A DNA stretch of 32,000 bases from Acaryochloris marina S15 (lineage in GTDB: Bacteria > Cyanobacteriota > Cyanobacteriia > Thermosynechococcales > Thermosynechococcaceae), in NCBI RefSeq assembly GCF_018336915.1, contig NZ_CP064927.1, forward strand, positions 60,001 to 92,000, given 5' to 3'. Numbering within the stretch: position 1 is the stretch's first letter; every line of letters starts with the position of its first letter. The notes beneath the pieces are model-generated. The model was not told the origin of the DNA. It did no database searches and saw nothing but the letters and a program-made list of their open reading frames with translations. Below, piece after piece: positions 1 to 32,000 of the stretch. The position numbers and the translations under genes were made by a program.

Positions 1-750
1 GGCAAAGACTCGCTCAATGGTATTGAATCTTTCTTGGAAGATGGATGAATCGAACAGCCTTTTTGGACCTGGCTTTGGCGTCTTTCTCCCCCGAAGATTT
101 TCATTGATATTTGGCACCATCCTTCGATTGAAAATGGCCTTGCGATTCTCACGACTATCGTACACGCCATCCAAGCTGACGACAGTCCCAATCAAGTCTA
201 TACCTATGGTTCGGGCTGTACTCATTACTTGCGTCAGTGCCGTTTTGAATAGAGGTGACTCGTTCCGGTTACCAGGAGCAGTGATAAAGGGAGAGATCAC
301 ATTGCAATTGCGATCACAAAAGGCAACCACTTTGTCACCCTTCATGTGCTTGTGTCCACTGAATCCCAGATTGTCGCCCCCTTTCTTGGCTGCAGTGGTT
401 GTCCCATCTCCATGAATAATGCTGGCATCCAACTTTCCTTTTTCATTAAGCATTGAGACTGACGCCTTGAAAATGTCTTCAAAACACCCATGGGTTTCAT
501 AGCGTCGAAAGGCTCGATAAACACTGGAGTGGTTAATTTCCGGTCGCCCATTTTTGTCCTTTTCAATGGGTAGCTCACTCCACTGACATCCCAAGTGCAG
601 CAACTTCAAAATGTAGTTGAAGATGGCATGCAAAGAGAGCTTTGGTTGAGGTCCCCGAGTGCCGATGTGCAAATGGGGTAAGACAAATGTCTCAAACTGC
701 TCAAGGGTTAAGAATGTTGGAATCCATTTATAGGGCTTAGTTTGAGGCAT
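1..750 (-). CDS. IS4/IS5-superfamily DDE transposase, first 250 codons (gene runs off the window start)
   Basis: Absent from the supplied ORF track because no stop lies inside the window. The reverse-strand ATG at 750 opens an uninterrupted 250-codon frame to position 1 (MPQTKPYKWIPTFLTLEQFETFVLPHLH...IIHGDGTTTAAKKGG...VVSLDGVYDSRENR...FNTIERVFA). The DG/LDG/ER spacing is that of DDE_Tnp_1-type IS4/IS5 enzymes. Confidence 0.8.
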   Translation of the reverse strand, partial: MPQTKPYKWIPTFLTLEQFETFVLPHLHIGTRGPQPKLSLHAIFNYILKLLHLGCQWSELPIEKDKNGRPEINHSSVYRAFRRYETHGCFEDIFKASVSMLNEKGKLDASIIHGDGTTTAAKKGGDNLGFSGHKHMKGDKVVAFCDRNCNVISPFITAPGNRNESPLFKTALTQVMSTARTIGIDLIGTVVSLDGVYDSRENRKAIFNRRMVPNINENLRGRKTPKPGPKRLFDSSIFQERFNTIERVFA

Positions 751-965
751 CTGCACTCCTAACGAACGGTAAACTAAATGACTGGCGTCATTTTAGTCTG
801 CAACGATAGAAGGCTATGCAGGGAAGGGTTTTAGGTGATCTGAACCATGGAGTAAAACCCGAAATGAGTTGCCAAATGCCAAGGAACCAGTGTAATTTTT
901 CCTAAAAAGAGAGAATAGCACGGTAGAGCTAGACTTGAGTACAGTCATTCTTTTTTCTAAGGAAA

Positions 966-2285
966 TTGCGGGATATGTCACTTAGGAGATTCTCTAAAGG
1001 AATAGTGGTGTTAGTCGTTCTGACAACGGGGCTATGCAACTCAGTGGGGAGAAAGGATGCAGTTGTGCTGGCAAGTCCAGCTAGTGAGGATTCTACACAT
1101 CTAGCACAATCAGAGCAGCCCCAAGTGGATGGAGGCTATGCAGAAGCCCTGCGTCAAATTCGAGTGGCGAAAGAGACACAAGCAACTGAACTAGATTTGG
1201 CGTTCCTATCACTGACTCAACTGCCACCAGAAATCGGACAGCTTACCAATCTGCAATGGCTATCCCTCTCGAGCAACCAACTGACCCAACTGCCACCAGA
1301 AATCGGACAGCTTACCAAGCTGCAATGGCTAACCTTCTCGGGTAACCAACTGACCCAACTGCCACCAGAAATCGGACAGCTTACCAAGCTGCAATGGCTA
1401 TCCCTCTCGAGCAACCAACTGACCCAACTGCCACCAGAAATCGGACAGCTTACCAAGCTGCAATGGCTAGGACTTTGGAAAAATAAACTGACCCAACTGC
1501 CACCAGAAATCGGACAGCTTGCCAATCTGCAATGGCTAGGACTCTGGAAAAATAAACTGACCCAACTGCCACCAGAAGTCATACAGCTTACCAATCTGCA
1601 ATGGCTAGGACTCTCGGAAAATAAACTGACCCAACTGCCACCAGAAATCGTAAAGCTTGCCAATCTGCAAAGGCTAGAACTCTCGGAAAATAAATTGACC
1701 CAACTGCCACCAGAAATCGTAAAGCTTGCCAATCTGCAATGGCTAGGACTCTCGGAAAATAAACTGACCCAACTGCCACCAGAAATCGGACAGCTTACCA
1801 ATCTGAAAGAGCTATACCTCGAGAAAAATAAACTGACCCAACTACCACCAGAAGTCGTACAGCTTACCAATCTGCAAACGCTATCCCTCTCGAGCAACCA
1901 ACTGACCCAACTGCCACCAGAAATCGTAAAGCTTACCAATCTGCAAACGCTATTCCTCTCGTACAACCAACTGACCCAACTACCACCAGAAATCGGACAG
2001 CTTACCAATCTGCAATGGCTATCCCTCCAGTTCAATCAACTGACCCAACTGCCACCAGAAATCGTAAAGCTTACCAATCTGCTATCGCTAGAACTCTCGG
2101 GCAACAAACTGACCCAACTGCCACTAGAAATCGTAAAGCTTACCAATCTGCAAACGCTATTCCTCTCGAAAAATAAACTGAGTAGCCTGCCAATAGAGAT
2201 AGAAAAGCTGCGTCGATCAACAAAGATAATTGTGGAGGGCAACCCATTACCCCCTGACGTTCTTGAACAATATAAACCGCGTTGA
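966..2285 (+). CDS. secreted leucine-rich-repeat (LRR) protein
   Basis: 439-aa ORF with TTG at 966. The first ATG at 975 gives MSLRRFSKGIVVLVVLTTGLC, a signal-peptide-like N-terminus. It is followed by 14 near-identical and 1 degenerate 23-aa units LTQLPPEIGQLTNLQWLSLSSNQ, matching the LxxLPxxIxxLxNLxxLxLxxN LRR consensus. Confidence 0.9.
   Translation: MRDMSLRRFSKGIVVLVVLTTGLCNSVGRKDAVVLASPASEDSTHLAQSEQPQVDGGYAEALRQIRVAKETQATELDLAFLSLTQLPPEIGQLTNLQWLSLSSNQLTQLPPEIGQLTKLQWLTFSGNQLTQLPPEIGQLTKLQWLSLSSNQLTQLPPEIGQLTKLQWLGLWKNKLTQLPPEIGQLANLQWLGLWKNKLTQLPPEVIQLTNLQWLGLSENKLTQLPPEIVKLANLQRLELSENKLTQLPPEIVKLANLQWLGLSENKLTQLPPEIGQLTNLKELYLEKNKLTQLPPEVVQLTNLQTLSLSSNQLTQLPPEIVKLTNLQTLFLSYNQLTQLPPEIGQLTNLQWLSLQFNQLTQLPPEIVKLTNLLSLELSGNKLTQLPLEIVKLTNLQTLFLSKNKLSSLPIEIEKLRRSTKIIVEGNPLPPDVLEQYKPR
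1212..2246 (+). repeat. 15 x 69-bp tandem coding repeat (LRR units)
   Basis: CTGACCCAACTGCCACCAGAAATCG recurs with an exact 69-bp period (1212, 1281, 1350 ... 2178) and stays in frame with the LRR ORF. Confidence 0.95.
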
Positions 2286-2536
2286 TTTTTGTTTAGGGAA
2301 CTGCTTTTTAAGAAATTACCTTGGTCTATAGCTCGAATGCTAGATTGAGCAAATCGGAGAATAGAAAGTATCAAAGGTTTAGAGTTTTTCTGTTGTAAAC
2401 CTATCCAAGAAAAGATTTCAAGCTTTTTAGACTGTATTTTTATTGCGAAGTTATTACGCGAACGACAAGTCTTATATTCACAAACCCTATAATGACTACC
2501 TAGTAAGGGTTTAGGTGCTATGATCAGTTTTTGCGC

Positions 2537-2554
2537 GAATCGTTGTCATACCCC
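2537..2554. repeat. orphan terminal inverted repeat matching the IS6-like element end at 23167
   Basis: GAATCGTTGTCATACCCC is the exact reverse complement of GGGGTATGACAACGATTC at 23167-23184. That site lies 119 bp upstream of an IS6-type transposase fragment. Confidence 0.5.
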
Positions 2555-2642
2555 ACTTTCTTTCGTCCAGGGAAGATCGGAGTGATCCAGTGATGCTGTG
2601 GAATTTTAGAAGAAAATAGTTATTGATTAACTCCAAATAACA

Positions 2643-2860
2643 GTTAGTGTCCCTATTTATTCGCCACGGCTTTTGAGTCGATCATGCTTGGCATGATCCC
2701 TGCGTGAGACGAGAAAGAATATTACTAAACAGCTCTCCTCATTTGGGAAAGCATCACTTTTATCAGCCATATTTCTGAAGTTCTGGAATAGCAGTTCGAG
2801 TGCATTAAAGGTACGAATCAGCGAATAGATGGATTCATCAAAATCATAGAAGCTCAATCC
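2643..2860 (-). pseudogene. IS256-family transposase, C-terminal remnant with terminal inverted repeat
   Basis: ORF 2657-2857 (FYDFDESIYSLIRTFNALELLF...AFPNEESCLVIFFLVSRRDHAKHDR) aligns with the last ~66 aa of the intact transposase at 3828-5141. It is preceded by the IS terminus GTTAGTGTCCCTATTTATTCGCC (2643-2665). The rest of the gene is absent. Confidence 0.8.
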
Positions 2861-2956
2861 TTGAACCAGTAACGATTTTATTCATAGCAGCAATAACAAT
2901 CAAATTAGCTAGATGAGAAACATGCATACTGTAATCGTGCTAACGCGAAAAGTAAT

Positions 2957-3787
2957 ATGGGGCCTGTTGAAAAAGCACTCTGGTTTATTGAAAGCCACTT
3001 CAATAAAAAACTAACATTATCGGCTATTGCAAACGCAAGTGATGTCTCTCGCTATCACTTGACACGAGTGTTTGGTATCGCAACGGGATATTCCGTAATG
3101 CGGTATGTCCGTAGTCGACGTTTGACTGAAGCCGCCCGTGCGCTCGCTGTTGGTGCTCCTGATATTCTTGCTGTAGCACTCGATGCGGGCTACAGCTCTC
3201 ATGAAGCTTTTACGCGGGCCTTCTGTGCTCAATTCGGTATCATGCCCAAGCAAGTTCGCGCAAAGCGTCATCTCGACTCAATTCAGATGGTGGAGCCTAT
3301 TGTAATGAATGAAAATCTGATTGTTAAGCTCGAATCCCCGTACATTACATATGCTGATACTTTCCTCATCGCTGGACTAAGGGATCGTTATACATTTGAA
3401 ACTAATCACGGCATTCCTCTGCTGTGGCAATGCTTTGGACCCTATATAGGACATATCCCAGGGCAGGTTGGAACAGTGACCTATGGAGTATGTTGCAATA
3501 GTGATGGTGCAGGAAACTTTGACTATATTGCCAGTGTAGAAGTTTCCTACTTAGCAGACCTTCCTGATGACTTCAACTACGTACAAATTCCTGCACACAA
3601 ATACGCTGTGTTTTCTCACCGAAATCATATTTCTACCATTCGTAATACTGTTTATACCATTTGGAATCAATGGTTACCCCAATCAATATACAATCCATCC
3701 GAAGCACCGGAGTTCGAGCGCTATGATGAGCGTTTCGATCCTCAACTAGGAACAGGTGTGGTAGAGATTTGGGTACCCATAAATTAA
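2957..3787 (+). CDS. AraC/XylS-family transcriptional regulator with GyrI-like (Rob-type) effector-binding domain
   Basis: N-terminal double HTH (LTLSAIANASDVSRYHLTRVF ... GYSSHEAFTRAFCAQFGIMPKQVR). The C-terminal ~150 aa end in EFERYDERFDP...VEIWVPI, typical of GyrI-like ligand-binding modules. Confidence 0.85.
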   Translation: MGPVEKALWFIESHFNKKLTLSAIANASDVSRYHLTRVFGIATGYSVMRYVRSRRLTEAARALAVGAPDILAVALDAGYSSHEAFTRAFCAQFGIMPKQVRAKRHLDSIQMVEPIVMNENLIVKLESPYITYADTFLIAGLRDRYTFETNHGIPLLWQCFGPYIGHIPGQVGTVTYGVCCNSDGAGNFDYIASVEVSYLADLPDDFNYVQIPAHKYAVFSHRNHISTIRNTVYTIWNQWLPQSIYNPSEAPEFERYDERFDPQLGTGVVEIWVPIN

Positions 3788-3813
3788 ATCTAAATGGGTT
3801 CTCCAGGAATTAG

Positions 3814-5188
3814 GTTAGTGTCCTGATTTATTCACGATGCTTTTTGAAGCGATCATGCTTGGCATGATCCCTACGAGAGACGAGGAAGAAAATCGCTAAA
3901 CAGCTCTCCTCATTGGGGAAAGCACCAATTTCATCAGCTTTGGTTCGGAATTCCCGGAACAGCCTTTCTAGGGCATTGGAAGTACGAATCAGCGAATGAA
4001 GGGATTCATCAAAATCATAGAAACTCAAGGTCAGGGCAAAATCTTTGATAAAGGTTCTGACCGCATCGGGTTCAAGGTCTGTCCATTTCTGTGCAAACAC
4101 GAGCAACATCACAATCGCTTCTTCCCAGTCTGGCGCTTTATAGATAGCATAGGCATCGTGTTTAATTTGTGAATATCGCAGCTTCTTGGCTTCAGAGTGG
4201 GACAGTTCTTGTCCTTGAGCATCCAGGTGTGGCAATTGCTCATATCCCAAATGCCGGAGCATCGCTCGAACCTTATGAGTAATGCATCGCTGATGTTGTG
4301 CGAGGGGAAACAGAGCACGAATCACCTTAGGCAACCCAGTCGTGCCATCACTGACAATCAATTTCACCGAATAGGGTTGCAATCCCCGTTGCCACAGATG
4401 CGCAAAGAACAGTAACCAAGCTGCCTCCGATTCTTGCGTCGCCATTTCATAATGAAGCACCGTTTGGGTGCCATCGGGCCACACTGCCATAGCGACTAGA
4501 ATGACTCGGTCTTCCGCATGACGTAGTTTCCGGATATGCCCAGCTTGGTCTTCCCAAAAGTCTTCTGAGGAACACTGAACACTAGCCCAAACACCATCGA
4601 CAATCAGAATAGGAGGGGTTTCCTCAAGACGAGTCTGACGGCTTTGAAACATTTGCTTCTGAGCTTTTAGCGTAATTCGGTTAATGGCATTAACGGATAA
4701 GACTGCTCCTAGAATCTCATAGAGAGCTTCTTGCAGATCCCGAAGCGATAACCCCATAACGTACAAGCCGAGGCAAAAATCGAGGAGACTACCGAGAGCT
4801 CGTTGGTAACGTTCTAAAATCTGCCACTCTCGGTCTGCATTCCCTTTCCGTAGCTTAGGGACAGACAGCTGAGCAATACGGCCGTATTGAGTATCGAGGA
4901 CCCGTTGATAGTAGCCTGAACGTCGAGGTCGATCCCCTTGAACCTCTGATAGATAAGCTTGAACTTCTTCGTCTAGTGCTGACTCTACTGCGTTCTGGGT
5001 GACTCGGTTTGCTTCAAGGCGAAGGGTTGCTTCTAGGGCTTTGTTAATAGAGGCATAGGAACTTTGAGACTGAATACGGATAATCCGCTGCTCGCGTTGG
5101 GCAATGTTCATCAAGGAATGCTCTGAATTATCTATTACCAAAGCATTTCAGCTATCTCAGCTCATGGCGAATAAATCGGGACACTAAC
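3814..5188 (-). mobile_element. IS256-family insertion sequence, apparently intact (1375 bp)
   Basis: Terminal inverted repeats are GTTAGTGTCCTGATTTATTCACG (3814-3836) and the reverse complement GTTAGTGTCCCGATTTATTCGCC (5166-5188). They enclose a single 437-aa transposase ORF. Confidence 0.85.
3828..5141 (-). CDS. IS256-family (Mutator-type) transposase
   Basis: 437-aa ORF with TTG at 5141; the first ATG at 5111 gives MNIAQREQ. It has a typical IS256 layout with ...ILIVDGVWASV... (D1), ...KLIVSDGTTGLPKVI... (D2), QRCITHKVRA and a C-terminal SLIRTSNALERLFREFRTKAD motif. Confidence 0.9.
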   Translation of the reverse strand: MVIDNSEHSLMNIAQREQRIIRIQSQSSYASINKALEATLRLEANRVTQNAVESALDEEVQAYLSEVQGDRPRRSGYYQRVLDTQYGRIAQLSVPKLRKGNADREWQILERYQRALGSLLDFCLGLYVMGLSLRDLQEALYEILGAVLSVNAINRITLKAQKQMFQSRQTRLEETPPILIVDGVWASVQCSSEDFWEDQAGHIRKLRHAEDRVILVAMAVWPDGTQTVLHYEMATQESEAAWLLFFAHLWQRGLQPYSVKLIVSDGTTGLPKVIRALFPLAQHQRCITHKVRAMLRHLGYEQLPHLDAQGQELSHSEAKKLRYSQIKHDAYAIYKAPDWEEAIVMLLVFAQKWTDLEPDAVRTFIKDFALTLSFYDFDESLHSLIRTSNALERLFREFRTKADEIGAFPNEESCLAIFFLVSRRDHAKHDRFKKHRE

Positions 5189-5656
5189 AAATAACAAGTA
5201 TTGCGATCAGGTACTCCATACCAGTATGAGAAAAAAATATCCTGGGAGTCGGACCAAATCTTGGTAGTCTCCCGGTCCACACTTATCTTGATCTATTGAT
5301 GTCTCAAACTTTCTCAGCTAATCGACGCAGATTTTTAGTCTTGTTGAAATATACGGGATTAGGAACTCTAGGTTCAGTGATCGCTCACTCTCTTCATTCT
5401 TGTGAAGATATAACTACCCGTCCTTTACCCACATTTTTCCCAGAGTTATTGCCGACTAATGAAATTTTCACGGTTGATGCAAAGGGTAGAATTATCCATC
5501 GGCGTTCACTCCCCCAACTGCAGATTCTCAAAGAAGACCTTGGCAGCAACATAACATTAGAGATGGTGTCCATTCCTGGAGGAACTTTTACTATGGGGTC
5601 TCCTTCACATGAGCTAAAAAGATGGGATATTGAAGGCCCCCAACACGAAGTCACTG

Positions 5657-7140
5657 GGCGTAAGCAAAGGATCGGGGATGCATGGCTCAAAGAAAAACGG
5701 GTCAAGGACAATAGATCCTGTACCCGAACCAAAAAACTATCATGACCCTACCATCGCAATTGCTAACCGTGCTAGCCCATGACGAATTTCTAGAACAAAC
5801 TGAAGCACTCAAAGTATCAACCAGCCTGAGTCAGATGGTTTATATCGTTCTGCAAATGGGCTTGTTTCTAGCTCGCTGTCTTCTGGAGGATGAACTCTCA
5901 AGGCGCGCGAAAGCAGTATTTGTATGGCCTGTATGTACTACCTGCGGAACCCGCTTACATTCGAAGGGATGGGAATCTCGTCAGATGCAGACACTGGTAG
6001 GCACTATCTCTTGAAAGCGACGGGTGGGCCGTTGTCCCAAAGGATGTCCAGGCAGTCTGTTGACTCCCCTGGATCAAGCCATTGGGATTGCCCCCTATCA
6101 GCACAGCAGCGAAGAACTGGTGCGTCTGGGCTGCTTGTTGAGTCTGTTCATGCCCTATGAACTGGCCAGTTGGATGCTGGGTCAGTGGAGTGGTCTATCC
6201 GTGAGTCCATCCAGTTTGTGGAACTGGGTGCAATCCGTGGGTAACAAAGCTCAGCAGGAATTAGAAGCTCAACTCAACGCTCAATCATCAGGGACTCAGG
6301 CCCCTTGTGAAGCGATTTCAGAGATGTTATCTGCTCTACCTTTGGCCATTGCCGCCGATGGTGTGATGGTCCCCTTTCGCCCCACCCCGAACTCACCCAA
6401 GGGAAAAATCCAGTGGCGAGAAGTCAAAGTCGCCATCTTAGCTCGCCTGGGAACACGGGTTACCCGAGCTAAAAAGGAGGTCCCCCAATTACTGCGTCGA
6501 AGACTGGTGGCAGTATTGGGCGATATCGACCAGTTCATCCCTTTACTTCAACTCGAAGCTCACAAACAAGACTTTGAATCTGCTCCAAAAGTCATCTGGC
6601 TCAGTGATGGGGGACGAGGCTTCTGGCGAGTCTATCGCACCTTGTTCTCTCATTGTGCTGTGGCAGTCCTCGACTTTTTTCATTCAGCAGGCCATCTGGC
6701 ACGAGCAACTAAAGCGATGTTTGGAGATGCCCGCTCTGCTCAAGCCCAAGCCTGGTTCCGGCACTGGCGACACCAATTGCGACACGGGCAACACCTACTT
6801 GTATTACGGTCCTTGACGATATTGATTCACTCACAACTGTTAACGGGAAAGTCTTTTTCAACGTTGCTCCAGGTGCAGGCTTATTTCCAACGCCATCATA
6901 ACCACATCCGTTATCGGCACTTTGAACAGCAACAGATTCCTCTCGGGTCAGGAATGGTTGAAAGTGCATGCAAGTGGTTGATTCAGCAGCGCTTTAAGGG
7001 AGTTGGCATGCGCTGGAGTGAGGATGGTTTCAACCATTTACTGATCTTGAGAATTGCCTGGGTCAATGAACGGTTTGACTCCTTATTCCCAGAGGTGACC
7101 ATTCCGAAAACTAAGGCATCCCCGATCCGCTAAATACGCC
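5657..7140 (+). mobile_element. ISKra4-like insertion sequence (1484 bp) inside the FGE-sulfatase gene
   Basis: Imperfect terminal inverted repeats are GGCGTAAGCAAAGGATCGGGG (5657-5677) and the reverse complement GGCGTATTTAGCGGATCGGGG (7120-7140). The flanking direct repeat is CGAAGTCACTG (5646-5656 / 7141-7151), and there is a single transposase frame inside. Confidence 0.8.
5742..7133 (+). pseudogene. DDE transposase (ISKra4-like) with one in-frame TGA
   Basis: ORFs 5742-6014 and 6024-7133 are in the same frame and are separated only by TGA at 6012-6014 (..LVGTIS*KRRVGRCPKGC..). Motifs present: CTTCG...C..GC zinc-like N-terminus, AADGVMVPF...WREVKV, WLSDGGRGFW, and GSGMVESACKWLIQQRFKGVGMRWS. 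The family assignment is from memory of this motif pattern. Confidence 0.7.
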
Positions 7141-7918
7141 CGAAGTCACTGTTCCCTCGTTTTACCTGGGCAGATATCCAGTGACCCAGGCCCAGTGGAA
7201 AGCCATCATGAGGACTAACCCTTCTAACTCTAAAGGTGCTAATCGGCCTGTAGAGCGGGTTTCTTGGAATGATGCCACTGAATTCTGCCAAAAGCTCTCT
7301 CAGAAAAGCGGTAAACTCTATCGGCTGCCAAGTGAAGCAGAATGGGAATATGCTTGTCGAGCTGGAACAATCACTCCTTTCCATTGTGGTGAGACCATCA
7401 CCCTAGATTTAGCGAATTACTACCCTTCTAGAGGTTATGCCTCTGGCCCAAAAGGACACTCTCTGAAAACGACCACAGACGTCGGCAGATTTCCCCCTAA
7501 TGCCTTTGGTTTACATGACATGCATGGAAATGTAACTGAATGGTGTCAAGATACTTTGCATAAAAACTATGAAGGTGCCCCCACTGATGGAAGTGCTTGG
7601 GAGGATAACTATTACTACGAAAGAATGCGGAGAGGAGGCTCCTGGCTCAGCAACTCGGATGGCTGCCGTTCAGCAACTCGCTCTTGGCTCAAACCATACG
7701 ATAGTGAAAACAACACCATTGGCTTTCGGGTTGCCTTAGTCGCATCCTAAGAATTCCGTTTGAAATTCATGAGCTTAGTTTTGAGGCAGCATTTGAGCTA
7801 AAAGATACGTTTGATGTGTCACAGGTGGTCGAGTTGCCGACTGGAGCGGATAGAGCGTATTGATGAGATGGTTTTGGTGTACCTGAATCGATAGAGAGTG
7901 GCGAGGTTTGAGGGGTGA

Positions 7919-8545
7919 ATGAAGAGTGGCCGGATGTATAGGTACGGTTGTGTTTTGGGAGTTGTAGTTATGACTGCTGTGGAATTGTTGGAGCGTTATG
8001 CTGCTGGGGAGAGAGATTTCAGTGGAATTAGTCTCCGAGGGGCTAATCTGATTAGAGCTAACTTACAAAGGATAAATTTGTCTAATGCCAAGTTGGGGCG
8101 AACTTTGCTCATTGCGGCTAATTTGAGTGACTCCAATTTGGAAGGCATCAACTTGGAAGGAGCCGATTTGACTCGTGCCAACCTGAATCGGGCTAGCCTG
8201 ACTAATGCTGTTGTTAATGGAGACGCCATTGGAACTTTCTTCGAGCAAGCTAATTTGTCTAATGCTCGGATGTTTAGAGCGACTTTGGATGGCGCCACCT
8301 TTTTTCAAGCTAATTTGCACAGGGCGAATCTGGCTTGTACTAGTTTGATTGGGACTCGATTCTTGCATGCTAATTTGCGAGATGCCGATCTCCAAGAAGC
8401 CAGAGGGGTTGCTGACTTCACTGAAGCCGATCTCTTGAATACTATCCCTGACCATCCTGCTGAGATGAAAGATTTCGAGAAAAGATTGGGCACTTCCATT
8501 TTTTATCGAACTATTATGCCCAATGGAACAATTCGTAGTACCTAA
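7919..8545 (+). CDS. pentapeptide-repeat protein
   Basis: ANLIRANLQRINLSNAKLGRTLLIAANLSDSNLEGINLEGADLTRANLNRASL..., the A(D/N)LxX pentapeptide consensus, runs for ~150 aa. GAGG lies 5 nt upstream of ATG 7919. An alternative ATG at 7970 gives MTAVELLERYAAGERDFSG. Confidence 0.9.
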   Translation: MKSGRMYRYGCVLGVVVMTAVELLERYAAGERDFSGISLRGANLIRANLQRINLSNAKLGRTLLIAANLSDSNLEGINLEGADLTRANLNRASLTNAVVNGDAIGTFFEQANLSNARMFRATLDGATFFQANLHRANLACTSLIGTRFLHANLRDADLQEARGVADFTEADLLNTIPDHPAEMKDFEKRLGTSIFYRTIMPNGTIRST

Positions 8546-8580
8546 ATTTAGGCGATCTCTGAGAAATAATTTACCAGGCC

Positions 8581-8751
8581 ATGCAGGGAACGATCCGCAC
8601 CTATACGGCCTATACTCTCAACGCTTTCAAAGAGATGGCAACGGCCAACGTCGATAAGGTCACTTTGGAGTTTGGGGTCAAAGTCGCTGGCGAGGGGAGA
8701 GTGCCCTACATCACCAAGGGCAGCGGTGAATGCAACCTCAAAATACTGTGG
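8581..8751 (+). pseudogene. relic of a small trypsin-co-occurring-domain (CU044_2847-like) protein
   Basis: DKVTLEFGVKVAGEGRVPYITKGSGECNLKILW fits the C-terminal pattern (V/L)EFG(L/V)x(L/V)..E.........N.K(V/I)...W that I recall for this family. The N-terminal ~45 aa are missing (TGA at 8560). The frame then continues for 95 low-information codons to 9042 across a HIP1 site. Confidence 0.3.
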
Positions 8752-9015
8752 AGTGTTCCTTTCCTGATCGGGAGGGTTGAAAAGTTTCTCCTGCCCCCTC
8801 AACAACTGACCACGAGCATCTCAGCCCAACATGTCGTATACCTACCTGGGCGATCGCCACTTGGATTGCATTCACCAGGTCCGCTCTACCCCCGACGCCG
8901 CAATCTCCAGCGTCCCTCACCCGAATCGTCTATTGCCTTCGCCCATGATCGACATCATGCGTTCTTTGCTTCTCCCAGTGACGATCTCAAGGTTTTCCCT
9001 TTCTTGCTTTGCAAA

Positions 9016-9810
9016 TTACTCAAGAGCTTCAATTTCTGTTAAGACCTGATTAATTAATTTAGTTAGCGAAGGAATTTTTTTTAGAAGCACTGCCTTTTTT
9101 GAATCAGAAGGTACATTCATATTGGCTTGTTTCCAATAAAGCAGATCTTTCTCAATCCTCTTTAGTCTCTTGGTTTCAGCAGTTAATACGACATTTGTCG
9201 TATTTTTATTTTGATGATCACTCAAATATCGTTGAATTGTCCTGGTATGTTTACCAATAATCACCTCCAATGCAGGTAATAAAGCCTTTTTCCCTTTTCT
9301 GGGTCTACCTTTACCATGGCTATATCCTGCGTTCTTAAGACGTTCAGCTAGGCTCTTCACTTCTGTAGGAGTATAGTCGCGCCTATGCTCATTTTCAGCT
9401 ACCTCACATTGCAAAGCCTTTTCAGGATCAACATCTGCATCAAAAGGCATCACCCGAACAGGTATCTTATAACTAGGGAACTGCTCCTCGAAATTGTCTT
9501 GCTTGTTCTCACGTAGAAAATTGATGGCAGCTAAGCGATGGCCTCCTGCCAACAATCTATTCTTTGTATCCACTACTAGCGGCTCGATTAATCCCAATAC
9601 TTGAATTGATTCGGATAGAGCTAACACATGTTCTTGATTTAATTCCCGTGTGTCTTCAGTTCGATATTTTATCTGTTCTAAATGAAGTAATGTTTTTGAA
9701 GGACGGTTAGCATCAGACTCATTTGATACGGCTTGATCTATTACTGACATATCATCAGCAACGTTTAGTGCCTGCTTAAAACGTTTAGAGTTAGTTTTTC
9801 GTCTAACCAT
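9016..9810 (-). CDS. parB: ParB/Spo0J-family partition protein
   Basis: ParB N-terminal domain motif LGLIEPLVVDTKNRLLAGGHRLAAINFL, with an HTH-like GKHTRTIQRYLSD further on. ATG at 9810 overlaps the parA stop by 8 nt (ATGGTTAG). The track ORF starts at a TTG at 9831. Confidence 0.85.
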   Translation of the reverse strand: MVRRKTNSKRFKQALNVADDMSVIDQAVSNESDANRPSKTLLHLEQIKYRTEDTRELNQEHVLALSESIQVLGLIEPLVVDTKNRLLAGGHRLAAINFLRENKQDNFEEQFPSYKIPVRVMPFDADVDPEKALQCEVAENEHRRDYTPTEVKSLAERLKNAGYSHGKGRPRKGKKALLPALEVIIGKHTRTIQRYLSDHQNKNTTNVVLTAETKRLKRIEKDLLYWKQANMNVPSDSKKAVLLKKIPSLTKLINQVLTEIEALE

Positions 9811-10525
9811 CAATTCCCCACTTCGCAACAACTTTCAGATCTTTAGCACCACGACATTTGGCATCATATGTCATGAGGGGAATTTGATCTGCTGCTGCCA
9901 GTGATAATTGGGTGTCTTGGCGCACAACAAATCTTTGTATGGTTGGGAATGACTCAGCAAGGTCTGCATCGAAAGTACGATCCATAGCTCGACGCGCATC
10001 AATTTTTGATTGGATAATCGCCCATCTTGATGCCCCTTTTCTACCTTTTTGGTTGTTTAAATTTAGTTCTTTAATTACGCGACTAGCACCAACTAACGCA
10101 AGTGGATGTGCATCAGAAACGATTAATACAGTGTCAGCAGCTTTAATAGCTAAACGCTCTAAGTGCTCATTCCCAGGAGGGCAGTCAAAAACTATCACAT
10201 CATAATCCATATGATTAACAGCATCAGCCAATTCTTCCTGATCGCACGACTGAATACTATGATTCATTAGGTCAGGACCTCCAGGAAGTACTGACAAATT
10301 ATCAACTACATTTAGCGGCTCTGGCTTATTCCCACCGAGAAGAGACGCTGTGCCAGGTTTAGTTGGATCAGCTCCCAAAACATATGCAGCATTTGACTGT
10401 GGATCCATGTCAATGACTAATACTCGACTTTGAAGGCTAGCTAAGATTGAAGCAACGCCACAGGCAATTGTGGTTTTGCCAACACCTCCCTTACGGCCAG
10501 CAACAGCAATACGACTAACAGTCAT
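9803..10525 (-). CDS. parA: ParA-family partition ATPase
   Basis: Deviant Walker A IAVAGRKGGVGKTTIA, then VLVIDMDPQSNA and VIVFDCPPG. Length is 240 aa, and it lies immediately upstream of parB and is translationally coupled to it. Confidence 0.9.
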   Translation of the reverse strand: MTVSRIAVAGRKGGVGKTTIACGVASILASLQSRVLVIDMDPQSNAAYVLGADPTKPGTASLLGGNKPEPLNVVDNLSVLPGGPDLMNHSIQSCDQEELADAVNHMDYDVIVFDCPPGNEHLERLAIKAADTVLIVSDAHPLALVGASRVIKELNLNNQKGRKGASRWAIIQSKIDARRAMDRTFDADLAESFPTIQRFVVRQDTQLSLAAADQIPLMTYDAKCRGAKDLKVVAKWGIDG

Positions 10526-10849
10526 AATTTAAATTGAGGATTACGAGTATTTTCTAGTCAATCATAAGGTAGGACTCAGGTTTTTTTACACCATTATTAG
10601 CGATACCAACAGGGGTAAGATGATCATCTACACTAGAACTTCCCTTGATCTGATTCTCCAACTGTACTATCAAGTCTTACGACCAGGCTTGAGAAGTACT
10701 TCAGATCCCTTAGAGTGCTGGCTTCTCCAGTGTTCCGACCTTCACATCTTATGCTCAATCGCAGAGGTCATTTTTCCAGAAGACTAAGACCCTGCAACTC
10801 GACACTGACAGGGATATTGATTATTCGCTGGCGGTTTTGGGCATACTCT

Positions 10850-11182
10850 CTAACCCCCTGGCACCAATTTACTACTGGCTAAACGATTTAGACTGATACC
10901 TTGTTCTGCCGCCTGAATTGCCAATTGCCGATGTTGCTCAGGGGGAATTCTCACCATGAATTTACCGCTGTACTGCTTCTTAGATAGAGGCATGGGGATG
11001 GGTTCATTTTGTGACTCTAAATCATCAATACAATTTTTGACCAATTCCACAATGCCAGTGAAAGCAGATTGCTGATCTTCATCTAGCCAGCTCAAGCTTG
11101 GAAATTCAGCGCACAAGCCCACAAATTCCTCATCTTCTTCAGACCAGATCACCCGGTAGGTATAGAACTTTGCTTCCATCAC
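10850..11182 (-). CDS. hicB: HicB-family antitoxin
   Basis: YTYRVIWSEEDEEFVGLCAEFPSLSWLDEDQQSAFTGIVELV (HicB RNase-H-like fold) plus a C-terminal RHH-like IPPEQHRQLAIQAAEQGISLNRLASSKL. The start overlaps the hicA stop by 4 nt (ATGA). Confidence 0.85.
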   Translation of the reverse strand: MMEAKFYTYRVIWSEEDEEFVGLCAEFPSLSWLDEDQQSAFTGIVELVKNCIDDLESQNEPIPMPLSKKQYSGKFMVRIPPEQHRQLAIQAAEQGISLNRLASSKLVPGG

Positions 11183-11424
11183 ATTGACTCCAGCTTTTGA
11201 ATCGCAGCTAACACTTGTTTCACTTGATAGGGTTTGCCCATTCCCTTCTTAGATTGAACATTAACGAAGGGGTCACCTTGCCAGGGCGTCTTGTAGACTC
11301 GATGGCTTCCAGAAGTCTGCCGTGCTTCACCGAAATAGTGACTGCAAACCTTGCACAAATCGGAGAACTTAATCCCAGCAGGGTTATTTCCCATTTTGGC
11401 AACAATTTTGTCGACACTCGCCAT
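11179..11424 (-). CDS. hicA: HicA-family mRNA-interferase toxin
   Basis: 81 aa with IKFSDLCKVCSHYFGEARQTSGSHRVYKTPWQGDPFVNVQSKKGMGKPYQVKQVLAAI, including the GSH catalytic-histidine motif of HicA/YcfA. Confidence 0.85.
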   Translation of the reverse strand: MASVDKIVAKMGNNPAGIKFSDLCKVCSHYFGEARQTSGSHRVYKTPWQGDPFVNVQSKKGMGKPYQVKQVLAAIQKLESM

Positions 11425-11431
11425 GTAGTTG

Positions 11432-11453
11432 ATAGTATCAATAATGATACTAT
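11432..11453. promoter_or_regulatory. candidate hicAB operator palindrome
   Basis: Perfect 9-bp inverted repeat ATAGTATCA-ATAA-TGATACTAT, located 8-29 nt upstream of the hicA ATG in an AT-rich promoter-like stretch. Confidence 0.4.
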
Positions 11454-11708
11454 TGTAAAATACTCCTCTGATAATATCAACTGCTCGTTAGAGTTTCGCT
11501 GGAGTCATAATAATTGGCTCAAACAACGAATTTGCGTGTGTGTTTAAGGAGATGACCAAGGGTATGAGCATCATGGACACTACATGCTACGGAACACAGT
11601 TGTGAAAAGGGGTTGAGCAAGTTACCCCACAAAACCTGAAAGAACGAGGGATATAGCCGGAGATATTTGTTTCGCAGACTCTTAACGATGCAGCGTCAAT
11701 GTGGCTCC

Positions 11709-12359
11709 TTATTTAGTAAAAGGTTGTCGAGCAAGAATAAATAAACTGCCATTTCCCCCTCTACCCAGCCTCAAATCCTGGTCGAGGTAGGTGATATCCA
11801 GGCTGGGGATTCTTCCCTCTGGGGAACTAGCTGACATGACTTTAAAAGGTTCTAGGCCAGGTGTTCTCACCCCCAGCAAGTTATGAATATTGAGATGACG
11901 TTTCAGAAATTGGATCTGAATACCCCGATTTCGAAGAGTCTCACTCTCTGGTGCCTTAGGTTCAAACGTTGCTGTTATCCTTACATATCCAGTCATCAGA
12001 CCGAATCGATGATGCACATACGCTTTATTCTCAAATGACTGGCTAGGGATATCGATCACTTGGAAAACTTTACCTACCACTAACCCTAATGGCAACGACG
12101 ATAAAGAACGAATTTCTTGTGCATCAGAATAGAGAAGCAGCCATGAGCCATTAAGTACTTTTATGGCCTCTTGATCTGACAGAGGATATGGATAGGGGGA
12201 ATGAGATTCTAATGATCGAGCAAGGGAGTTGAGCAGTTGGACTTGCTGTTGTCCAACATCGAGATCAGTAATCGGTGCATCCTTTACATGGGTATGCTTT
12301 GACTGTAGTTTCTGGACAGCCATGGTTAAATCTTGCTTAAGAGAGGTTCGATTATCCAA
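11709..12359 (-). CDS. PAP/fibrillin-family protein
   Basis: LNGSWLLLYSDAQE..., GKVFQVID...FENKA and the C-terminal ITYLDQDLRLGRGGNGSLFILAR match the plastid-lipid-associated protein/fibrillin signature. TTG at 12359; first ATG at 12323. Confidence 0.8.
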   Translation of the reverse strand: MDNRTSLKQDLTMAVQKLQSKHTHVKDAPITDLDVGQQQVQLLNSLARSLESHSPYPYPLSDQEAIKVLNGSWLLLYSDAQEIRSLSSLPLGLVVGKVFQVIDIPSQSFENKAYVHHRFGLMTGYVRITATFEPKAPESETLRNRGIQIQFLKRHLNIHNLLGVRTPGLEPFKVMSASSPEGRIPSLDITYLDQDLRLGRGGNGSLFILARQPFTK

Positions 12360-12407
12360 TACTCAACTCCTAGGGAAAAGGCTGCTGATCAAAAACAAGG
12401 TTGCTTC

Positions 12408-13082
12408 TCAATAATTACAGCTAACTTGGCCATCTGGAATAAGACCTATTTGGATCGACTGACCATAAAAATCTCCTTTCTGCTCAATCTTAAATCCACC
12501 CAATAGCAGCCCAAGCCAAACCGCTACCAAAGGTAATCGAACTCCCCTCACCAGCTCTACAAACGACACCGCCCCCTTAGCCCCTTCCAAATACTCACAA
12601 ATCGCGCCCACCCAGGCCCCAACATCCTCGACATGGCTTACTTTCAGGGCAACCGCTTCCCCAGACTCCAGCTCATCGACAAACTCTAGAACCGCATCCT
12701 TACTAACTTCCCCCACAACAGACTCAACAGGAACCCCCGTGAACCCCTGACGACTCTTCCGTGACTTCGGCTGACGACACAGATCCGAGACATCCAGAAA
12801 CATAGTCTGCTGAATCATCCCAGCTAAGAAATCCTCATCCAACACAGGACCTTCTGAGTTGTATCTGTCTTCCCAACCCTGGATCATTAGCTCTGCCCGC
12901 TGAAAACAGACCTCAGCCATATCCTTGATCGCATCCCCAGCCACTCGGAGCTGTTCGTGGGGAGAACGACCCTGTAGATGCTGCTCCAGTGAGGCACACA
13001 TCAGGGAAATATCAGCTTGCTCAGGTTCGTCTAAAGCAGAGGCCAAAGCACTGGCAAAATCTAGCTCAAGCTGAGTGAACAT
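12408..13082 (-). CDS. hypothetical protein (acidic, hydrophobic C-terminal segment)
   Basis: Long ORF with no recognisable motif. I prefer ATG 13082 (MFTQLELDF) because the longest form (13166) overlaps the upstream gene by 100 nt. The segment LPLVAVWLGLLLGGF could be a membrane helix. Confidence 0.55.
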   Translation of the reverse strand: MFTQLELDFASALASALDEPEQADISLMCASLEQHLQGRSPHEQLRVAGDAIKDMAEVCFQRAELMIQGWEDRYNSEGPVLDEDFLAGMIQQTMFLDVSDLCRQPKSRKSRQGFTGVPVESVVGEVSKDAVLEFVDELESGEAVALKVSHVEDVGAWVGAICEYLEGAKGAVSFVELVRGVRLPLVAVWLGLLLGGFKIEQKGDFYGQSIQIGLIPDGQVSCNY

Positions 13083-13593
13083 AGCGCTTATCCTTGAGTG
13101 GACATTCCGCAATTTCGCACTCAGAAGGTTCCATGCGAATCGGGGGTTCAAACTCCGTGATGCCATACCGATCGCCTAGGACCTTCAGTACCTCCTTCAA
13201 ATACCGATTCACTTGGGTATTGGTCATTCCCATACAGTGGACAGCTTCAATTTCCGCTAACTTATCACTCCCCTGCCAGACAGTGATAGCCAGGGCATGG
13301 AGGTGAGCATCCTTGGGCTTTTCTTTGTAGAGGTAAAGCAACGCCACGGGTGGAGCTTGGACGGGAATCGAGAAGGTTTCCGTGGTTTTTGCTGGCGCTG
13401 CTTTTGCTTTCTGGTCAGCGTATTCTCCTCGGCGCTTGGCATTGCTTTCTTTGCGGTGGCGGTAGTGATTTCGTTTGCGATCGCAGGCATTATCCGTCCA
13501 GCACCCATCCCCTTGCGGCCCATGAACCCGCTTTGCTTCCATCCGGGAATAGTCGATGCATTGGAGGCAGATGGGGTTTGGAGGTAGTGGCAT
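13066..13593 (-). CDS. hypothetical Cys-rich / basic protein
   Basis: 175-aa ORF starting at ATG 13593. It has an N-terminal CLQC...C...C cluster followed by a Lys/Arg-rich stretch. It is the first gene of a minus-strand three-gene string (13593->11709). No family was recognised. Confidence 0.55.
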   Translation of the reverse strand: MPLPPNPICLQCIDYSRMEAKRVHGPQGDGCWTDNACDRKRNHYRHRKESNAKRRGEYADQKAKAAPAKTTETFSIPVQAPPVALLYLYKEKPKDAHLHALAITVWQGSDKLAEIEAVHCMGMTNTQVNRYLKEVLKVLGDRYGITEFEPPIRMEPSECEIAECPLKDKRYVHSA

Positions 13594-13906
13594 GGTTCGT
13601 TCTTTTGGATCAATACCCTTGAATAGATCATCAAAATCGAGGGGCTGACAGGACTAAATCAAACTAGTAAGCCATTAAAAAGCACTTAAAAAAGCAATTA
13701 TTTCCATCCCCACCAACGCCCTAGATTCAAGAAATATCCTTAATAAATGCGTAAAGCATATCAAAAGTGCCGATAATTTTAGATGTAATTAAATTAAATT
13801 TCAAAATAGCGCTCCGTCATCATTAGCAATCTATCGCAGACCGTCAGTTCTAAACGCTCAACCCAATAGAAAAAAGACAACAAAATATCCCTTAGATTAA
13901 CGCTGA

Positions 13907-16900
13907 ATGACGAGTCCGAGCCCAGAACAGCAAACCATTCTATTCCTTGCCAGCAACCCAGATGGATTGCGTCAACTCGGACGAGAATTACGTGACATTA
14001 AAAACGGGTTACGCAGATCTGAGCATCGAGATCAGTTCACTCTATGTCCCTGCCTGGATGTGCGTACTATAGATATTCAACGGGCATTACTGGATGAAAC
14101 TCCTCAGATTATTCACTTTGCTGGCAGTGGCAAAGGAGAAGCAGGACTCGTCTTTGAAGATCAAGCGGGCAATCCCAAACTCGTCACGGGTGCAGCCCTA
14201 GCAGGGCTCTTTGAATTGTTTGCTGAGTACATCCACTGCGTCATTCTGAATGGATGCTATTCCCAGGTGCAAGCTCAAGCCATCGCTCAACATATTGATT
14301 ATGTAGTAGGCATGCAGCAGGCCATTAGCAACGAAGCGGCCCTGGCCTTTGCCGTTGGGTTCTACGATGCCTTGGGTGCAGGCCGAGACATTGAATTTGC
14401 CTTTAAGTTGGGATGCAGTGCCATTCAAATCGAGGGCTTACCCGAATCTCTCACCCCAGTGTTGGTCCAAAAATCTAGCCTTCAATCCGCACCCCTCCAA
14501 CCCTTACCCGAACAGCAGACCCATGAAAAACTCTGGAAAGTGCCAGAGTTACCCCCTCACTTTTTACCTCGTCCTCAGACCCTAAAGGCCCTAAGAGAGA
14601 AGGTCCTTACGGATCTAGCCCAGCCTGTAGTCATGACCGGGCAACGCATCGGTGTTCAGGGTATGGGGGGCATTGGCAAGTCGGTGTTGGCCACAGCCCT
14701 AGCTCGTGACCCTCAAGTTCAATCGGCATTCCCTGACGGTATTTATTGGCTAACCGTGGGGATAGAACCCAACCTACTGGCTCAGCAAATCGATCTAGCA
14801 GCAGCCCTCTGTGGTGAACGCCAGGTATTTGAAGATATCAATGAAGGAAAAACCCGACTCCAAACCCTATGGCAAGGACGCCAAAGTCTATTGATTCTAG
14901 ATGATGTCTGGCGCATCGCGGATGCAGAAGTCTTCAATGTCCTGGGACATCACAGTACCTTGGTAGTGACGACCCGTGACTCAGAATTAATCACAGGATT
15001 AGGGGCCACTGACTTTTCCCTTTCGGTACTCCATGAGGATCAGGCGCTGGAGTTATTAGCCGCCTGGGTGGGCGTCCCCATCTCAGATCTACCCTCCCAA
15101 GCCCAGACAGTAGCAAGAGAATGTGGCAACTTGCCCTTAGCCCTGGCCCAATGTGGCGCAATGGTGCGAGATTTGACCCCTTGGCCCCATGTTCTCAGCG
15201 CCTTACAAGATTCAGATCTTGAATTTATCCAAAAACAGTTTAGTCATTATTCCTACCCCGATGTCTTCAAAGCCCTGCATGTCAGTGCAACGGTCTTAGC
15301 AGCAACCAACCCCATCGCTGCCGAGCGCTATCAAGAACTGGCAGTATTTCCAGCCGATGAATTGATTCCTGAAGCAGTTATTGTTCGCCTATGGCAATAT
15401 ACCGGCGCATTAAAGGAGCGAGATGCGGGCAAAATCCTGACCACCTTATCGAGGAAAGGCATGCTGCGGCTAGAGGGGGACTATCCCCAGCGGCAAGTCA
15501 GCCTCCATGACTTACAGCAGGATTATTTACAAGCCCAGCAAGCCGACCAGAAGGTATTGCATCAGCAACTTCTGGAGGCTTATCACCAGAGCTGTTCAGA
15601 GGGATGGCATTGTGGACCGAAGGACGGGTATTTCTTTGAGCATTTGGCCCATCACCTCCAGCAGGCAGAACGCACCGATGAGTTATGGCAATTACTCTGG
15701 GACTATCGTTGGATTCACCACAAATTGGGCGTCACCGATATCAATGCCCTGCTATTGGACTATGAAACCTTACCCAAGGACAAAGACCTCAACATTGTCC
15801 ACAGTGGGTTGCGGTTATCTAGCCATGTCTTAAATCAGTATCCTGAGCAGCTTCCCAGTCAGCTCTATGGGCGTTTGATGAGTCAAGACTTACCCCATGT
15901 GACCGCTTTGACTCAATCTTTAGCTCAGGGACCGGGAGAGTGCTGGATAAGGTGTCTATTCCCCCATCTCAACCAAGCGGGGGGAGCATTAGTGCGCACC
16001 CTCACCGGACATACTTCCCATGTCACTGGCGTCAGCATCAGCCCCGATGGCCAAACCGTAGTCTCCGCGTCTGGGGACAATACCCTGAAGGTGTGGGACC
16101 TGGAGACGGGCCAGGAGCAGCGCACCCTCACCGGACATACTTCCCATGTCACTGGCGTCAGCATCAGCCCCGATGGCCAAACCGTAGTCTCCGCGTCTAG
16201 TGACCATACCCTGAAGGTGTGGGACCTGGAGACGGGCCAGGAGCAGCGCACCCTCACCGGACATACTAACTTTGTCAATGGCGTCAGCATCAGCCCCGAT
16301 GGCCAAACCGTAGTCTCCGCGTCTAGTGACCATACCCTGAAGGTGTGGGACCTGGAGACGGGCCAGGAGCAGCGCACCCTCACCGGACATACTTTCGCTG
16401 TCGAGGGCGTGAGCATCAGCCCCGATGGCCAAACCCTTGTCTCCGCGTCTAGGGACAAGACCCTGAAGGTGTGGGACCTGGAGACGGGCCAGGAGCAGCG
16501 CACCCTCACCGGACATACTGCCTCTGTCTTTGGCGTCAGCATCAGCCCCGATGGCCAAACCCTTGTCTCCGCGTCTAGTGACCATACCCTGAAGGTGTGG
16601 AACCTGGAGACAGGTCAGGAGCAGTGCACCCTCACCGGACATACTTCCTTTGTCAATGGCGTCAGCATCAGCCCCGATGGCCAAACCCTTGTCTCCGCGT
16701 CTTGGGACAAGACCCTGAAGGTGTGGGACCTGGAGACGGGCCAGGAGCGGCGCACCCTCACTGGACATACTGACTTTGTCGAGGGCGTGAGCATCAGCCC
16801 CGATGGCCAAACCCTTGTCTCCGCGTCTTGGGACAAGACCCTGAAGGTGTGGGACCTGGAGACGGGCCAGGAGCAGCGCACCCTCACCGGACATACTTCC

Positions 16901-17149
16901 ACTGTCAATGGCGTGAGCATCAGCCCCGATGGCCAAACCGTAGTCTCCGCGTCTAATGACAATACCCTGAAGGTGTGGGACCTGGAGATGGGCATGGAAG
17001 TGATGAGCTTCACGGGAGAAGGCGCGTTTCGATGTTGTGAGATTGCCCTAGATGGTCGCACCGTCATTGCTGGAGATTTTGGGGGGCAGCTTTACTTTCT
17101 GCAGCTAGAAGGCCCCAGCTTTTCAGACGGCGGGGAGGTCATCTCATGA
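13907..17149 (+). CDS. STAND NTPase: CHAT-like (caspase-fold) N-domain + NB-ARC + WD40 propeller
   Basis: aa 8-185 have a caspase/CHAT-like layout (ILFLASNP ... IIHFAGSGKG ... CVILNGCYS ... AFAVGFYDALGAG). NB-ARC motifs are GVQGMGGIGKSVLA (P-loop), LLILDDVW, LVVTTRD, CGNLPLAL and SLHDLQQDY. These are followed by 8 near-identical and 1 degenerate WD40 units (GHT..V.GVSISPDGQT.VSAS.D.TLKVWDLETGQE). Confidence 0.9.
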   Translation: MTSPSPEQQTILFLASNPDGLRQLGRELRDIKNGLRRSEHRDQFTLCPCLDVRTIDIQRALLDETPQIIHFAGSGKGEAGLVFEDQAGNPKLVTGAALAGLFELFAEYIHCVILNGCYSQVQAQAIAQHIDYVVGMQQAISNEAALAFAVGFYDALGAGRDIEFAFKLGCSAIQIEGLPESLTPVLVQKSSLQSAPLQPLPEQQTHEKLWKVPELPPHFLPRPQTLKALREKVLTDLAQPVVMTGQRIGVQGMGGIGKSVLATALARDPQVQSAFPDGIYWLTVGIEPNLLAQQIDLAAALCGERQVFEDINEGKTRLQTLWQGRQSLLILDDVWRIADAEVFNVLGHHSTLVVTTRDSELITGLGATDFSLSVLHEDQALELLAAWVGVPISDLPSQAQTVARECGNLPLALAQCGAMVRDLTPWPHVLSALQDSDLEFIQKQFSHYSYPDVFKALHVSATVLAATNPIAAERYQELAVFPADELIPEAVIVRLWQYTGALKERDAGKILTTLSRKGMLRLEGDYPQRQVSLHDLQQDYLQAQQADQKVLHQQLLEAYHQSCSEGWHCGPKDGYFFEHLAHHLQQAERTDELWQLLWDYRWIHHKLGVTDINALLLDYETLPKDKDLNIVHSGLRLSSHVLNQYPEQLPSQLYGRLMSQDLPHVTALTQSLAQGPGECWIRCLFPHLNQAGGALVRTLTGHTSHVTGVSISPDGQTVVSASGDNTLKVWDLETGQEQRTLTGHTSHVTGVSISPDGQTVVSASSDHTLKVWDLETGQEQRTLTGHTNFVNGVSISPDGQTVVSASSDHTLKVWDLETGQEQRTLTGHTFAVEGVSISPDGQTLVSASRDKTLKVWDLETGQEQRTLTGHTASVFGVSISPDGQTLVSASSDHTLKVWNLETGQEQCTLTGHTSFVNGVSISPDGQTLVSASWDKTLKVWDLETGQERRTLTGHTDFVEGVSISPDGQTLVSASWDKTLKVWDLETGQEQRTLTGHTSTVNGVSISPDGQTVVSASNDNTLKVWDLEMGMEVMSFTGEGAFRCCEIALDGRTVIAGDFGGQLYFLQLEGPSFSDGGEVIS
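15995..17002 (+). repeat. 8 x 126-bp near-identical tandem coding repeat (WD40 units); a degenerate 9th unit follows to ~17110
   Basis: CGCACCCTCACCGGACATACT recurs at 15995, 16121, 16247, 16373, 16499, 16625, 16751 and 16877, an exact 126-bp period. Confidence 0.95.
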
Positions 17150-17285
17150 CTTAAATCGTTCTAATATCCCTCCAATTCCTGCCTTAACGTTCGGGGTGTT
17201 CTTTCACAACCGAAGGCTATCGATGTCGCATTTCAATACTTGAACGTTCCACTATCTTTTGCCCGAATTTATCTGCCCTACCCTC

Positions 17286-18383
17286 ATGACTGCCCAAACC
17301 ATTCTCTTTCTCGCTGCAAATCCTAAAGATACTCAGCCTCTTCGATTGGATCAGGAGTTAAGGGATATTGGTGAGGGTTTACAGCGGGCTCAACATCGAG
17401 ATGAGTTTAAGCTTGAACAGCGACTGGCGGTTCGCCCCCATGATATTCAGCGGGCCATGCTAGATCTGAATCCCCAGATCGTTCATTTCTCAGGCCATGG
17501 GAATGGGGATGAGGGCTTGGCCTTTGAGGATGTCAGTGGCAACACCCAGTTGGTCAGTGGTGAGGCGATTGCAGACCTGTTTAACCTGTTTGCCGATCAA
17601 CTGCGCTGCGTAGTCCTCAATGGCTGCTATACCGAGGTGCAAGCAAAGGCCATCTCAGAACATATTCCCTATGTGATCGGGATGAAACGGGCGATTGGGG
17701 ATAAAGCGGCGATCTCCTTTGCCGTGGGATTCTATGATGCCCTGGGGTCAGGACGAGATGTGGAGTTTGCCTTCAAGTTGGGCTGCACCGCCATTCGTAT
17801 GGAAGGCATTGAAGAACATCTCACTCCCGTTCTGATTAAAAAGCCCATTACAGAGGAAACTAAGGATCAGGATCAACCCAAGGCTCAAGCTCGTCCAACA
17901 CCTACGCCTTCTCCCATGACTCCAAACGCCGATGCCCCCTTAGAGGTCTTTATTTCCTATTCCCATAAAGACGATGATTTGCGAGAAGAGTTAGACATCC
18001 ATCTCTCCAATCTGAAACGACAGGGGAAAATTGCTGCTTGGCATGATCGGGCGATTGAAGCAGGGGAAGAATGGGAAACCCAAATCAAAGGCCATCTGGA
18101 GTCCGCTCAAATCATTCTGCTACTGGTCAGCCCACCCTTTATGGCCTCTAACTATTGCTATGACATTGAGATGCAACGAGCGATAGACCGCCATAACGAA
18201 GGCACAGCCCGAGTCATCCCTATTATTCTGCGTCCCTGTGACTGGAAAGGGTCACCCTTCAGTAAGCTTCAGGTACTCCCTAAAGATGCCAAGCCCGTGA
18301 CGAAATGGGCTGATCGCGATGAGGCATTTTTGGATGTCGTCAACGGGATACGGAGGGCGGTAGAGACCCCACTAAAAAAGTAG
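17286..18383 (+). CDS. CHAT-like (caspase-fold) N-domain + TIR domain protein
   Basis: ATG 17286 (MTAQTILFLAANPKD) parallels the start of the upstream protein; the track ORF starts at TTG 17259. The N-domain has QIVHFSGHGNG ... CVVLNGCYT. A P/T-rich linker follows. The TIR has LEVFISYSHKDDDLREEL...AAWHDRAIEAGEEW...IILLLVSPPFMASNYCYDIEMQRA. The stop TAG at 18381 comes directly after A_AAA_AAG. Confidence 0.85.
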   Translation: MTAQTILFLAANPKDTQPLRLDQELRDIGEGLQRAQHRDEFKLEQRLAVRPHDIQRAMLDLNPQIVHFSGHGNGDEGLAFEDVSGNTQLVSGEAIADLFNLFADQLRCVVLNGCYTEVQAKAISEHIPYVIGMKRAIGDKAAISFAVGFYDALGSGRDVEFAFKLGCTAIRMEGIEEHLTPVLIKKPITEETKDQDQPKAQARPTPTPSPMTPNADAPLEVFISYSHKDDDLREELDIHLSNLKRQGKIAAWHDRAIEAGEEWETQIKGHLESAQIILLLVSPPFMASNYCYDIEMQRAIDRHNEGTARVIPIILRPCDWKGSPFSKLQVLPKDAKPVTKWADRDEAFLDVVNGIRRAVETPLKK

Positions 18384-18420
18384 ACAACTCTTCGTCAGGG
18401 CACAGTCCACCAACGGAGAG
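18374..18420 (+). promoter_or_regulatory. candidate -1 frameshift site (A_AAA_AAG + 0-frame TAG + downstream hairpin), or the scar of a 1-nt homopolymer deletion
   Basis: The 0-frame codons are CTA AAA AAG TAG. The heptamer at 18374-18380 is in the correct phase. The -1 frame is open from 18323 and reads ...KKVDNSSSG...NLPRSGVVKFVGRDQ into the NB-ARC ORF. CTCTTCG (18388-18394) can pair with CGGAGAG (18414-18420), 7 nt after the heptamer. Confidence 0.4.
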
Positions 18421-18520
18421 TCATCAGGGCCAGGGACCAGAAGCCTCGTCATCTTCCCAGGCAAGTCCCCCTCATAACCTCCCTCGCAGCGGTGTCGTTA
18501 AATTTGTCGGTCGTGACCAA

Positions 18521-20674
18521 ATGCTGCAGGACTTGCACCAGCTCCTCCAAAAGAACAATCCAGTAGCCCTCACTGCATTAGCAGGCATGGGTGGGATCGG
18601 AAAGACTGAACTTGCCCTGCAATATGCCATCTCCCAGCTCGATCAGGGTCAGTACCCTGGAGGACTTTGCTGGCTGCGAGTGAAAGGCCAGGAGCTAGCC
18701 GCCCAAATTATCGAATTTGCCCAGACCAAGTTAGTCCTGACCCTCCCGGATAGACTCGATGAAGACCAACAGGTGAGTTATATCTGGGGGCAATGGCCCA
18801 TCGGAAAGGTGCTGATTATTTTTGATGATGTGATGGACCTTAAGACTGTCCAACCGTACTTACCGCCATCAGATCCACGGTATAAAGTACTGATCACCAC
18901 CCGACAGGATTTAGGTCTATCCGTTCATTCCCTTTCCATTAAAGAACTGAGCGATACGAGTGCCTTATCCCTACTGAGAACCTTAGTTGGAGCCGACCGC
19001 ATTGATGCTCAGCTCGACGATGCCCAAGCCTTATGTGAATGGGTGGGTAAATTGCCCTTGGGACTAGAGTTAGTGGGACGGTATCTAGCCAGAAAGCCAG
19101 ACTGGTCCCTCCAAAAGCTGATCAAGCGACTTGACTCCAAGCGACTGGAAGCCAAAGCCCTGACGACTCCAGCATCAGGAATGACCGCACAGTTTGGGGT
19201 CGCTGCTGCGTTGGAATTAAGCTGGGTAGAGCTGAATGAGGCAGAGCAGGAACTGGCTTGCTTTTTGGGGATGTTTGCGGTTGCTCCTATTCCTTGGACT
19301 TTGGTTGAAGGATGTCTATCCGAACAGGATAAGGATGACTTAGAAGACATCAGAGATGAAGGTTTGAAAGATAGGAACCTACTCAAACGAATAGAACAGA
19401 GTACCTACCAACTCCATCAAATTGTTCAGGAGTTCTTTCGGATTAAGTTGAATGAGGATTCCGAACAGGGGAAATCCCTCAAAGCCGATTATTGCAGAGG
19501 AATGGTTGCAGTTGCTCAGGGTATTGATGACAGTCCAACGCTTGATGTGATTGCCCAGATGAGTGCCAGCATTCCCCATCTAGAGGAACTGATCAACCAG
19601 TGGATTGACCACCTCGGTGATGATCAATTGATTTGGCCCTATGTCGGTATTGGTCGATTTTATGAAGGGCAAGGGAACTATGCATTGGCTTTACCTTGGA
19701 GACAAAAATGCCTGGAACAGACTCAACAAAGATTGGGCACCGAACACCCCGATGTCGCTCTTAGCCTCAATAACCTGGCATTACTCTACGACAACCAAGG
19801 ACGGTATGAGGAGGCAGAACCCCTCTATACACAAGCTTTACAGATGACACAGAAGCTCTTGGGCAACGAACACCTCTCTGTCGCTCTTAGCCTCAATAAC
19901 CTGGCAGGACTCTACGAGAACCAAGGACGGTATGAGGAGGCAGAACCCCTCTATACACAAGCCCTACAAATGAAAAAGAAGCTCTTGGGCAATGAACACC
20001 TCTCTGTCGCTCTTAGCCTCAATAACCTGGCAGGACTCTACGAGAACCAAGGACGGTATGAGGAGGCAGAACCCCTCTATACACAAGCCCTACAAATGAA
20101 AAAGAAGCTCTTGGGCAATGAACACCCCTCTGTCGCAACTAGCCTCAATAACCTGGCAGCACTCTACAAAAACCAAGGACGGTATGAGGAGGCAGAACCC
20201 CTCTATAAACAAGCCCTACAGATGAGACAGAAGCTCTTGGGCAATGAACACCCCGATGTCGCTGGTAGCCTCAATAACCTGGCAGCACTCTACGACAACC
20301 AAGGACGGTATGAGGAGGCAGAACCCCTCTATACACAAGCCTTACAAATGACACAGAAGCTATTGGGCAATGAACACCCCTATGTCGCTCTTAGCCTCAA
20401 TAACCTGGCAGCACTCTACAAAAACCAAGGACGGTATGAGGAGGCAGAACCCCTCTATACACAAGCCTTACAAATGACACAGAAGCTATTGGGCAATGAA
20501 CACCCCTATGTCGCTCTTAGCCTCAATAACCTGGCATTACTCTACAAAAACCAAGGACGGTATGAGGAGGCCAAATCTTATTTAAAGCAAGCACTAAAGA
20601 TAGTAGAGGTCGTCTTGGGTCCAGAGCATCCTTCTACTCGGACCATGCAAAATAACTTAGAGTCCATCCCCTAG
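18521..20674 (+). CDS. STAND NTPase: NB-ARC + TPR array (conserved coding sequence extends upstream to at least 18380 without a start codon)
   Basis: LAGMGGIGKTELA (P-loop), VLIIFDDV, VLITTRQ and VGKLPLGLELVGRYL, then 7 near-identical 42-aa TPR units (LGNEHP.VA.SLNNLA.LY.NQGRYEEAEPLYTQALQM.QKL). The first ATG (18521) cuts off the conserved NLPRSGVVKFVGRDQ segment that precedes the P-loop. Confidence 0.85.
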   Translation: MLQDLHQLLQKNNPVALTALAGMGGIGKTELALQYAISQLDQGQYPGGLCWLRVKGQELAAQIIEFAQTKLVLTLPDRLDEDQQVSYIWGQWPIGKVLIIFDDVMDLKTVQPYLPPSDPRYKVLITTRQDLGLSVHSLSIKELSDTSALSLLRTLVGADRIDAQLDDAQALCEWVGKLPLGLELVGRYLARKPDWSLQKLIKRLDSKRLEAKALTTPASGMTAQFGVAAALELSWVELNEAEQELACFLGMFAVAPIPWTLVEGCLSEQDKDDLEDIRDEGLKDRNLLKRIEQSTYQLHQIVQEFFRIKLNEDSEQGKSLKADYCRGMVAVAQGIDDSPTLDVIAQMSASIPHLEELINQWIDHLGDDQLIWPYVGIGRFYEGQGNYALALPWRQKCLEQTQQRLGTEHPDVALSLNNLALLYDNQGRYEEAEPLYTQALQMTQKLLGNEHLSVALSLNNLAGLYENQGRYEEAEPLYTQALQMKKKLLGNEHLSVALSLNNLAGLYENQGRYEEAEPLYTQALQMKKKLLGNEHPSVATSLNNLAALYKNQGRYEEAEPLYKQALQMRQKLLGNEHPDVAGSLNNLAALYDNQGRYEEAEPLYTQALQMTQKLLGNEHPYVALSLNNLAALYKNQGRYEEAEPLYTQALQMTQKLLGNEHPYVALSLNNLALLYKNQGRYEEAKSYLKQALKIVEVVLGPEHPSTRTMQNNLESIP
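19733..20614 (+). repeat. 7 x 126-bp near-identical tandem coding repeat (TPR units)
   Basis: TTGGGCAA(C/T)GAACACC recurs at 19733, 19859, 19985, 20111, 20237, 20363 and 20489. Units 19859-19984 and 19985-20110 differ at a single nucleotide. Confidence 0.95.
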
Positions 20675-20812
20675 AAAGCCACCAACCAAGACCAAATCAA
20701 TCAAAGTCAGTCCTGGCAAGAACTTCATGTTGTTAGTCGAGATCGCAAACGTACAGCAATCGCCACCTATATAGAGTTGTATGGCATACCGATAGCTATT
20801 CTCGTGCTTTTA

Positions 20813-21754
20813 TAGCACTACGAAACTGTGTTAGTACTATAAATAGAAGCTATCACTGCAGAAGTATGCCAGCCCCCTATAGTTATGACCTTCGCTGCAA
20901 AGCGATTGCTGCGGTCAAGAATGGAGAACGGAAAGTCGACGTATGCCGGATGTTAAACATCAGTCGGAACACCTTGCACTTATGGATAGCGCGAGAGGAA
21001 TCGACCGGTGATTGTCAGGCCATTACCCACTACCAGCAAGGAGCTCGCCACAAAATTACAGATTGGGAGCGCTTTCGTGAATTTGCTCAAGAGCATGGGG
21101 GAAAGACTCAGGCCCAAATGGCTAAATTATGGGGTGATAATGTCACCCAGCAAAATATCAGTGATGCCTTGAAGAAATTAGGCTTGAGTCGAAAAAAAAG
21201 ACCTATGGCTATCGAGAACGGGATGAAACGCAACGCCAAGCCTTTATAGAGCGGTTACAGACCAAACATCCTCACCAGATAGTCTATGTGGATGAAGCAG
21301 GTATCGATAATCGAGCGGATTATCCCTATGGATATTGCCCCATTGGTCAACGATTCTATGACCTTAAATCAGGCAAGCGGACAGAGCGAGTCAGTTTCAT
21401 TGCTGCGCTCAAAGAGCGACAGTTATTTGCCCCGATGACTTTCGAAGGGTCTTGCAATCGTTTGTTATTTGAGGCGTGGTTACAGCAGAGTCTCCTGCCC
21501 CAGCTGCACCCTGGCGATATTATCGTGATTGATAATGCCAGTTTTCACCATGGACAAAGTATCGAAGAAATCGTAGCTGAAGCAGGGTGTGAGATTTGGT
21601 ATCTACCGAGCTATTCTCCTGATCTCAACAAAATTGAGCGATGGTGGTTTGTATTCAAAAACTGGATGAAGCAGCGATGGGATGAGTTTGACACTTTTCG
21701 TGATTGTGTAGATGCTGCCTTTAAGGAGTGTACTAACGTATTCCCGTAGTGCTA
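20813..21754 (+). mobile_element. IS630-family insertion sequence (942 bp) with TA target duplication
   Basis: Termini are TAGCACTACG...TTAGTAC (20813-) and the reverse complement TAGCACTACG...TTAGTAC (-21754). Each is flanked by TA (20811-12 and 21755-56). A two-frame transposase lies inside. Confidence 0.8.
20866..21749 (+). CDS. IS630-family transposase, expressed via a -1 frameshift at an A8 run (orfA 20866-21249, orfB frame to 21749)
   Basis: orfA is an HTH (MPAPYSYDLRCKAIAAVKNGE...LNISRNTLHLWI). After CGA AAA AAA A (A-run 21192-21199) the -1 frame reads KTYGYRERDETQRQAFIERLQ...VYVDEAGID...VIDNASFHH...LPSYSPDLNKIERWW, a DDE_3 domain with the D,D,D/E triad. Confidence 0.8.
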
Positions 21755-21790
21755 TATTCTTCATCAGGATAGGGAGTTTTATCTTCCAGC

Positions 21791-22082
21791 ATGAAAAGAC
21801 GATTTTTTACTTTTTGCATCCTCGACTGATAAGAATCCAAAGGCATACTTAATTGGAGATGCTAAGAAAAATGCCAGACATATAGAATCTAGACAAGGAA
21901 AGAGAGGGAATCAGTTTCGAGCAATTATTGGATATGCAGATCTAGAAAATAAACACCAATATATTCCTGTCGCAACCTATATAACAATATTTGACAACCA
22001 AAAAAATGAAGAAAAACTAAAGGAGCGAGCTAACAAAAAAGGGGTTCACTTATTTGTCGTTAGTTTCTTCCCAGAACGATAA
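21791..22082 (+). pseudogene. small hypothetical gene upstream of the ankyrin gene, lacking an in-frame start
   Basis: A 95-codon open frame at 21795-22082 (KDDFLLFASSTDKNPKAYLIGDAKKNARHIESRQGKRGNQFRAIIGYADLENKHQYIPVATYITIFDN...GVHLFVVSFFPER*) contains no ATG/GTG/TTG. ATG 21791 is one base out of frame across an A4 run. The stop lies 13 nt before the ankyrin ATG. Confidence 0.3.
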
Positions 22083-22095
22083 GCAAATTTTTATT

Positions 22096-23130
22096 ATGTC
22101 AGAAAAGATAAATCCTGAATGGCTTAACTTGAGGAATGCGATTAAAAGTAATCAAATAGATAAATTCACCGCTATATTTTGCAAAAAAAAATGGAGTGAG
22201 CATGATCTAGTACATGCTTTAGTACTCGCCTCAAAATATGAGTCTCTAGAAATACTACTAACACTTATAAAATATGGTGCAGATATAAATCTTACTGTTG
22301 GGGAGGAAACAGCACTAGCTACTGCAGTAGATGAAGGTAATTATGAAATCGCTTCTATTCTTCTGGATGCTGGTGCTAATCCTTCACTTCCAATCAATAG
22401 TGAGGTTCATCCTCCATTATTTATTGCTGCTAACAATGGGGATTTAGACATAGTTAAACTCCTAGTCAATGCTGGTGCAAATGTCAACCAGACTATATGT
22501 GGAGAACCTCCGATTATTAATGCTGCCTTGTCAGGTCATCAAAATATATATAACTTCTTATTACCCATGACACAATCAGAATTATTGGGTGATGCGGAGT
22601 ATTTCTTGCAGAAAGGGATTCGACAGAATTTTAGAGATGAAAATATCAATCCTATAATGGAAAATGCTTATGATGTAGTGCGTAAGGGCAGTATTGGTGA
22701 GGTCAAAAAACTTTTAACTGGAAACATCCCAATTAATGATTTTACTCAATATGGATCAACATTATTAAATAGTGCTGTTATTAGAAGACCAGTAGAGTCT
22801 CGACTACCAGTTACTCTTGCTTTACTTGAATCTGGAGCCGATCCAAATTTAGCTGATGACTATGATGATATGACACCTATTATGCGAACTAGGCAGATTG
22901 AAATTATTTCTACTTTGATAAATTTTGGTGCGGATGTCAATGCAATGACTCATGACAAGACAACTGCTTTAATTGAAGCTTCTAAGTATCGCCATTCCCT
23001 CGCTGTCAAAGTTCTTTTAGAGTCGGGTGCGGACCCGAAGCATAAAGATTCAGCAAATATGAATGCAATGGACTACGCTCTGGAGAATCAGCATTCAGAT
23101 ATCATTCTTTTCTTTAAAGAATCAGCATAG
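22096..23130 (+). CDS. ankyrin-repeat protein
   Basis: Repeated ..AL..A...G..EI...LL..GA(D/N)(I/V/P)N units (e.g. TALATAVDEGNYEIASILLDAGANPSL; PLFIAANNGDLDIVKLLVNAGANVN; TALIEASKYRHSLAVKVLLESGADPKH). ATG 22096 is preferred over TTG 22054 because the upstream frame ends at 22082. GC is markedly low (~35% by eye). Confidence 0.85.
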   Translation: MSEKINPEWLNLRNAIKSNQIDKFTAIFCKKKWSEHDLVHALVLASKYESLEILLTLIKYGADINLTVGEETALATAVDEGNYEIASILLDAGANPSLPINSEVHPPLFIAANNGDLDIVKLLVNAGANVNQTICGEPPIINAALSGHQNIYNFLLPMTQSELLGDAEYFLQKGIRQNFRDENINPIMENAYDVVRKGSIGEVKKLLTGNIPINDFTQYGSTLLNSAVIRRPVESRLPVTLALLESGADPNLADDYDDMTPIMRTRQIEIISTLINFGADVNAMTHDKTTALIEASKYRHSLAVKVLLESGADPKHKDSANMNAMDYALENQHSDIILFFKESA

Positions 23131-23166
23131 TTGGGGGAGAGTGATTAAACCGGGGGAAAATATATA

Positions 23167-23678
23167 GGGGTATGACAACGATTCCTCGGATAGGAAATTG
23201 TCAGCTTTGAGTAGTCAAAATTGAGGGATTTGCATCCATCTGATAGGCTGATTGCTTACCCTAAGCTAACCCCCGTCTACCTTCCATGGATTGTCCTCAC
23301 TGCCACTCAACCCGAGTCTCTTTTCTTCAGCGTAAAACGAACCTCGGGTATGACATGTTCCGCTGTAAGCAATGCCGCCGCACTTACAATGAACGCACAG
23401 GCACTCCCTTCAATTTTATTGCAGTCCCCACAGACATAGTATTCCAGGCACTCCTACTCCGAGTACGCTACAAACTCAGCTACCGAGATGTGGCCGAGTA
23501 CTTCTTGATCCGTGGCTTTACATTTACCCATGAAACCGTGCGAGATTGGGAAGCAAAGTTCTTGCCTCACTTTAGTGAACAGATTCGGACTAAACGGCCT
23601 CAAACGACCGAAGCTGCGTTTTGGGGCAGCTTAAACCTAAAAGTCATGAATAGCAACGGTTTCAGATACTCTCATTAA
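23167..23678 (+). mobile_element. IS6-family element, left end with truncated transposase (pseudogene)
   Basis: The terminus GGGGTATGACAACGATTC lies at 23167-23184. ORF 23286-23678 begins with a zinc ribbon CPHC...RCKQC, followed by ERTGTPFNFIAVPTDIVFQALLLRVRYKLSYRDVAEYFLIRGFTFTHETVRDWEAKF (IS6-type HTH). No DDE core follows; the sequence diverges after ~aa 105. Confidence 0.6.
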
Positions 23679-24286
23679 ATGTTGCTTATTGAAAATCTAG
23701 TCAGCTCGCAAACGCTGTAACGCCAGAAATTGGTTCAGTGCCATAGTGCATTTATACTAAATTGCCCCATATCGCAGCTTCCGTTGTTTTAGGCCTCTTA
23801 GGGCCGCTGATGTCACTATTCTCCTCGACGTCAGCAGGTTGACGTCATACAGCAGGTGCGCACGCAGAAATTGGAGGTACCTCTTCCGAAGTAGGCCTGG
23901 ACTGCCCGATAGATGCCCTGAAATATTGATAGTCCCTCGACTCTGCCAAATTATCTGGCAGTTCCCGAGCAATGTTTTGCCTCAGCTTTTTAATGAAGTT
24001 AATAATAGCGACGCTTGTTTTTTCCACGTCCGAAATACGGAAGAACGTCAGGCAGCACTTCAATACCTCGGAATCGAAGAGAGGACAACGCCTGGCTGAT
24101 TGCCATATTTCCCTTCTGAACTCACTTTTCAGGGCTGAACTATACACCGCCTAACAAATCGATGCAGTCGGACATTTGAGCTTGTTCGTTGGCCATAACC
24201 AGAAAAGCATAATGTTGCCGGAGCGGCAAAGTTATGGTGTGTACGACATTACAGAGTCGGGCCTGGGAAGACCATTATTTCGTGTA

Positions 24287-24306
24287 ATTTTTCGTGTAAT
24301 ACAGAT
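24287..24306 (+). repeat. 20-bp direct repeat copy 1 (ATTTTTCGTGTAATACAGAT), candidate attL
   Basis: Identical to 31725-31744. It lies 76 nt upstream of the recombinase ATG, is preceded by a partial tandem copy (TTTCGTGTAAT, 24278-24288), and overlaps the palindrome CAGATTTT-GGTAT-AAAATCTG (24302-24322). Confidence 0.6.
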
Positions 24307-24381
24307 TTTGGTATAAAATCTGGAATTAAAATCTCCGATCTAATATAGTGATCTGCAAGTGCTGATTCAGTGGTGTAATTT

Positions 24382-25785
24382 ATGTCGCGTTTCTCTCAAA
24401 CTTCCGACATCCCGCCTGTGCGTCTCATTGAGTTTGAAAAGGGAAAATCAGAGGAGAGCAGGACCCCGATTCCGGTGAAGCCAGCGGTGGTGAATCTGAG
24501 ATCGCAACGAATCGAACAGTTCCTCACCCTGAAGAATCTGGCGGCCAACACCCAGCGAAACTATGAACGTCATTTGAGGCAGTTCAGTTTGTGGGTGAAT
24601 AAGGACTGGCATCAGATTACCATGAACGATCTGAAGCGCTACAAGACTTATCTGGAGTCGGGTCGGGAGTTGAAGCAGGGGTCAGTGGGGGCTGTCCTGA
24701 TTGCGATCAAGAGCTTCTTCTCTTGGTTGATCAAGGCTGGGTATATCGAGGATGACCCCAGTGCAGCGATTAGTATTCCCGTGACCCCAGAGACTGAGGG
24801 AAAGAACCTGGAACTGTTTCAGGTGGAGGCCCTGTTTGAAGCGTTGGTAGGTCGGAGTACTGAGATCCGGGACCGAGCCATTCTCTGTTTGATGATCTAT
24901 GCCGGGTTAAGAGCTGAGGAAATCTCTCTGCTGAATGCCGGGGATTATAACGGGGTGGAGATCACAATTCGGCAGGCCAAGCATGGGTCCGTGGGTAAGG
25001 TGCCAGTCGATGATCTAACGGATGAAGCCCTAAGAGCAAATCTCCAAATTCGGATGAAGGACTGCGAGGGAGGGATGGCAGCGGATGATCCGATGTTTGC
25101 CTCTACGAGTCATCGAAATAAGGGGCAGCGGTTGGGGTATGAGGGCATCTATAAGCTGGTCAAGGCTTTGGCTCAGGATGCTGGCTGGCCTGATATTCAT
25201 CCCCATAAAGGACGACATACCTATGCCAGTCAGTTGATTGAGAATGGCATGGATGCTTACCTGGCGATGACATTGATGCGGCAGCGATCTGTGAAGGCAT
25301 TCGAGGTCTATTCCCAGAAGGTCAGGTATCGGACGGCTAAAGGAGTATTTCTGGAAAACAAAGGGGAGATGGAGCGACAGCCCATGTCTTTGGAAGAGCT
25401 GGTTGAATTTAGCGAGGTGCCAGTGGTAGAAAAGGCGATTGAGCTCAAAGTTGTCACTGAGGAGCCTGCGAACTGGCCCAAGATTACTGCGGTGGATCTG
25501 CCCTTGAATGCGGTTCAGGTGAGGCTGACGGTTGAGGTTTCAGGGAAGAAAAAGGCCAAGGTTAGAAAGGAGATCGAGGAGCGGGTGCTGAGTCAGTTTC
25601 AGATGGTCAAACCCAAGCCGAGAGGGAATGAGTATGAGCTGACGGTTGTTGGGGAAGACAATGAATTGTCAGCGATTCTCTCGCAGATGGAGTGGGATAT
25701 AACTCTGCTGGCGGAGTTGGATGATTGCTCAGTGAAAGTCAAGTGGCTCAAGGAAGTCCCTGGGTCAAGGGATGCCATTTCATGA
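24382..25785 (+). CDS. tyrosine recombinase/integrase (XerC/D-like core) with ~130-aa C-terminal extension
   Basis: N-terminal SAM-like core-binding region (TQRNYERHLRQFSLWV...IKSFFSWLIKAGYIEDDP). The catalytic domain has IYAGLRAEEIS (Arg I), IHPHKGRHTYAS (His/Arg II) and AFEVYSQ (candidate Tyr). Residues ~335-467 have no counterpart in standard Xer proteins. Confidence 0.8.
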   Translation: MSRFSQTSDIPPVRLIEFEKGKSEESRTPIPVKPAVVNLRSQRIEQFLTLKNLAANTQRNYERHLRQFSLWVNKDWHQITMNDLKRYKTYLESGRELKQGSVGAVLIAIKSFFSWLIKAGYIEDDPSAAISIPVTPETEGKNLELFQVEALFEALVGRSTEIRDRAILCLMIYAGLRAEEISLLNAGDYNGVEITIRQAKHGSVGKVPVDDLTDEALRANLQIRMKDCEGGMAADDPMFASTSHRNKGQRLGYEGIYKLVKALAQDAGWPDIHPHKGRHTYASQLIENGMDAYLAMTLMRQRSVKAFEVYSQKVRYRTAKGVFLENKGEMERQPMSLEELVEFSEVPVVEKAIELKVVTEEPANWPKITAVDLPLNAVQVRLTVEVSGKKKAKVRKEIEERVLSQFQMVKPKPRGNEYELTVVGEDNELSAILSQMEWDITLLAELDDCSVKVKWLKEVPGSRDAIS

Positions 25786-26628
25786 TGCCCCAGTGGAGTG
25801 TTCCTCTAACCAGGTTATGAGATCAGCAGTTTTCGTAAAGTCGAGCAAGGCTTCGCCCAAGGTTTCGAGTTGGTCAAGGGAGAGAGATTGAATCTGAGAT
25901 CGCGTCTCTGACGGAATGTCACCAATGCGTCGGGTGAGCAGGCGGAGGACAAGCGATTGGGCTTCTTCAAGCTTACCTTTGGTAATGCCAGTCTGTTCGA
26001 ATTCCTCTTTCCACTCTTGATAGATAACTGACTGTTGCATAATCTCTTTCCGCAGAACTTGATTAATGACGTCCCTCTCCAATGTTAACCCAGCTAGGAT
26101 TCCGGTTGAAGCTGCGACATTACTTTGAGCCCGTATTTCTGGAACTGCATCAATACGTTCAGCCACCTGTCGCAAAGTTTGAGCTTGATCTGGGGTATTG
26201 GTTAAAACCGCCAATGGAAGCAACCCCGTCGATTCCAGAAAGAGTTCTGTTGGTTGCTCCCAAAGGCGGATTACCTCAAATTCATGGCGAGTTCCCGGAA
26301 TCTCAAAGGCTGTCTGGTAAACATAATAGGATTGGGATGGCGTCAAATATATCACCACCTGTTTCATTTGCTTCTGGGGAAAGCGACGATAGACTCGCAG
26401 ACGATAATCAGCCATCCTGTAAGGCATATTTGGATCCGGTTTAGTCTGAAACTCAACATGCAAAATATATTCATCAGAAGCTAGAAGAATTAAGGCATCG
26501 GCTCGGATTGGTTCGAGTGATAGTTCTGAGGGACTGAGTTCAGTGAGCGGAATGGGTTCACCGAGTAGCCAAGAGGCAAAATCACTGGAAAAGCTTTCTG
26601 CAAGGAACTTACAGGTGGAATCGAACAT
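25780..26628 (-). CDS. Rpn-family recombination-promoting nuclease / putative transposase with DUF4351-like C-terminus
   Basis: DSTCKFLAESFSSDFASWLLG ... IRADALILLASDEYILHVEFQTKPD (PD-(D/E)xK-like) ... YRMADYRLRVYRRF. The C-terminal part is EEAQSLVLRLLTRRIGDIPSETRSQIQSLSLDQLETLGEALLDF. This architecture is very common in cyanobacteria. Confidence 0.8.
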   Translation of the reverse strand: MFDSTCKFLAESFSSDFASWLLGEPIPLTELSPSELSLEPIRADALILLASDEYILHVEFQTKPDPNMPYRMADYRLRVYRRFPQKQMKQVVIYLTPSQSYYVYQTAFEIPGTRHEFEVIRLWEQPTELFLESTGLLPLAVLTNTPDQAQTLRQVAERIDAVPEIRAQSNVAASTGILAGLTLERDVINQVLRKEIMQQSVIYQEWKEEFEQTGITKGKLEEAQSLVLRLLTRRIGDIPSETRSQIQSLSLDQLETLGEALLDFTKTADLITWLEEHSTGAS

Positions 26629-26685
26629 GCAGGAATTATATCAGTCTCTGGAGGATGTTCTCTTTGGGTAGGCTGTCCTTAGCTA

Positions 26686-27918
26686 TAGATCTACAGATAA
26701 AGATCCGTGATTAGCTAGGCAGCTTGTGTACCCAAGGTTTTGCAATATTTGCCCATTAAGACAGTAATTTCATTGGGAGTCTGACTAAAGTACAGTAGCC
26801 CCTCATCGACCTGCTGAACTAAGTCATCAAATTGCTTGAAGAACCGTAGGTGTGTGCTGCGTTTTTTGAGTTTCTTCCACAAGAATTCAATTGGGTTGAA
26901 GTCAGGAGAATATGTGGGTAATTGGAAAGGAGTAAGGCGAGCGGATTGCTGGTCAAAGAACTGCTTAGTTGCTTTACTGGTGTGATATCTAGCCCCGTCC
27001 TGAATGAGAATAATATGCTTGTGAGTCTGCTGGAGTACTTGAGTTAGAAAAGCAGTATACCCTTCAGAATTGAAGCGTCCCGTCTGACCTTGATAGAAGA
27101 ACTGACCAGAATGATAATCAATTAATCCAAACACCTTGTAAGCCTTCCGTTTACCACTGGTGGGCAATGTTGGCTGGTCTCCACGAAGACTCCAGGTGTA
27201 GCTTAACGACCCCCACTGCGCAAAACTGGCCTCATCCCCAAATAAAATTAGGGCATCTTTGGCTGCTGATAAACGCAAAATCTCAGGCCATTTGTGTGTC
27301 ATCCATTCTTGTCGCTTGGCTTCATTGAGATGAGCTGCAACAAACCGTGCTCTTTGAAATGAAAAGCCTAAGTTCCTCAGTAGAGTACTCACATAATGGG
27401 ATGATAGGAAACATTGAAGCGTTTCGCAATCAGGTCTTGAACCATTAATGCACTCCAACAACCACACTCGTATCCAGCTTTGAGCGGACCTGCTTTAATC
27501 CATGACTTGAGCTGTTGTCGTTGCCGTGGAGTGAGTTTGCTGCGACGTCCTTGAGACGCTTTGTATCTAAAGCTAGCGATACCTCGTTTTAGAAATGCAT
27601 GCAGATAATCCCTGATCGTTTGTTCGCCTAGTGCCAATGTTTCAGCTACCTGTGCCACTGAACCACCTTGACCAAGCTGCAATAAAGCACTAATACGTTT
27701 GACCAGACGTAAATTCTGACTCCCGTATGCCTGGCGCAGTTTAGCTTCAATCTTTTTGCGTGTTGATTGGGTAAAGCGCAGTTTGAATTGTGCGAGCATA
27801 CTGGATGACCTCTGATAATCTTGAAATCCTTGCCAGAGCTAAGAGTATCAGGAGCTAGTTACTATATTTAATGAAGATGTAGTGTCGCTAAAACCACGGA
27901 TGCTTTTCTGAAGATCTA
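26686..27918 (-). mobile_element. second, unrelated IS630-family insertion sequence (1233 bp) with TA duplication
   Basis: Terminal repeats of ~30 bp: TAGATCTACAGATAAAGATCCGTGATTAG (26686-) and the reverse complement TAGATCTTCAGAAAAGCATCCGTGGTTTTAG (-27918). They are flanked by TA (26684-85 and 27919-20). Confidence 0.8.
26715..27799 (-). pseudogene. IS630-family transposase, frameshifted (orfA 27389-27799, orfB 26715-~27400)
   Basis: orfA ends ...IAKRFNVSYHPIM*. The -1 frame continues HYVSTLLRNLGFSFQRARF...LFGDEASF...LIQDGARYH...PTYSPDFNPIEFLWKKLK (DDE_3). The junction is at a CCC run (27398-27400), not at a classical slippery heptamer. Confidence 0.75.
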
Positions 27919-27963
27919 TAGACAAACCCGTCCAGCGCTCAGAGTTGAGAACATGACTTTAGC

Positions 27964-29634
27964 TCAGTCGATAATTTGAATCTGGTAGCTGTAACCTTGC
28001 TCCGTCAAAAATAATTGTCGATGTCGAGCAAAATCCTCTTCGCAGGTCTGTAATGAGACGAGACTATAAAACTGTGCAGGGTGACCATCTGCCTTGGGGC
28101 GGAGAATTCTGCCCAATCGCTGAGCTTCTTCCTGACGCGAACCATATTTACCTGAGACCTGAATTAAAACATCAGCATCGGGTAAGTCCAACGCAAAATT
28201 TCCTACTCTGGATAGTACGAGTCCCTGAAATTTCCCTTGGCGAAATTCTCCATAAAGCCGTTCCCGTTCCTTTTGAGCAGTTTTCCCAGTAATTAACGGC
28301 AAGTCTATCAATTCAGCGATCGCTTGGAGCTGGGAAATATACTCACCAATAATCAAAATTCGATGCCCGCTCTCTTGCTGCAATAGCTCCTCTATGACCT
28401 TCAGCTTGCGTGGATTCTCCGCTGCGACCCGAAATTGCTGTCGGCGAGGAGTCAGGGCATATTCCATTTGCCGTTCTGGGTCTTGGCCAATCCTGATTTC
28501 AGTACATTCTGCAGTGGCGATAAAGCCTTGCCCTTCCAACTCTCGCCAAGGGACGTCATAGCGTTTAGGGCCGATCAGTGCAAACACATCCCCCTCACGG
28601 CCATCTTCACGGATTAGCGTTGCGGTTAGTCCCAAGCGGCGGCGAGCCTGTAACTCAGCCGTAACTCGAAAGATAGGAGCAGGGAGCAGATGGACTTCAT
28701 CATAGATGACCAGTCCCCAAGCATGAGCATTAAACAGCTTAAAGTGTGGAAACTCAGATTCGGGTGAAGGTCGATAGGTGAGAATTTGGTAGGTTGCCAG
28801 GGTAACTGGGCCGGTTGATTTTTGCTCACCACTGTATTCAGCAATGGCATCTTCAGGCAGGTTAGTTTTATCTAATAACTCCCGCTGCCACTGGCGGACG
28901 GAGGTCAGATTGCTGGTAAGAATGAGGGTATGTTCTTGGACTGCAGCCATAACGGCCATCCCCACCATTGTTTTGCCCGCTCCACAGGGCAAAACAATCA
29001 CCCCACTCCCACCTTGAGTACTTCCCGCTTGATAAAACATATCTGCAGCGTCTTGTTGATAGGGTCGCAGGTGAAACGATGAACCAGTTCGAGTTTGTTG
29101 GAGCAGCTGGAGCGATAAAGCCTCCCCATCCACGTATCCTGCAAGGTCCTCAGCTGGGTAGCCTGCTGTCAGCAAGGCTTGTTTCAGAAGTCCTCGATGA
29201 CTGTAGTCAACCTGAAAGGAGCGGTTAGACTTTTGTACCCCTAACAGTGGAGAGACCTGCTCGTCTCTGCGTAAGAGTTCGACTAAAGGTAGGGTGGCAA
29301 TCGTCAGCAACAACTGGAGCCCATCTTTTTCAATCACGGTTAATCCATACCGCTGTCCCAATGCCTCAATTTCTTGAGCCACGGCATCTGGCATGGGATA
29401 TTTTGCATGCTGTTTGAGTGCTCCAATCATCTCTGATATGGGCATCCCAGCAGCCCGAGCATTCCAAATGCTGAGGGGGGTCAGTTGATAGGTATGGATA
29501 TGTTCGGGGCTTTTGACTAATTCCGCAAAAGGGGAGATCGCTTCCCGAGCAGCATCAGCAGTGGGAGCATGCACCTCCAAGAGTACGGAGCGATCACTCT
29601 GAATGATTAAGGCATTTTCAGCAATGTAGGTCAT
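27964..29634 (-). CDS. XPB/ERCC3-type SF2 DNA helicase
   Basis: N-terminal XPB-type domain (LIIQSDRSVLLEV...HIHTYQLTPLSIWNARAAGM). Helicase motifs present: RPYQQDA, VLPCGAGKT (I), VIYDEVHLL (II, DEVH), GLTATLIRED (III) and, late, ...SRVGNFALDLPDADVLIQVSG..GSRQEEAQRLGRILR (V/VI). Confidence 0.9.
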   Translation of the reverse strand: MTYIAENALIIQSDRSVLLEVHAPTADAAREAISPFAELVKSPEHIHTYQLTPLSIWNARAAGMPISEMIGALKQHAKYPMPDAVAQEIEALGQRYGLTVIEKDGLQLLLTIATLPLVELLRRDEQVSPLLGVQKSNRSFQVDYSHRGLLKQALLTAGYPAEDLAGYVDGEALSLQLLQQTRTGSSFHLRPYQQDAADMFYQAGSTQGGSGVIVLPCGAGKTMVGMAVMAAVQEHTLILTSNLTSVRQWQRELLDKTNLPEDAIAEYSGEQKSTGPVTLATYQILTYRPSPESEFPHFKLFNAHAWGLVIYDEVHLLPAPIFRVTAELQARRRLGLTATLIREDGREGDVFALIGPKRYDVPWRELEGQGFIATAECTEIRIGQDPERQMEYALTPRRQQFRVAAENPRKLKVIEELLQQESGHRILIIGEYISQLQAIAELIDLPLITGKTAQKERERLYGEFRQGKFQGLVLSRVGNFALDLPDADVLIQVSGKYGSRQEEAQRLGRILRPKADGHPAQFYSLVSLQTCEEDFARHRQLFLTEQGYSYQIQIID

Positions 29635-29637
29635 TTT

Positions 29638-31506
29638 CTAGGAGAGGGAGATGCTATAACCGAGTTTTCGTAAGGCATTGCGAAATTTTGTCTCTCCATC
29701 TGTGGGCACCACTAGATGACGGTCGCCTGCTAAAAAACAGAATTTCTTGGTACGGGAATCGTTGGCAATCAGGGTGGCAAGCATGGGGTCATTGCATTCA
29801 ATCAGCCGAGCGGTCCCCTGATCGACTAAGCTCTGACTCCGAGTTTCTAAATCTGCTATAAACTGCTCGACCGTGTTCGGCAATGGATCTAGACTGCCTT
29901 TTTCCAGAAATTGCTGCAGGTCTTTGAGGCCATGGCCAGAGGCAAGAGAACTCAAGGCTTGCTCCCGATTCAGCTTCCAGACAACATCAGACTCCTGTTT
30001 GGCATACAGTTCTAACACTAGGGTCTCAGCACTAGTAAGGGGTTGACCCGTCACGATCACGTCTAGATTGGGTAGAACTCGGAGGGTCGATTCCACGGCC
30101 ACTGCAGTAGGAGTGTATTGAGTAACTGATCCCAAACAGTAAGCCCCTAAGGCGTTTACCCGAAAACAGACTAAACCGTCATATCGACTCACAAACGCCA
30201 AGTTGTCTGCTCCCCAGTAATCATTCACCTCCTCCACTTCTCCGTCATAGGGAGAAACATAACCGACATCAATGAGGCCAAGGGTAGCAGCATATTCCAA
30301 CAAGAAGCACCGCAAATAGCATGACTGCAAAATGCTCCAGTCCGACCCAGCATCGTATAAGTCACCATAACCAGATTCAAGAAAGTAGAGGTTTTCTGGA
30401 TTTCGACTCACAACAAAGGTCTGATGGGTCGCAATCATATACCGTCTAAAGTCTGATACATCGATCCATTCCATGACTGGACAACCCTGAAGGGCGGCCA
30501 AGATAACTGACCGGCGATTGGGTGGAGATGTCAATCCTCGTTTCCCTTTTCCGGTTTGGCCTTTAATTTGATCAATACGACGCAATTCATCAAACTGTCG
30601 AGTCTTGAGCCATTTTTTCCAGGCGATCTGAAGCGTTTTAGCCGGGTCTGTGCCTAATGCTTTTTGACCGGCAGGGGTGAGTTCTAATTTCTTGCCAGAT
30701 AGAGAAGCAAGTCCAGTGGCTTGGACAATGAGGGGCCAAGCGAGAGATTTGATGGGGCCAATCGGGTGATTTTCCTGCCAGTCCTCAGTCGGGACAAATT
30801 CGTCATAATAGTCCCCACCTTGAAGGTGGGGTGATATTGTTTTGATCGTTGCAGCAGAGGGGAGGTAGGTCTTGTCACTCACGGCAACTTTGCCCAGGTT
30901 GATCAGACGAAGGATGGCCAGAAGATCCTGATGGGCGACTCGTTCTGTTTCAACATGAGTAATCGGTAAATGCTCGGTGATAATTTGTTCGGTTCTAGAT
31001 TGATAGTCATACAAGATTCGCTCCATCGCCCAAAGGGTGGGCTTTTCCTTTGATGTCTTTAGGGTTAACTTCTTAGGTTGAGGAACGAATTGTTGGAGTT
31101 CCAGATGGAGATCACCAGGGAGAGTTATACCCGGTTCAGAAGAATACCGATTGCTGGTATAGAAGAACAATCCTAAAGCGGAGGGAGTATGAAAGTACCC
31201 ATATTTTCGCTCTCCCCAATGTGGATGGCTACCATACTTGGCCTCGAACGGAAGGGCTTGAAACTGACCATCTATTGAATAAGTCGCTTCTGCTACGGCA
31301 GCTTGCTGAACCGGGTCAAGTGTGTTCCAAATGGCTCTTAGCTTCTTCCCTTGCAGATGAGTTGCAATTTCTTTAACGAGGTCATTCTTCCGAGTCAATT
31401 TGTGACTTATAGGTAACAAATTGAGCAACTTTTTCAAATAGTCAACGTTACGCTGACTGAGTGCTTCGGTGACGGTTGAAAATTGCTCGTAGGAAGAATA
31501 GGCCAT
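29638..31506 (-). CDS. XPB-associated protein of unknown function (C-terminal XPB-N-terminal-like domain)
   Basis: 622-aa ORF whose stop lies 3 nt before the helicase ATG. The last ~148 aa (LRVLPNLDVIVTG...LELYAK...WKLNREQALSSLASGHG...PLPNTVEQFIADLE...RLIECNDPMLATLI...RNALRKLGY) mirror the order of conserved elements in the helicase N-terminal domain. No catalytic motif was recognised in the first 470 aa. Confidence 0.75.
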   Translation of the reverse strand: MAYSSYEQFSTVTEALSQRNVDYLKKLLNLLPISHKLTRKNDLVKEIATHLQGKKLRAIWNTLDPVQQAAVAEATYSIDGQFQALPFEAKYGSHPHWGERKYGYFHTPSALGLFFYTSNRYSSEPGITLPGDLHLELQQFVPQPKKLTLKTSKEKPTLWAMERILYDYQSRTEQIITEHLPITHVETERVAHQDLLAILRLINLGKVAVSDKTYLPSAATIKTISPHLQGGDYYDEFVPTEDWQENHPIGPIKSLAWPLIVQATGLASLSGKKLELTPAGQKALGTDPAKTLQIAWKKWLKTRQFDELRRIDQIKGQTGKGKRGLTSPPNRRSVILAALQGCPVMEWIDVSDFRRYMIATHQTFVVSRNPENLYFLESGYGDLYDAGSDWSILQSCYLRCFLLEYAATLGLIDVGYVSPYDGEVEEVNDYWGADNLAFVSRYDGLVCFRVNALGAYCLGSVTQYTPTAVAVESTLRVLPNLDVIVTGQPLTSAETLVLELYAKQESDVVWKLNREQALSSLASGHGLKDLQQFLEKGSLDPLPNTVEQFIADLETRSQSLVDQGTARLIECNDPMLATLIANDSRTKKFCFLAGDRHLVVPTDGETKFRNALRKLGYSISLS

Positions 31507-31724
31507 CGCTGTTAGTGCTTGGTCAAAGTGATAAGGGTAGGCTTGGTGTCTCTAGACTCCTCCATAGTTTGACAGTCAAACACCTAATACTACAAGAGAA
31601 TTAAAGGCATGTTAGCTCAATAATCTGTAACGCTTCCAGATCAGGCAAACAGAACCACCAACAAACAGCAGATTTCTCAACGTCATTCCTGGAAAGAATT
31701 TCAGCGTCGAGTCTGAAATGGATC

Positions 31725-31744
31725 ATTTTTCGTGTAATACAGAT
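31725..31744 (+). repeat. 20-bp direct repeat copy 2 (ATTTTTCGTGTAATACAGAT), candidate attR
   Basis: Identical to 24287-24306. It lies 219 nt beyond the start of the 622-aa gene. Confidence 0.6.
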
Positions 31745-32000
31745 AATGATTTGTTGAATCTCAATTAATCGTGCCGCCCCAAAAATTGGCAAAGTCTTGC
31801 CGCCGACATTTCCGAGTAAGCGATCGCCCACGCCCACGCTCTCGCAAAGTTTGCCTTGGACAAGCAACTTATTGCAGATGTTGATCTTCAATGGAAGCGG
31901 AACAGATTATTATGTTGTCGATAAGAGTATATTAATTGGGCATATTTGTACGAATTCACAGGCTTGTAGCACTTTAGCTTTGAGGCTAGCACAATGATCT

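Follow-up and report, generated by a model that had tools for sequence, protein, structure and literature searches.

In multicellular cyanobacteria, NLR/Apaf-1-like STAND receptors have been linked to cell death and to systems against invaders, and cyanobacterial Apaf-1-like proteins with a caspase-like N-domain, the kind to which the first gene described here belongs, are already known. Separate effector and STAND genes can be joined functionally by EAD-type coupling (PMC7159879). The closest known structure to the N-domain shared by two genes of the present locus is that of SAVED-CHAT (PDB 8TL0), which is activated by oligomerisation (10.1101/2023.06.23.546230). Canonical recoding sites consist of an in-register heptamer, a stop codon and a downstream hairpin (PMC3711429, PMC4066793).

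Gene content and genomic context

In the window, the whole 32,000-nt stretch of Acaryochloris marina S15 DNA that was analysed, we found three ORFs on the + strand, all in the same direction and at the positions given in an earlier note made from the sequence alone. The replicon carrying them is of the Acaryochloris plasmid type.

13907..17149, + strand: ORF1, 1080 aa; Apaf-1-like STAND protein with a His-less CHAT N-domain, NB-ARC, APAF-1 helical domain and WD40 propeller
17286..18383, + strand: ORF2 (zero-frame product), 365 aa from ATG 17286; predicted short CHAT-TIR isoform
18521..20674, + strand: ORF3 as an ATG-initiated ORF, 717 aa; NB-ARC and TPR
13066..13593, - strand: divergent Cys-rich hypothetical gene, 175 aa; adjoins ORF1 in 4/4 plasmid cassettes

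On balance we read the locus as encoding two NLR/Apaf-1-like STAND receptors, one of which would probably be made in a short and a long isoform via programmed -1 frameshifting; the domain architecture as described here is close to certain. ORF2 could alternatively start at TTG 17259, giving 374 aa. The Cys-rich gene matched no Pfam family in a Pfam search, and its membership in the system is uncertain. Near the locus lies an IS630-type transposase that restores its frame at an A8 run.

The cassette neighbours are kept together in 5 Acaryochloris copies, and an ORF1-like gene lies directly upstream of CHAT-TIR genes not only in these cassettes but also in two more lineages (L034, L116-118), as would be needed for the module proposed in the earlier note. 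Fused relatives (L030, L031) and recoded ones (L037, L039, L105) have no ORF1-like neighbour, therefore this type of CHAT-TIR gene does not require ORF1. The PADLOC check proposed in the same note recognised the domains 'chat' and ThsB at the locus but no whole system.

Two CHAT domains, one without the catalytic histidine

The domains that had been read by eye from ORF1, ORF2 and ORF3 were recovered with Pfam and PADLOC profiles, every motif given in the note was found, and the NLR/Apaf-1-type logic of N-terminal effector, NB-ARC and WD40 or TPR sensor held. In ORF1 and ORF2 they are arranged as follows.

13907..14476, + strand: ORF1 N-domain, caspase/CHAT fold, predicted catalytically dead
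14642..15286, + strand: ORF1 NB-ARC NTPase (Pfam NB-ARC 2.6e-26); P-loop GMGGIGKS from 14660, Walker B LLILDD from 14888
15974..17104, + strand: ORF1 WD40 beta-propeller sensor array (Pfam WD40 2.6e-101, 8 stretches), near-identical 42-aa units
17286..17855, + strand: ORF2 CHAT (caspase-fold) domain, dyad intact: His71 (17496-17498) and Cys114 (17625-17627)
17944..18368, + strand: ORF2 TIR domain, ThsB-like (Pfam TIR_2 1.1e-16; PADLOC ThsB 6.4e-62)

ORF1, which is 100% identical to the A. marina protein P0121, further matched APAF1_C (6.4e-11) and 'chat' (7.8e-14, PADLOC). Its WD40 copy number varies among the cassette copies, with lengths of 786-1293 aa, and in one Acaryochloris copy the gene is split. 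The gene length of ORF2 is exactly 1098 nt in 4/4 plasmid copies.

The N-domains of ORF1 and ORF2 share 61% identity across 183 aa (E 3e-85), in keeping with the 55-60% estimated by eye. The proposed caspase/CHAT fold was confirmed by a profile match to 8TL0 (E 1.7e-28) and by a Foldseek search with an AlphaFold2 model of the ORF2 CHAT domain (pLDDT 91.4; Pfam CHAT 1.4e-9), in which 8TL0 was the best match (TM 0.83) and caspases, CED-3 and MALT1 came next. Caspase-type catalytic spacing had been assumed for both domains. This held for ORF2, whose His71 and Cys114 align to H375 and C422 of SAVED-CHAT (10.1101/2023.06.23.546230), but not for ORF1, where HFAGSG replaces the HFSGHG of ORF2 and Ser74 (14126-14128) stands at the position of the catalytic His, with Cys117 (14255-14257) kept. 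This position is Ser or Arg in ORF1 of 5/5 cassette copies and S, N, R or Q throughout the ORF1 clade (P0121-P0127 and P0134), while both His and Cys are kept in 81 of 93 homologues. Since the catalytic His is lost clade-wide, the ORF1 N-domain is, as judged from these alignments, a pseudo-protease. In ORF2 the conserved TIR glutamate (Glu295, 18168-18170) is kept in an alignment to the Cat1 TIR, and its modules are predicted to have NADase and protease activity.

A probable -1 frameshift site at the end of ORF2

The earlier reading of a free-standing TIR effector gene followed by a separate TPR sensor gene could not be upheld, as ORF2 and ORF3 appear to form a single gene whose two parts are apparently joined at a conserved ribosomal -1 frameshift signal.

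18374..18380, + strand: slippery heptamer A_AAA_AAG in register with the ORF2 frame; UAG stop (18381-18383) directly after
18387..18421, + strand: stem-loop, putative frameshift stimulator, separated from the heptamer by 6 nt on its 3' side; ACUCUUCGU...ACGGAGAGU, enclosing a further helix of 4 bp
18380..20674, + strand: -1-frame coding region, 764 codons: S/P-rich linker, NB-ARC, TPR; frame open from 18323
18476..18520, + strand: conserved pre-P-loop segment NLPRSGVVKFVGRDQ, upstream of the annotated ORF3 ATG (18521)
18527..19156, + strand: NB-ARC NTPase of the putative long isoform (Pfam NB-ARC 2e-14); P-loop GMGGIGKT from 18584, Walker B LIIFDD from 18812
19640..20620, + strand: TPR sensor array (Pfam TPR_12 1.9e-137, 8 stretches); TPR_12/TPR_10 units with a 42-aa period

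The terminal codons of ORF2 are CUA AAA AAG UAG and contain a dnaX-type heptamer, the only AAAAAAG across the three ORFs. Heptamer and stop are invariant in 5 Acaryochloris plasmid copies of 85-93% nucleotide identity, in which the flanking codons vary. The junction in the window matches the canonical -1 frameshift layout. A tRNA-Lys(CUU), if present in the host, would weaken slippage on AAG.

Across the 5 Acaryochloris copies the stem-loop is paired in 95% of cells, compared to 34-51% in slid controls. No T-run was found 3' of the stem, and a terminator search gave no call. These copies contain two one-sided pair-preserving changes only and no double covariation. Every other heptamer locus has an analogous hairpin of different sequence at the same position, with a spacer of just 3-4 nt in some lineages as opposed to the usual 5-8. 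Covariation is evident in the alignment of the AAA_16 subgroup, where 7 of 12 stem pairs have compensatory changes on both sides (shuffles 3.1 +/- 1.3, 0/500; slid controls 0-2).

Joining ORF2 to the -1-frame region yields a CHAT-TIR-NB-ARC-TPR protein of 1129 aa, the same length as homologue P0001 (1129 aa); P0001-P0003 cover 99%, and uninterrupted homologues of this architecture measure 1125-1132 aa. The segment NLPRSGVVKFVGRDQ is kept in 5/5 copies with synonymous third-position changes and is also present in the fused homologues P0001-3 and P0011. The ORF3 ATG cuts into its own domain: its Met is residue 48 of the -1 frame, and matches to the AAA_16 and NB-ARC profiles already start at residues 41-46. 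This ATG reads ACG in 4/5 copies, and no ATG, GTG or TTG before the P-loop Met is common to all five. A TTG at +150, 3' of the conserved linker, is found in 4/5 copies; neither it nor the ATG is preceded by a Shine-Dalgarno sequence. The ATG at 18521 exists in the window and in the P0005 strain, and a truncated NB-ARC-TPR protein could also start there independently. The earlier note had missed the HFAGSG motif of ORF1, the position of the ORF3 ATG inside NB-ARC/AAA_16 and the heptamer in the last codons of ORF2.

Substitution patterns show the -1 frame to be under purifying selection. Among the Acaryochloris copies dN/dS of the NB-ARC part is 0.18-0.26 (dS 0.23-0.38), and for the linker the -1 frame has the lowest value by a modest margin (0.45 vs 0.65 and 1.58). 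The -1 ORF is intact (722-764 codons) in 3/5 Acaryochloris copies and broken by frameshifts in 2/5, therefore the module does decay.

Recurrence in other lineages

L048, L037, L038, L039, L105, L034, L119 and L120/121 have the heptamer at this position too, and heptamer plus stop close the corresponding TIR C-terminus in five or more lineages besides Acaryochloris. The -1 ORFs encode different modules.

L048: NB-ARC-WD40
L037, L038, L039, L120 and L121: AAA_16 NTPase
L105: helical and TPR
L119 (Calothrix plasmid): CHASE2

In unrelated lineages intact -1 ORFs after the heptamer reach 1084 aa. In 26 TIR-terminal genes taken without selection, -1 ORFs of 168 aa or more follow 9 of the 11 heptamer ends, compared to 1 of the 15 other ends. 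As a negative control, L122 encodes the same KK* peptide end with non-slippery codons (G AAG AAG) and has neither -1 ORF nor hairpin. The TIR and NB-ARC parts share one frame at each of the 17 other such junctions that were retrieved, and in P0024 the identical nucleotide string AAAAAAGTAGA is read in frame as KKVD; fused relatives differ in length by 1 nt within the 2-3 codons that precede the A-run. Each of the 13 distinct heptamer loci, from 14 assemblies, has an A6 tract, with no A7 allele. A GTG at codon +18 in 3/4 loci of the AAA_16 subgroup and one at +11 in Calothrix are possible starts.

Taken at the level of sequence, ORF3 is probably expressed through restoration of the -1 frame at the A-run, and if the frame is restored there, slippage is likely ribosomal and not transcriptional.

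Alternative explanations

We considered it unlikely that the locus consists of three independent genes, in which an effector-less NB-ARC-TPR sensor, started from the ATG of ORF3 or the nearby TTG, signals to a separate CHAT-TIR by protein contacts. Such EAD-type coupling is common in the family (L122; PMC7159879), the ATG is present in the two strains named above, and RefSeq has ORF3 homologues as separate genes from TTG +150. However, the two start codons are variable and lack Shine-Dalgarno sequences, the conserved NLPRSGVV-FVGR coding and the AAA_16/NB-ARC profile starts lie upstream of them, no adaptor domain common to ORF2 and ORF3 could couple these proteins, and the conserved heptamer, stop and hairpin would be left without explanation. 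The site could also mark a decaying pseudogene, with a 1-nt deletion just upstream of the A-run in a fused ancestor, CHAT-TIR alone being made and ORF3 a relic. The length change in fused relatives, the additional ORF3 frameshifts, the split ORF1 and the lack of a CDS for ORF3 on pMB04 in PLSDB fit this idea, but the low dN/dS of the NB-ARC part, reading frames free of stops and indels in three lineages, the same site before long -1 ORFs in unrelated lineages, the covariation in the hairpin and the absence of the heptamer exactly where the -1 ORF is missing (L122) make it very unlikely.

Frame restoration by other means, either RNA polymerase slipping on A6 and adding one A or A6/A7 phase variation of the DNA, is improbable as well. 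Poly-A tracts support both transcriptional and replication slippage (PMC3711429, PMC5009743), and the neighbouring IS630-type transposase uses its A8 run likewise, whereas the tract here is just 6 A and known tracts of transcriptional slippage and phase variation are usually 8 or more (PMC3711429). The tract is A6 throughout and always has a G after it, in exact X_XXY_YYZ register. The selected hairpin 3-6 nt downstream is needed by ribosomal frameshifting but by neither of these mechanisms. Many family members end in ...SLxKK or ...SLxNK, and some lineages have a GTG just 3' of the hairpin, so that AAA-AAG might merely encode a conserved C-terminal Lys-Lys of the TIR family and the hairpin serve RNA processing, stability or translational coupling. 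This we find hardly credible, as Lys-Lys is AAA-AAG at every locus with a -1 ORF, the preceding 4-fold-degenerate codon there always ends in A (cta, cca, aca, gca, tca), the lone KK* member without a -1 ORF, L122, has G AAG AAG and lacks the hairpin, and the window family has no start codon for coupling.

Proposed function

With ribosomal -1 frameshifting as the preferred reading, normal decoding would stop at the UAG and release the free 365-aa CHAT-TIR as short isoform, while a fraction of ribosomes, aided by the hairpin, would slip back by one base on the heptamer and read on to the 1129-aa long isoform. Binding of a ligand from an invader to the TPR array of the latter would lead to NB-ARC oligomerisation and gather the N-terminal CHAT-TIR modules, thereby activating the NADase of the TIR domain and, through CHAT-CHAT contacts, the Cys-His protease. 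Such contacts activate SAVED-CHAT filaments, and the same is proposed here. The short isoform may provide extra effector units recruited to the long isoform by homotypic CHAT/TIR contacts. Of the earlier suggestion, in which homotypic N-domain contacts would let both sensors act on one effector, only a modified form survives: the ORF1 pseudo-CHAT might recruit the short CHAT-TIR, a possible but rather doubtful step. We infer a defensive role of the locus from homology, and the occurrence and rate of slippage, the ligands sensed and the recruitment of the short isoform are likewise inferred. If the frameshift is true, a single gene would supply the effector in free form as well as fused to a sensor.

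Gene content of the locus

Three co-directional reading frames occupied this part of the window, and an ORF scan combined with Pfam and PADLOC searches bore out the domains that the earlier note had read from them by eye.

Reading frames of the locus and their domain matches
13907-17149, + strand: ORF1, Apaf-1-like gene, 1080 aa; PADLOC 'chat' 7.8e-14, NB-ARC 2.6e-26, APAF-1 helical 6.4e-11, WD40 2.6e-101
17286-18383, + strand: ORF2, CHAT-TIR gene with ATG start, 365 aa; CHAT 1.4e-9, TIR_2 1.1e-16, PADLOC ThsB 6.4e-62
18521-20674, + strand: ORF3, NB-ARC-TPR gene; NB-ARC 2e-14, TPR_12 1.9e-137

Read from the ORF2/ORF3 junction, the -1 frame showed a Pfam match to NB-ARC (1.2e-15) and then TPR. 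Both ORF1 and this -1 ORF encoded STAND NTPases of the AP-ATPase/NB-ARC clade, with an NB-ARC domain followed by helical or repeat sensors and with recognizable Walker motifs (GMGGIGKS/T for Walker A, LLILDD and LIIFDD for Walker B). ORF1 was 100% identical to P0121, an Acaryochloris marina protein encoded on a 210-kb contig. The entire cassette, consisting of a divergent 175-aa gene, ORF1, ORF2 and ORF3, was also found by a PLSDB plasmid search on the four Acaryochloris plasmids pMB04, pMB06, pREB7 and pREB8 with 85-93% nucleotide identity. Exact look-ups of the ORF3 protein and of the Acaryochloris homologues P0005, P0006 and P0016 gave no match. The cassette was flanked by mobile or accessory genes, among them those for an IS630-type transposase and an ankyrin-repeat protein.

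The divergent gene (13066-13593, - strand) adjoins ORF1 and encodes a Cys-rich hypothetical protein without a Pfam family, which kept its position in 4/4 plasmid cassettes; it could be a component of the system, possibly a regulator, or plasmid backbone. The WD40 (15974-17104) and TPR (19640-20620) arrays were built of near-identical 42-aa units, the WD40 stretch having 61% GC. Unit number differed between cassette copies (ORF1 786-1293 aa, ORF3 homologues 653-842 aa), which suggests fast repeat gain and loss in the sensor domains. The ankyrin-repeat protein (22054-23130, + strand, 358 aa, Ank_2 1.1e-36) is encoded at 35% GC, far under the window average, and its gene is probably of foreign origin. 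By eye, two small overlapping ORFs of 110 and 81 aa at 10850-11424 (- strand) resemble a HicB/HicA antitoxin-toxin pair.

ORF2 and ORF3 as a probable single gene

The earlier note had described the TIR gene and the TPR sensor gene as separate, a reading that was not supported: the ORF3 frame continues ORF2 at -1. Open from 18323 onwards, this frame overlaps the 3' end of ORF2, and upstream of the ORF3 ATG it reads ...SPPHNLPRSGVVKFVGRDQ, which is the canonical pre-P-loop STAND segment. Counted from the junction, AAA_16 was matched from profile position 1 at aa 41 and NB-ARC from profile position 2 at aa 46, and the Met follows only at aa 48. The joined frames (365 + 764 = 1129 aa) were covered to 99% by the uninterrupted CHAT-TIR-NB-ARC-TPR homologues P0001-P0003 (1129, 1125 and 1132 aa), each a single ORF in its own contig, and the other TIR-to-NB-ARC junctions in the fetched loci were all in-frame (17/17). 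One in-frame fusion, P0024, reads the same string AAAAAAGTAGA as KKVD and differs in frame because the variable codons directly upstream of this string have changed in length by 1 nt. Slipping by -1 would thus return ribosomes to the frame that runs uninterrupted in fused relatives.

The window ATG could give a truncated NB-ARC-TPR product. The codon is ACG (Thr) in the other copies (4/5), and no ATG, GTG or TTG common to the five copies was found before the P-loop Met. A TTG at +150 occurred in 4/5 copies, without a Shine-Dalgarno (SD) sequence and 3' of the conserved linker. Across the five Acaryochloris copies the linker carried no indel and no stop, and its NLPRSGVV-FVGR segment showed synonymous third-position changes in the -1 frame. 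Linker dN/dS was lowest in that frame (0.45 vs 0.65 and 1.58), a weak difference that is not decisive alone; for the NB-ARC part it was 0.18-0.26 among intact copies. An intact -1 ORF was present in the window, pREB7 and pREB8, and a broken one in both 'Moss Beach' copies. The latter two cassettes seem to be in decay, in contrast to the intact copies in the window and in MBIC11017, which has two (on pREB7 and pREB8). On pMB06 (1282-5156 of locus L025) two CDSs took the place of ORF1, one of 226 aa with CHAT only and one for NB-ARC-WD40, and ORF3 was frameshifted too.

A putative frameshift signal at the junction

ORF2 ends in CUA AAA AAG UAG, which places the slippery heptamer A_AAA_AAG at 18374-18380 in X_XXY_YYZ register with the stop codon abutting it. 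AAAAAAG occurred only once in the three ORFs. Heptamer and stop were identical in all five Acaryochloris copies, and the two preceding codons varied (cca cta, cca cca, ctg aca, cta aca). RNA folding placed a hairpin at 18387-18421, beginning 6 nt 3' of the heptamer; stimulators usually begin 5-8 nt past the slippery sequence (PMC4066793), and dnaX carries the identical heptamer with a hairpin (PMC3711429). Pairing was retained at 95% across the five copies vs 34-51% for slid controls, with two one-sided, pair-preserving changes. We thus found an in-register heptamer, a conserved -1 ORF lacking a start, a downstream hairpin and conservation of the signal across homologues, the features of a programmed -1 frameshift. 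Judged by these features, the junction is a putative frameshift signal and not damage.

Other readings of the same nucleotides were considered. A sequencing error can be rejected, because A6G recurs in five finished plasmids or contigs, in the Calothrix plasmid, also finished, and in both independent assemblies of L120/L121. Transcriptional slippage or phase variation on the A6 run is unlikely. The hairpin is not an intrinsic terminator, since no T-run follows it and the terminator scan called none there; no Rfam match was obtained in 17000-19000. An SD-like GGAGG 17 nt before the heptamer, kept in Acaryochloris, was rejected as a stimulator: the site encodes the conserved IRRAVE and is missing in other lineages (GGCGGG in L048, none in L038).

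Two further interrupted frames were observed. The IS630-type transposase (20866-21749, + strand) is split into ORF A (HTH_Tnp_IS630, 20866-21249) and ORF B (DDE_3, 21288-21749); the ORF B frame is open from 21165, lies at -1 relative to ORF A and overlaps it at the A8 run GTCGAAAAAAAAGACC (about 21191-21198). A further frame change at an A-run thus lies 3 kb from the ORF2/3 one; it reflects either programmed slippage of the kind seen in IS elements or damage to this copy. In L028 (pREB4, NC_009929, 6071-8779) a short gene for an N-domain (142 aa) and a related NB-ARC-TPR gene are in-frame with one TGA between them and the conserved NLPRSGVKEFVGR behind this stop. Either the TGA is read through or it is a nonsense mutation. 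The relative on pREC3 (L029) has its own N-domain and ATG instead.

The signal in other lineages

We found 'xxA AAA AAG stop' at the same post-TIR position in further loci, so that the signal was carried by 13 distinct loci in at least six lineages.

Homologous loci with the heptamer and what their -1 frame encodes
L048: NB-ARC, APAF-1 WHD and WD40, 1084 aa (NB-ARC 2e-40)
L037, L038, L039, L120/L121: AAA_16/nSTAND-like NTPase (L120 and L121 are identical in sequence)
L105: helical region and TPR
L034: heptamer present; locus at a contig end in a noisy assembly
L119, finished Calothrix sp. 336/3 plasmid: annotated CHASE2 gene

Every heptamer locus had a hairpin beginning 3-6 nt downstream (z-scores -1.2 to -5.8), the spacers of 3-4 nt in some lineages being short. 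Hairpin sequences were unrelated between groups. Those of the AAA_16 group could be aligned, and 7/12 stem pairs had changed on both sides and yet remained paired, vs 3.1 +/- 1.3 in shuffles (0/500) and 0-2 in slid controls; such compensatory changes were shown in this sister subgroup, the window's own having just the two one-sided ones.

To avoid circularity, the association of heptamer and downstream frame was assessed in all 26 genes with a C-terminal TIR, unselected. A -1 ORF of 168 aa or more followed 9/11 heptamer ends (median 305 aa) and 1/15 non-heptamer ends (median 21 aa). The exception to heptamer use was L122, an EAD1-CHAT-TIR gene that ends in the same KK* peptide encoded as G AAG AAG. 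As a negative control it had a -1 ORF of only 23 aa and no hairpin (-3.7 kcal/mol), and its neighbour gene has its own ATG. Next downstream of it at this locus (191-2128) lies a gene for EAD1 alone (130 aa), a clean case of EAD coupling within the same protein family. In some heptamer loci a downstream GTG, at +18 in the AAA_16 group or +11 in Calothrix, could serve as a start. A scan of genome contigs returned TIR relatives and no further recoded junctions.

Caspase-fold N-domains and the TIR domain

The earlier note had proposed a caspase/CHAT fold for the N-domain of about 185 aa shared by ORF1 and ORF2, and both profile and structure comparisons confirmed it. The two N-domains showed 61% identity across 183 aa. 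Pfam CHAT matched ORF2 (1.4e-9), and PADLOC 'chat' matched both proteins. A profile of 24 N-domains matched PDB entry 8TL0 (E 1.7e-28), the SAVED-CHAT protein of the Haliangium type III-B CRISPR/CBASS hybrid, whose short CHAT is the closest solved relative. An AlphaFold2 model of the N-domain (pLDDT 91.4, pTM 0.89) again gave 8TL0 as the top Foldseek match (TM 0.83), followed by caspase-4/-11/-1/-9, CED-3 and MALT1. The HF-GHG and LN-C motifs aligned to the His and Cys of the 8TL0 chain, in which the spacing is identical to the 47 residues between H375 and C422 of the SAVED-CHAT dyad (10.1101/2023.06.23.546230).

In ORF2 the catalytic dyad is present (His71 and Cys114, retained in 5/5 copies). 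ORF1 retains the Cys and has Ser74 at the His position (Arg in pREB7). Both residues were kept in 81/93 homologous N-domains, the exceptions being essentially the ORF1 clade (P0121-P0127 and P0134), with S/N/R/Q at the His position and the Cys kept. As this clade lacks the catalytic His, the ORF1 N-domain is a conserved pseudo-protease: it has the fold and, judging by its residues, should not be an active protease. The ORF2 TIR showed a ThsB-like fold and a conserved Glu295 aligned to the Glu of the Cat1 TIR motif. It thus belongs to the TIR-domain NADase family and is predicted to cleave NAD+.

Pairing of ORF1 with the CHAT-TIR gene

The pairing of ORF1 with the CHAT-TIR gene was kept in the five Acaryochloris cassettes, and an ORF1-like gene also lay directly upstream of the CHAT-TIR gene in L034 and, with a 58-nt gap, in L116-118. 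It was absent at the fused relatives L030 and L031 and at the recoded relatives L037, L039 and L105. The pairing is thus lineage-restricted and suggests cooperation of ORF1 with ORF2/3; an ORF1 neighbour is not required for the recoded gene. In L031 (762-5832) the P0001 gene lies tail-to-tail with a Peptidase_C14 (caspase) plus TIR gene, a further case of caspase and TIR paired at a locus of this type.

Comparison with known systems

ORF1 is one of the cyanobacterial Apaf-1-like proteins, with NB-ARC, APAF-1 helical and WD40 domains and a caspase-fold N-domain (PMC13581612), and its host belongs to the cyanobacteria, which are said to hold the closest Apaf-1 homologues. It differs in two ways. 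The catalytic His is absent from ORF1 and from the clade nearest to it, so that a reading as direct protease effector does not apply, and ORF1 is tied to a downstream CHAT-TIR gene.

Escherichia coli dnaX shares with ORF2/3 the identical heptamer and register, a hairpin a few nt downstream and, as predicted for ORF2/3, two products with a common N-terminus (PMC3711429, PMC4066793). In dnaX, however, the frameshift yields the shorter product, whereas in ORF2/3 it would yield the longer one, a layout also known from IS transposases and phage tail chaperones. ORF2/3 also differs in that the zero-frame stop abuts the heptamer and that a conserved upstream SD-like stimulator is missing.

The SAVED-CHAT protease is activated by oligomerisation, with cA3 binding to the SAVED domain driving assembly (10.1101/2023.06.23.546230); at this locus the presumed driver is instead a STAND NTPase whose sensors are TPR or WD40 repeats, and CHAT is fused to TIR. 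In type IV Thoeris, too, a ThsB-like TIR occurs together with a protease of the caspase family (10.1101/2024.10.24.620036), but as separate proteins linked by diffusible N7-cADPR, whereas in ORF2/3 both are fused and attached to a STAND module. The likeness to Thoeris (I/II, IV) is at the domain level only, and neither a separate ThsA (SIR2 or Macro/SLOG) nor a caspase-like effector was found among the scanned flanking ORFs.

CHAT-plus-variable-effector proteins and the coupling of effector and STAND protein by EADs have been described (Kaur et al. 2020/2021; PMC7159879, PMC8195603). These systems draw on the same gene pool, since CHAT-TIR relatives with EAD1 or TRADD-N pair with EAD1-NB-ARC-TPR genes. 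ORF1-3 showed no EAD match in Pfam and do not form an EAD-coupled pair (EAD1-12, Death-like). The EAD principle is a domain common to effector and STAND protein, and ORF1 and ORF2 share the 185-aa caspase-fold domain, one catalytic and one dead. Effector and TPR sensor are coupled by an adaptor in EAD systems and by putative recoding in ORF2/3. The Avs-type logic named by the earlier note applies in general, while membership in Avs was not supported: PADLOC gave domain-level matches only (chat, ThsB, TPR, HEAT-ARM) and no match to an Avs family model at the locus.

Plant TIR-NB-LRR genes such as tobacco N and Arabidopsis RPS4 need truncated TIR or TIR-NB forms made by alternative splicing (PMC4100160). 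There too one gene yields a full-length receptor and an effector-only short form. This is an analogy only: plants use splicing and ORF2/3 a putative ribosomal frameshift, and ORF2/3 need not depend on both forms.

Proposed mechanism and significance

The locus encodes two STAND receptors, one with an intact CHAT-TIR effector pair and the other with a dead CHAT, and a conserved, putative recoding signal joins CHAT-TIR to NB-ARC-TPR. Ribosomes would yield two isoforms, short CHAT-TIR and long CHAT-TIR-NB-ARC-TPR. A ligand bound by the TPR array would drive NB-ARC oligomerisation, and proximity would then switch on the TIR (NAD+ cleavage) and the CHAT, a form of activation by assembly that SAVED-CHAT also shows. 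Extra effector units would come from the short isoform, which may be recruited by the ORF1 pseudo-CHAT, comparable to CARD recruiting caspase-9 or cFLIP pairing with caspase-8. The modules downstream of the joint were NB-ARC-TPR, NB-ARC-WD40, AAA_16 STAND NTPase, TPR and CHASE2. On balance we favour the view that the heptamer-stop-hairpin cassette of the CHAT-TIR gene is a portable joint, providing free effector and a set-ratio fusion to any downstream sensor. In the window the free isoform may also serve the adjoining Apaf-1-like protein via its pseudo-caspase domain.

Programmed frameshifting is rare in cellular (non-mobile, non-phage) bacterial genes, with dnaX, copA and few others as examples. 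A domain architecture of this type was already known, and the novel variants on it are the conserved, putative frameshift joint and the pseudo-caspase partner. In the literature searched, frameshifting was not reported for TIR, NB-ARC or STAND defence genes, which is not proof of novelty, and recoding in such genes is also unreported in frameshift surveys (PMC3711429, PMC4066793) and in PMC13581612, PMC7159879, PMC8195603 and 10.1101/2024.10.24.620036. If true, this would be, to our knowledge and in the literature searched, the first recoding signal in NLR-like/STAND immune genes and a bacterial counterpart of the truncated plant TNL isoforms. It would also account for the ragged, truncated NB-ARC gene starts in annotations of such loci; annotation pipelines and defence-system finders now mis-split these putatively recoded CHAT-TIR genes. 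An Apaf-1-like clade with a pseudo-enzyme caspase-like domain bears on the evolution of caspase recruitment to apoptosome-like platforms, and a fixed ratio of effector-only to effector-sensor product per mRNA would represent an added regulatory layer in bacterial STAND immunity.

What the first reader, a model, noticed from the sequence alone, without database searches (positions are those of the whole stretch)
18323..18521. TIR ORF ends on a dnaX-type A_AAA_AAG heptamer and the -1 frame runs start-less into the NB-ARC/TPR ORF
Seen: the 0-frame reads CCA CTA AAA AAG TAG (stop at 18381-18383). The -1 frame is open from 18323 and contains no ATG, GTG, TTG or CTG before 18521. Yet it encodes a low-complexity linker plus NLPRSGVVKFVGRDQ, which leads straight into the P-loop region. 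A -1 slip on A_AAA_AAG (18374-18380) would therefore give one ~1100-aa CHAT-like/TIR/NB-ARC/TPR protein (...ETPLKK-VDNSSSG...). A 7-8-bp hairpin (18388-18394 with 18414-18420) starts 7 nt after the heptamer, and the 0-frame stop sits immediately 3' of the site. Established: A_AAA_AAG is the E. coli dnaX -1 frameshift heptamer. Adjacent stops and downstream structures stimulate slippage. Inference: this is either programmed frameshifting that sets a ratio of free effector (CHAT-like/TIR) to full-length sensor-effector, or a recent A7->A6 deletion that split the gene. Either reading changes how the locus should be annotated.
Basis: partly seen in the sequence, partly recalled or inferred. Interest (0 to 1): 0.75.

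Follow-up and report, generated by a model that had tools for sequence, protein, structure and literature searches.

The report
Programmed frameshift joining TIR effector to sensor
A cyanobacterial immune-type gene is split exactly at a classic "slippery" sequence followed by a conserved RNA hairpin, and the same arrangement in at least 20 related loci indicates that ribosomes deliberately slip here to make both a short effector protein and a long effector-plus-sensor fusion from one message.

Summary
The CHAT-like/TIR ORF (17286-18383) ends CTA AAA AAG TAG. The -1 frame is open from 18323, has no ATG/GTG/TTG/CTG before 18521, and runs into an NB-ARC/TPR ORF ending at 20674.

It is neither a sequencing error nor a recent pseudogene. 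I checked the DNA of 20 further loci from Acaryochloris, Stenomitos, Brasilonema, Leptolyngbyales, Elainellaceae and metagenomes. All have A_AAA_AAG in the same phase, a 0-frame stop zero to five codons later, and a hairpin starting about 6 nt after the heptamer. All nine of its base pairs covary. All but one decayed copy also have a long -1 ORF. That ORF encodes one of seven different modules, six of them P-loop/STAND-type NTPases.

Both ORFs are under purifying selection (dN/dS about 0.2). Synonymous sites are saturated between lineages, yet the heptamer is invariant. The preceding codon always ends in A although its amino acid varies. The window's ATG at 18521 is ACG in its four closest relatives. 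Copies that lost the downstream module lost the heptamer.

Best reading: dnaX/IS3-type programmed -1 ribosomal frameshifting that yields a 41-kDa CHAT-like/TIR protein and a 126-kDa CHAT-like/TIR/NB-ARC/TPR fusion. I found no published description. No protein-level evidence is available.

The parts
13907..17149 (+). Upstream partner gene: CHAT-like N-domain, NB-ARC and WD40 (1080 aa). Context only, not part of the recoding site.
   Evidence: Pfam NB-ARC and WD40. Its N-domain is 61% identical over 183 aa to the N-domain of ORF1. The same neighbour is annotated upstream in L001-L004, and a comparable CHAT plus APAF1_C/WD40 neighbour, called as several ORFs, lies upstream in L005. The WD40 array is a 126-nt tandem repeat, 15994-16993, 92% matches.
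17286..18383 (+). ORF1, 0 frame: CHAT-like domain plus TIR domain, 365 aa (41 kDa), ending ...AVETPLKK-TAG. This is the short product made by normal termination.
   Evidence: Translation. Pfam CHAT and TIR_2. Orthologues are annotated as 1098-nt 'TIR domain-containing protein'. dN/dS 0.16-0.19.
18352..18357 (+). GGAGGG, a Shine-Dalgarno-like hexamer 16 nt upstream of the heptamer. It is a possible 5' stimulator in the Acaryochloris/L005/L008 subgroup only.
   Evidence: Invariant in the five close loci; AGGAGG/AGGAGGG in L005 and L008. Absent in L013, L017 and L019, so not a conserved part of the signal.
18374..18380 (+). Slippery heptamer A_AAA_AAG in the 0 frame.
   Evidence: Invariant in all 20 other loci examined, in the same phase. 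The preceding codon always ends in A although it encodes L, T, P, I, S or A.
18381..18383 (+). 0-frame stop codon TAG directly 3' of the heptamer.
   Evidence: TAG or TAA at this position in 19 loci including the window; displaced 4 codons downstream in L173 and 5 in L172.
18387..18421 (+). Stimulatory stem-loop: 9-bp stem 18387-18395/18413-18421 and inner 4-bp stem 18398-18401/18405-18408. The spacer to the heptamer is 6 nt.
   Evidence: RNAfold. RNAalifold consensus over 14 loci gives compensatory changes at all 9 pairs. 92% of cells are paired against 40-54% when the 3' arm is slid, and 0 of 500 shuffles reach the observed value.
18380..20674 (+). -1 frame ORF read after the slip: 35-aa low-complexity linker, NLPRSGVVKFVGR motif, NB-ARC NTPase, TPR array. 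764 aa plus stop; the fusion product is 1129 aa (126 kDa).
   Evidence: Translation. Pfam. dN/dS 0.15-0.28. In-frame homologues P0005 and P0006 align across the junction.
18521..18523 (+). First ATG of the -1 frame. It is specific to this lineage and is the start an automatic annotator would pick.
   Evidence: ACG in L001-L004. Homologues are annotated with starts at non-equivalent positions, some inside the P-loop (P0007 and P0020 start at MGGIGKT).
18584..18607 (+). Walker A / P-loop GMGGIGKT of the NB-ARC domain.
19733..20571 (+). TPR sensor array: 126-nt tandem repeat, 6.7 copies, 93% matches.
   Evidence: Pfam TPR_12 and TPR_10.

Best explanation
This is a programmed -1 ribosomal frameshift site of the dnaX/IS3 type, inside a cyanobacterial (Acaryochloris) NLR-like conflict gene. 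Ribosomes translating the CHAT-like/TIR ORF reach A_AAA_AAG (18374-18380) with the 9-bp hairpin (18387-18421) at the mRNA entrance. Most presumably terminate at the adjacent UAG and release a 365-aa CHAT-like/TIR protein. A fraction slip back one base, so that the Lys tRNAs re-pair with AAA AAA, and continue with GUA GAC... through a low-complexity linker into the NB-ARC NTPase and the TPR array. That gives an 1129-aa CHAT-like/TIR/NB-ARC/TPR protein. One mRNA would thus deliver a fixed ratio of free effector module to sensor-tethered effector module.

Shown here: the sequence signals, their conservation and covariation, purifying selection on both ORFs, and the absence of a conserved start codon.

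Inferred: that ribosomes actually shift, and with what efficiency.

Speculative: that free CHAT-like/TIR subunits are recruited to assemblies seeded by the ligand-activated fusion protein, or by the neighbouring NB-ARC/WD40 protein that carries the same N-domain, to amplify TIR signalling.
For: (1) The heptamer, the stop and the -1 ORF recur. The five Acaryochloris-type loci at 88-93% nucleotide identity all keep AAAAAAG TAG while flanking bases vary. The same junction occurs in L005, L006, L008, L013, L017, L019, L090, L092 and L093, in L166, L167, L169, L170 and L171, and in L172 and L173 with the stop four to five codons later.
(2) Selection acts at the nucleotide level. Of 55 invariant-amino-acid columns in the last 140 TIR codons, only 5 use a single codon in all 10 lineages, and two of those are the AAA and AAG of the heptamer. 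The preceding codon ends in A in all loci in that comparison although A is used at 15% of such third positions. The chance of NNA AAA AAG is about 0.034 per lineage.
(3) The hairpin starts 6 nt 3' of the heptamer. All 9 pairs show compensatory changes; 92% of cells pair against 40-54% when slid; 0 of 500 shuffles reach this. Local stability is enriched, Fisher p=5e-6 over 8 lineages. A covariance model of heptamer plus hairpin hits only such junctions in 589 kb.
(4) Both ORFs are maintained. dN/dS is 0.16-0.19 for TIR and 0.15-0.28 for the NTPase domain. Against L005 dS exceeds 2.5, and the segment NLPRSG..P-loop, upstream of any ATG, shows 17/82 nonsynonymous against 22/25 synonymous changes.
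(5) There is no conserved start. ATG 18521 is ACG in the four closest loci. First possible starts scatter from -139 to +206 nt relative to the stop. No promoter-like or terminator-like site lies between the ORFs.
(6) The downstream ORF is in the -1 frame at every junction that still has a downstream module, although it encodes seven different modules: NB-ARC-TPR, NB-ARC-WD40, AAA_16-TPR, a 300-aa AAA_16/nSTAND-like ATPase, iSTAND, nSTAND3-TPR and a helical 290-aa domain.
(7) Loss correlates. L086 and L088, which lost the -1 module, have mutated heptamers (A_AGG_AAG, A_AAG_AAG), and L086 has a decayed hairpin.
(8) In-frame relatives L096 and L020 keep the heptamer and a hairpin, with the -1 frame stopping after 1 and 6 codons. 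That is the dnaX topology and gives the same two kinds of product.
(9) Of the 120 closest TIR protein clusters, 27 end exactly in ...KK and 11 more within six residues after KK.
(10) A_AAA_AAG is the most shift-prone bacterial heptamer and hairpins stimulate it (PMC5009743, PMC4066793).
Against: There is no protein, ribosome-profiling or reporter evidence; frameshifting itself is inferred.
The tRNA-Lys complement of Acaryochloris could not be examined. No tRNA gene lies in the window, and a dedicated tRNA-Lys(CUU) would lower slippage on AAG (PMC5009743).
The window's own hairpin is only moderately stable (-16.5 kcal/mol, z=-1.2).
The window has an ATG at 18521 only two residues after the start of the Pfam NB-ARC match, so independent initiation in this strain cannot be excluded.
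Several other loci have a GTG or ATG 30-60 nt after the stop.
The upstream SD-like element is not conserved.
Some copies are decaying: L092 has a stop inside TIR, and L001 and L017 have a second disruption in NB-ARC.
Many loci are MAG or metagenome contigs.
The loci share ancestry, so the combined probabilities overstate independence.
Confidence: 0.8

Rival explanations
1. These are two ordinary adjacent genes. The NB-ARC/TPR protein is initiated independently, at ATG 18521 here and at TTG/GTG or near-cognate codons elsewhere, possibly by termination-reinitiation. The hairpin would then be an intercistronic regulatory or coupling element, and the KK codons are conserved for protein reasons.
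For: The window has an ATG at 18521 and the Pfam NB-ARC match begins only two residues upstream of it. Public annotation treats the ORFs as separate genes. Some loci have a GTG or ATG 30-60 nt past the stop.
Against: ATG 18521 is ACG in the four closest loci. The stretch upstream of it is conserved as protein and identical to in-frame homologues (NLPRSGVVKFVGR), and it is under purifying selection at saturated dS. Possible starts are not positionally conserved. This reading does not explain the fixed -1 phase across seven kinds of downstream module, the open -1 frame right from the heptamer, the invariant AAA-AAG codon choice or the third-position A of the preceding codon. No start codon lies in or next to the 3' arm of the hairpin in the NB-ARC-TPR group.
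Confidence: 0.1
2. The slippage is at the nucleic-acid level rather than on the ribosome. Either RNA polymerase stutters on the A6 run and adds one A to some transcripts, or the A6/A7 run varies in the DNA and switches the fusion on and off.
For: One extra A would give the same fusion protein. One relative, L016 (Leptolyngbya sp. Cla-17 plasmid), carries A7 and reads in frame. L021 has an in-frame A8. The IS630 element in the same window has an A8 at its own frame junction.
Against: The run is exactly A6 followed by G in all 21 loci and always in the same codon phase. Neither property matters for polymerase or replication slippage, which needs longer runs (T. thermophilus dnaX uses A9; PMC3711429). 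A hairpin conserved by covariation 6 nt downstream is the hallmark of ribosomal, not transcriptional, shifting.
Confidence: 0.05
3. This is a pseudogene: a frameshift mutation (A7->A6) split an ancestral fused TIR-NB-ARC-TPR gene, and only the short product, if any, is functional.
For: In-frame fused homologues exist (P0005, P0006, P0010, P0019). The family does decay in places (L001, L017, L092).
Against: The same split is present in lineages with saturated synonymous divergence, while the 764-aa -1 ORF stays open and under purifying selection. The hairpin covaries. The heptamer is lost only where the downstream module is lost.
Confidence: 0.03
4. A homopolymer sequencing or assembly error in this one genome: the true sequence is A7.
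For: A-runs are error-prone on some platforms.
Against: Twenty independent assemblies, including finished plasmids and a complete chromosome (NC_009932, NC_009933, CP071721, CP071723, CP030121), show the same A6-G.
Confidence: 0.01

Closest known systems
E. coli dnaX -1 programmed frameshift (tau/gamma)
   Same: Identical heptamer A_AAA_AAG and a stem-loop a few nucleotides downstream (6 nt here). Two proteins share an N-terminus and are made at a set ratio from one mRNA (PMC5009743, PMC3711429). In-frame relatives L096 and L020 even have the dnaX topology, with the -1 frame stopping after 1-6 codons.
   Different: In the window the shifted product is the long one and the 0 frame stops immediately. 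The dnaX upstream SD stimulator is not conserved here. The gene family is unrelated. No Rfam frameshift element matches.
IS3-family (IS911, IS150, IS3) OrfA/OrfAB transposase frameshift
   Same: A_AAA_AAG is the commonest motif there too. A short 0-frame product and a long trans-frame fusion are made from overlapping ORFs, stimulated by a 3' structure (PMC4066793). This is the closest match in topology.
   Different: This is not a mobile-element gene. The products are an effector (CHAT-like/TIR) and an effector-NTPase-sensor fusion. The 0-frame stop directly abuts the heptamer.
Phage lambda-type tail assembly chaperone G/GT frameshift
   Same: A conserved -1 shift sets the stoichiometry of a short and a C-terminally extended protein that act together in assembly (PMC5009743).
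   Different: Different heptamer (G_GGA_AAG), no homology, and viral rather than cellular.
Bacterial STAND/NLR-like conflict proteins with an N-terminal effector (TIR-NB-ARC-TPR, Avs, bNACHT; Kaur et al. 2020 PMC7159879; PMC13581612)
   Same: Same domain logic: effector (TIR, caspase-like), then NB-ARC NTPase, then a repeat sensor. Enriched in multicellular cyanobacteria. In-frame versions of this very protein exist (P0005, P0006).
   Different: Here effector and NTPase are joined only through a recoding site. None of the papers read mentions frameshifting in these genes.
NLR plus separate effector pairs that share a homotypic signalling module (fungal/bacterial amyloid-motif NLR systems, 10.1101/2020.01.06.895854; effector-associated domains, PMC7159879)
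   Same: A sensor carries a copy of a module that is also present on a free effector protein encoded nearby. This suggests seeded recruitment.
   Different: There the two proteins are separate genes. Here both would come from one ORF by frameshifting, and the shared module is the entire CHAT-like/TIR effector. This is an analogy only and was not tested.

Membership tests
Programmed -1 ribosomal frameshift site (dnaX/IS3 type) | X_XXY_YYZ slippery heptamer in the 0 frame | tested here: met
   A_AAA_AAG at 18374-18380 in phase with ORF1; same phase in 20 other loci.
Programmed -1 ribosomal frameshift site (dnaX/IS3 type) | Heptamer conserved at the nucleotide level beyond what the protein requires | tested here: met
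   AAA and AAG are 2 of only 5 single-codon columns among 55 invariant-amino-acid columns. The preceding codon always ends in A though its amino acid varies.
Programmed -1 ribosomal frameshift site (dnaX/IS3 type) | 3' stimulatory RNA structure about 5-9 nt from the heptamer | tested here: met
   9-bp stem starting 6 nt downstream. 9 of 9 pairs show compensatory changes; 92% paired against 40-54% when slid. Stability is enriched locally.
Programmed -1 ribosomal frameshift site (dnaX/IS3 type) | -1 ORF open from the site, under purifying selection, without a conserved initiation codon of its own | tested here: met
Programmed -1 ribosomal frameshift site (dnaX/IS3 type) | 5' Shine-Dalgarno-like stimulator (present in dnaX, not obligatory) | tested here: inconclusive
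   GGAGGG lies 16 nt upstream in the Acaryochloris/L005/L008 subgroup only and is absent in L013, L017 and L019.
Programmed -1 ribosomal frameshift site (dnaX/IS3 type) | Trans-frame protein actually made | not testable with these tools
   Needs a reporter assay, mass spectrometry or ribosome profiling.
Programmed -1 ribosomal frameshift site (dnaX/IS3 type) | Host decodes AAG with tRNA-Lys(UUU) only, which favours slippage | not tested
   No tRNA gene in the window.
STAND / NB-ARC NTPase with TPR sensor | NB-ARC domain with Walker A, followed by a repeat array | tested here: met
   PF00931 E=4e-15; GMGGIGKT at 18584-18607; TPR_12 E=5e-135.
TIR-domain effector | TIR fold signature | tested here: met
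   PF13676 E=1e-16 and PF01582 E=4.6e-7. NADase catalytic residues were not examined.
CHAT / caspase-like protease | Full CHAT domain with a His-Cys dyad | tested here: inconclusive
   Partial Pfam match (profile positions 85-255 of 289, E=1.6e-9). SGHG and NGC motifs are present in ORF1. The upstream paralogous domain has GSG instead of GHG. Activity is unknown.
Pseudogene / sequencing artefact | Disruption private to one genome, with relaxed selection downstream | tested here: not met

The most novel reading that the evidence does not exclude
Programmed frameshifting may be a general, previously unnoticed design feature of bacterial NLR-like immunity. A portable TIR-heptamer-hairpin cassette would be coupled to interchangeable STAND sensors, so that every mRNA yields free effector and sensor-tethered effector at a set ratio. 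The tethered copies would seed assemblies and the free copies would extend them.

A second junction type seen in other phyla may be a parallel solution. There the TIR ORF ends C_CCU_UAG, is followed by a hairpin, and has the NB-ARC ORF in the -1 frame.

The shift depends on tRNA-Lys decoding. The ratio could therefore also respond to translational stress or to phage attack on tRNA-Lys.
Probability: 0.4. Interest if true: 0.88.

Novelty: new member of a known kind. Interest (0 to 1): 0.8.

Why it matters
Very few cellular (non-phage, non-transposon) bacterial genes are known to use programmed -1 frameshifting. This would add a whole family, and the first in an NLR-like immune or conflict system.

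It changes annotation. Dozens of "TIR domain-containing protein" and "tetratricopeptide repeat protein / NB-ARC" gene pairs, the latter with arbitrary or truncated starts, would be single recoded genes.

It gives a directly testable hypothesis about how STAND sensors deploy TIR effectors: a fixed ratio of free to sensor-fused effector from one message.

It also supplies a compact natural frameshift cassette (heptamer, 6-nt spacer, 9-bp hairpin) that works in cyanobacteria if the prediction holds.

Tried and rejected
- Looking up the contigs of the closest homologues P0001 and P0002 failed; they are not on record. The plasmid megablast gave the orthologous loci instead.
- Rfam scan of 17000-19500 at E<=1 found no known frameshift element or other RNA family.
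- The promoter/terminator scan found nothing between the ORFs.
- Single-sequence folding statistics are weak (window z=-1.2), so I relied on covariation and local-rank tests.
- The upstream SD-like GGAGGG was considered as a dnaX-style stimulator. I rejected it as a general feature because distant loci lack it.
- A conserved GTG in a 'QVP' peptide about 50 nt downstream was considered as an alternative start. It is absent in the window group (GGA there) and does not explain the fixed frame.
- The tRNA-Lys complement could not be determined.
- Seven full-text literature searches and five papers read found no report of frameshifting in TIR/STAND defence genes.
- An early codon table was corrupted because L092 has an in-frame stop. 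I redid it without L092.
- The C_CCU_UAG junctions were explored but not resolved.

Full report
**1. The observation**

- ORF1 (ATG 17286 to TAG 18381-18383) ends CCA CTA AAA AAG TAG. The heptamer A_AAA_AAG is at 18374-18380 in the 0 frame.
- The -1 frame is closed by TGA at 18320-18322 and then open to 20674. Between 18323 and 18520 it has no ATG, GTG, TTG or CTG; the only near-cognate codon is ATT at 18326. The first ATG is at 18521.
- Pfam finds a partial CHAT domain and a TIR domain in ORF1, and NB-ARC plus a long TPR array in the -1 ORF.
- The proposed hairpin exists and is slightly longer than stated: 9 bp, 18387-18395 with 18413-18421, plus an inner 4-bp stem. It starts 6 nt after the heptamer.
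- The two predicted products are 365 aa (41 kDa) and 1129 aa (126 kDa).

**2. Source and context**

The nearest proteins are from Acaryochloris. The window looks like a plasmid or accessory region. It holds ParA, Mutator and IS630 transposases, an integrase, LRR and ankyrin proteins, and an XPB-like helicase.

Directly upstream (13907-17149) lies a second STAND gene, CHAT-like/NB-ARC/WD40. Its N-domain is 61% identical to that of ORF1.

**3. The sequence upstream of the ATG is coding**

In-frame TIR-NB-ARC-TPR homologues (P0005 and P0006, about 55% identical) contain ...GIRRAI..(linker)..NLPRSGVVKFVGREQ..., which matches the window's -1 frame upstream of ATG 18521.

Homologues from other Acaryochloris strains are annotated with starts at non-equivalent positions. 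Some start inside the Walker A motif (MGGIGKT...). That shows annotators found no real start. One metagenomic gene call (P0009) even begins with the -1 reading of the TIR 3' end (...GGRDPHKKVEG...).

**4. Orthologous loci**

Megablast against plasmids found four loci, in Acaryochloris sp. 'Moss Beach' (pMB04, pMB06) and A. marina MBIC11017 (pREB7, pREB8), at 88-93% identity. All have a separately annotated 1098-nt TIR gene.
- All four keep AAAAAAG TAG while the preceding bases differ (CTA, ACA, CCA).
- All four have ACG where the window has ATG 18521.

Protein-guided scans of one genome per species and of metagenomes, and look-ups of TIR proteins that end in KK, added more loci:
- L005, L006, L008, L013, L017, L019, L090, L092 and L093.
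- L166, L167, L169, L170/L171 (Brasilonema, complete chromosome), L172 and L173.

Every one has A_AAA_AAG in the 0 frame and a hairpin just downstream. The 0-frame stop is adjacent in all but L173 and L172, where it lies 4 and 5 codons later. All but the decayed copy L092 have a long -1 ORF.

The -1 ORFs encode seven kinds of module:
- NB-ARC-TPR
- NB-ARC-WD40
- AAA_16-TPR
- a 300-aa AAA_16/nSTAND-like ATPase
- iSTAND
- nSTAND3-TPR
- a 290-aa helical domain

Among the 120 closest TIR protein clusters in the large protein collection, all are 261 aa or shorter. Twenty-seven end exactly ...KK and eleven end within six residues after KK.

**5. Selection tests**

Purifying selection acts on both ORFs. 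dN/dS is 0.16-0.19 for ORF1 and 0.15-0.28 for the NTPase domain. Against L005 synonymous sites are saturated (dS above 2.5), yet the junction is intact. The 36 codons from NLPRSG to the P-loop, which lie upstream of any ATG, show 17/82 nonsynonymous against 22/25 synonymous differences.

The heptamer is conserved beyond what the protein needs. Across ten lineages, 55 columns of the last 140 TIR codons have an invariant amino acid with degenerate codons. Only five of them use one single codon, and two of those are the AAA and AAG of the heptamer. The codon before them encodes L, T, P, I, S or A but always ends in A, whereas A is used at 15% of such third positions. The chance of NNA AAA AAG is about 0.034 per lineage. 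These lineages share ancestry, so products of such probabilities are upper-bound arguments rather than exact p-values.

**6. The hairpin**

RNAalifold on 14 loci gives a 9-bp stem beginning 6 nt after the heptamer. Every pair has at least one double compensatory change.
- The pair-count tool gives 92% paired cells against 40-54% when the 3' arm is slid by 1-3 columns. None of 500 shuffles reaches the observed values.
- The 45 nt after the stop are among the most stable local windows in most loci. Fisher p is 5e-6 over eight lineages.
- A covariance model built from the heptamer plus hairpin hits only such junctions in 589 kb of related loci. It also hits an A7 variant (L016) and relics behind Nostoc stand-alone genes.
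- No U-run follows the stem, and no promoter-like or terminator-like site or Rfam family is present.

**7. Natural controls**

- L086 and L088 have lost the downstream module; their -1 frame closes after 23 and 12 codons. Their heptamers are mutated (A_AGG_AAG, A_AAG_AAG), and L086's hairpin has decayed.
- Nostoc and Calothrix stand-alone CHAT-TIR genes (L010-L012) stop earlier. L011 and L012 retain a relic cAAAAAAGTAGa in the 3' flank.
- In-frame relatives L096 and L020 keep the heptamer in phase and a strong hairpin 5-6 nt downstream. Their -1 frame stops after 1 and 6 codons. That is the dnaX arrangement, in which the shifted product is the short one. Both topologies therefore predict the same pair of isoforms.
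- L016 carries A7 and reads through in frame with the hairpin intact.
- Some copies are decaying: L092 has a stop in TIR and its P-loop deleted, and L001 and L017 have a second disruption. The family is not immune to pseudogenisation, but the window copy is intact.

**8. Mechanism**

The signals match the bacterial -1 frameshift paradigm. A_AAA_AAG is the most shift-prone heptamer in E. coli and the commonest in IS3-family elements. Stem-loops a few nucleotides downstream stimulate it (PMC5009743, PMC4066793).

The fixed A6-G, its fixed codon phase and the covarying hairpin argue for ribosomal rather than transcriptional or replicative slippage.

I therefore commit to programmed -1 ribosomal frameshifting, with confidence about 0.8. 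The residual doubt comes from five points:
- There is no protein-level evidence.
- The tRNA-Lys complement is unknown.
- The window has its own ATG at 18521.
- Some other loci have a GTG or ATG 30-60 nt after the stop.
- Many loci are MAG or metagenome contigs.

The functional reading is inference only: free CHAT-like/TIR protein plus a sensor-tethered copy at a set ratio, perhaps co-assembling. It could also involve the neighbouring NB-ARC/WD40 protein, which shares the N-domain.

**9. Comparison with what is known, and novelty**

The site works like dnaX and IS3/IS911 and meets every sequence-level criterion of that class that I could test (see the membership table). The proteins belong to the STAND/NLR-like conflict systems of multicellular cyanobacteria described by Kaur et al. 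(PMC7159879, PMC8195603).

Seven full-text searches, and targeted reading of recoding surveys and STAND/TIR papers, found no mention of frameshifting in these genes. I rate it a new member of a known kind of mechanism, in a biologically unexpected place.

**10. A second junction type (not resolved)**

Many TIR ORFs from Chloroflexota, Acidobacteriota, Desulfobacterales and other cyanobacteria end ...NP* with C_CCT_TAG (or TAA). A 9-13-bp hairpin of varying sequence follows 0-3 nt later, and a STAND ORF lies in the -1 frame.

C_CCU is a known shift-prone tetramer (PMC4066793). However, several of these loci have an ATG or GTG in the 3' arm of the hairpin, so translational coupling is a serious rival. 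One in-frame counterpart (L112) keeps the hairpin.

Noticed in passing
L026:4514, L107:1524, L126:564, L110:2987, L115:826, L157:1210, L144:810, L080:3965, L035:4451, L068:4469, L014:1349, L048:4469, L050:4472 (position of the stop codon): A second recurrent junction. TIR ORFs from several phyla end ...(N/H)P* as C_CCT_TAG or TAA, followed 0-3 nt later by a strong hairpin whose sequence differs between loci (Fisher p about 1e-11 for local stability). In most of them a long STAND ORF lies in the -1 frame and reads P-L-A-G-S..., then IWNVPxRRNPxFTGRE; L048 and L050 lack a long -1 ORF. This could be tetramer-type -1 frameshifting (C_CCU) or translational coupling, because several loci have an ATG or GTG in the 3' arm. 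About 17 of the 120 closest TIR protein clusters end in P.
   Followed up: partly
L112:2915-3046 versus L115:796-900: L112 is an in-frame counterpart of the frameshifted L115. It has the same CCCTTAGCCGG and the same hairpin, but one extra base upstream, so TIR and the downstream part are one ORF. In L112 a +1 slip on CCC_U would hit TAG at once.
   Followed up: no
window 20866-21749 (+): An IS630-family transposase is split into an HTH ORF (20866-21249) and a DDE ORF (21288-21749) in the -1 frame. CGA AAA AAA AGA (an A8 run at 21192-21199, A_AAA_AAA in phase) sits at the point where the -1 frame opens. This is the usual IS630 frameshift or transcriptional-slippage arrangement.
   Followed up: partly
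window 15994-16993 and 19733-20571: Both sensor arrays, WD40 in the upstream gene and TPR in the -1 ORF, are 126-nt tandem repeats at 92-93% identity, with two perfectly identical TPR units. The annotated (N-terminally truncated) homologues in other strains range from 653 to 842 aa and appear to differ mainly in the number of TPR units. This suggests rapid repeat turnover in the sensors.
   Followed up: partly
window 13907-14500 versus 17286-17870: The two adjacent STAND genes share a 61% identical CHAT-like N-domain. ORF1 has the caspase-type SGHG...NGC motifs. The upstream gene has GSG in place of GHG, so it may have lost the catalytic His and may act as an adaptor. The gene pair is conserved in L001-L004 and, with the upstream gene fragmented, in L005.
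   Followed up: partly
L096:2974, L020:4432, L018:4483, L021:5857: In-frame TIR-NTPase relatives keep A_AAA_AAG (A_AAA_AAA in L021) in phase. L096 and L020 also keep a hairpin. Their -1 frame stops after 1-15 codons. This is a dnaX-like topology that would make the short isoform by frameshifting.
   Followed up: partly
L016:4442-4493; L011:5074-5134; L012:2671-2731: L016 (Leptolyngbya sp. Cla-17 plasmid) has A7 instead of A6, so TIR reads in frame through the intact hairpin into a 78-aa tail. Nostoc stand-alone CHAT-TIR genes keep a relic cAAAAAAGTAGa about 10 nt past their own stop.
   Followed up: partly
L092:644-1460; L001:4286-6602; L017:1698-2104: These are decaying copies. L092 has a stop inside TIR and lacks the P-loop, yet keeps the heptamer and a strong hairpin. 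L001 (pMB06) and L017 (a 2.3x-coverage MAG) have a second frame disruption inside NB-ARC.
   Followed up: partly
window 7181-7750, 8581-9042, 966-2285: Other conflict-system-like genes lie nearby: an FGE-sulfatase domain protein, a Trypco1 (trypsin-co-occurring) domain protein and a 439-aa LRR protein. An FGE-sulfatase gene also lies near the junction in L172.
   Followed up: no

What the first reader, a model, noticed from the sequence alone, without database searches (positions are those of the whole stretch)
27964..31506. XPB/ERCC3-type helicase operon with a 622-aa unknown partner, sitting as cargo among mobile DNA
Seen: a 622-aa ORF and an XPB-type helicase (LPCGAGKT, DEVH, GLTATLIRED, XPB-style N-domain) are separated by 3 nt on the minus strand. 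The pair is flanked by an IS630 on one side and a 20-bp repeat on the other, inside a segment that starts with a tyrosine recombinase. Established: XPB is a eukaryal/archaeal NER/TFIIH translocase. Bacterial homologues exist (e.g. in mycobacteria) but have poorly defined roles. Archaeal XPB works with a dedicated nuclease partner (Bax1). Inference: the partner here may be the functional analogue (a nuclease, loader or sensor). The accessory, mobile context argues for a conflict or plasmid-maintenance role rather than housekeeping repair. I recognise no catalytic motif in the first ~470 aa of the partner.
Basis: partly seen in the sequence, partly recalled or inferred. Interest (0 to 1): 0.7.

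Follow-up and report, generated by a model that had tools for sequence, protein, structure and literature searches.

The report
Bacterial XPB helicase with p52-like partner
A cyanobacterial two-gene operon encodes an XPB DNA translocase and a partner whose predicted fold matches p52, the subunit that holds and switches on XPB in the eukaryotic factor TFIIH, so bacteria appear to carry a mini version of that module, and its biological role is still unknown.

Summary
A 622-aa ORF (29638-31506, minus strand) and a 556-aa XPB helicase (27964-29634, minus strand) are separated by 3 nt (TAG-AAA-ATG). An IS630 lies downstream. A perfect 20-bp direct repeat brackets a 7.4-kb segment that begins with a tyrosine recombinase.

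The partner is not Bax1-like, and I found no nuclease fold in it. Its AlphaFold model matches only TFIIH p52/Tfb2 chains (Foldseek E 4e-7, probability 1.0, whole-length alignments) and then XPB N-terminal domains. Its C-terminal domain is homologous to XPB's own N-terminal domain (hhalign E 1.3e-5). That is the same relationship as between the p52 'clutch' and XPB in TFIIH. Membership of the Tfb2 family by sequence is not met.

The pair is a conserved unit. 70 of 75 related loci with enough sequence keep XPB downstream. The two proteins' divergences correlate at r = 0.97, and the pair has moved between phyla. Nothing else around it is conserved.

The case for a defence role is weak. The partner has no phage copies, sits on only 15 of 72,556 plasmids, and shows no recurrent defence or repair neighbours. 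In Microcoleus the pair lies among metabolic housekeeping genes.

Most likely the partner is a p52-like adaptor and activator of the XPB translocase. This reading appears undescribed in the literature I could search.

The parts
29638..31506 (-). Partner gene, 622 aa. NCBI names its relatives 'helicase-associated domain-containing protein'. The predicted fold is p52/Tfb2-like.
   Evidence: ORF. Family of more than 1,600 hits and 3,203 representatives at 50% clustering. AF2 model has pLDDT 81.6 and pTM 0.70. The top Foldseek PDB hits are all p52/Tfb2 chains, then XPB N-terminal domains. Chain identities were verified.
31231..31506 (-). Partner aa 1-92: helical N-terminal domain with a SAP-like helix-extended-helix motif (TVTEAL..VDYLKKLL..TRKNDLVKEI). 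Putative DNA-binding module. Many relatives lack it.
   Evidence: Secondary structure. Only weak SAP or FANC_SAP Pfam hits, in a few family members. Rhodococcus homologues and many representatives start matching at about aa 181-187. The DNA-binding role is inferred.
30952..31215 (-). Partner aa 98-185: beta-rich domain of unknown fold class.
   Evidence: Strands 98-108 and 158-185 in the models. No significant Foldseek match.
30127..30948 (-). Partner aa 187-460: two winged-helix-like alpha/beta domains (187-301 and 330-460), the most conserved part of the family. Collinear with the N-terminal half of p52, but weakly.
   Evidence: Models. Searched alone, the N-terminal 470 aa still ranks 6tru (N-terminal half of p52) first, but only at E 0.053 and probability 0.57. 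The weaker hits are winged-helix DNA-binding proteins.
30529..30567 (-). Nearly invariant basic, glycine-rich motif IKGQTGKGKRGLT (aa 314-326), lying in a loop predicted to be disordered.
   Evidence: Conserved (invariant or nearly invariant) columns I314, K315, G316, Q317, T318, G319, K320, T326. pLDDT is below 50 for aa 311-324. Position. Function unknown. It is not a canonical Walker A motif.
29662..30087 (-). Partner aa 474-615: C-terminal domain homologous to the XPB N-terminal domain and equivalent to the p52 'clutch' (MD2/HubA). Predicted docking site for XPB.
   Evidence: Pfam Helicase_C_3 at aa 477-589, 28.4 bits (below the gathering score of 34.2), matched in 36 of 36 family members, best E 9e-10. 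hhalign against the XPB NTD family gives E 1.3e-5 over 95 columns. Vertebrate p52 hits the same Pfam model at aa 327-376.
27964..29634 (-). XPB (ERCC3/Rad25/Ssl2-type) SF2 DNA translocase, 556 aa.
   Evidence: NF045503 at 840 bits. Pfam domains. It scores 283 bits against yeast Rad25 and 267 against human XPB, but 136 or less against archaeal XPBs. Motif positions.
29236..29610 (-). XPB N-terminal domain (aa 9-133), the eukaryote-type domain that binds p52 in TFIIH.
   Evidence: Pfam Helicase_C_3 at 105.9 bits. The alignment to human XPB runs from aa 9 (8ebt_A). Its role in TFIIH is from PMC6422496 and PMC7708078.
26683..27921 (-). IS630-family insertion sequence, 42 nt downstream of the XPB stop codon.
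   Evidence: HTH and DDE_3 ORFs. 30-nt terminal inverted repeats. 99.4% identical to a copy on Acaryochloris plasmid pMB07.
25780..26628 (-). Rpn-family (DUF4351) recombination-promoting nuclease / putative transposase gene.
   Evidence: Pfam DUF4351 and NCBIfam TIGR01784.
24382..25785 (+). Tyrosine recombinase, 467 aa, with a C-terminal extension of about 150 aa.
   Evidence: Phage_integrase plus SAM-like N-terminal domain. XerA/XerC/XerD-like. The same recombinase-plus-Rpn module occurs without the XPB pair on Acaryochloris plasmid pMB01.
24287..24306 (+). Left copy of the perfect 20-bp direct repeat, the core of a longer imperfect repeat.
31725..31744 (+). Right copy of the 20-bp direct repeat, 219 nt upstream of the partner's start codon. 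Homology with a related strain's contig stops here.
   Evidence: L081 aligns to the window only over 27938-31730. Alignment of the repeat flanks.

Best explanation
This is a self-contained two-gene operon encoding a bacterial, eukaryote-type XPB double-stranded-DNA translocase and a dedicated p52/Tfb2-like subunit.

Proposed mechanism, by analogy with the XPB-p52 module of TFIIH:
- The partner's C-terminal domain (aa ~474-615) is a homologue of XPB's own N-terminal domain. It packs against that domain as a pseudo-symmetric heterodimer and contacts the second RecA lobe. This holds the motor in an ATPase-competent state and tunes its DNA-dependent activity.
- The partner's N-terminal SAP-like and winged-helix-like domains anchor the complex on DNA or on a client protein.
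- The anchored motor then pumps or twists duplex DNA to open it.
- I recognised no nuclease domain in either protein, so any cutting would need other enzymes.

Biological role: most likely an accessory, horizontally mobile genome-maintenance module that opens or remodels DNA at lesions or stalled complexes, rather than a dedicated anti-phage system.

Shown here: operon structure, conserved linkage, co-divergence, domain homology, and fold similarity to p52.

Inferred: physical complex, ATPase regulation, DNA anchoring, and biological role.
For: 1. Operon: the spacer is 3 nt here. XPB lies downstream on the same strand in 70 of 75 related loci that have at least 1 kb of downstream sequence, 63 of them within 1 kb.
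2. Co-evolution: pairwise divergences of the two proteins correlate at r = 0.97 over 61 loci.
3. The association spans phyla. It is seen in cyanobacteria, in Competibacteraceae (identities as high as among cyanobacteria, implying transfer of the pair as a unit), and in Deinococcus, where the gene order is reversed.
4. Fold: the full-length AF2 model (pLDDT 81.6) hits only p52/Tfb2 chains at the top. Human 8ebs_D scores E 4e-7, Chaetomium 6trs_B 1e-5 and yeast 7o4i_2 1e-4, all at probability 0.99-1.0 with alignments of ~630-650 columns (456 for the shorter 6trs_B chain). XPB N-terminal domains come next. Apart from p52/Tfb2 and XPB chains, no hit has E below about 0.5. Chain identities were verified.
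5. Domain homology: the partner's C-terminal domain against the XPB NTD family gives hhalign E 1.3e-5. One Pfam model, PF13625, hits the XPB NTD (105.9 bits), the partner (28.4 bits; 45.9 bits in a Rhodococcus relative) and vertebrate p52 at its clutch (26.8 bits).
6. The bacterial XPB carries the eukaryote-type N-terminal domain and is much closer to eukaryotic than to archaeal XPB (283 versus 136 bits).
7. In TFIIH the p52 clutch and the XPB NTD share a fold and form a pseudo-symmetric dimer (PMC6422496). p52/p8 activate and limit the XPB ATPase (PMC7708078).
8. No nuclease or other enzyme fold was found in the partner.
Against: - Sequence-level membership in the Tfb2 family is not shown. 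No member hits Pfam Tfb2 or Tfb2_C even at E <= 10.
- Direct hhalign against human or vertebrate p52 gives E 0.046-0.085. The aligned region is the expected one, but the score is not significant.
- The PDB sequence search found nothing.
- The N-terminal 470 aa alone matches the N-terminal half of p52 only at E 0.053. Much of the whole-chain signal may therefore come from the clutch-like domain.
- TM-scores are low (about 0.2-0.3), which fits a flexible multidomain chain but is also weak evidence.
- The partner lacks the p8-binding C-terminal domain of p52, and no p8-like gene was identified.
- No complex prediction or experiment was possible.
- Five of 75 loci, and the homologues on Polaromonas and Rhodococcus plasmids, have no adjacent XPB.
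- The biological role rests on weak indirect evidence.
Confidence: 0.65

Rival explanations
1. Anti-phage or anti-plasmid defence system. The partner senses invading DNA or a phage protein and directs the XPB motor against it. The pair travels as cargo of mobile elements and defence islands.
For: - The window is packed with conflict-type and mobile genes: NB-ARC-WD40, CHAT-TIR, NB-ARC-TPR, two IS630 copies, a Mutator-family (IS256-like) transposase gene, Rpn and a tyrosine recombinase.
- Close relatives lie beside TIR, CHAT, VMAP-C or NACHT-like genes.
- On the Gloeocapsopsis plasmid the pair is flanked by BrnTA and RES toxin-antitoxin genes.
- A Polaromonas plasmid homologue sits next to Hachiman.
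- The distribution is patchy, and the pair has been transferred between phyla.
Against: - The partner has no PADLOC hit. XPB has only weak generic helicase hits there.
- Among 127 neighbours from about 58 non-redundant loci, 243 Pfam families were hit and none occurs in more than 5 neighbours. No PADLOC model matches more than 3 neighbours.
- In 22 Microcoleus genomes the pair sits among fumarase, DUF362, a methyltransferase, WecG, Fe-ADH and an aminotransferase.
- L086 has CemA, a sigma factor and a pyridine nucleotide-disulphide oxidoreductase (Pyr_redox_2/Pyr_redox_dim) gene upstream.
- The partner is absent from 50,697 phage records and present on only 15 of 72,556 plasmids.
- No effector, such as a nuclease or toxin domain, was recognised.
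Confidence: 0.2
2. One reading: the partner is the functional analogue of archaeal Bax1, a nuclease that cuts the DNA opened by XPB.
For: Archaeal XPB works with the nuclease Bax1 (PMC7672443). A partner gene directly coupled to XPB is compatible with a helicase-nuclease pair.
Against: - No Bax1/DUF790 or any nuclease family was hit by Pfam in 36 members, even at E <= 10.
- No Bax1 chain or nuclease fold appears in either Foldseek search, although XPB-Bax1 complexes are in the PDB.
- This XPB is of the eukaryotic type with an N-terminal domain, not the archaeal type that binds Bax1 through ThM and HD2 (PMC13024598).
Confidence: 0.05
3. The XPB pair is cargo of a 7.4-kb integrative element (24287-31744) moved by the adjacent tyrosine recombinase. 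The 20-bp repeats are the attL and attR cores.
For: - The 20-bp direct repeat is perfect, and no shuffle of the window gave a match.
- The left copy lies 76 nt upstream of the recombinase gene.
- Outside the core the two copies diverge. Acaryochloris plasmid pMB01 carries, next to its recombinase, a contiguous sequence that joins the left flank of the window's right copy to the right flank of its left copy. That is attP-like topology.
- Homology with a related strain's contig (88% nucleotide identity; partner protein 92% identical) stops at the right repeat. A different gene, a NACHT-like NTPase, lies beyond it.
Against: - The recombinase-plus-Rpn module occurs on pMB01 without the XPB pair.
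- The core also occurs on pMB07 and pREC3 with no annotated integrase nearby, so it may be a dispersed repeat.
- No empty site was found.
- The two metagenome hits to the 20-mer have unrelated flanks.
- Relatives at 68-71% identity have no recombinase within 10 kb.
Confidence: 0.35

Closest known systems
TFIIH XPB-p52(-p8) module of eukaryotes (human ERCC3/GTF2H4/GTF2H5; yeast Ssl2/Tfb2/Tfb5)
   Same: - XPB carries the eukaryote-type N-terminal domain and scores 267-283 bits against human and yeast XPB.
- The partner's predicted fold matches p52/Tfb2 over its whole length.
- The partner contains a domain homologous to the XPB NTD, as the p52 clutch is (PMC6422496).
- One Pfam model hits all three domains.
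   Different: - No significant sequence match to Pfam Tfb2 or Tfb2_C.
- No p8-binding C-terminal domain, and no p8 gene identified.
- The partner has an extra SAP-like and beta-rich N-terminal region and is 160 aa longer than human p52.
- No other TFIIH subunit genes (p34, p44, p62, XPD) were recognised in the neighbourhoods examined.
- The two genes are encoded as an operon.
Bacterial XPB of Mycobacterium tuberculosis (Rv0861c), the biochemically studied bacterial XPB
   Same: Same NCBIfam equivalog name, 'DNA repair helicase XPB'. Same architecture of N-terminal domain plus two RecA domains (PMC3353954).
   Different: The published work treats XPB alone. It states that no p52 homologue and no Bax1-type partner had been found in bacteria (PMC3353954). 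I recall, but could not test, that the upstream gene Rv0862c is the mycobacterial counterpart of the partner.
Archaeal XPB-Bax1 helicase-nuclease complex
   Same: An XPB motor with a dedicated, genetically linked partner that modulates its ATPase (PMC7672443, PMC13024598).
   Different: - Bax1 is an XPG-related nuclease that binds the ThM and HD2 regions.
- The partner here has no nuclease fold and no Bax1 similarity.
- Most archaeal XPBs lack the N-terminal domain (PMC3353954). The solved archaeal XPBs score only 118-136 bits against this one.
NCBI 'helicase-associated domain-containing protein' / Pfam PF13625 (Helicase_C_3) proteins
   Same: The partner and its relatives carry this annotation. 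All 36 aligned members hit PF13625.
   Different: The annotation names only the C-terminal domain and gives no function. The window protein itself scores below Pfam's gathering threshold (28.4 versus 34.2 bits) and hits no NCBIfam model.

Membership tests
Bacterial XPB (NCBIfam NF045503, DNA repair helicase XPB) | Full-length match above the curated cut-off | tested here: met
   840 bits against a cut-off of 610, covering aa 8-552 of 556.
Bacterial XPB (NCBIfam NF045503, DNA repair helicase XPB) | SF2 motifs I and II plus the XPB-specific RED motif | tested here: met
   GAGKT at aa 218, DEVH at aa 312, TATLIREDG at aa 337.
Bacterial XPB (NCBIfam NF045503, DNA repair helicase XPB) | 3'-5' helicase / DNA-dependent ATPase activity | not testable with these tools
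   Biochemistry exists only for M. tuberculosis XPB (PMC3353954).
TFIIH p52/Tfb2 (Pfam PF03849 Tfb2 + PF18307 Tfb2_C) | Sequence match to the Tfb2 profile | tested here: not met
   No Tfb2 hit in any of 36 members at E <= 10. hhalign against human p52 gives E 0.085 and against a vertebrate p52 alignment E 0.046, both non-significant.
TFIIH p52/Tfb2 (Pfam PF03849 Tfb2 + PF18307 Tfb2_C) | Overall fold collinear with p52 | tested here: met
   Foldseek against the PDB: the top 9 hits are p52/Tfb2 chains from human and Chaetomium (yeast Tfb2 at ranks 17-18), E 4e-7 to 1e-5 (yeast 1e-4), probability 0.99-1.0, most alignments spanning ~630-650 columns. Chain identities verified. Caveat: TM-scores are 0.2-0.3.
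TFIIH p52/Tfb2 (Pfam PF03849 Tfb2 + PF18307 Tfb2_C) | N-terminal half (NTD + MD1) of p52 type | tested here: inconclusive
   The model of aa 1-470 ranks 6tru (N-terminal half of p52) first, but at E 0.053 and probability 0.57.
TFIIH p52/Tfb2 (Pfam PF03849 Tfb2 + PF18307 Tfb2_C) | Clutch (MD2/HubA) domain homologous to the XPB N-terminal domain | tested here: met
   hhalign of the partner's C-terminal domain against the XPB NTD family gives E 1.3e-5 over 95 columns. PF13625 hits the partner, the XPB NTD and vertebrate p52 aa 327-376.
TFIIH p52/Tfb2 (Pfam PF03849 Tfb2 + PF18307 Tfb2_C) | C-terminal p8/Tfb5-binding domain (Tfb2_C) and a p8 partner | tested here: not met
   No Tfb2_C hit. The XPB-NTD-like domain runs to about aa 612 of 622, leaving no room for a further domain. 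No small conserved third gene was found in the cyanobacterial loci.
TFIIH p52/Tfb2 (Pfam PF03849 Tfb2 + PF18307 Tfb2_C) | Physical binding to XPB and stimulation of its ATPase | not testable with these tools
   Inferred only from conserved adjacency, co-divergence and domain homology.
Archaeal Bax1 nuclease (partner of archaeal XPB) | Bax1/DUF790 sequence or fold with a nuclease active site | tested here: not met
   No such Pfam hit. No Bax1 chain appears among the Foldseek hits for either model.
Known anti-phage defence systems (PADLOC-DB 2.0) | Match of the component proteins to a defence-system model | tested here: not met
   The partner has no hits. XPB has only partial hits to generic helicase components such as PbeA and Cas3.
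Known anti-phage defence systems (PADLOC-DB 2.0) | Enrichment in defence islands | tested here: inconclusive
   Individual loci sit next to TIR, CHAT, NACHT-like, Hachiman or toxin-antitoxin genes. No family recurs among the 127 neighbours, and the Microcoleus context is metabolic. No formal enrichment statistic was computed.
Integrative element with a tyrosine recombinase | Identical core repeats at both ends, with the recombinase gene next to one end | tested here: met
   Perfect 20-bp repeats at 24287-24306 and 31725-31744. The recombinase gene starts at 24382.
Integrative element with a tyrosine recombinase | An empty target site or a circular junction in related genomes | tested here: inconclusive
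   An attP-like contiguous arrangement exists on pMB01. No empty site was found in plasmids or metagenomes. The core also occurs without an annotated integrase.

The most novel reading that the evidence does not exclude
The bacterial XPB-partner operon is a true evolutionary homologue of the XPB-p52 sub-module of TFIIH: a minimal two-subunit DNA-opening machine. Bacterial XPB is far closer to eukaryotic than to archaeal XPB, and archaea pair XPB with the unrelated Bax1. The eukaryotic XPB-p52 core may therefore have been acquired from bacteria (or from their mobile elements) rather than inherited from the archaeal ancestor.
Probability: 0.3. Interest if true: 0.85.

Novelty: new variant of a known kind. 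Interest (0 to 1): 0.62.

Why it matters
What bacterial XPB does, and with whom it works, has been open since it was found in Mycobacterium leprae in 1997. The main biochemical paper states that no p52 homologue or Bax1-type partner is known in bacteria (PMC3353954). A 2026 review still calls XPB's function in bacteria and archaea more elusive (PMC13024598).

A p52-like subunit encoded in an operon with XPB, conserved across at least three phyla and belonging to a family of more than 3,000 sequence clusters, gives a concrete two-protein complex to purify, solve and assay. That could explain why XPB alone is such a poor enzyme in vitro.

It also bears on the origin of TFIIH, because the XPB-p52 pairing would predate, or have been exchanged with, eukaryotes.

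For annotation, the family now labelled 'helicase-associated domain-containing protein' or 'hypothetical' could receive a functional hypothesis.

Tried and rejected
- **Bax1 or nuclease partner:** rejected. No Pfam or fold support.
- **Sequence search of the PDB with the partner family profile:** nothing at E <= 10.
- **Direct profile comparison with human and vertebrate p52:** the expected region aligns, but the score is not significant. The p52 set I could retrieve was vertebrate only (75% identity or more), so the profile was shallow.
- **Foldseek on the N-terminal 470 aa alone:** p52 still ranks first but not significantly. There are no enzyme folds. The weak Cas7/Csa2 hits have probability below 0.1 and were disregarded.
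- **Known defence system:** the partner has no PADLOC hit.
- **Conserved third gene or conserved neighbourhood:** none outside the genus Microcoleus.
- **Phage or plasmid cargo in general:** no phage copies, and 15 plasmids, most of them large replicons of 300 kb or more. No Acaryochloris plasmid in PLSDB carries the pair.
- **The 20-mer as a unique att site:** the metagenome scan gave 2 hits with unrelated flanks, about what chance would give. A synthetic empty-site query against plasmids found no contiguous match.
- **Promoter and terminator scan of the operon:** nothing informative. One promoter-like site was found against 4.5 expected.
- **Literature:** searches for a bacterial p52 homologue, PF13625, Rv0862c function and 'bacterial XPB' found no description of the partner. 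A Druantia paper that mentions bacterial XPB was irrelevant.

Full report
**1. Observation**

The minus strand carries a 622-aa ORF (29638-31506) followed by a 556-aa ORF (27964-29634). The junction reads TAG-AAA-ATG, so the spacer is 3 nt.

The downstream protein is clearly an XPB:
- It scores 840 bits against NCBIfam NF045503 'DNA repair helicase XPB' (cut-off 610).
- Pfam finds Helicase_C_3 (the XPB N-terminal domain, aa 9-133, 105.9 bits), ResIII and ERCC3_RAD25_C.
- The motifs GAGKT (aa 218), DEVH (aa 312) and TATLIREDG (aa 337) are present.

Forty-two nt beyond its stop codon lies a complete IS630, bounded by inverted repeats at 26683-26712 and 27892-27921. Beyond that are an Rpn/DUF4351 gene (25780-26628) and a tyrosine recombinase (24382-25785).

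A perfect 20-bp direct repeat (24287-24306 and 31725-31744) brackets all of this. No match appeared in 100 shuffles.

**2. What the partner is**

By sequence, the 622-aa protein shows only a sub-threshold Pfam hit. This is Helicase_C_3 at aa 477-589, scoring 28.4 bits against a gathering score of 34.2. It has no NCBIfam or PADLOC hit.

It belongs to a large family:
- More than 1,600 hits in the 90%-clustered database, mostly cyanobacterial. They are labelled 'hypothetical' or 'helicase-associated domain-containing protein'.
- 3,203 representatives at 50% clustering with E <= 1e-3, of which 825 have E <= 1e-30.
- All 36 aligned members hit Helicase_C_3, and none hits any other family convincingly.

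An AlphaFold2 model built on that alignment is reasonably confident (pLDDT 81.6, pTM 0.70). It shows:
- a helical N-terminal region with a SAP-like motif (aa 1-92);
- a beta-rich domain (aa 98-185);
- two winged-helix-like alpha/beta domains (aa 187-301 and 330-460);
- a C-terminal alpha/beta domain (aa 474-615).

Foldseek against 350,542 PDB chains returns only TFIIH chains at E <= 0.01:
- First come p52/GTF2H4/Tfb2 from human, Chaetomium and yeast. Examples are 8ebs_D (E 4e-7), 6nmi_D (7e-7), 6trs_B (1e-5) and 7o4i_2 (1e-4). Probabilities are 0.99-1.0. The cryo-EM p52/Tfb2 chains give alignments of ~630-650 columns, which covers both proteins end to end (6trs_B: 456 columns).
- Next come the N-terminal domains of XPB/Ssl2, with about 150-180 aligned columns.
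- I confirmed which chains are p52 by searching the PDB with the human p52 sequence.
- TM-scores are low (0.2-0.3) and RMSDs large. This is expected for a flexible multidomain chain, but it is also a caveat.

Searched alone, the N-terminal 470 aa (pLDDT 82, pTM 0.83) still ranks the N-terminal half of p52 (6tru) first. The score is only E 0.053 and probability 0.57. The other weak hits are winged-helix DNA binders. No nuclease or other enzyme fold appears, and neither does Bax1.

**3. The clutch relationship**

A profile of the partner's C-terminal domain aligns with a profile of the XPB N-terminal domain at hhalign E 1.3e-5 (probability 81%, 95 columns; partner aa 509-612 against XPB aa 48-144).

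In TFIIH, the p52 'clutch' (MD2/HubA) has the same fold as the XPB N-terminal domain. The two form a pseudo-symmetric dimer that recruits XPB (PMC6422496). p52/p8 activate XPB's ATPase and limit its DNA-dependent activity (PMC7708078).

Vertebrate p52 itself gets a sub-threshold hit to the same Pfam model at its clutch (aa 327-376, 26.8 bits, E 5.9e-6). PF13625 therefore links the XPB NTD, p52 and the bacterial partner.

Direct comparison of the partner family with p52 aligns the expected region (partner aa 508-547 with p52 aa 343-389, sharing the '..LP.T[IV]..Q' motif). The score is not significant (E 0.046-0.085).

No member hits Pfam Tfb2 or Tfb2_C. The partner has no room for p52's p8-binding C-terminal domain. 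I therefore say it works like p52 and is built like p52, but I do not file it as a member of the Tfb2 family.

**4. The helicase is of the eukaryotic type**

Against the PDB, the window XPB scores 283 bits with yeast Rad25 and 267 with human XPB. It scores only 136 with Archaeoglobus XPB and 118 with Sulfolobus XPBII. The alignment to human XPB includes the N-terminal domain.

Most archaeal XPBs lack that domain (PMC3353954), and they pair with the nuclease Bax1 through ThM and HD2 (PMC13024598). The pair here therefore parallels the eukaryotic XPB-p52 arrangement, not the archaeal XPB-Bax1 one.

**5. Is the pair a unit?**

A scan of one genome per GTDB species found 299 relatives of the partner. 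I examined the best 80.
- Of the 75 loci with at least 1 kb of sequence downstream, 70 have XPB downstream on the same strand. In 63 it lies within 1 kb. In 7 it is separated by 1-7 kb of inserted DNA.
- In one close relative, toxin-antitoxin genes are inserted between the two genes.
- All-against-all clustering of flanking ORFs shows that only these two families recur across genera.
- Pairwise divergences of the two proteins correlate at r = 0.97. The partner evolves about 1.8 times faster.
- Pairs from gammaproteobacterial Competibacteraceae are as similar to cyanobacterial pairs (XPB 73-75%, partner 55-57%) as cyanobacterial pairs are to each other. This implies lateral transfer of the pair as a unit.
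- On a Deinococcus plasmid, XPB is followed by a 99-aa ORF and then an 811-aa Helicase_C_3 protein. That protein is distantly related to the partner (hhalign E 1.3e-4), and the gene order is reversed.
- A few homologues have no adjacent XPB. These are five of the 75 loci plus homologues on a Polaromonas plasmid (beside Hachiman) and a Rhodococcus plasmid.

**6. Context and the defence idea**

The window is Acaryochloris-like. Its NB-ARC, TIR and CHAT genes, its recombinase-plus-Rpn module and its IS630 match Acaryochloris plasmids at 85-99%. It is clearly a plastic region with STAND NTPases, CHAT-TIR, two IS630 copies, a Mutator-family transposase and ParA.

This does not generalise:
- Among 127 neighbours from about 58 non-redundant loci, 243 Pfam families were hit. 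None occurs in more than 5 neighbours, and no PADLOC model matches more than 3.
- In 22 Microcoleus genomes the pair lies in a conserved block between fumarase, DUF362, a methyltransferase, WecG, an epimerase and, on the other side, Fe-ADH and an aminotransferase.
- Another relative has CemA, a sigma factor and a pyridine nucleotide-disulphide oxidoreductase gene upstream.
- The partner is absent from 50,697 phage records. It is present on only 15 of 72,556 plasmids, most of them large replicons of 300 kb or more.
- No sequenced Acaryochloris plasmid carries it.

Some loci do sit next to TIR, CHAT, VMAP-C, NACHT-like, Hachiman or toxin-antitoxin genes. A conflict role is therefore not excluded, but it is not the best-supported reading.

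**7. The 7.4-kb repeat-bounded segment**

The two 20-bp copies are cores of a longer imperfect repeat. Evidence for an integrated element:
- On Acaryochloris plasmid pMB01, the sequence upstream of a homologous recombinase is contiguous. It joins a stretch resembling the left flank of the window's right copy to a stretch resembling the right flank of the window's left copy. This is the topology expected of attP relative to attL and attR.
- Homology between the window and a related strain's contig stops at 31730, inside the right repeat. That contig's partner protein is 92% identical, and nucleotide identity is 88%. A NACHT-like gene lies beyond the breakpoint.

Evidence against:
- pMB01 carries the recombinase-plus-Rpn module without the XPB pair.
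- The core recurs on two other plasmids without an annotated integrase.
- No empty site was found.
- Relatives at 68-71% identity have no recombinase nearby.

I rate 'cargo of an integrative element' at about 0.35. Either way it is a local, Acaryochloris-specific circumstance, not a property of the family.

**8. Mechanism**

Shown:
- A translationally close operon.
- Conserved linkage across phyla, with co-divergence.
- An XPB with the p52-binding type of N-terminal domain.
- A partner with a domain homologous to that N-terminal domain and a whole-chain fold resembling p52.
- No recognisable catalytic domain in the partner.

Inferred:
- The partner's C-terminal domain docks on the XPB NTD and HD2 lobe, as the p52 clutch does. 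This stabilises the motor and regulates its ATPase.
- The SAP-like and winged-helix-like domains anchor the complex on DNA or on a client protein.
- The anchored translocase opens or remodels duplex DNA.

The nearly invariant IKGQTGKGKRGLT loop (aa 314-326) is predicted to be disordered. It is a candidate contact with DNA or XPB.

The biological role, genome maintenance or conflict, is not settled. I favour an accessory, laterally mobile repair or remodelling module.

**9. Novelty**

- The helicase is a known family.
- The partner family is catalogued but uncharacterised.
- The structural paper on p52 reported no structural homologues for its NTD, MD1 or MD2 domains (PMC7708078).
- A 2026 review still calls XPB's function in bacteria and archaea more elusive (PMC13024598).
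- My searches found no description of a bacterial p52-like partner. The searchable library is incomplete, so prior mention elsewhere cannot be excluded.

I classify this as a new variant of a known kind: an XPB-p52-type module in bacterial operon form, lacking p8 and the p8-binding domain, and with a different N-terminal region.

Noticed in passing
window 13907-20674: A cluster of conflict-type STAND genes: NB-ARC + WD40 (1,080 aa), CHAT + TIR (374 aa) and NB-ARC + TPR (717 aa). They are 85-93% identical to segments of several Acaryochloris plasmids.
   Followed up: partly
window 30529-30567 (partner aa 314-326): The family's most conserved motif, IKGQTGKGKRGLT, lies in a loop that AlphaFold predicts as disordered (pLDDT below 50). 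It is basic and glycine-rich but is not a canonical Walker A motif. It may be a DNA or XPB contact.
   Followed up: no
window 24215-24330 and 31640-31770; L090 7935-8085; L092 4001-4034; L093 4001-4054: The 20-bp repeat is the core of a longer sequence that recurs on at least three Acaryochloris plasmids, often next to Rpn/DUF4351 genes. The left copy contains an internal tandem duplication (TTTCGTGTAAT twice). It may be a recombination site for the recombinase or for Rpn-type elements.
   Followed up: partly
window 24382-25785 and 25780-26628: The tyrosine recombinase has an uncharacterised C-terminal extension of about 150 aa. It overlaps by 6 nt, convergently, with an Rpn-family gene. The same two-gene module occurs on Acaryochloris plasmid pMB01, where the recombinase is split into two ORFs.
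   Followed up: partly
L091 4583-4882 (Deinococcus sp. QL22 plasmid): A 99-aa ORF with no Pfam hit lies between XPB and the 811-aa Helicase_C_3 protein and overlaps the latter by 4 nt. It is worth testing as a possible p8/Tfb5-like third subunit.
   Followed up: no
L086 11881-13465; also L003, L007, L011, L067-L069, L076: The partner-XPB intergenic region is a recurrent insertion point. YoeB/Phd toxin-antitoxin genes and an HI1420-like gene lie there in L086, and inserts of 1-7 kb occur in seven GTDB loci, yet both genes stay intact.
   Followed up: partly
L085 5989-7764 (Polaromonas naphthalenivorans pPNAP01): A 591-aa partner homologue with no adjacent XPB sits on a conjugative IncP plasmid. 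It lies directly beside a Hachiman system (HamA plus a DEAD/DEAH helicase) and an AAA ATPase annotated with a GO term for double-strand break repair.
   Followed up: no
window 20811-21756 and 26683-27921: Two different IS630-family elements with terminal inverted repeats. The second is 99.4% identical to a copy on Acaryochloris plasmid pMB07.
   Followed up: partly
window 3828-5141, 5296-5745, 7181-7750, 9803-10525, 23286-23678: Further signs of a plastic or plasmid-like region: a Mutator-family (IS256-like) transposase gene, two FGE-sulfatase fragments that look like a disrupted gene, a ParA-type ATPase and an IS1595 zinc-ribbon fragment.
   Followed up: no
L081 103-2082: In the closest relative (partner 92% identical), the gene upstream of the operon is a NACHT-like P-loop NTPase (GGPGIGKTT). 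It replaces the sequence found beyond the right repeat in the window.
   Followed up: partly
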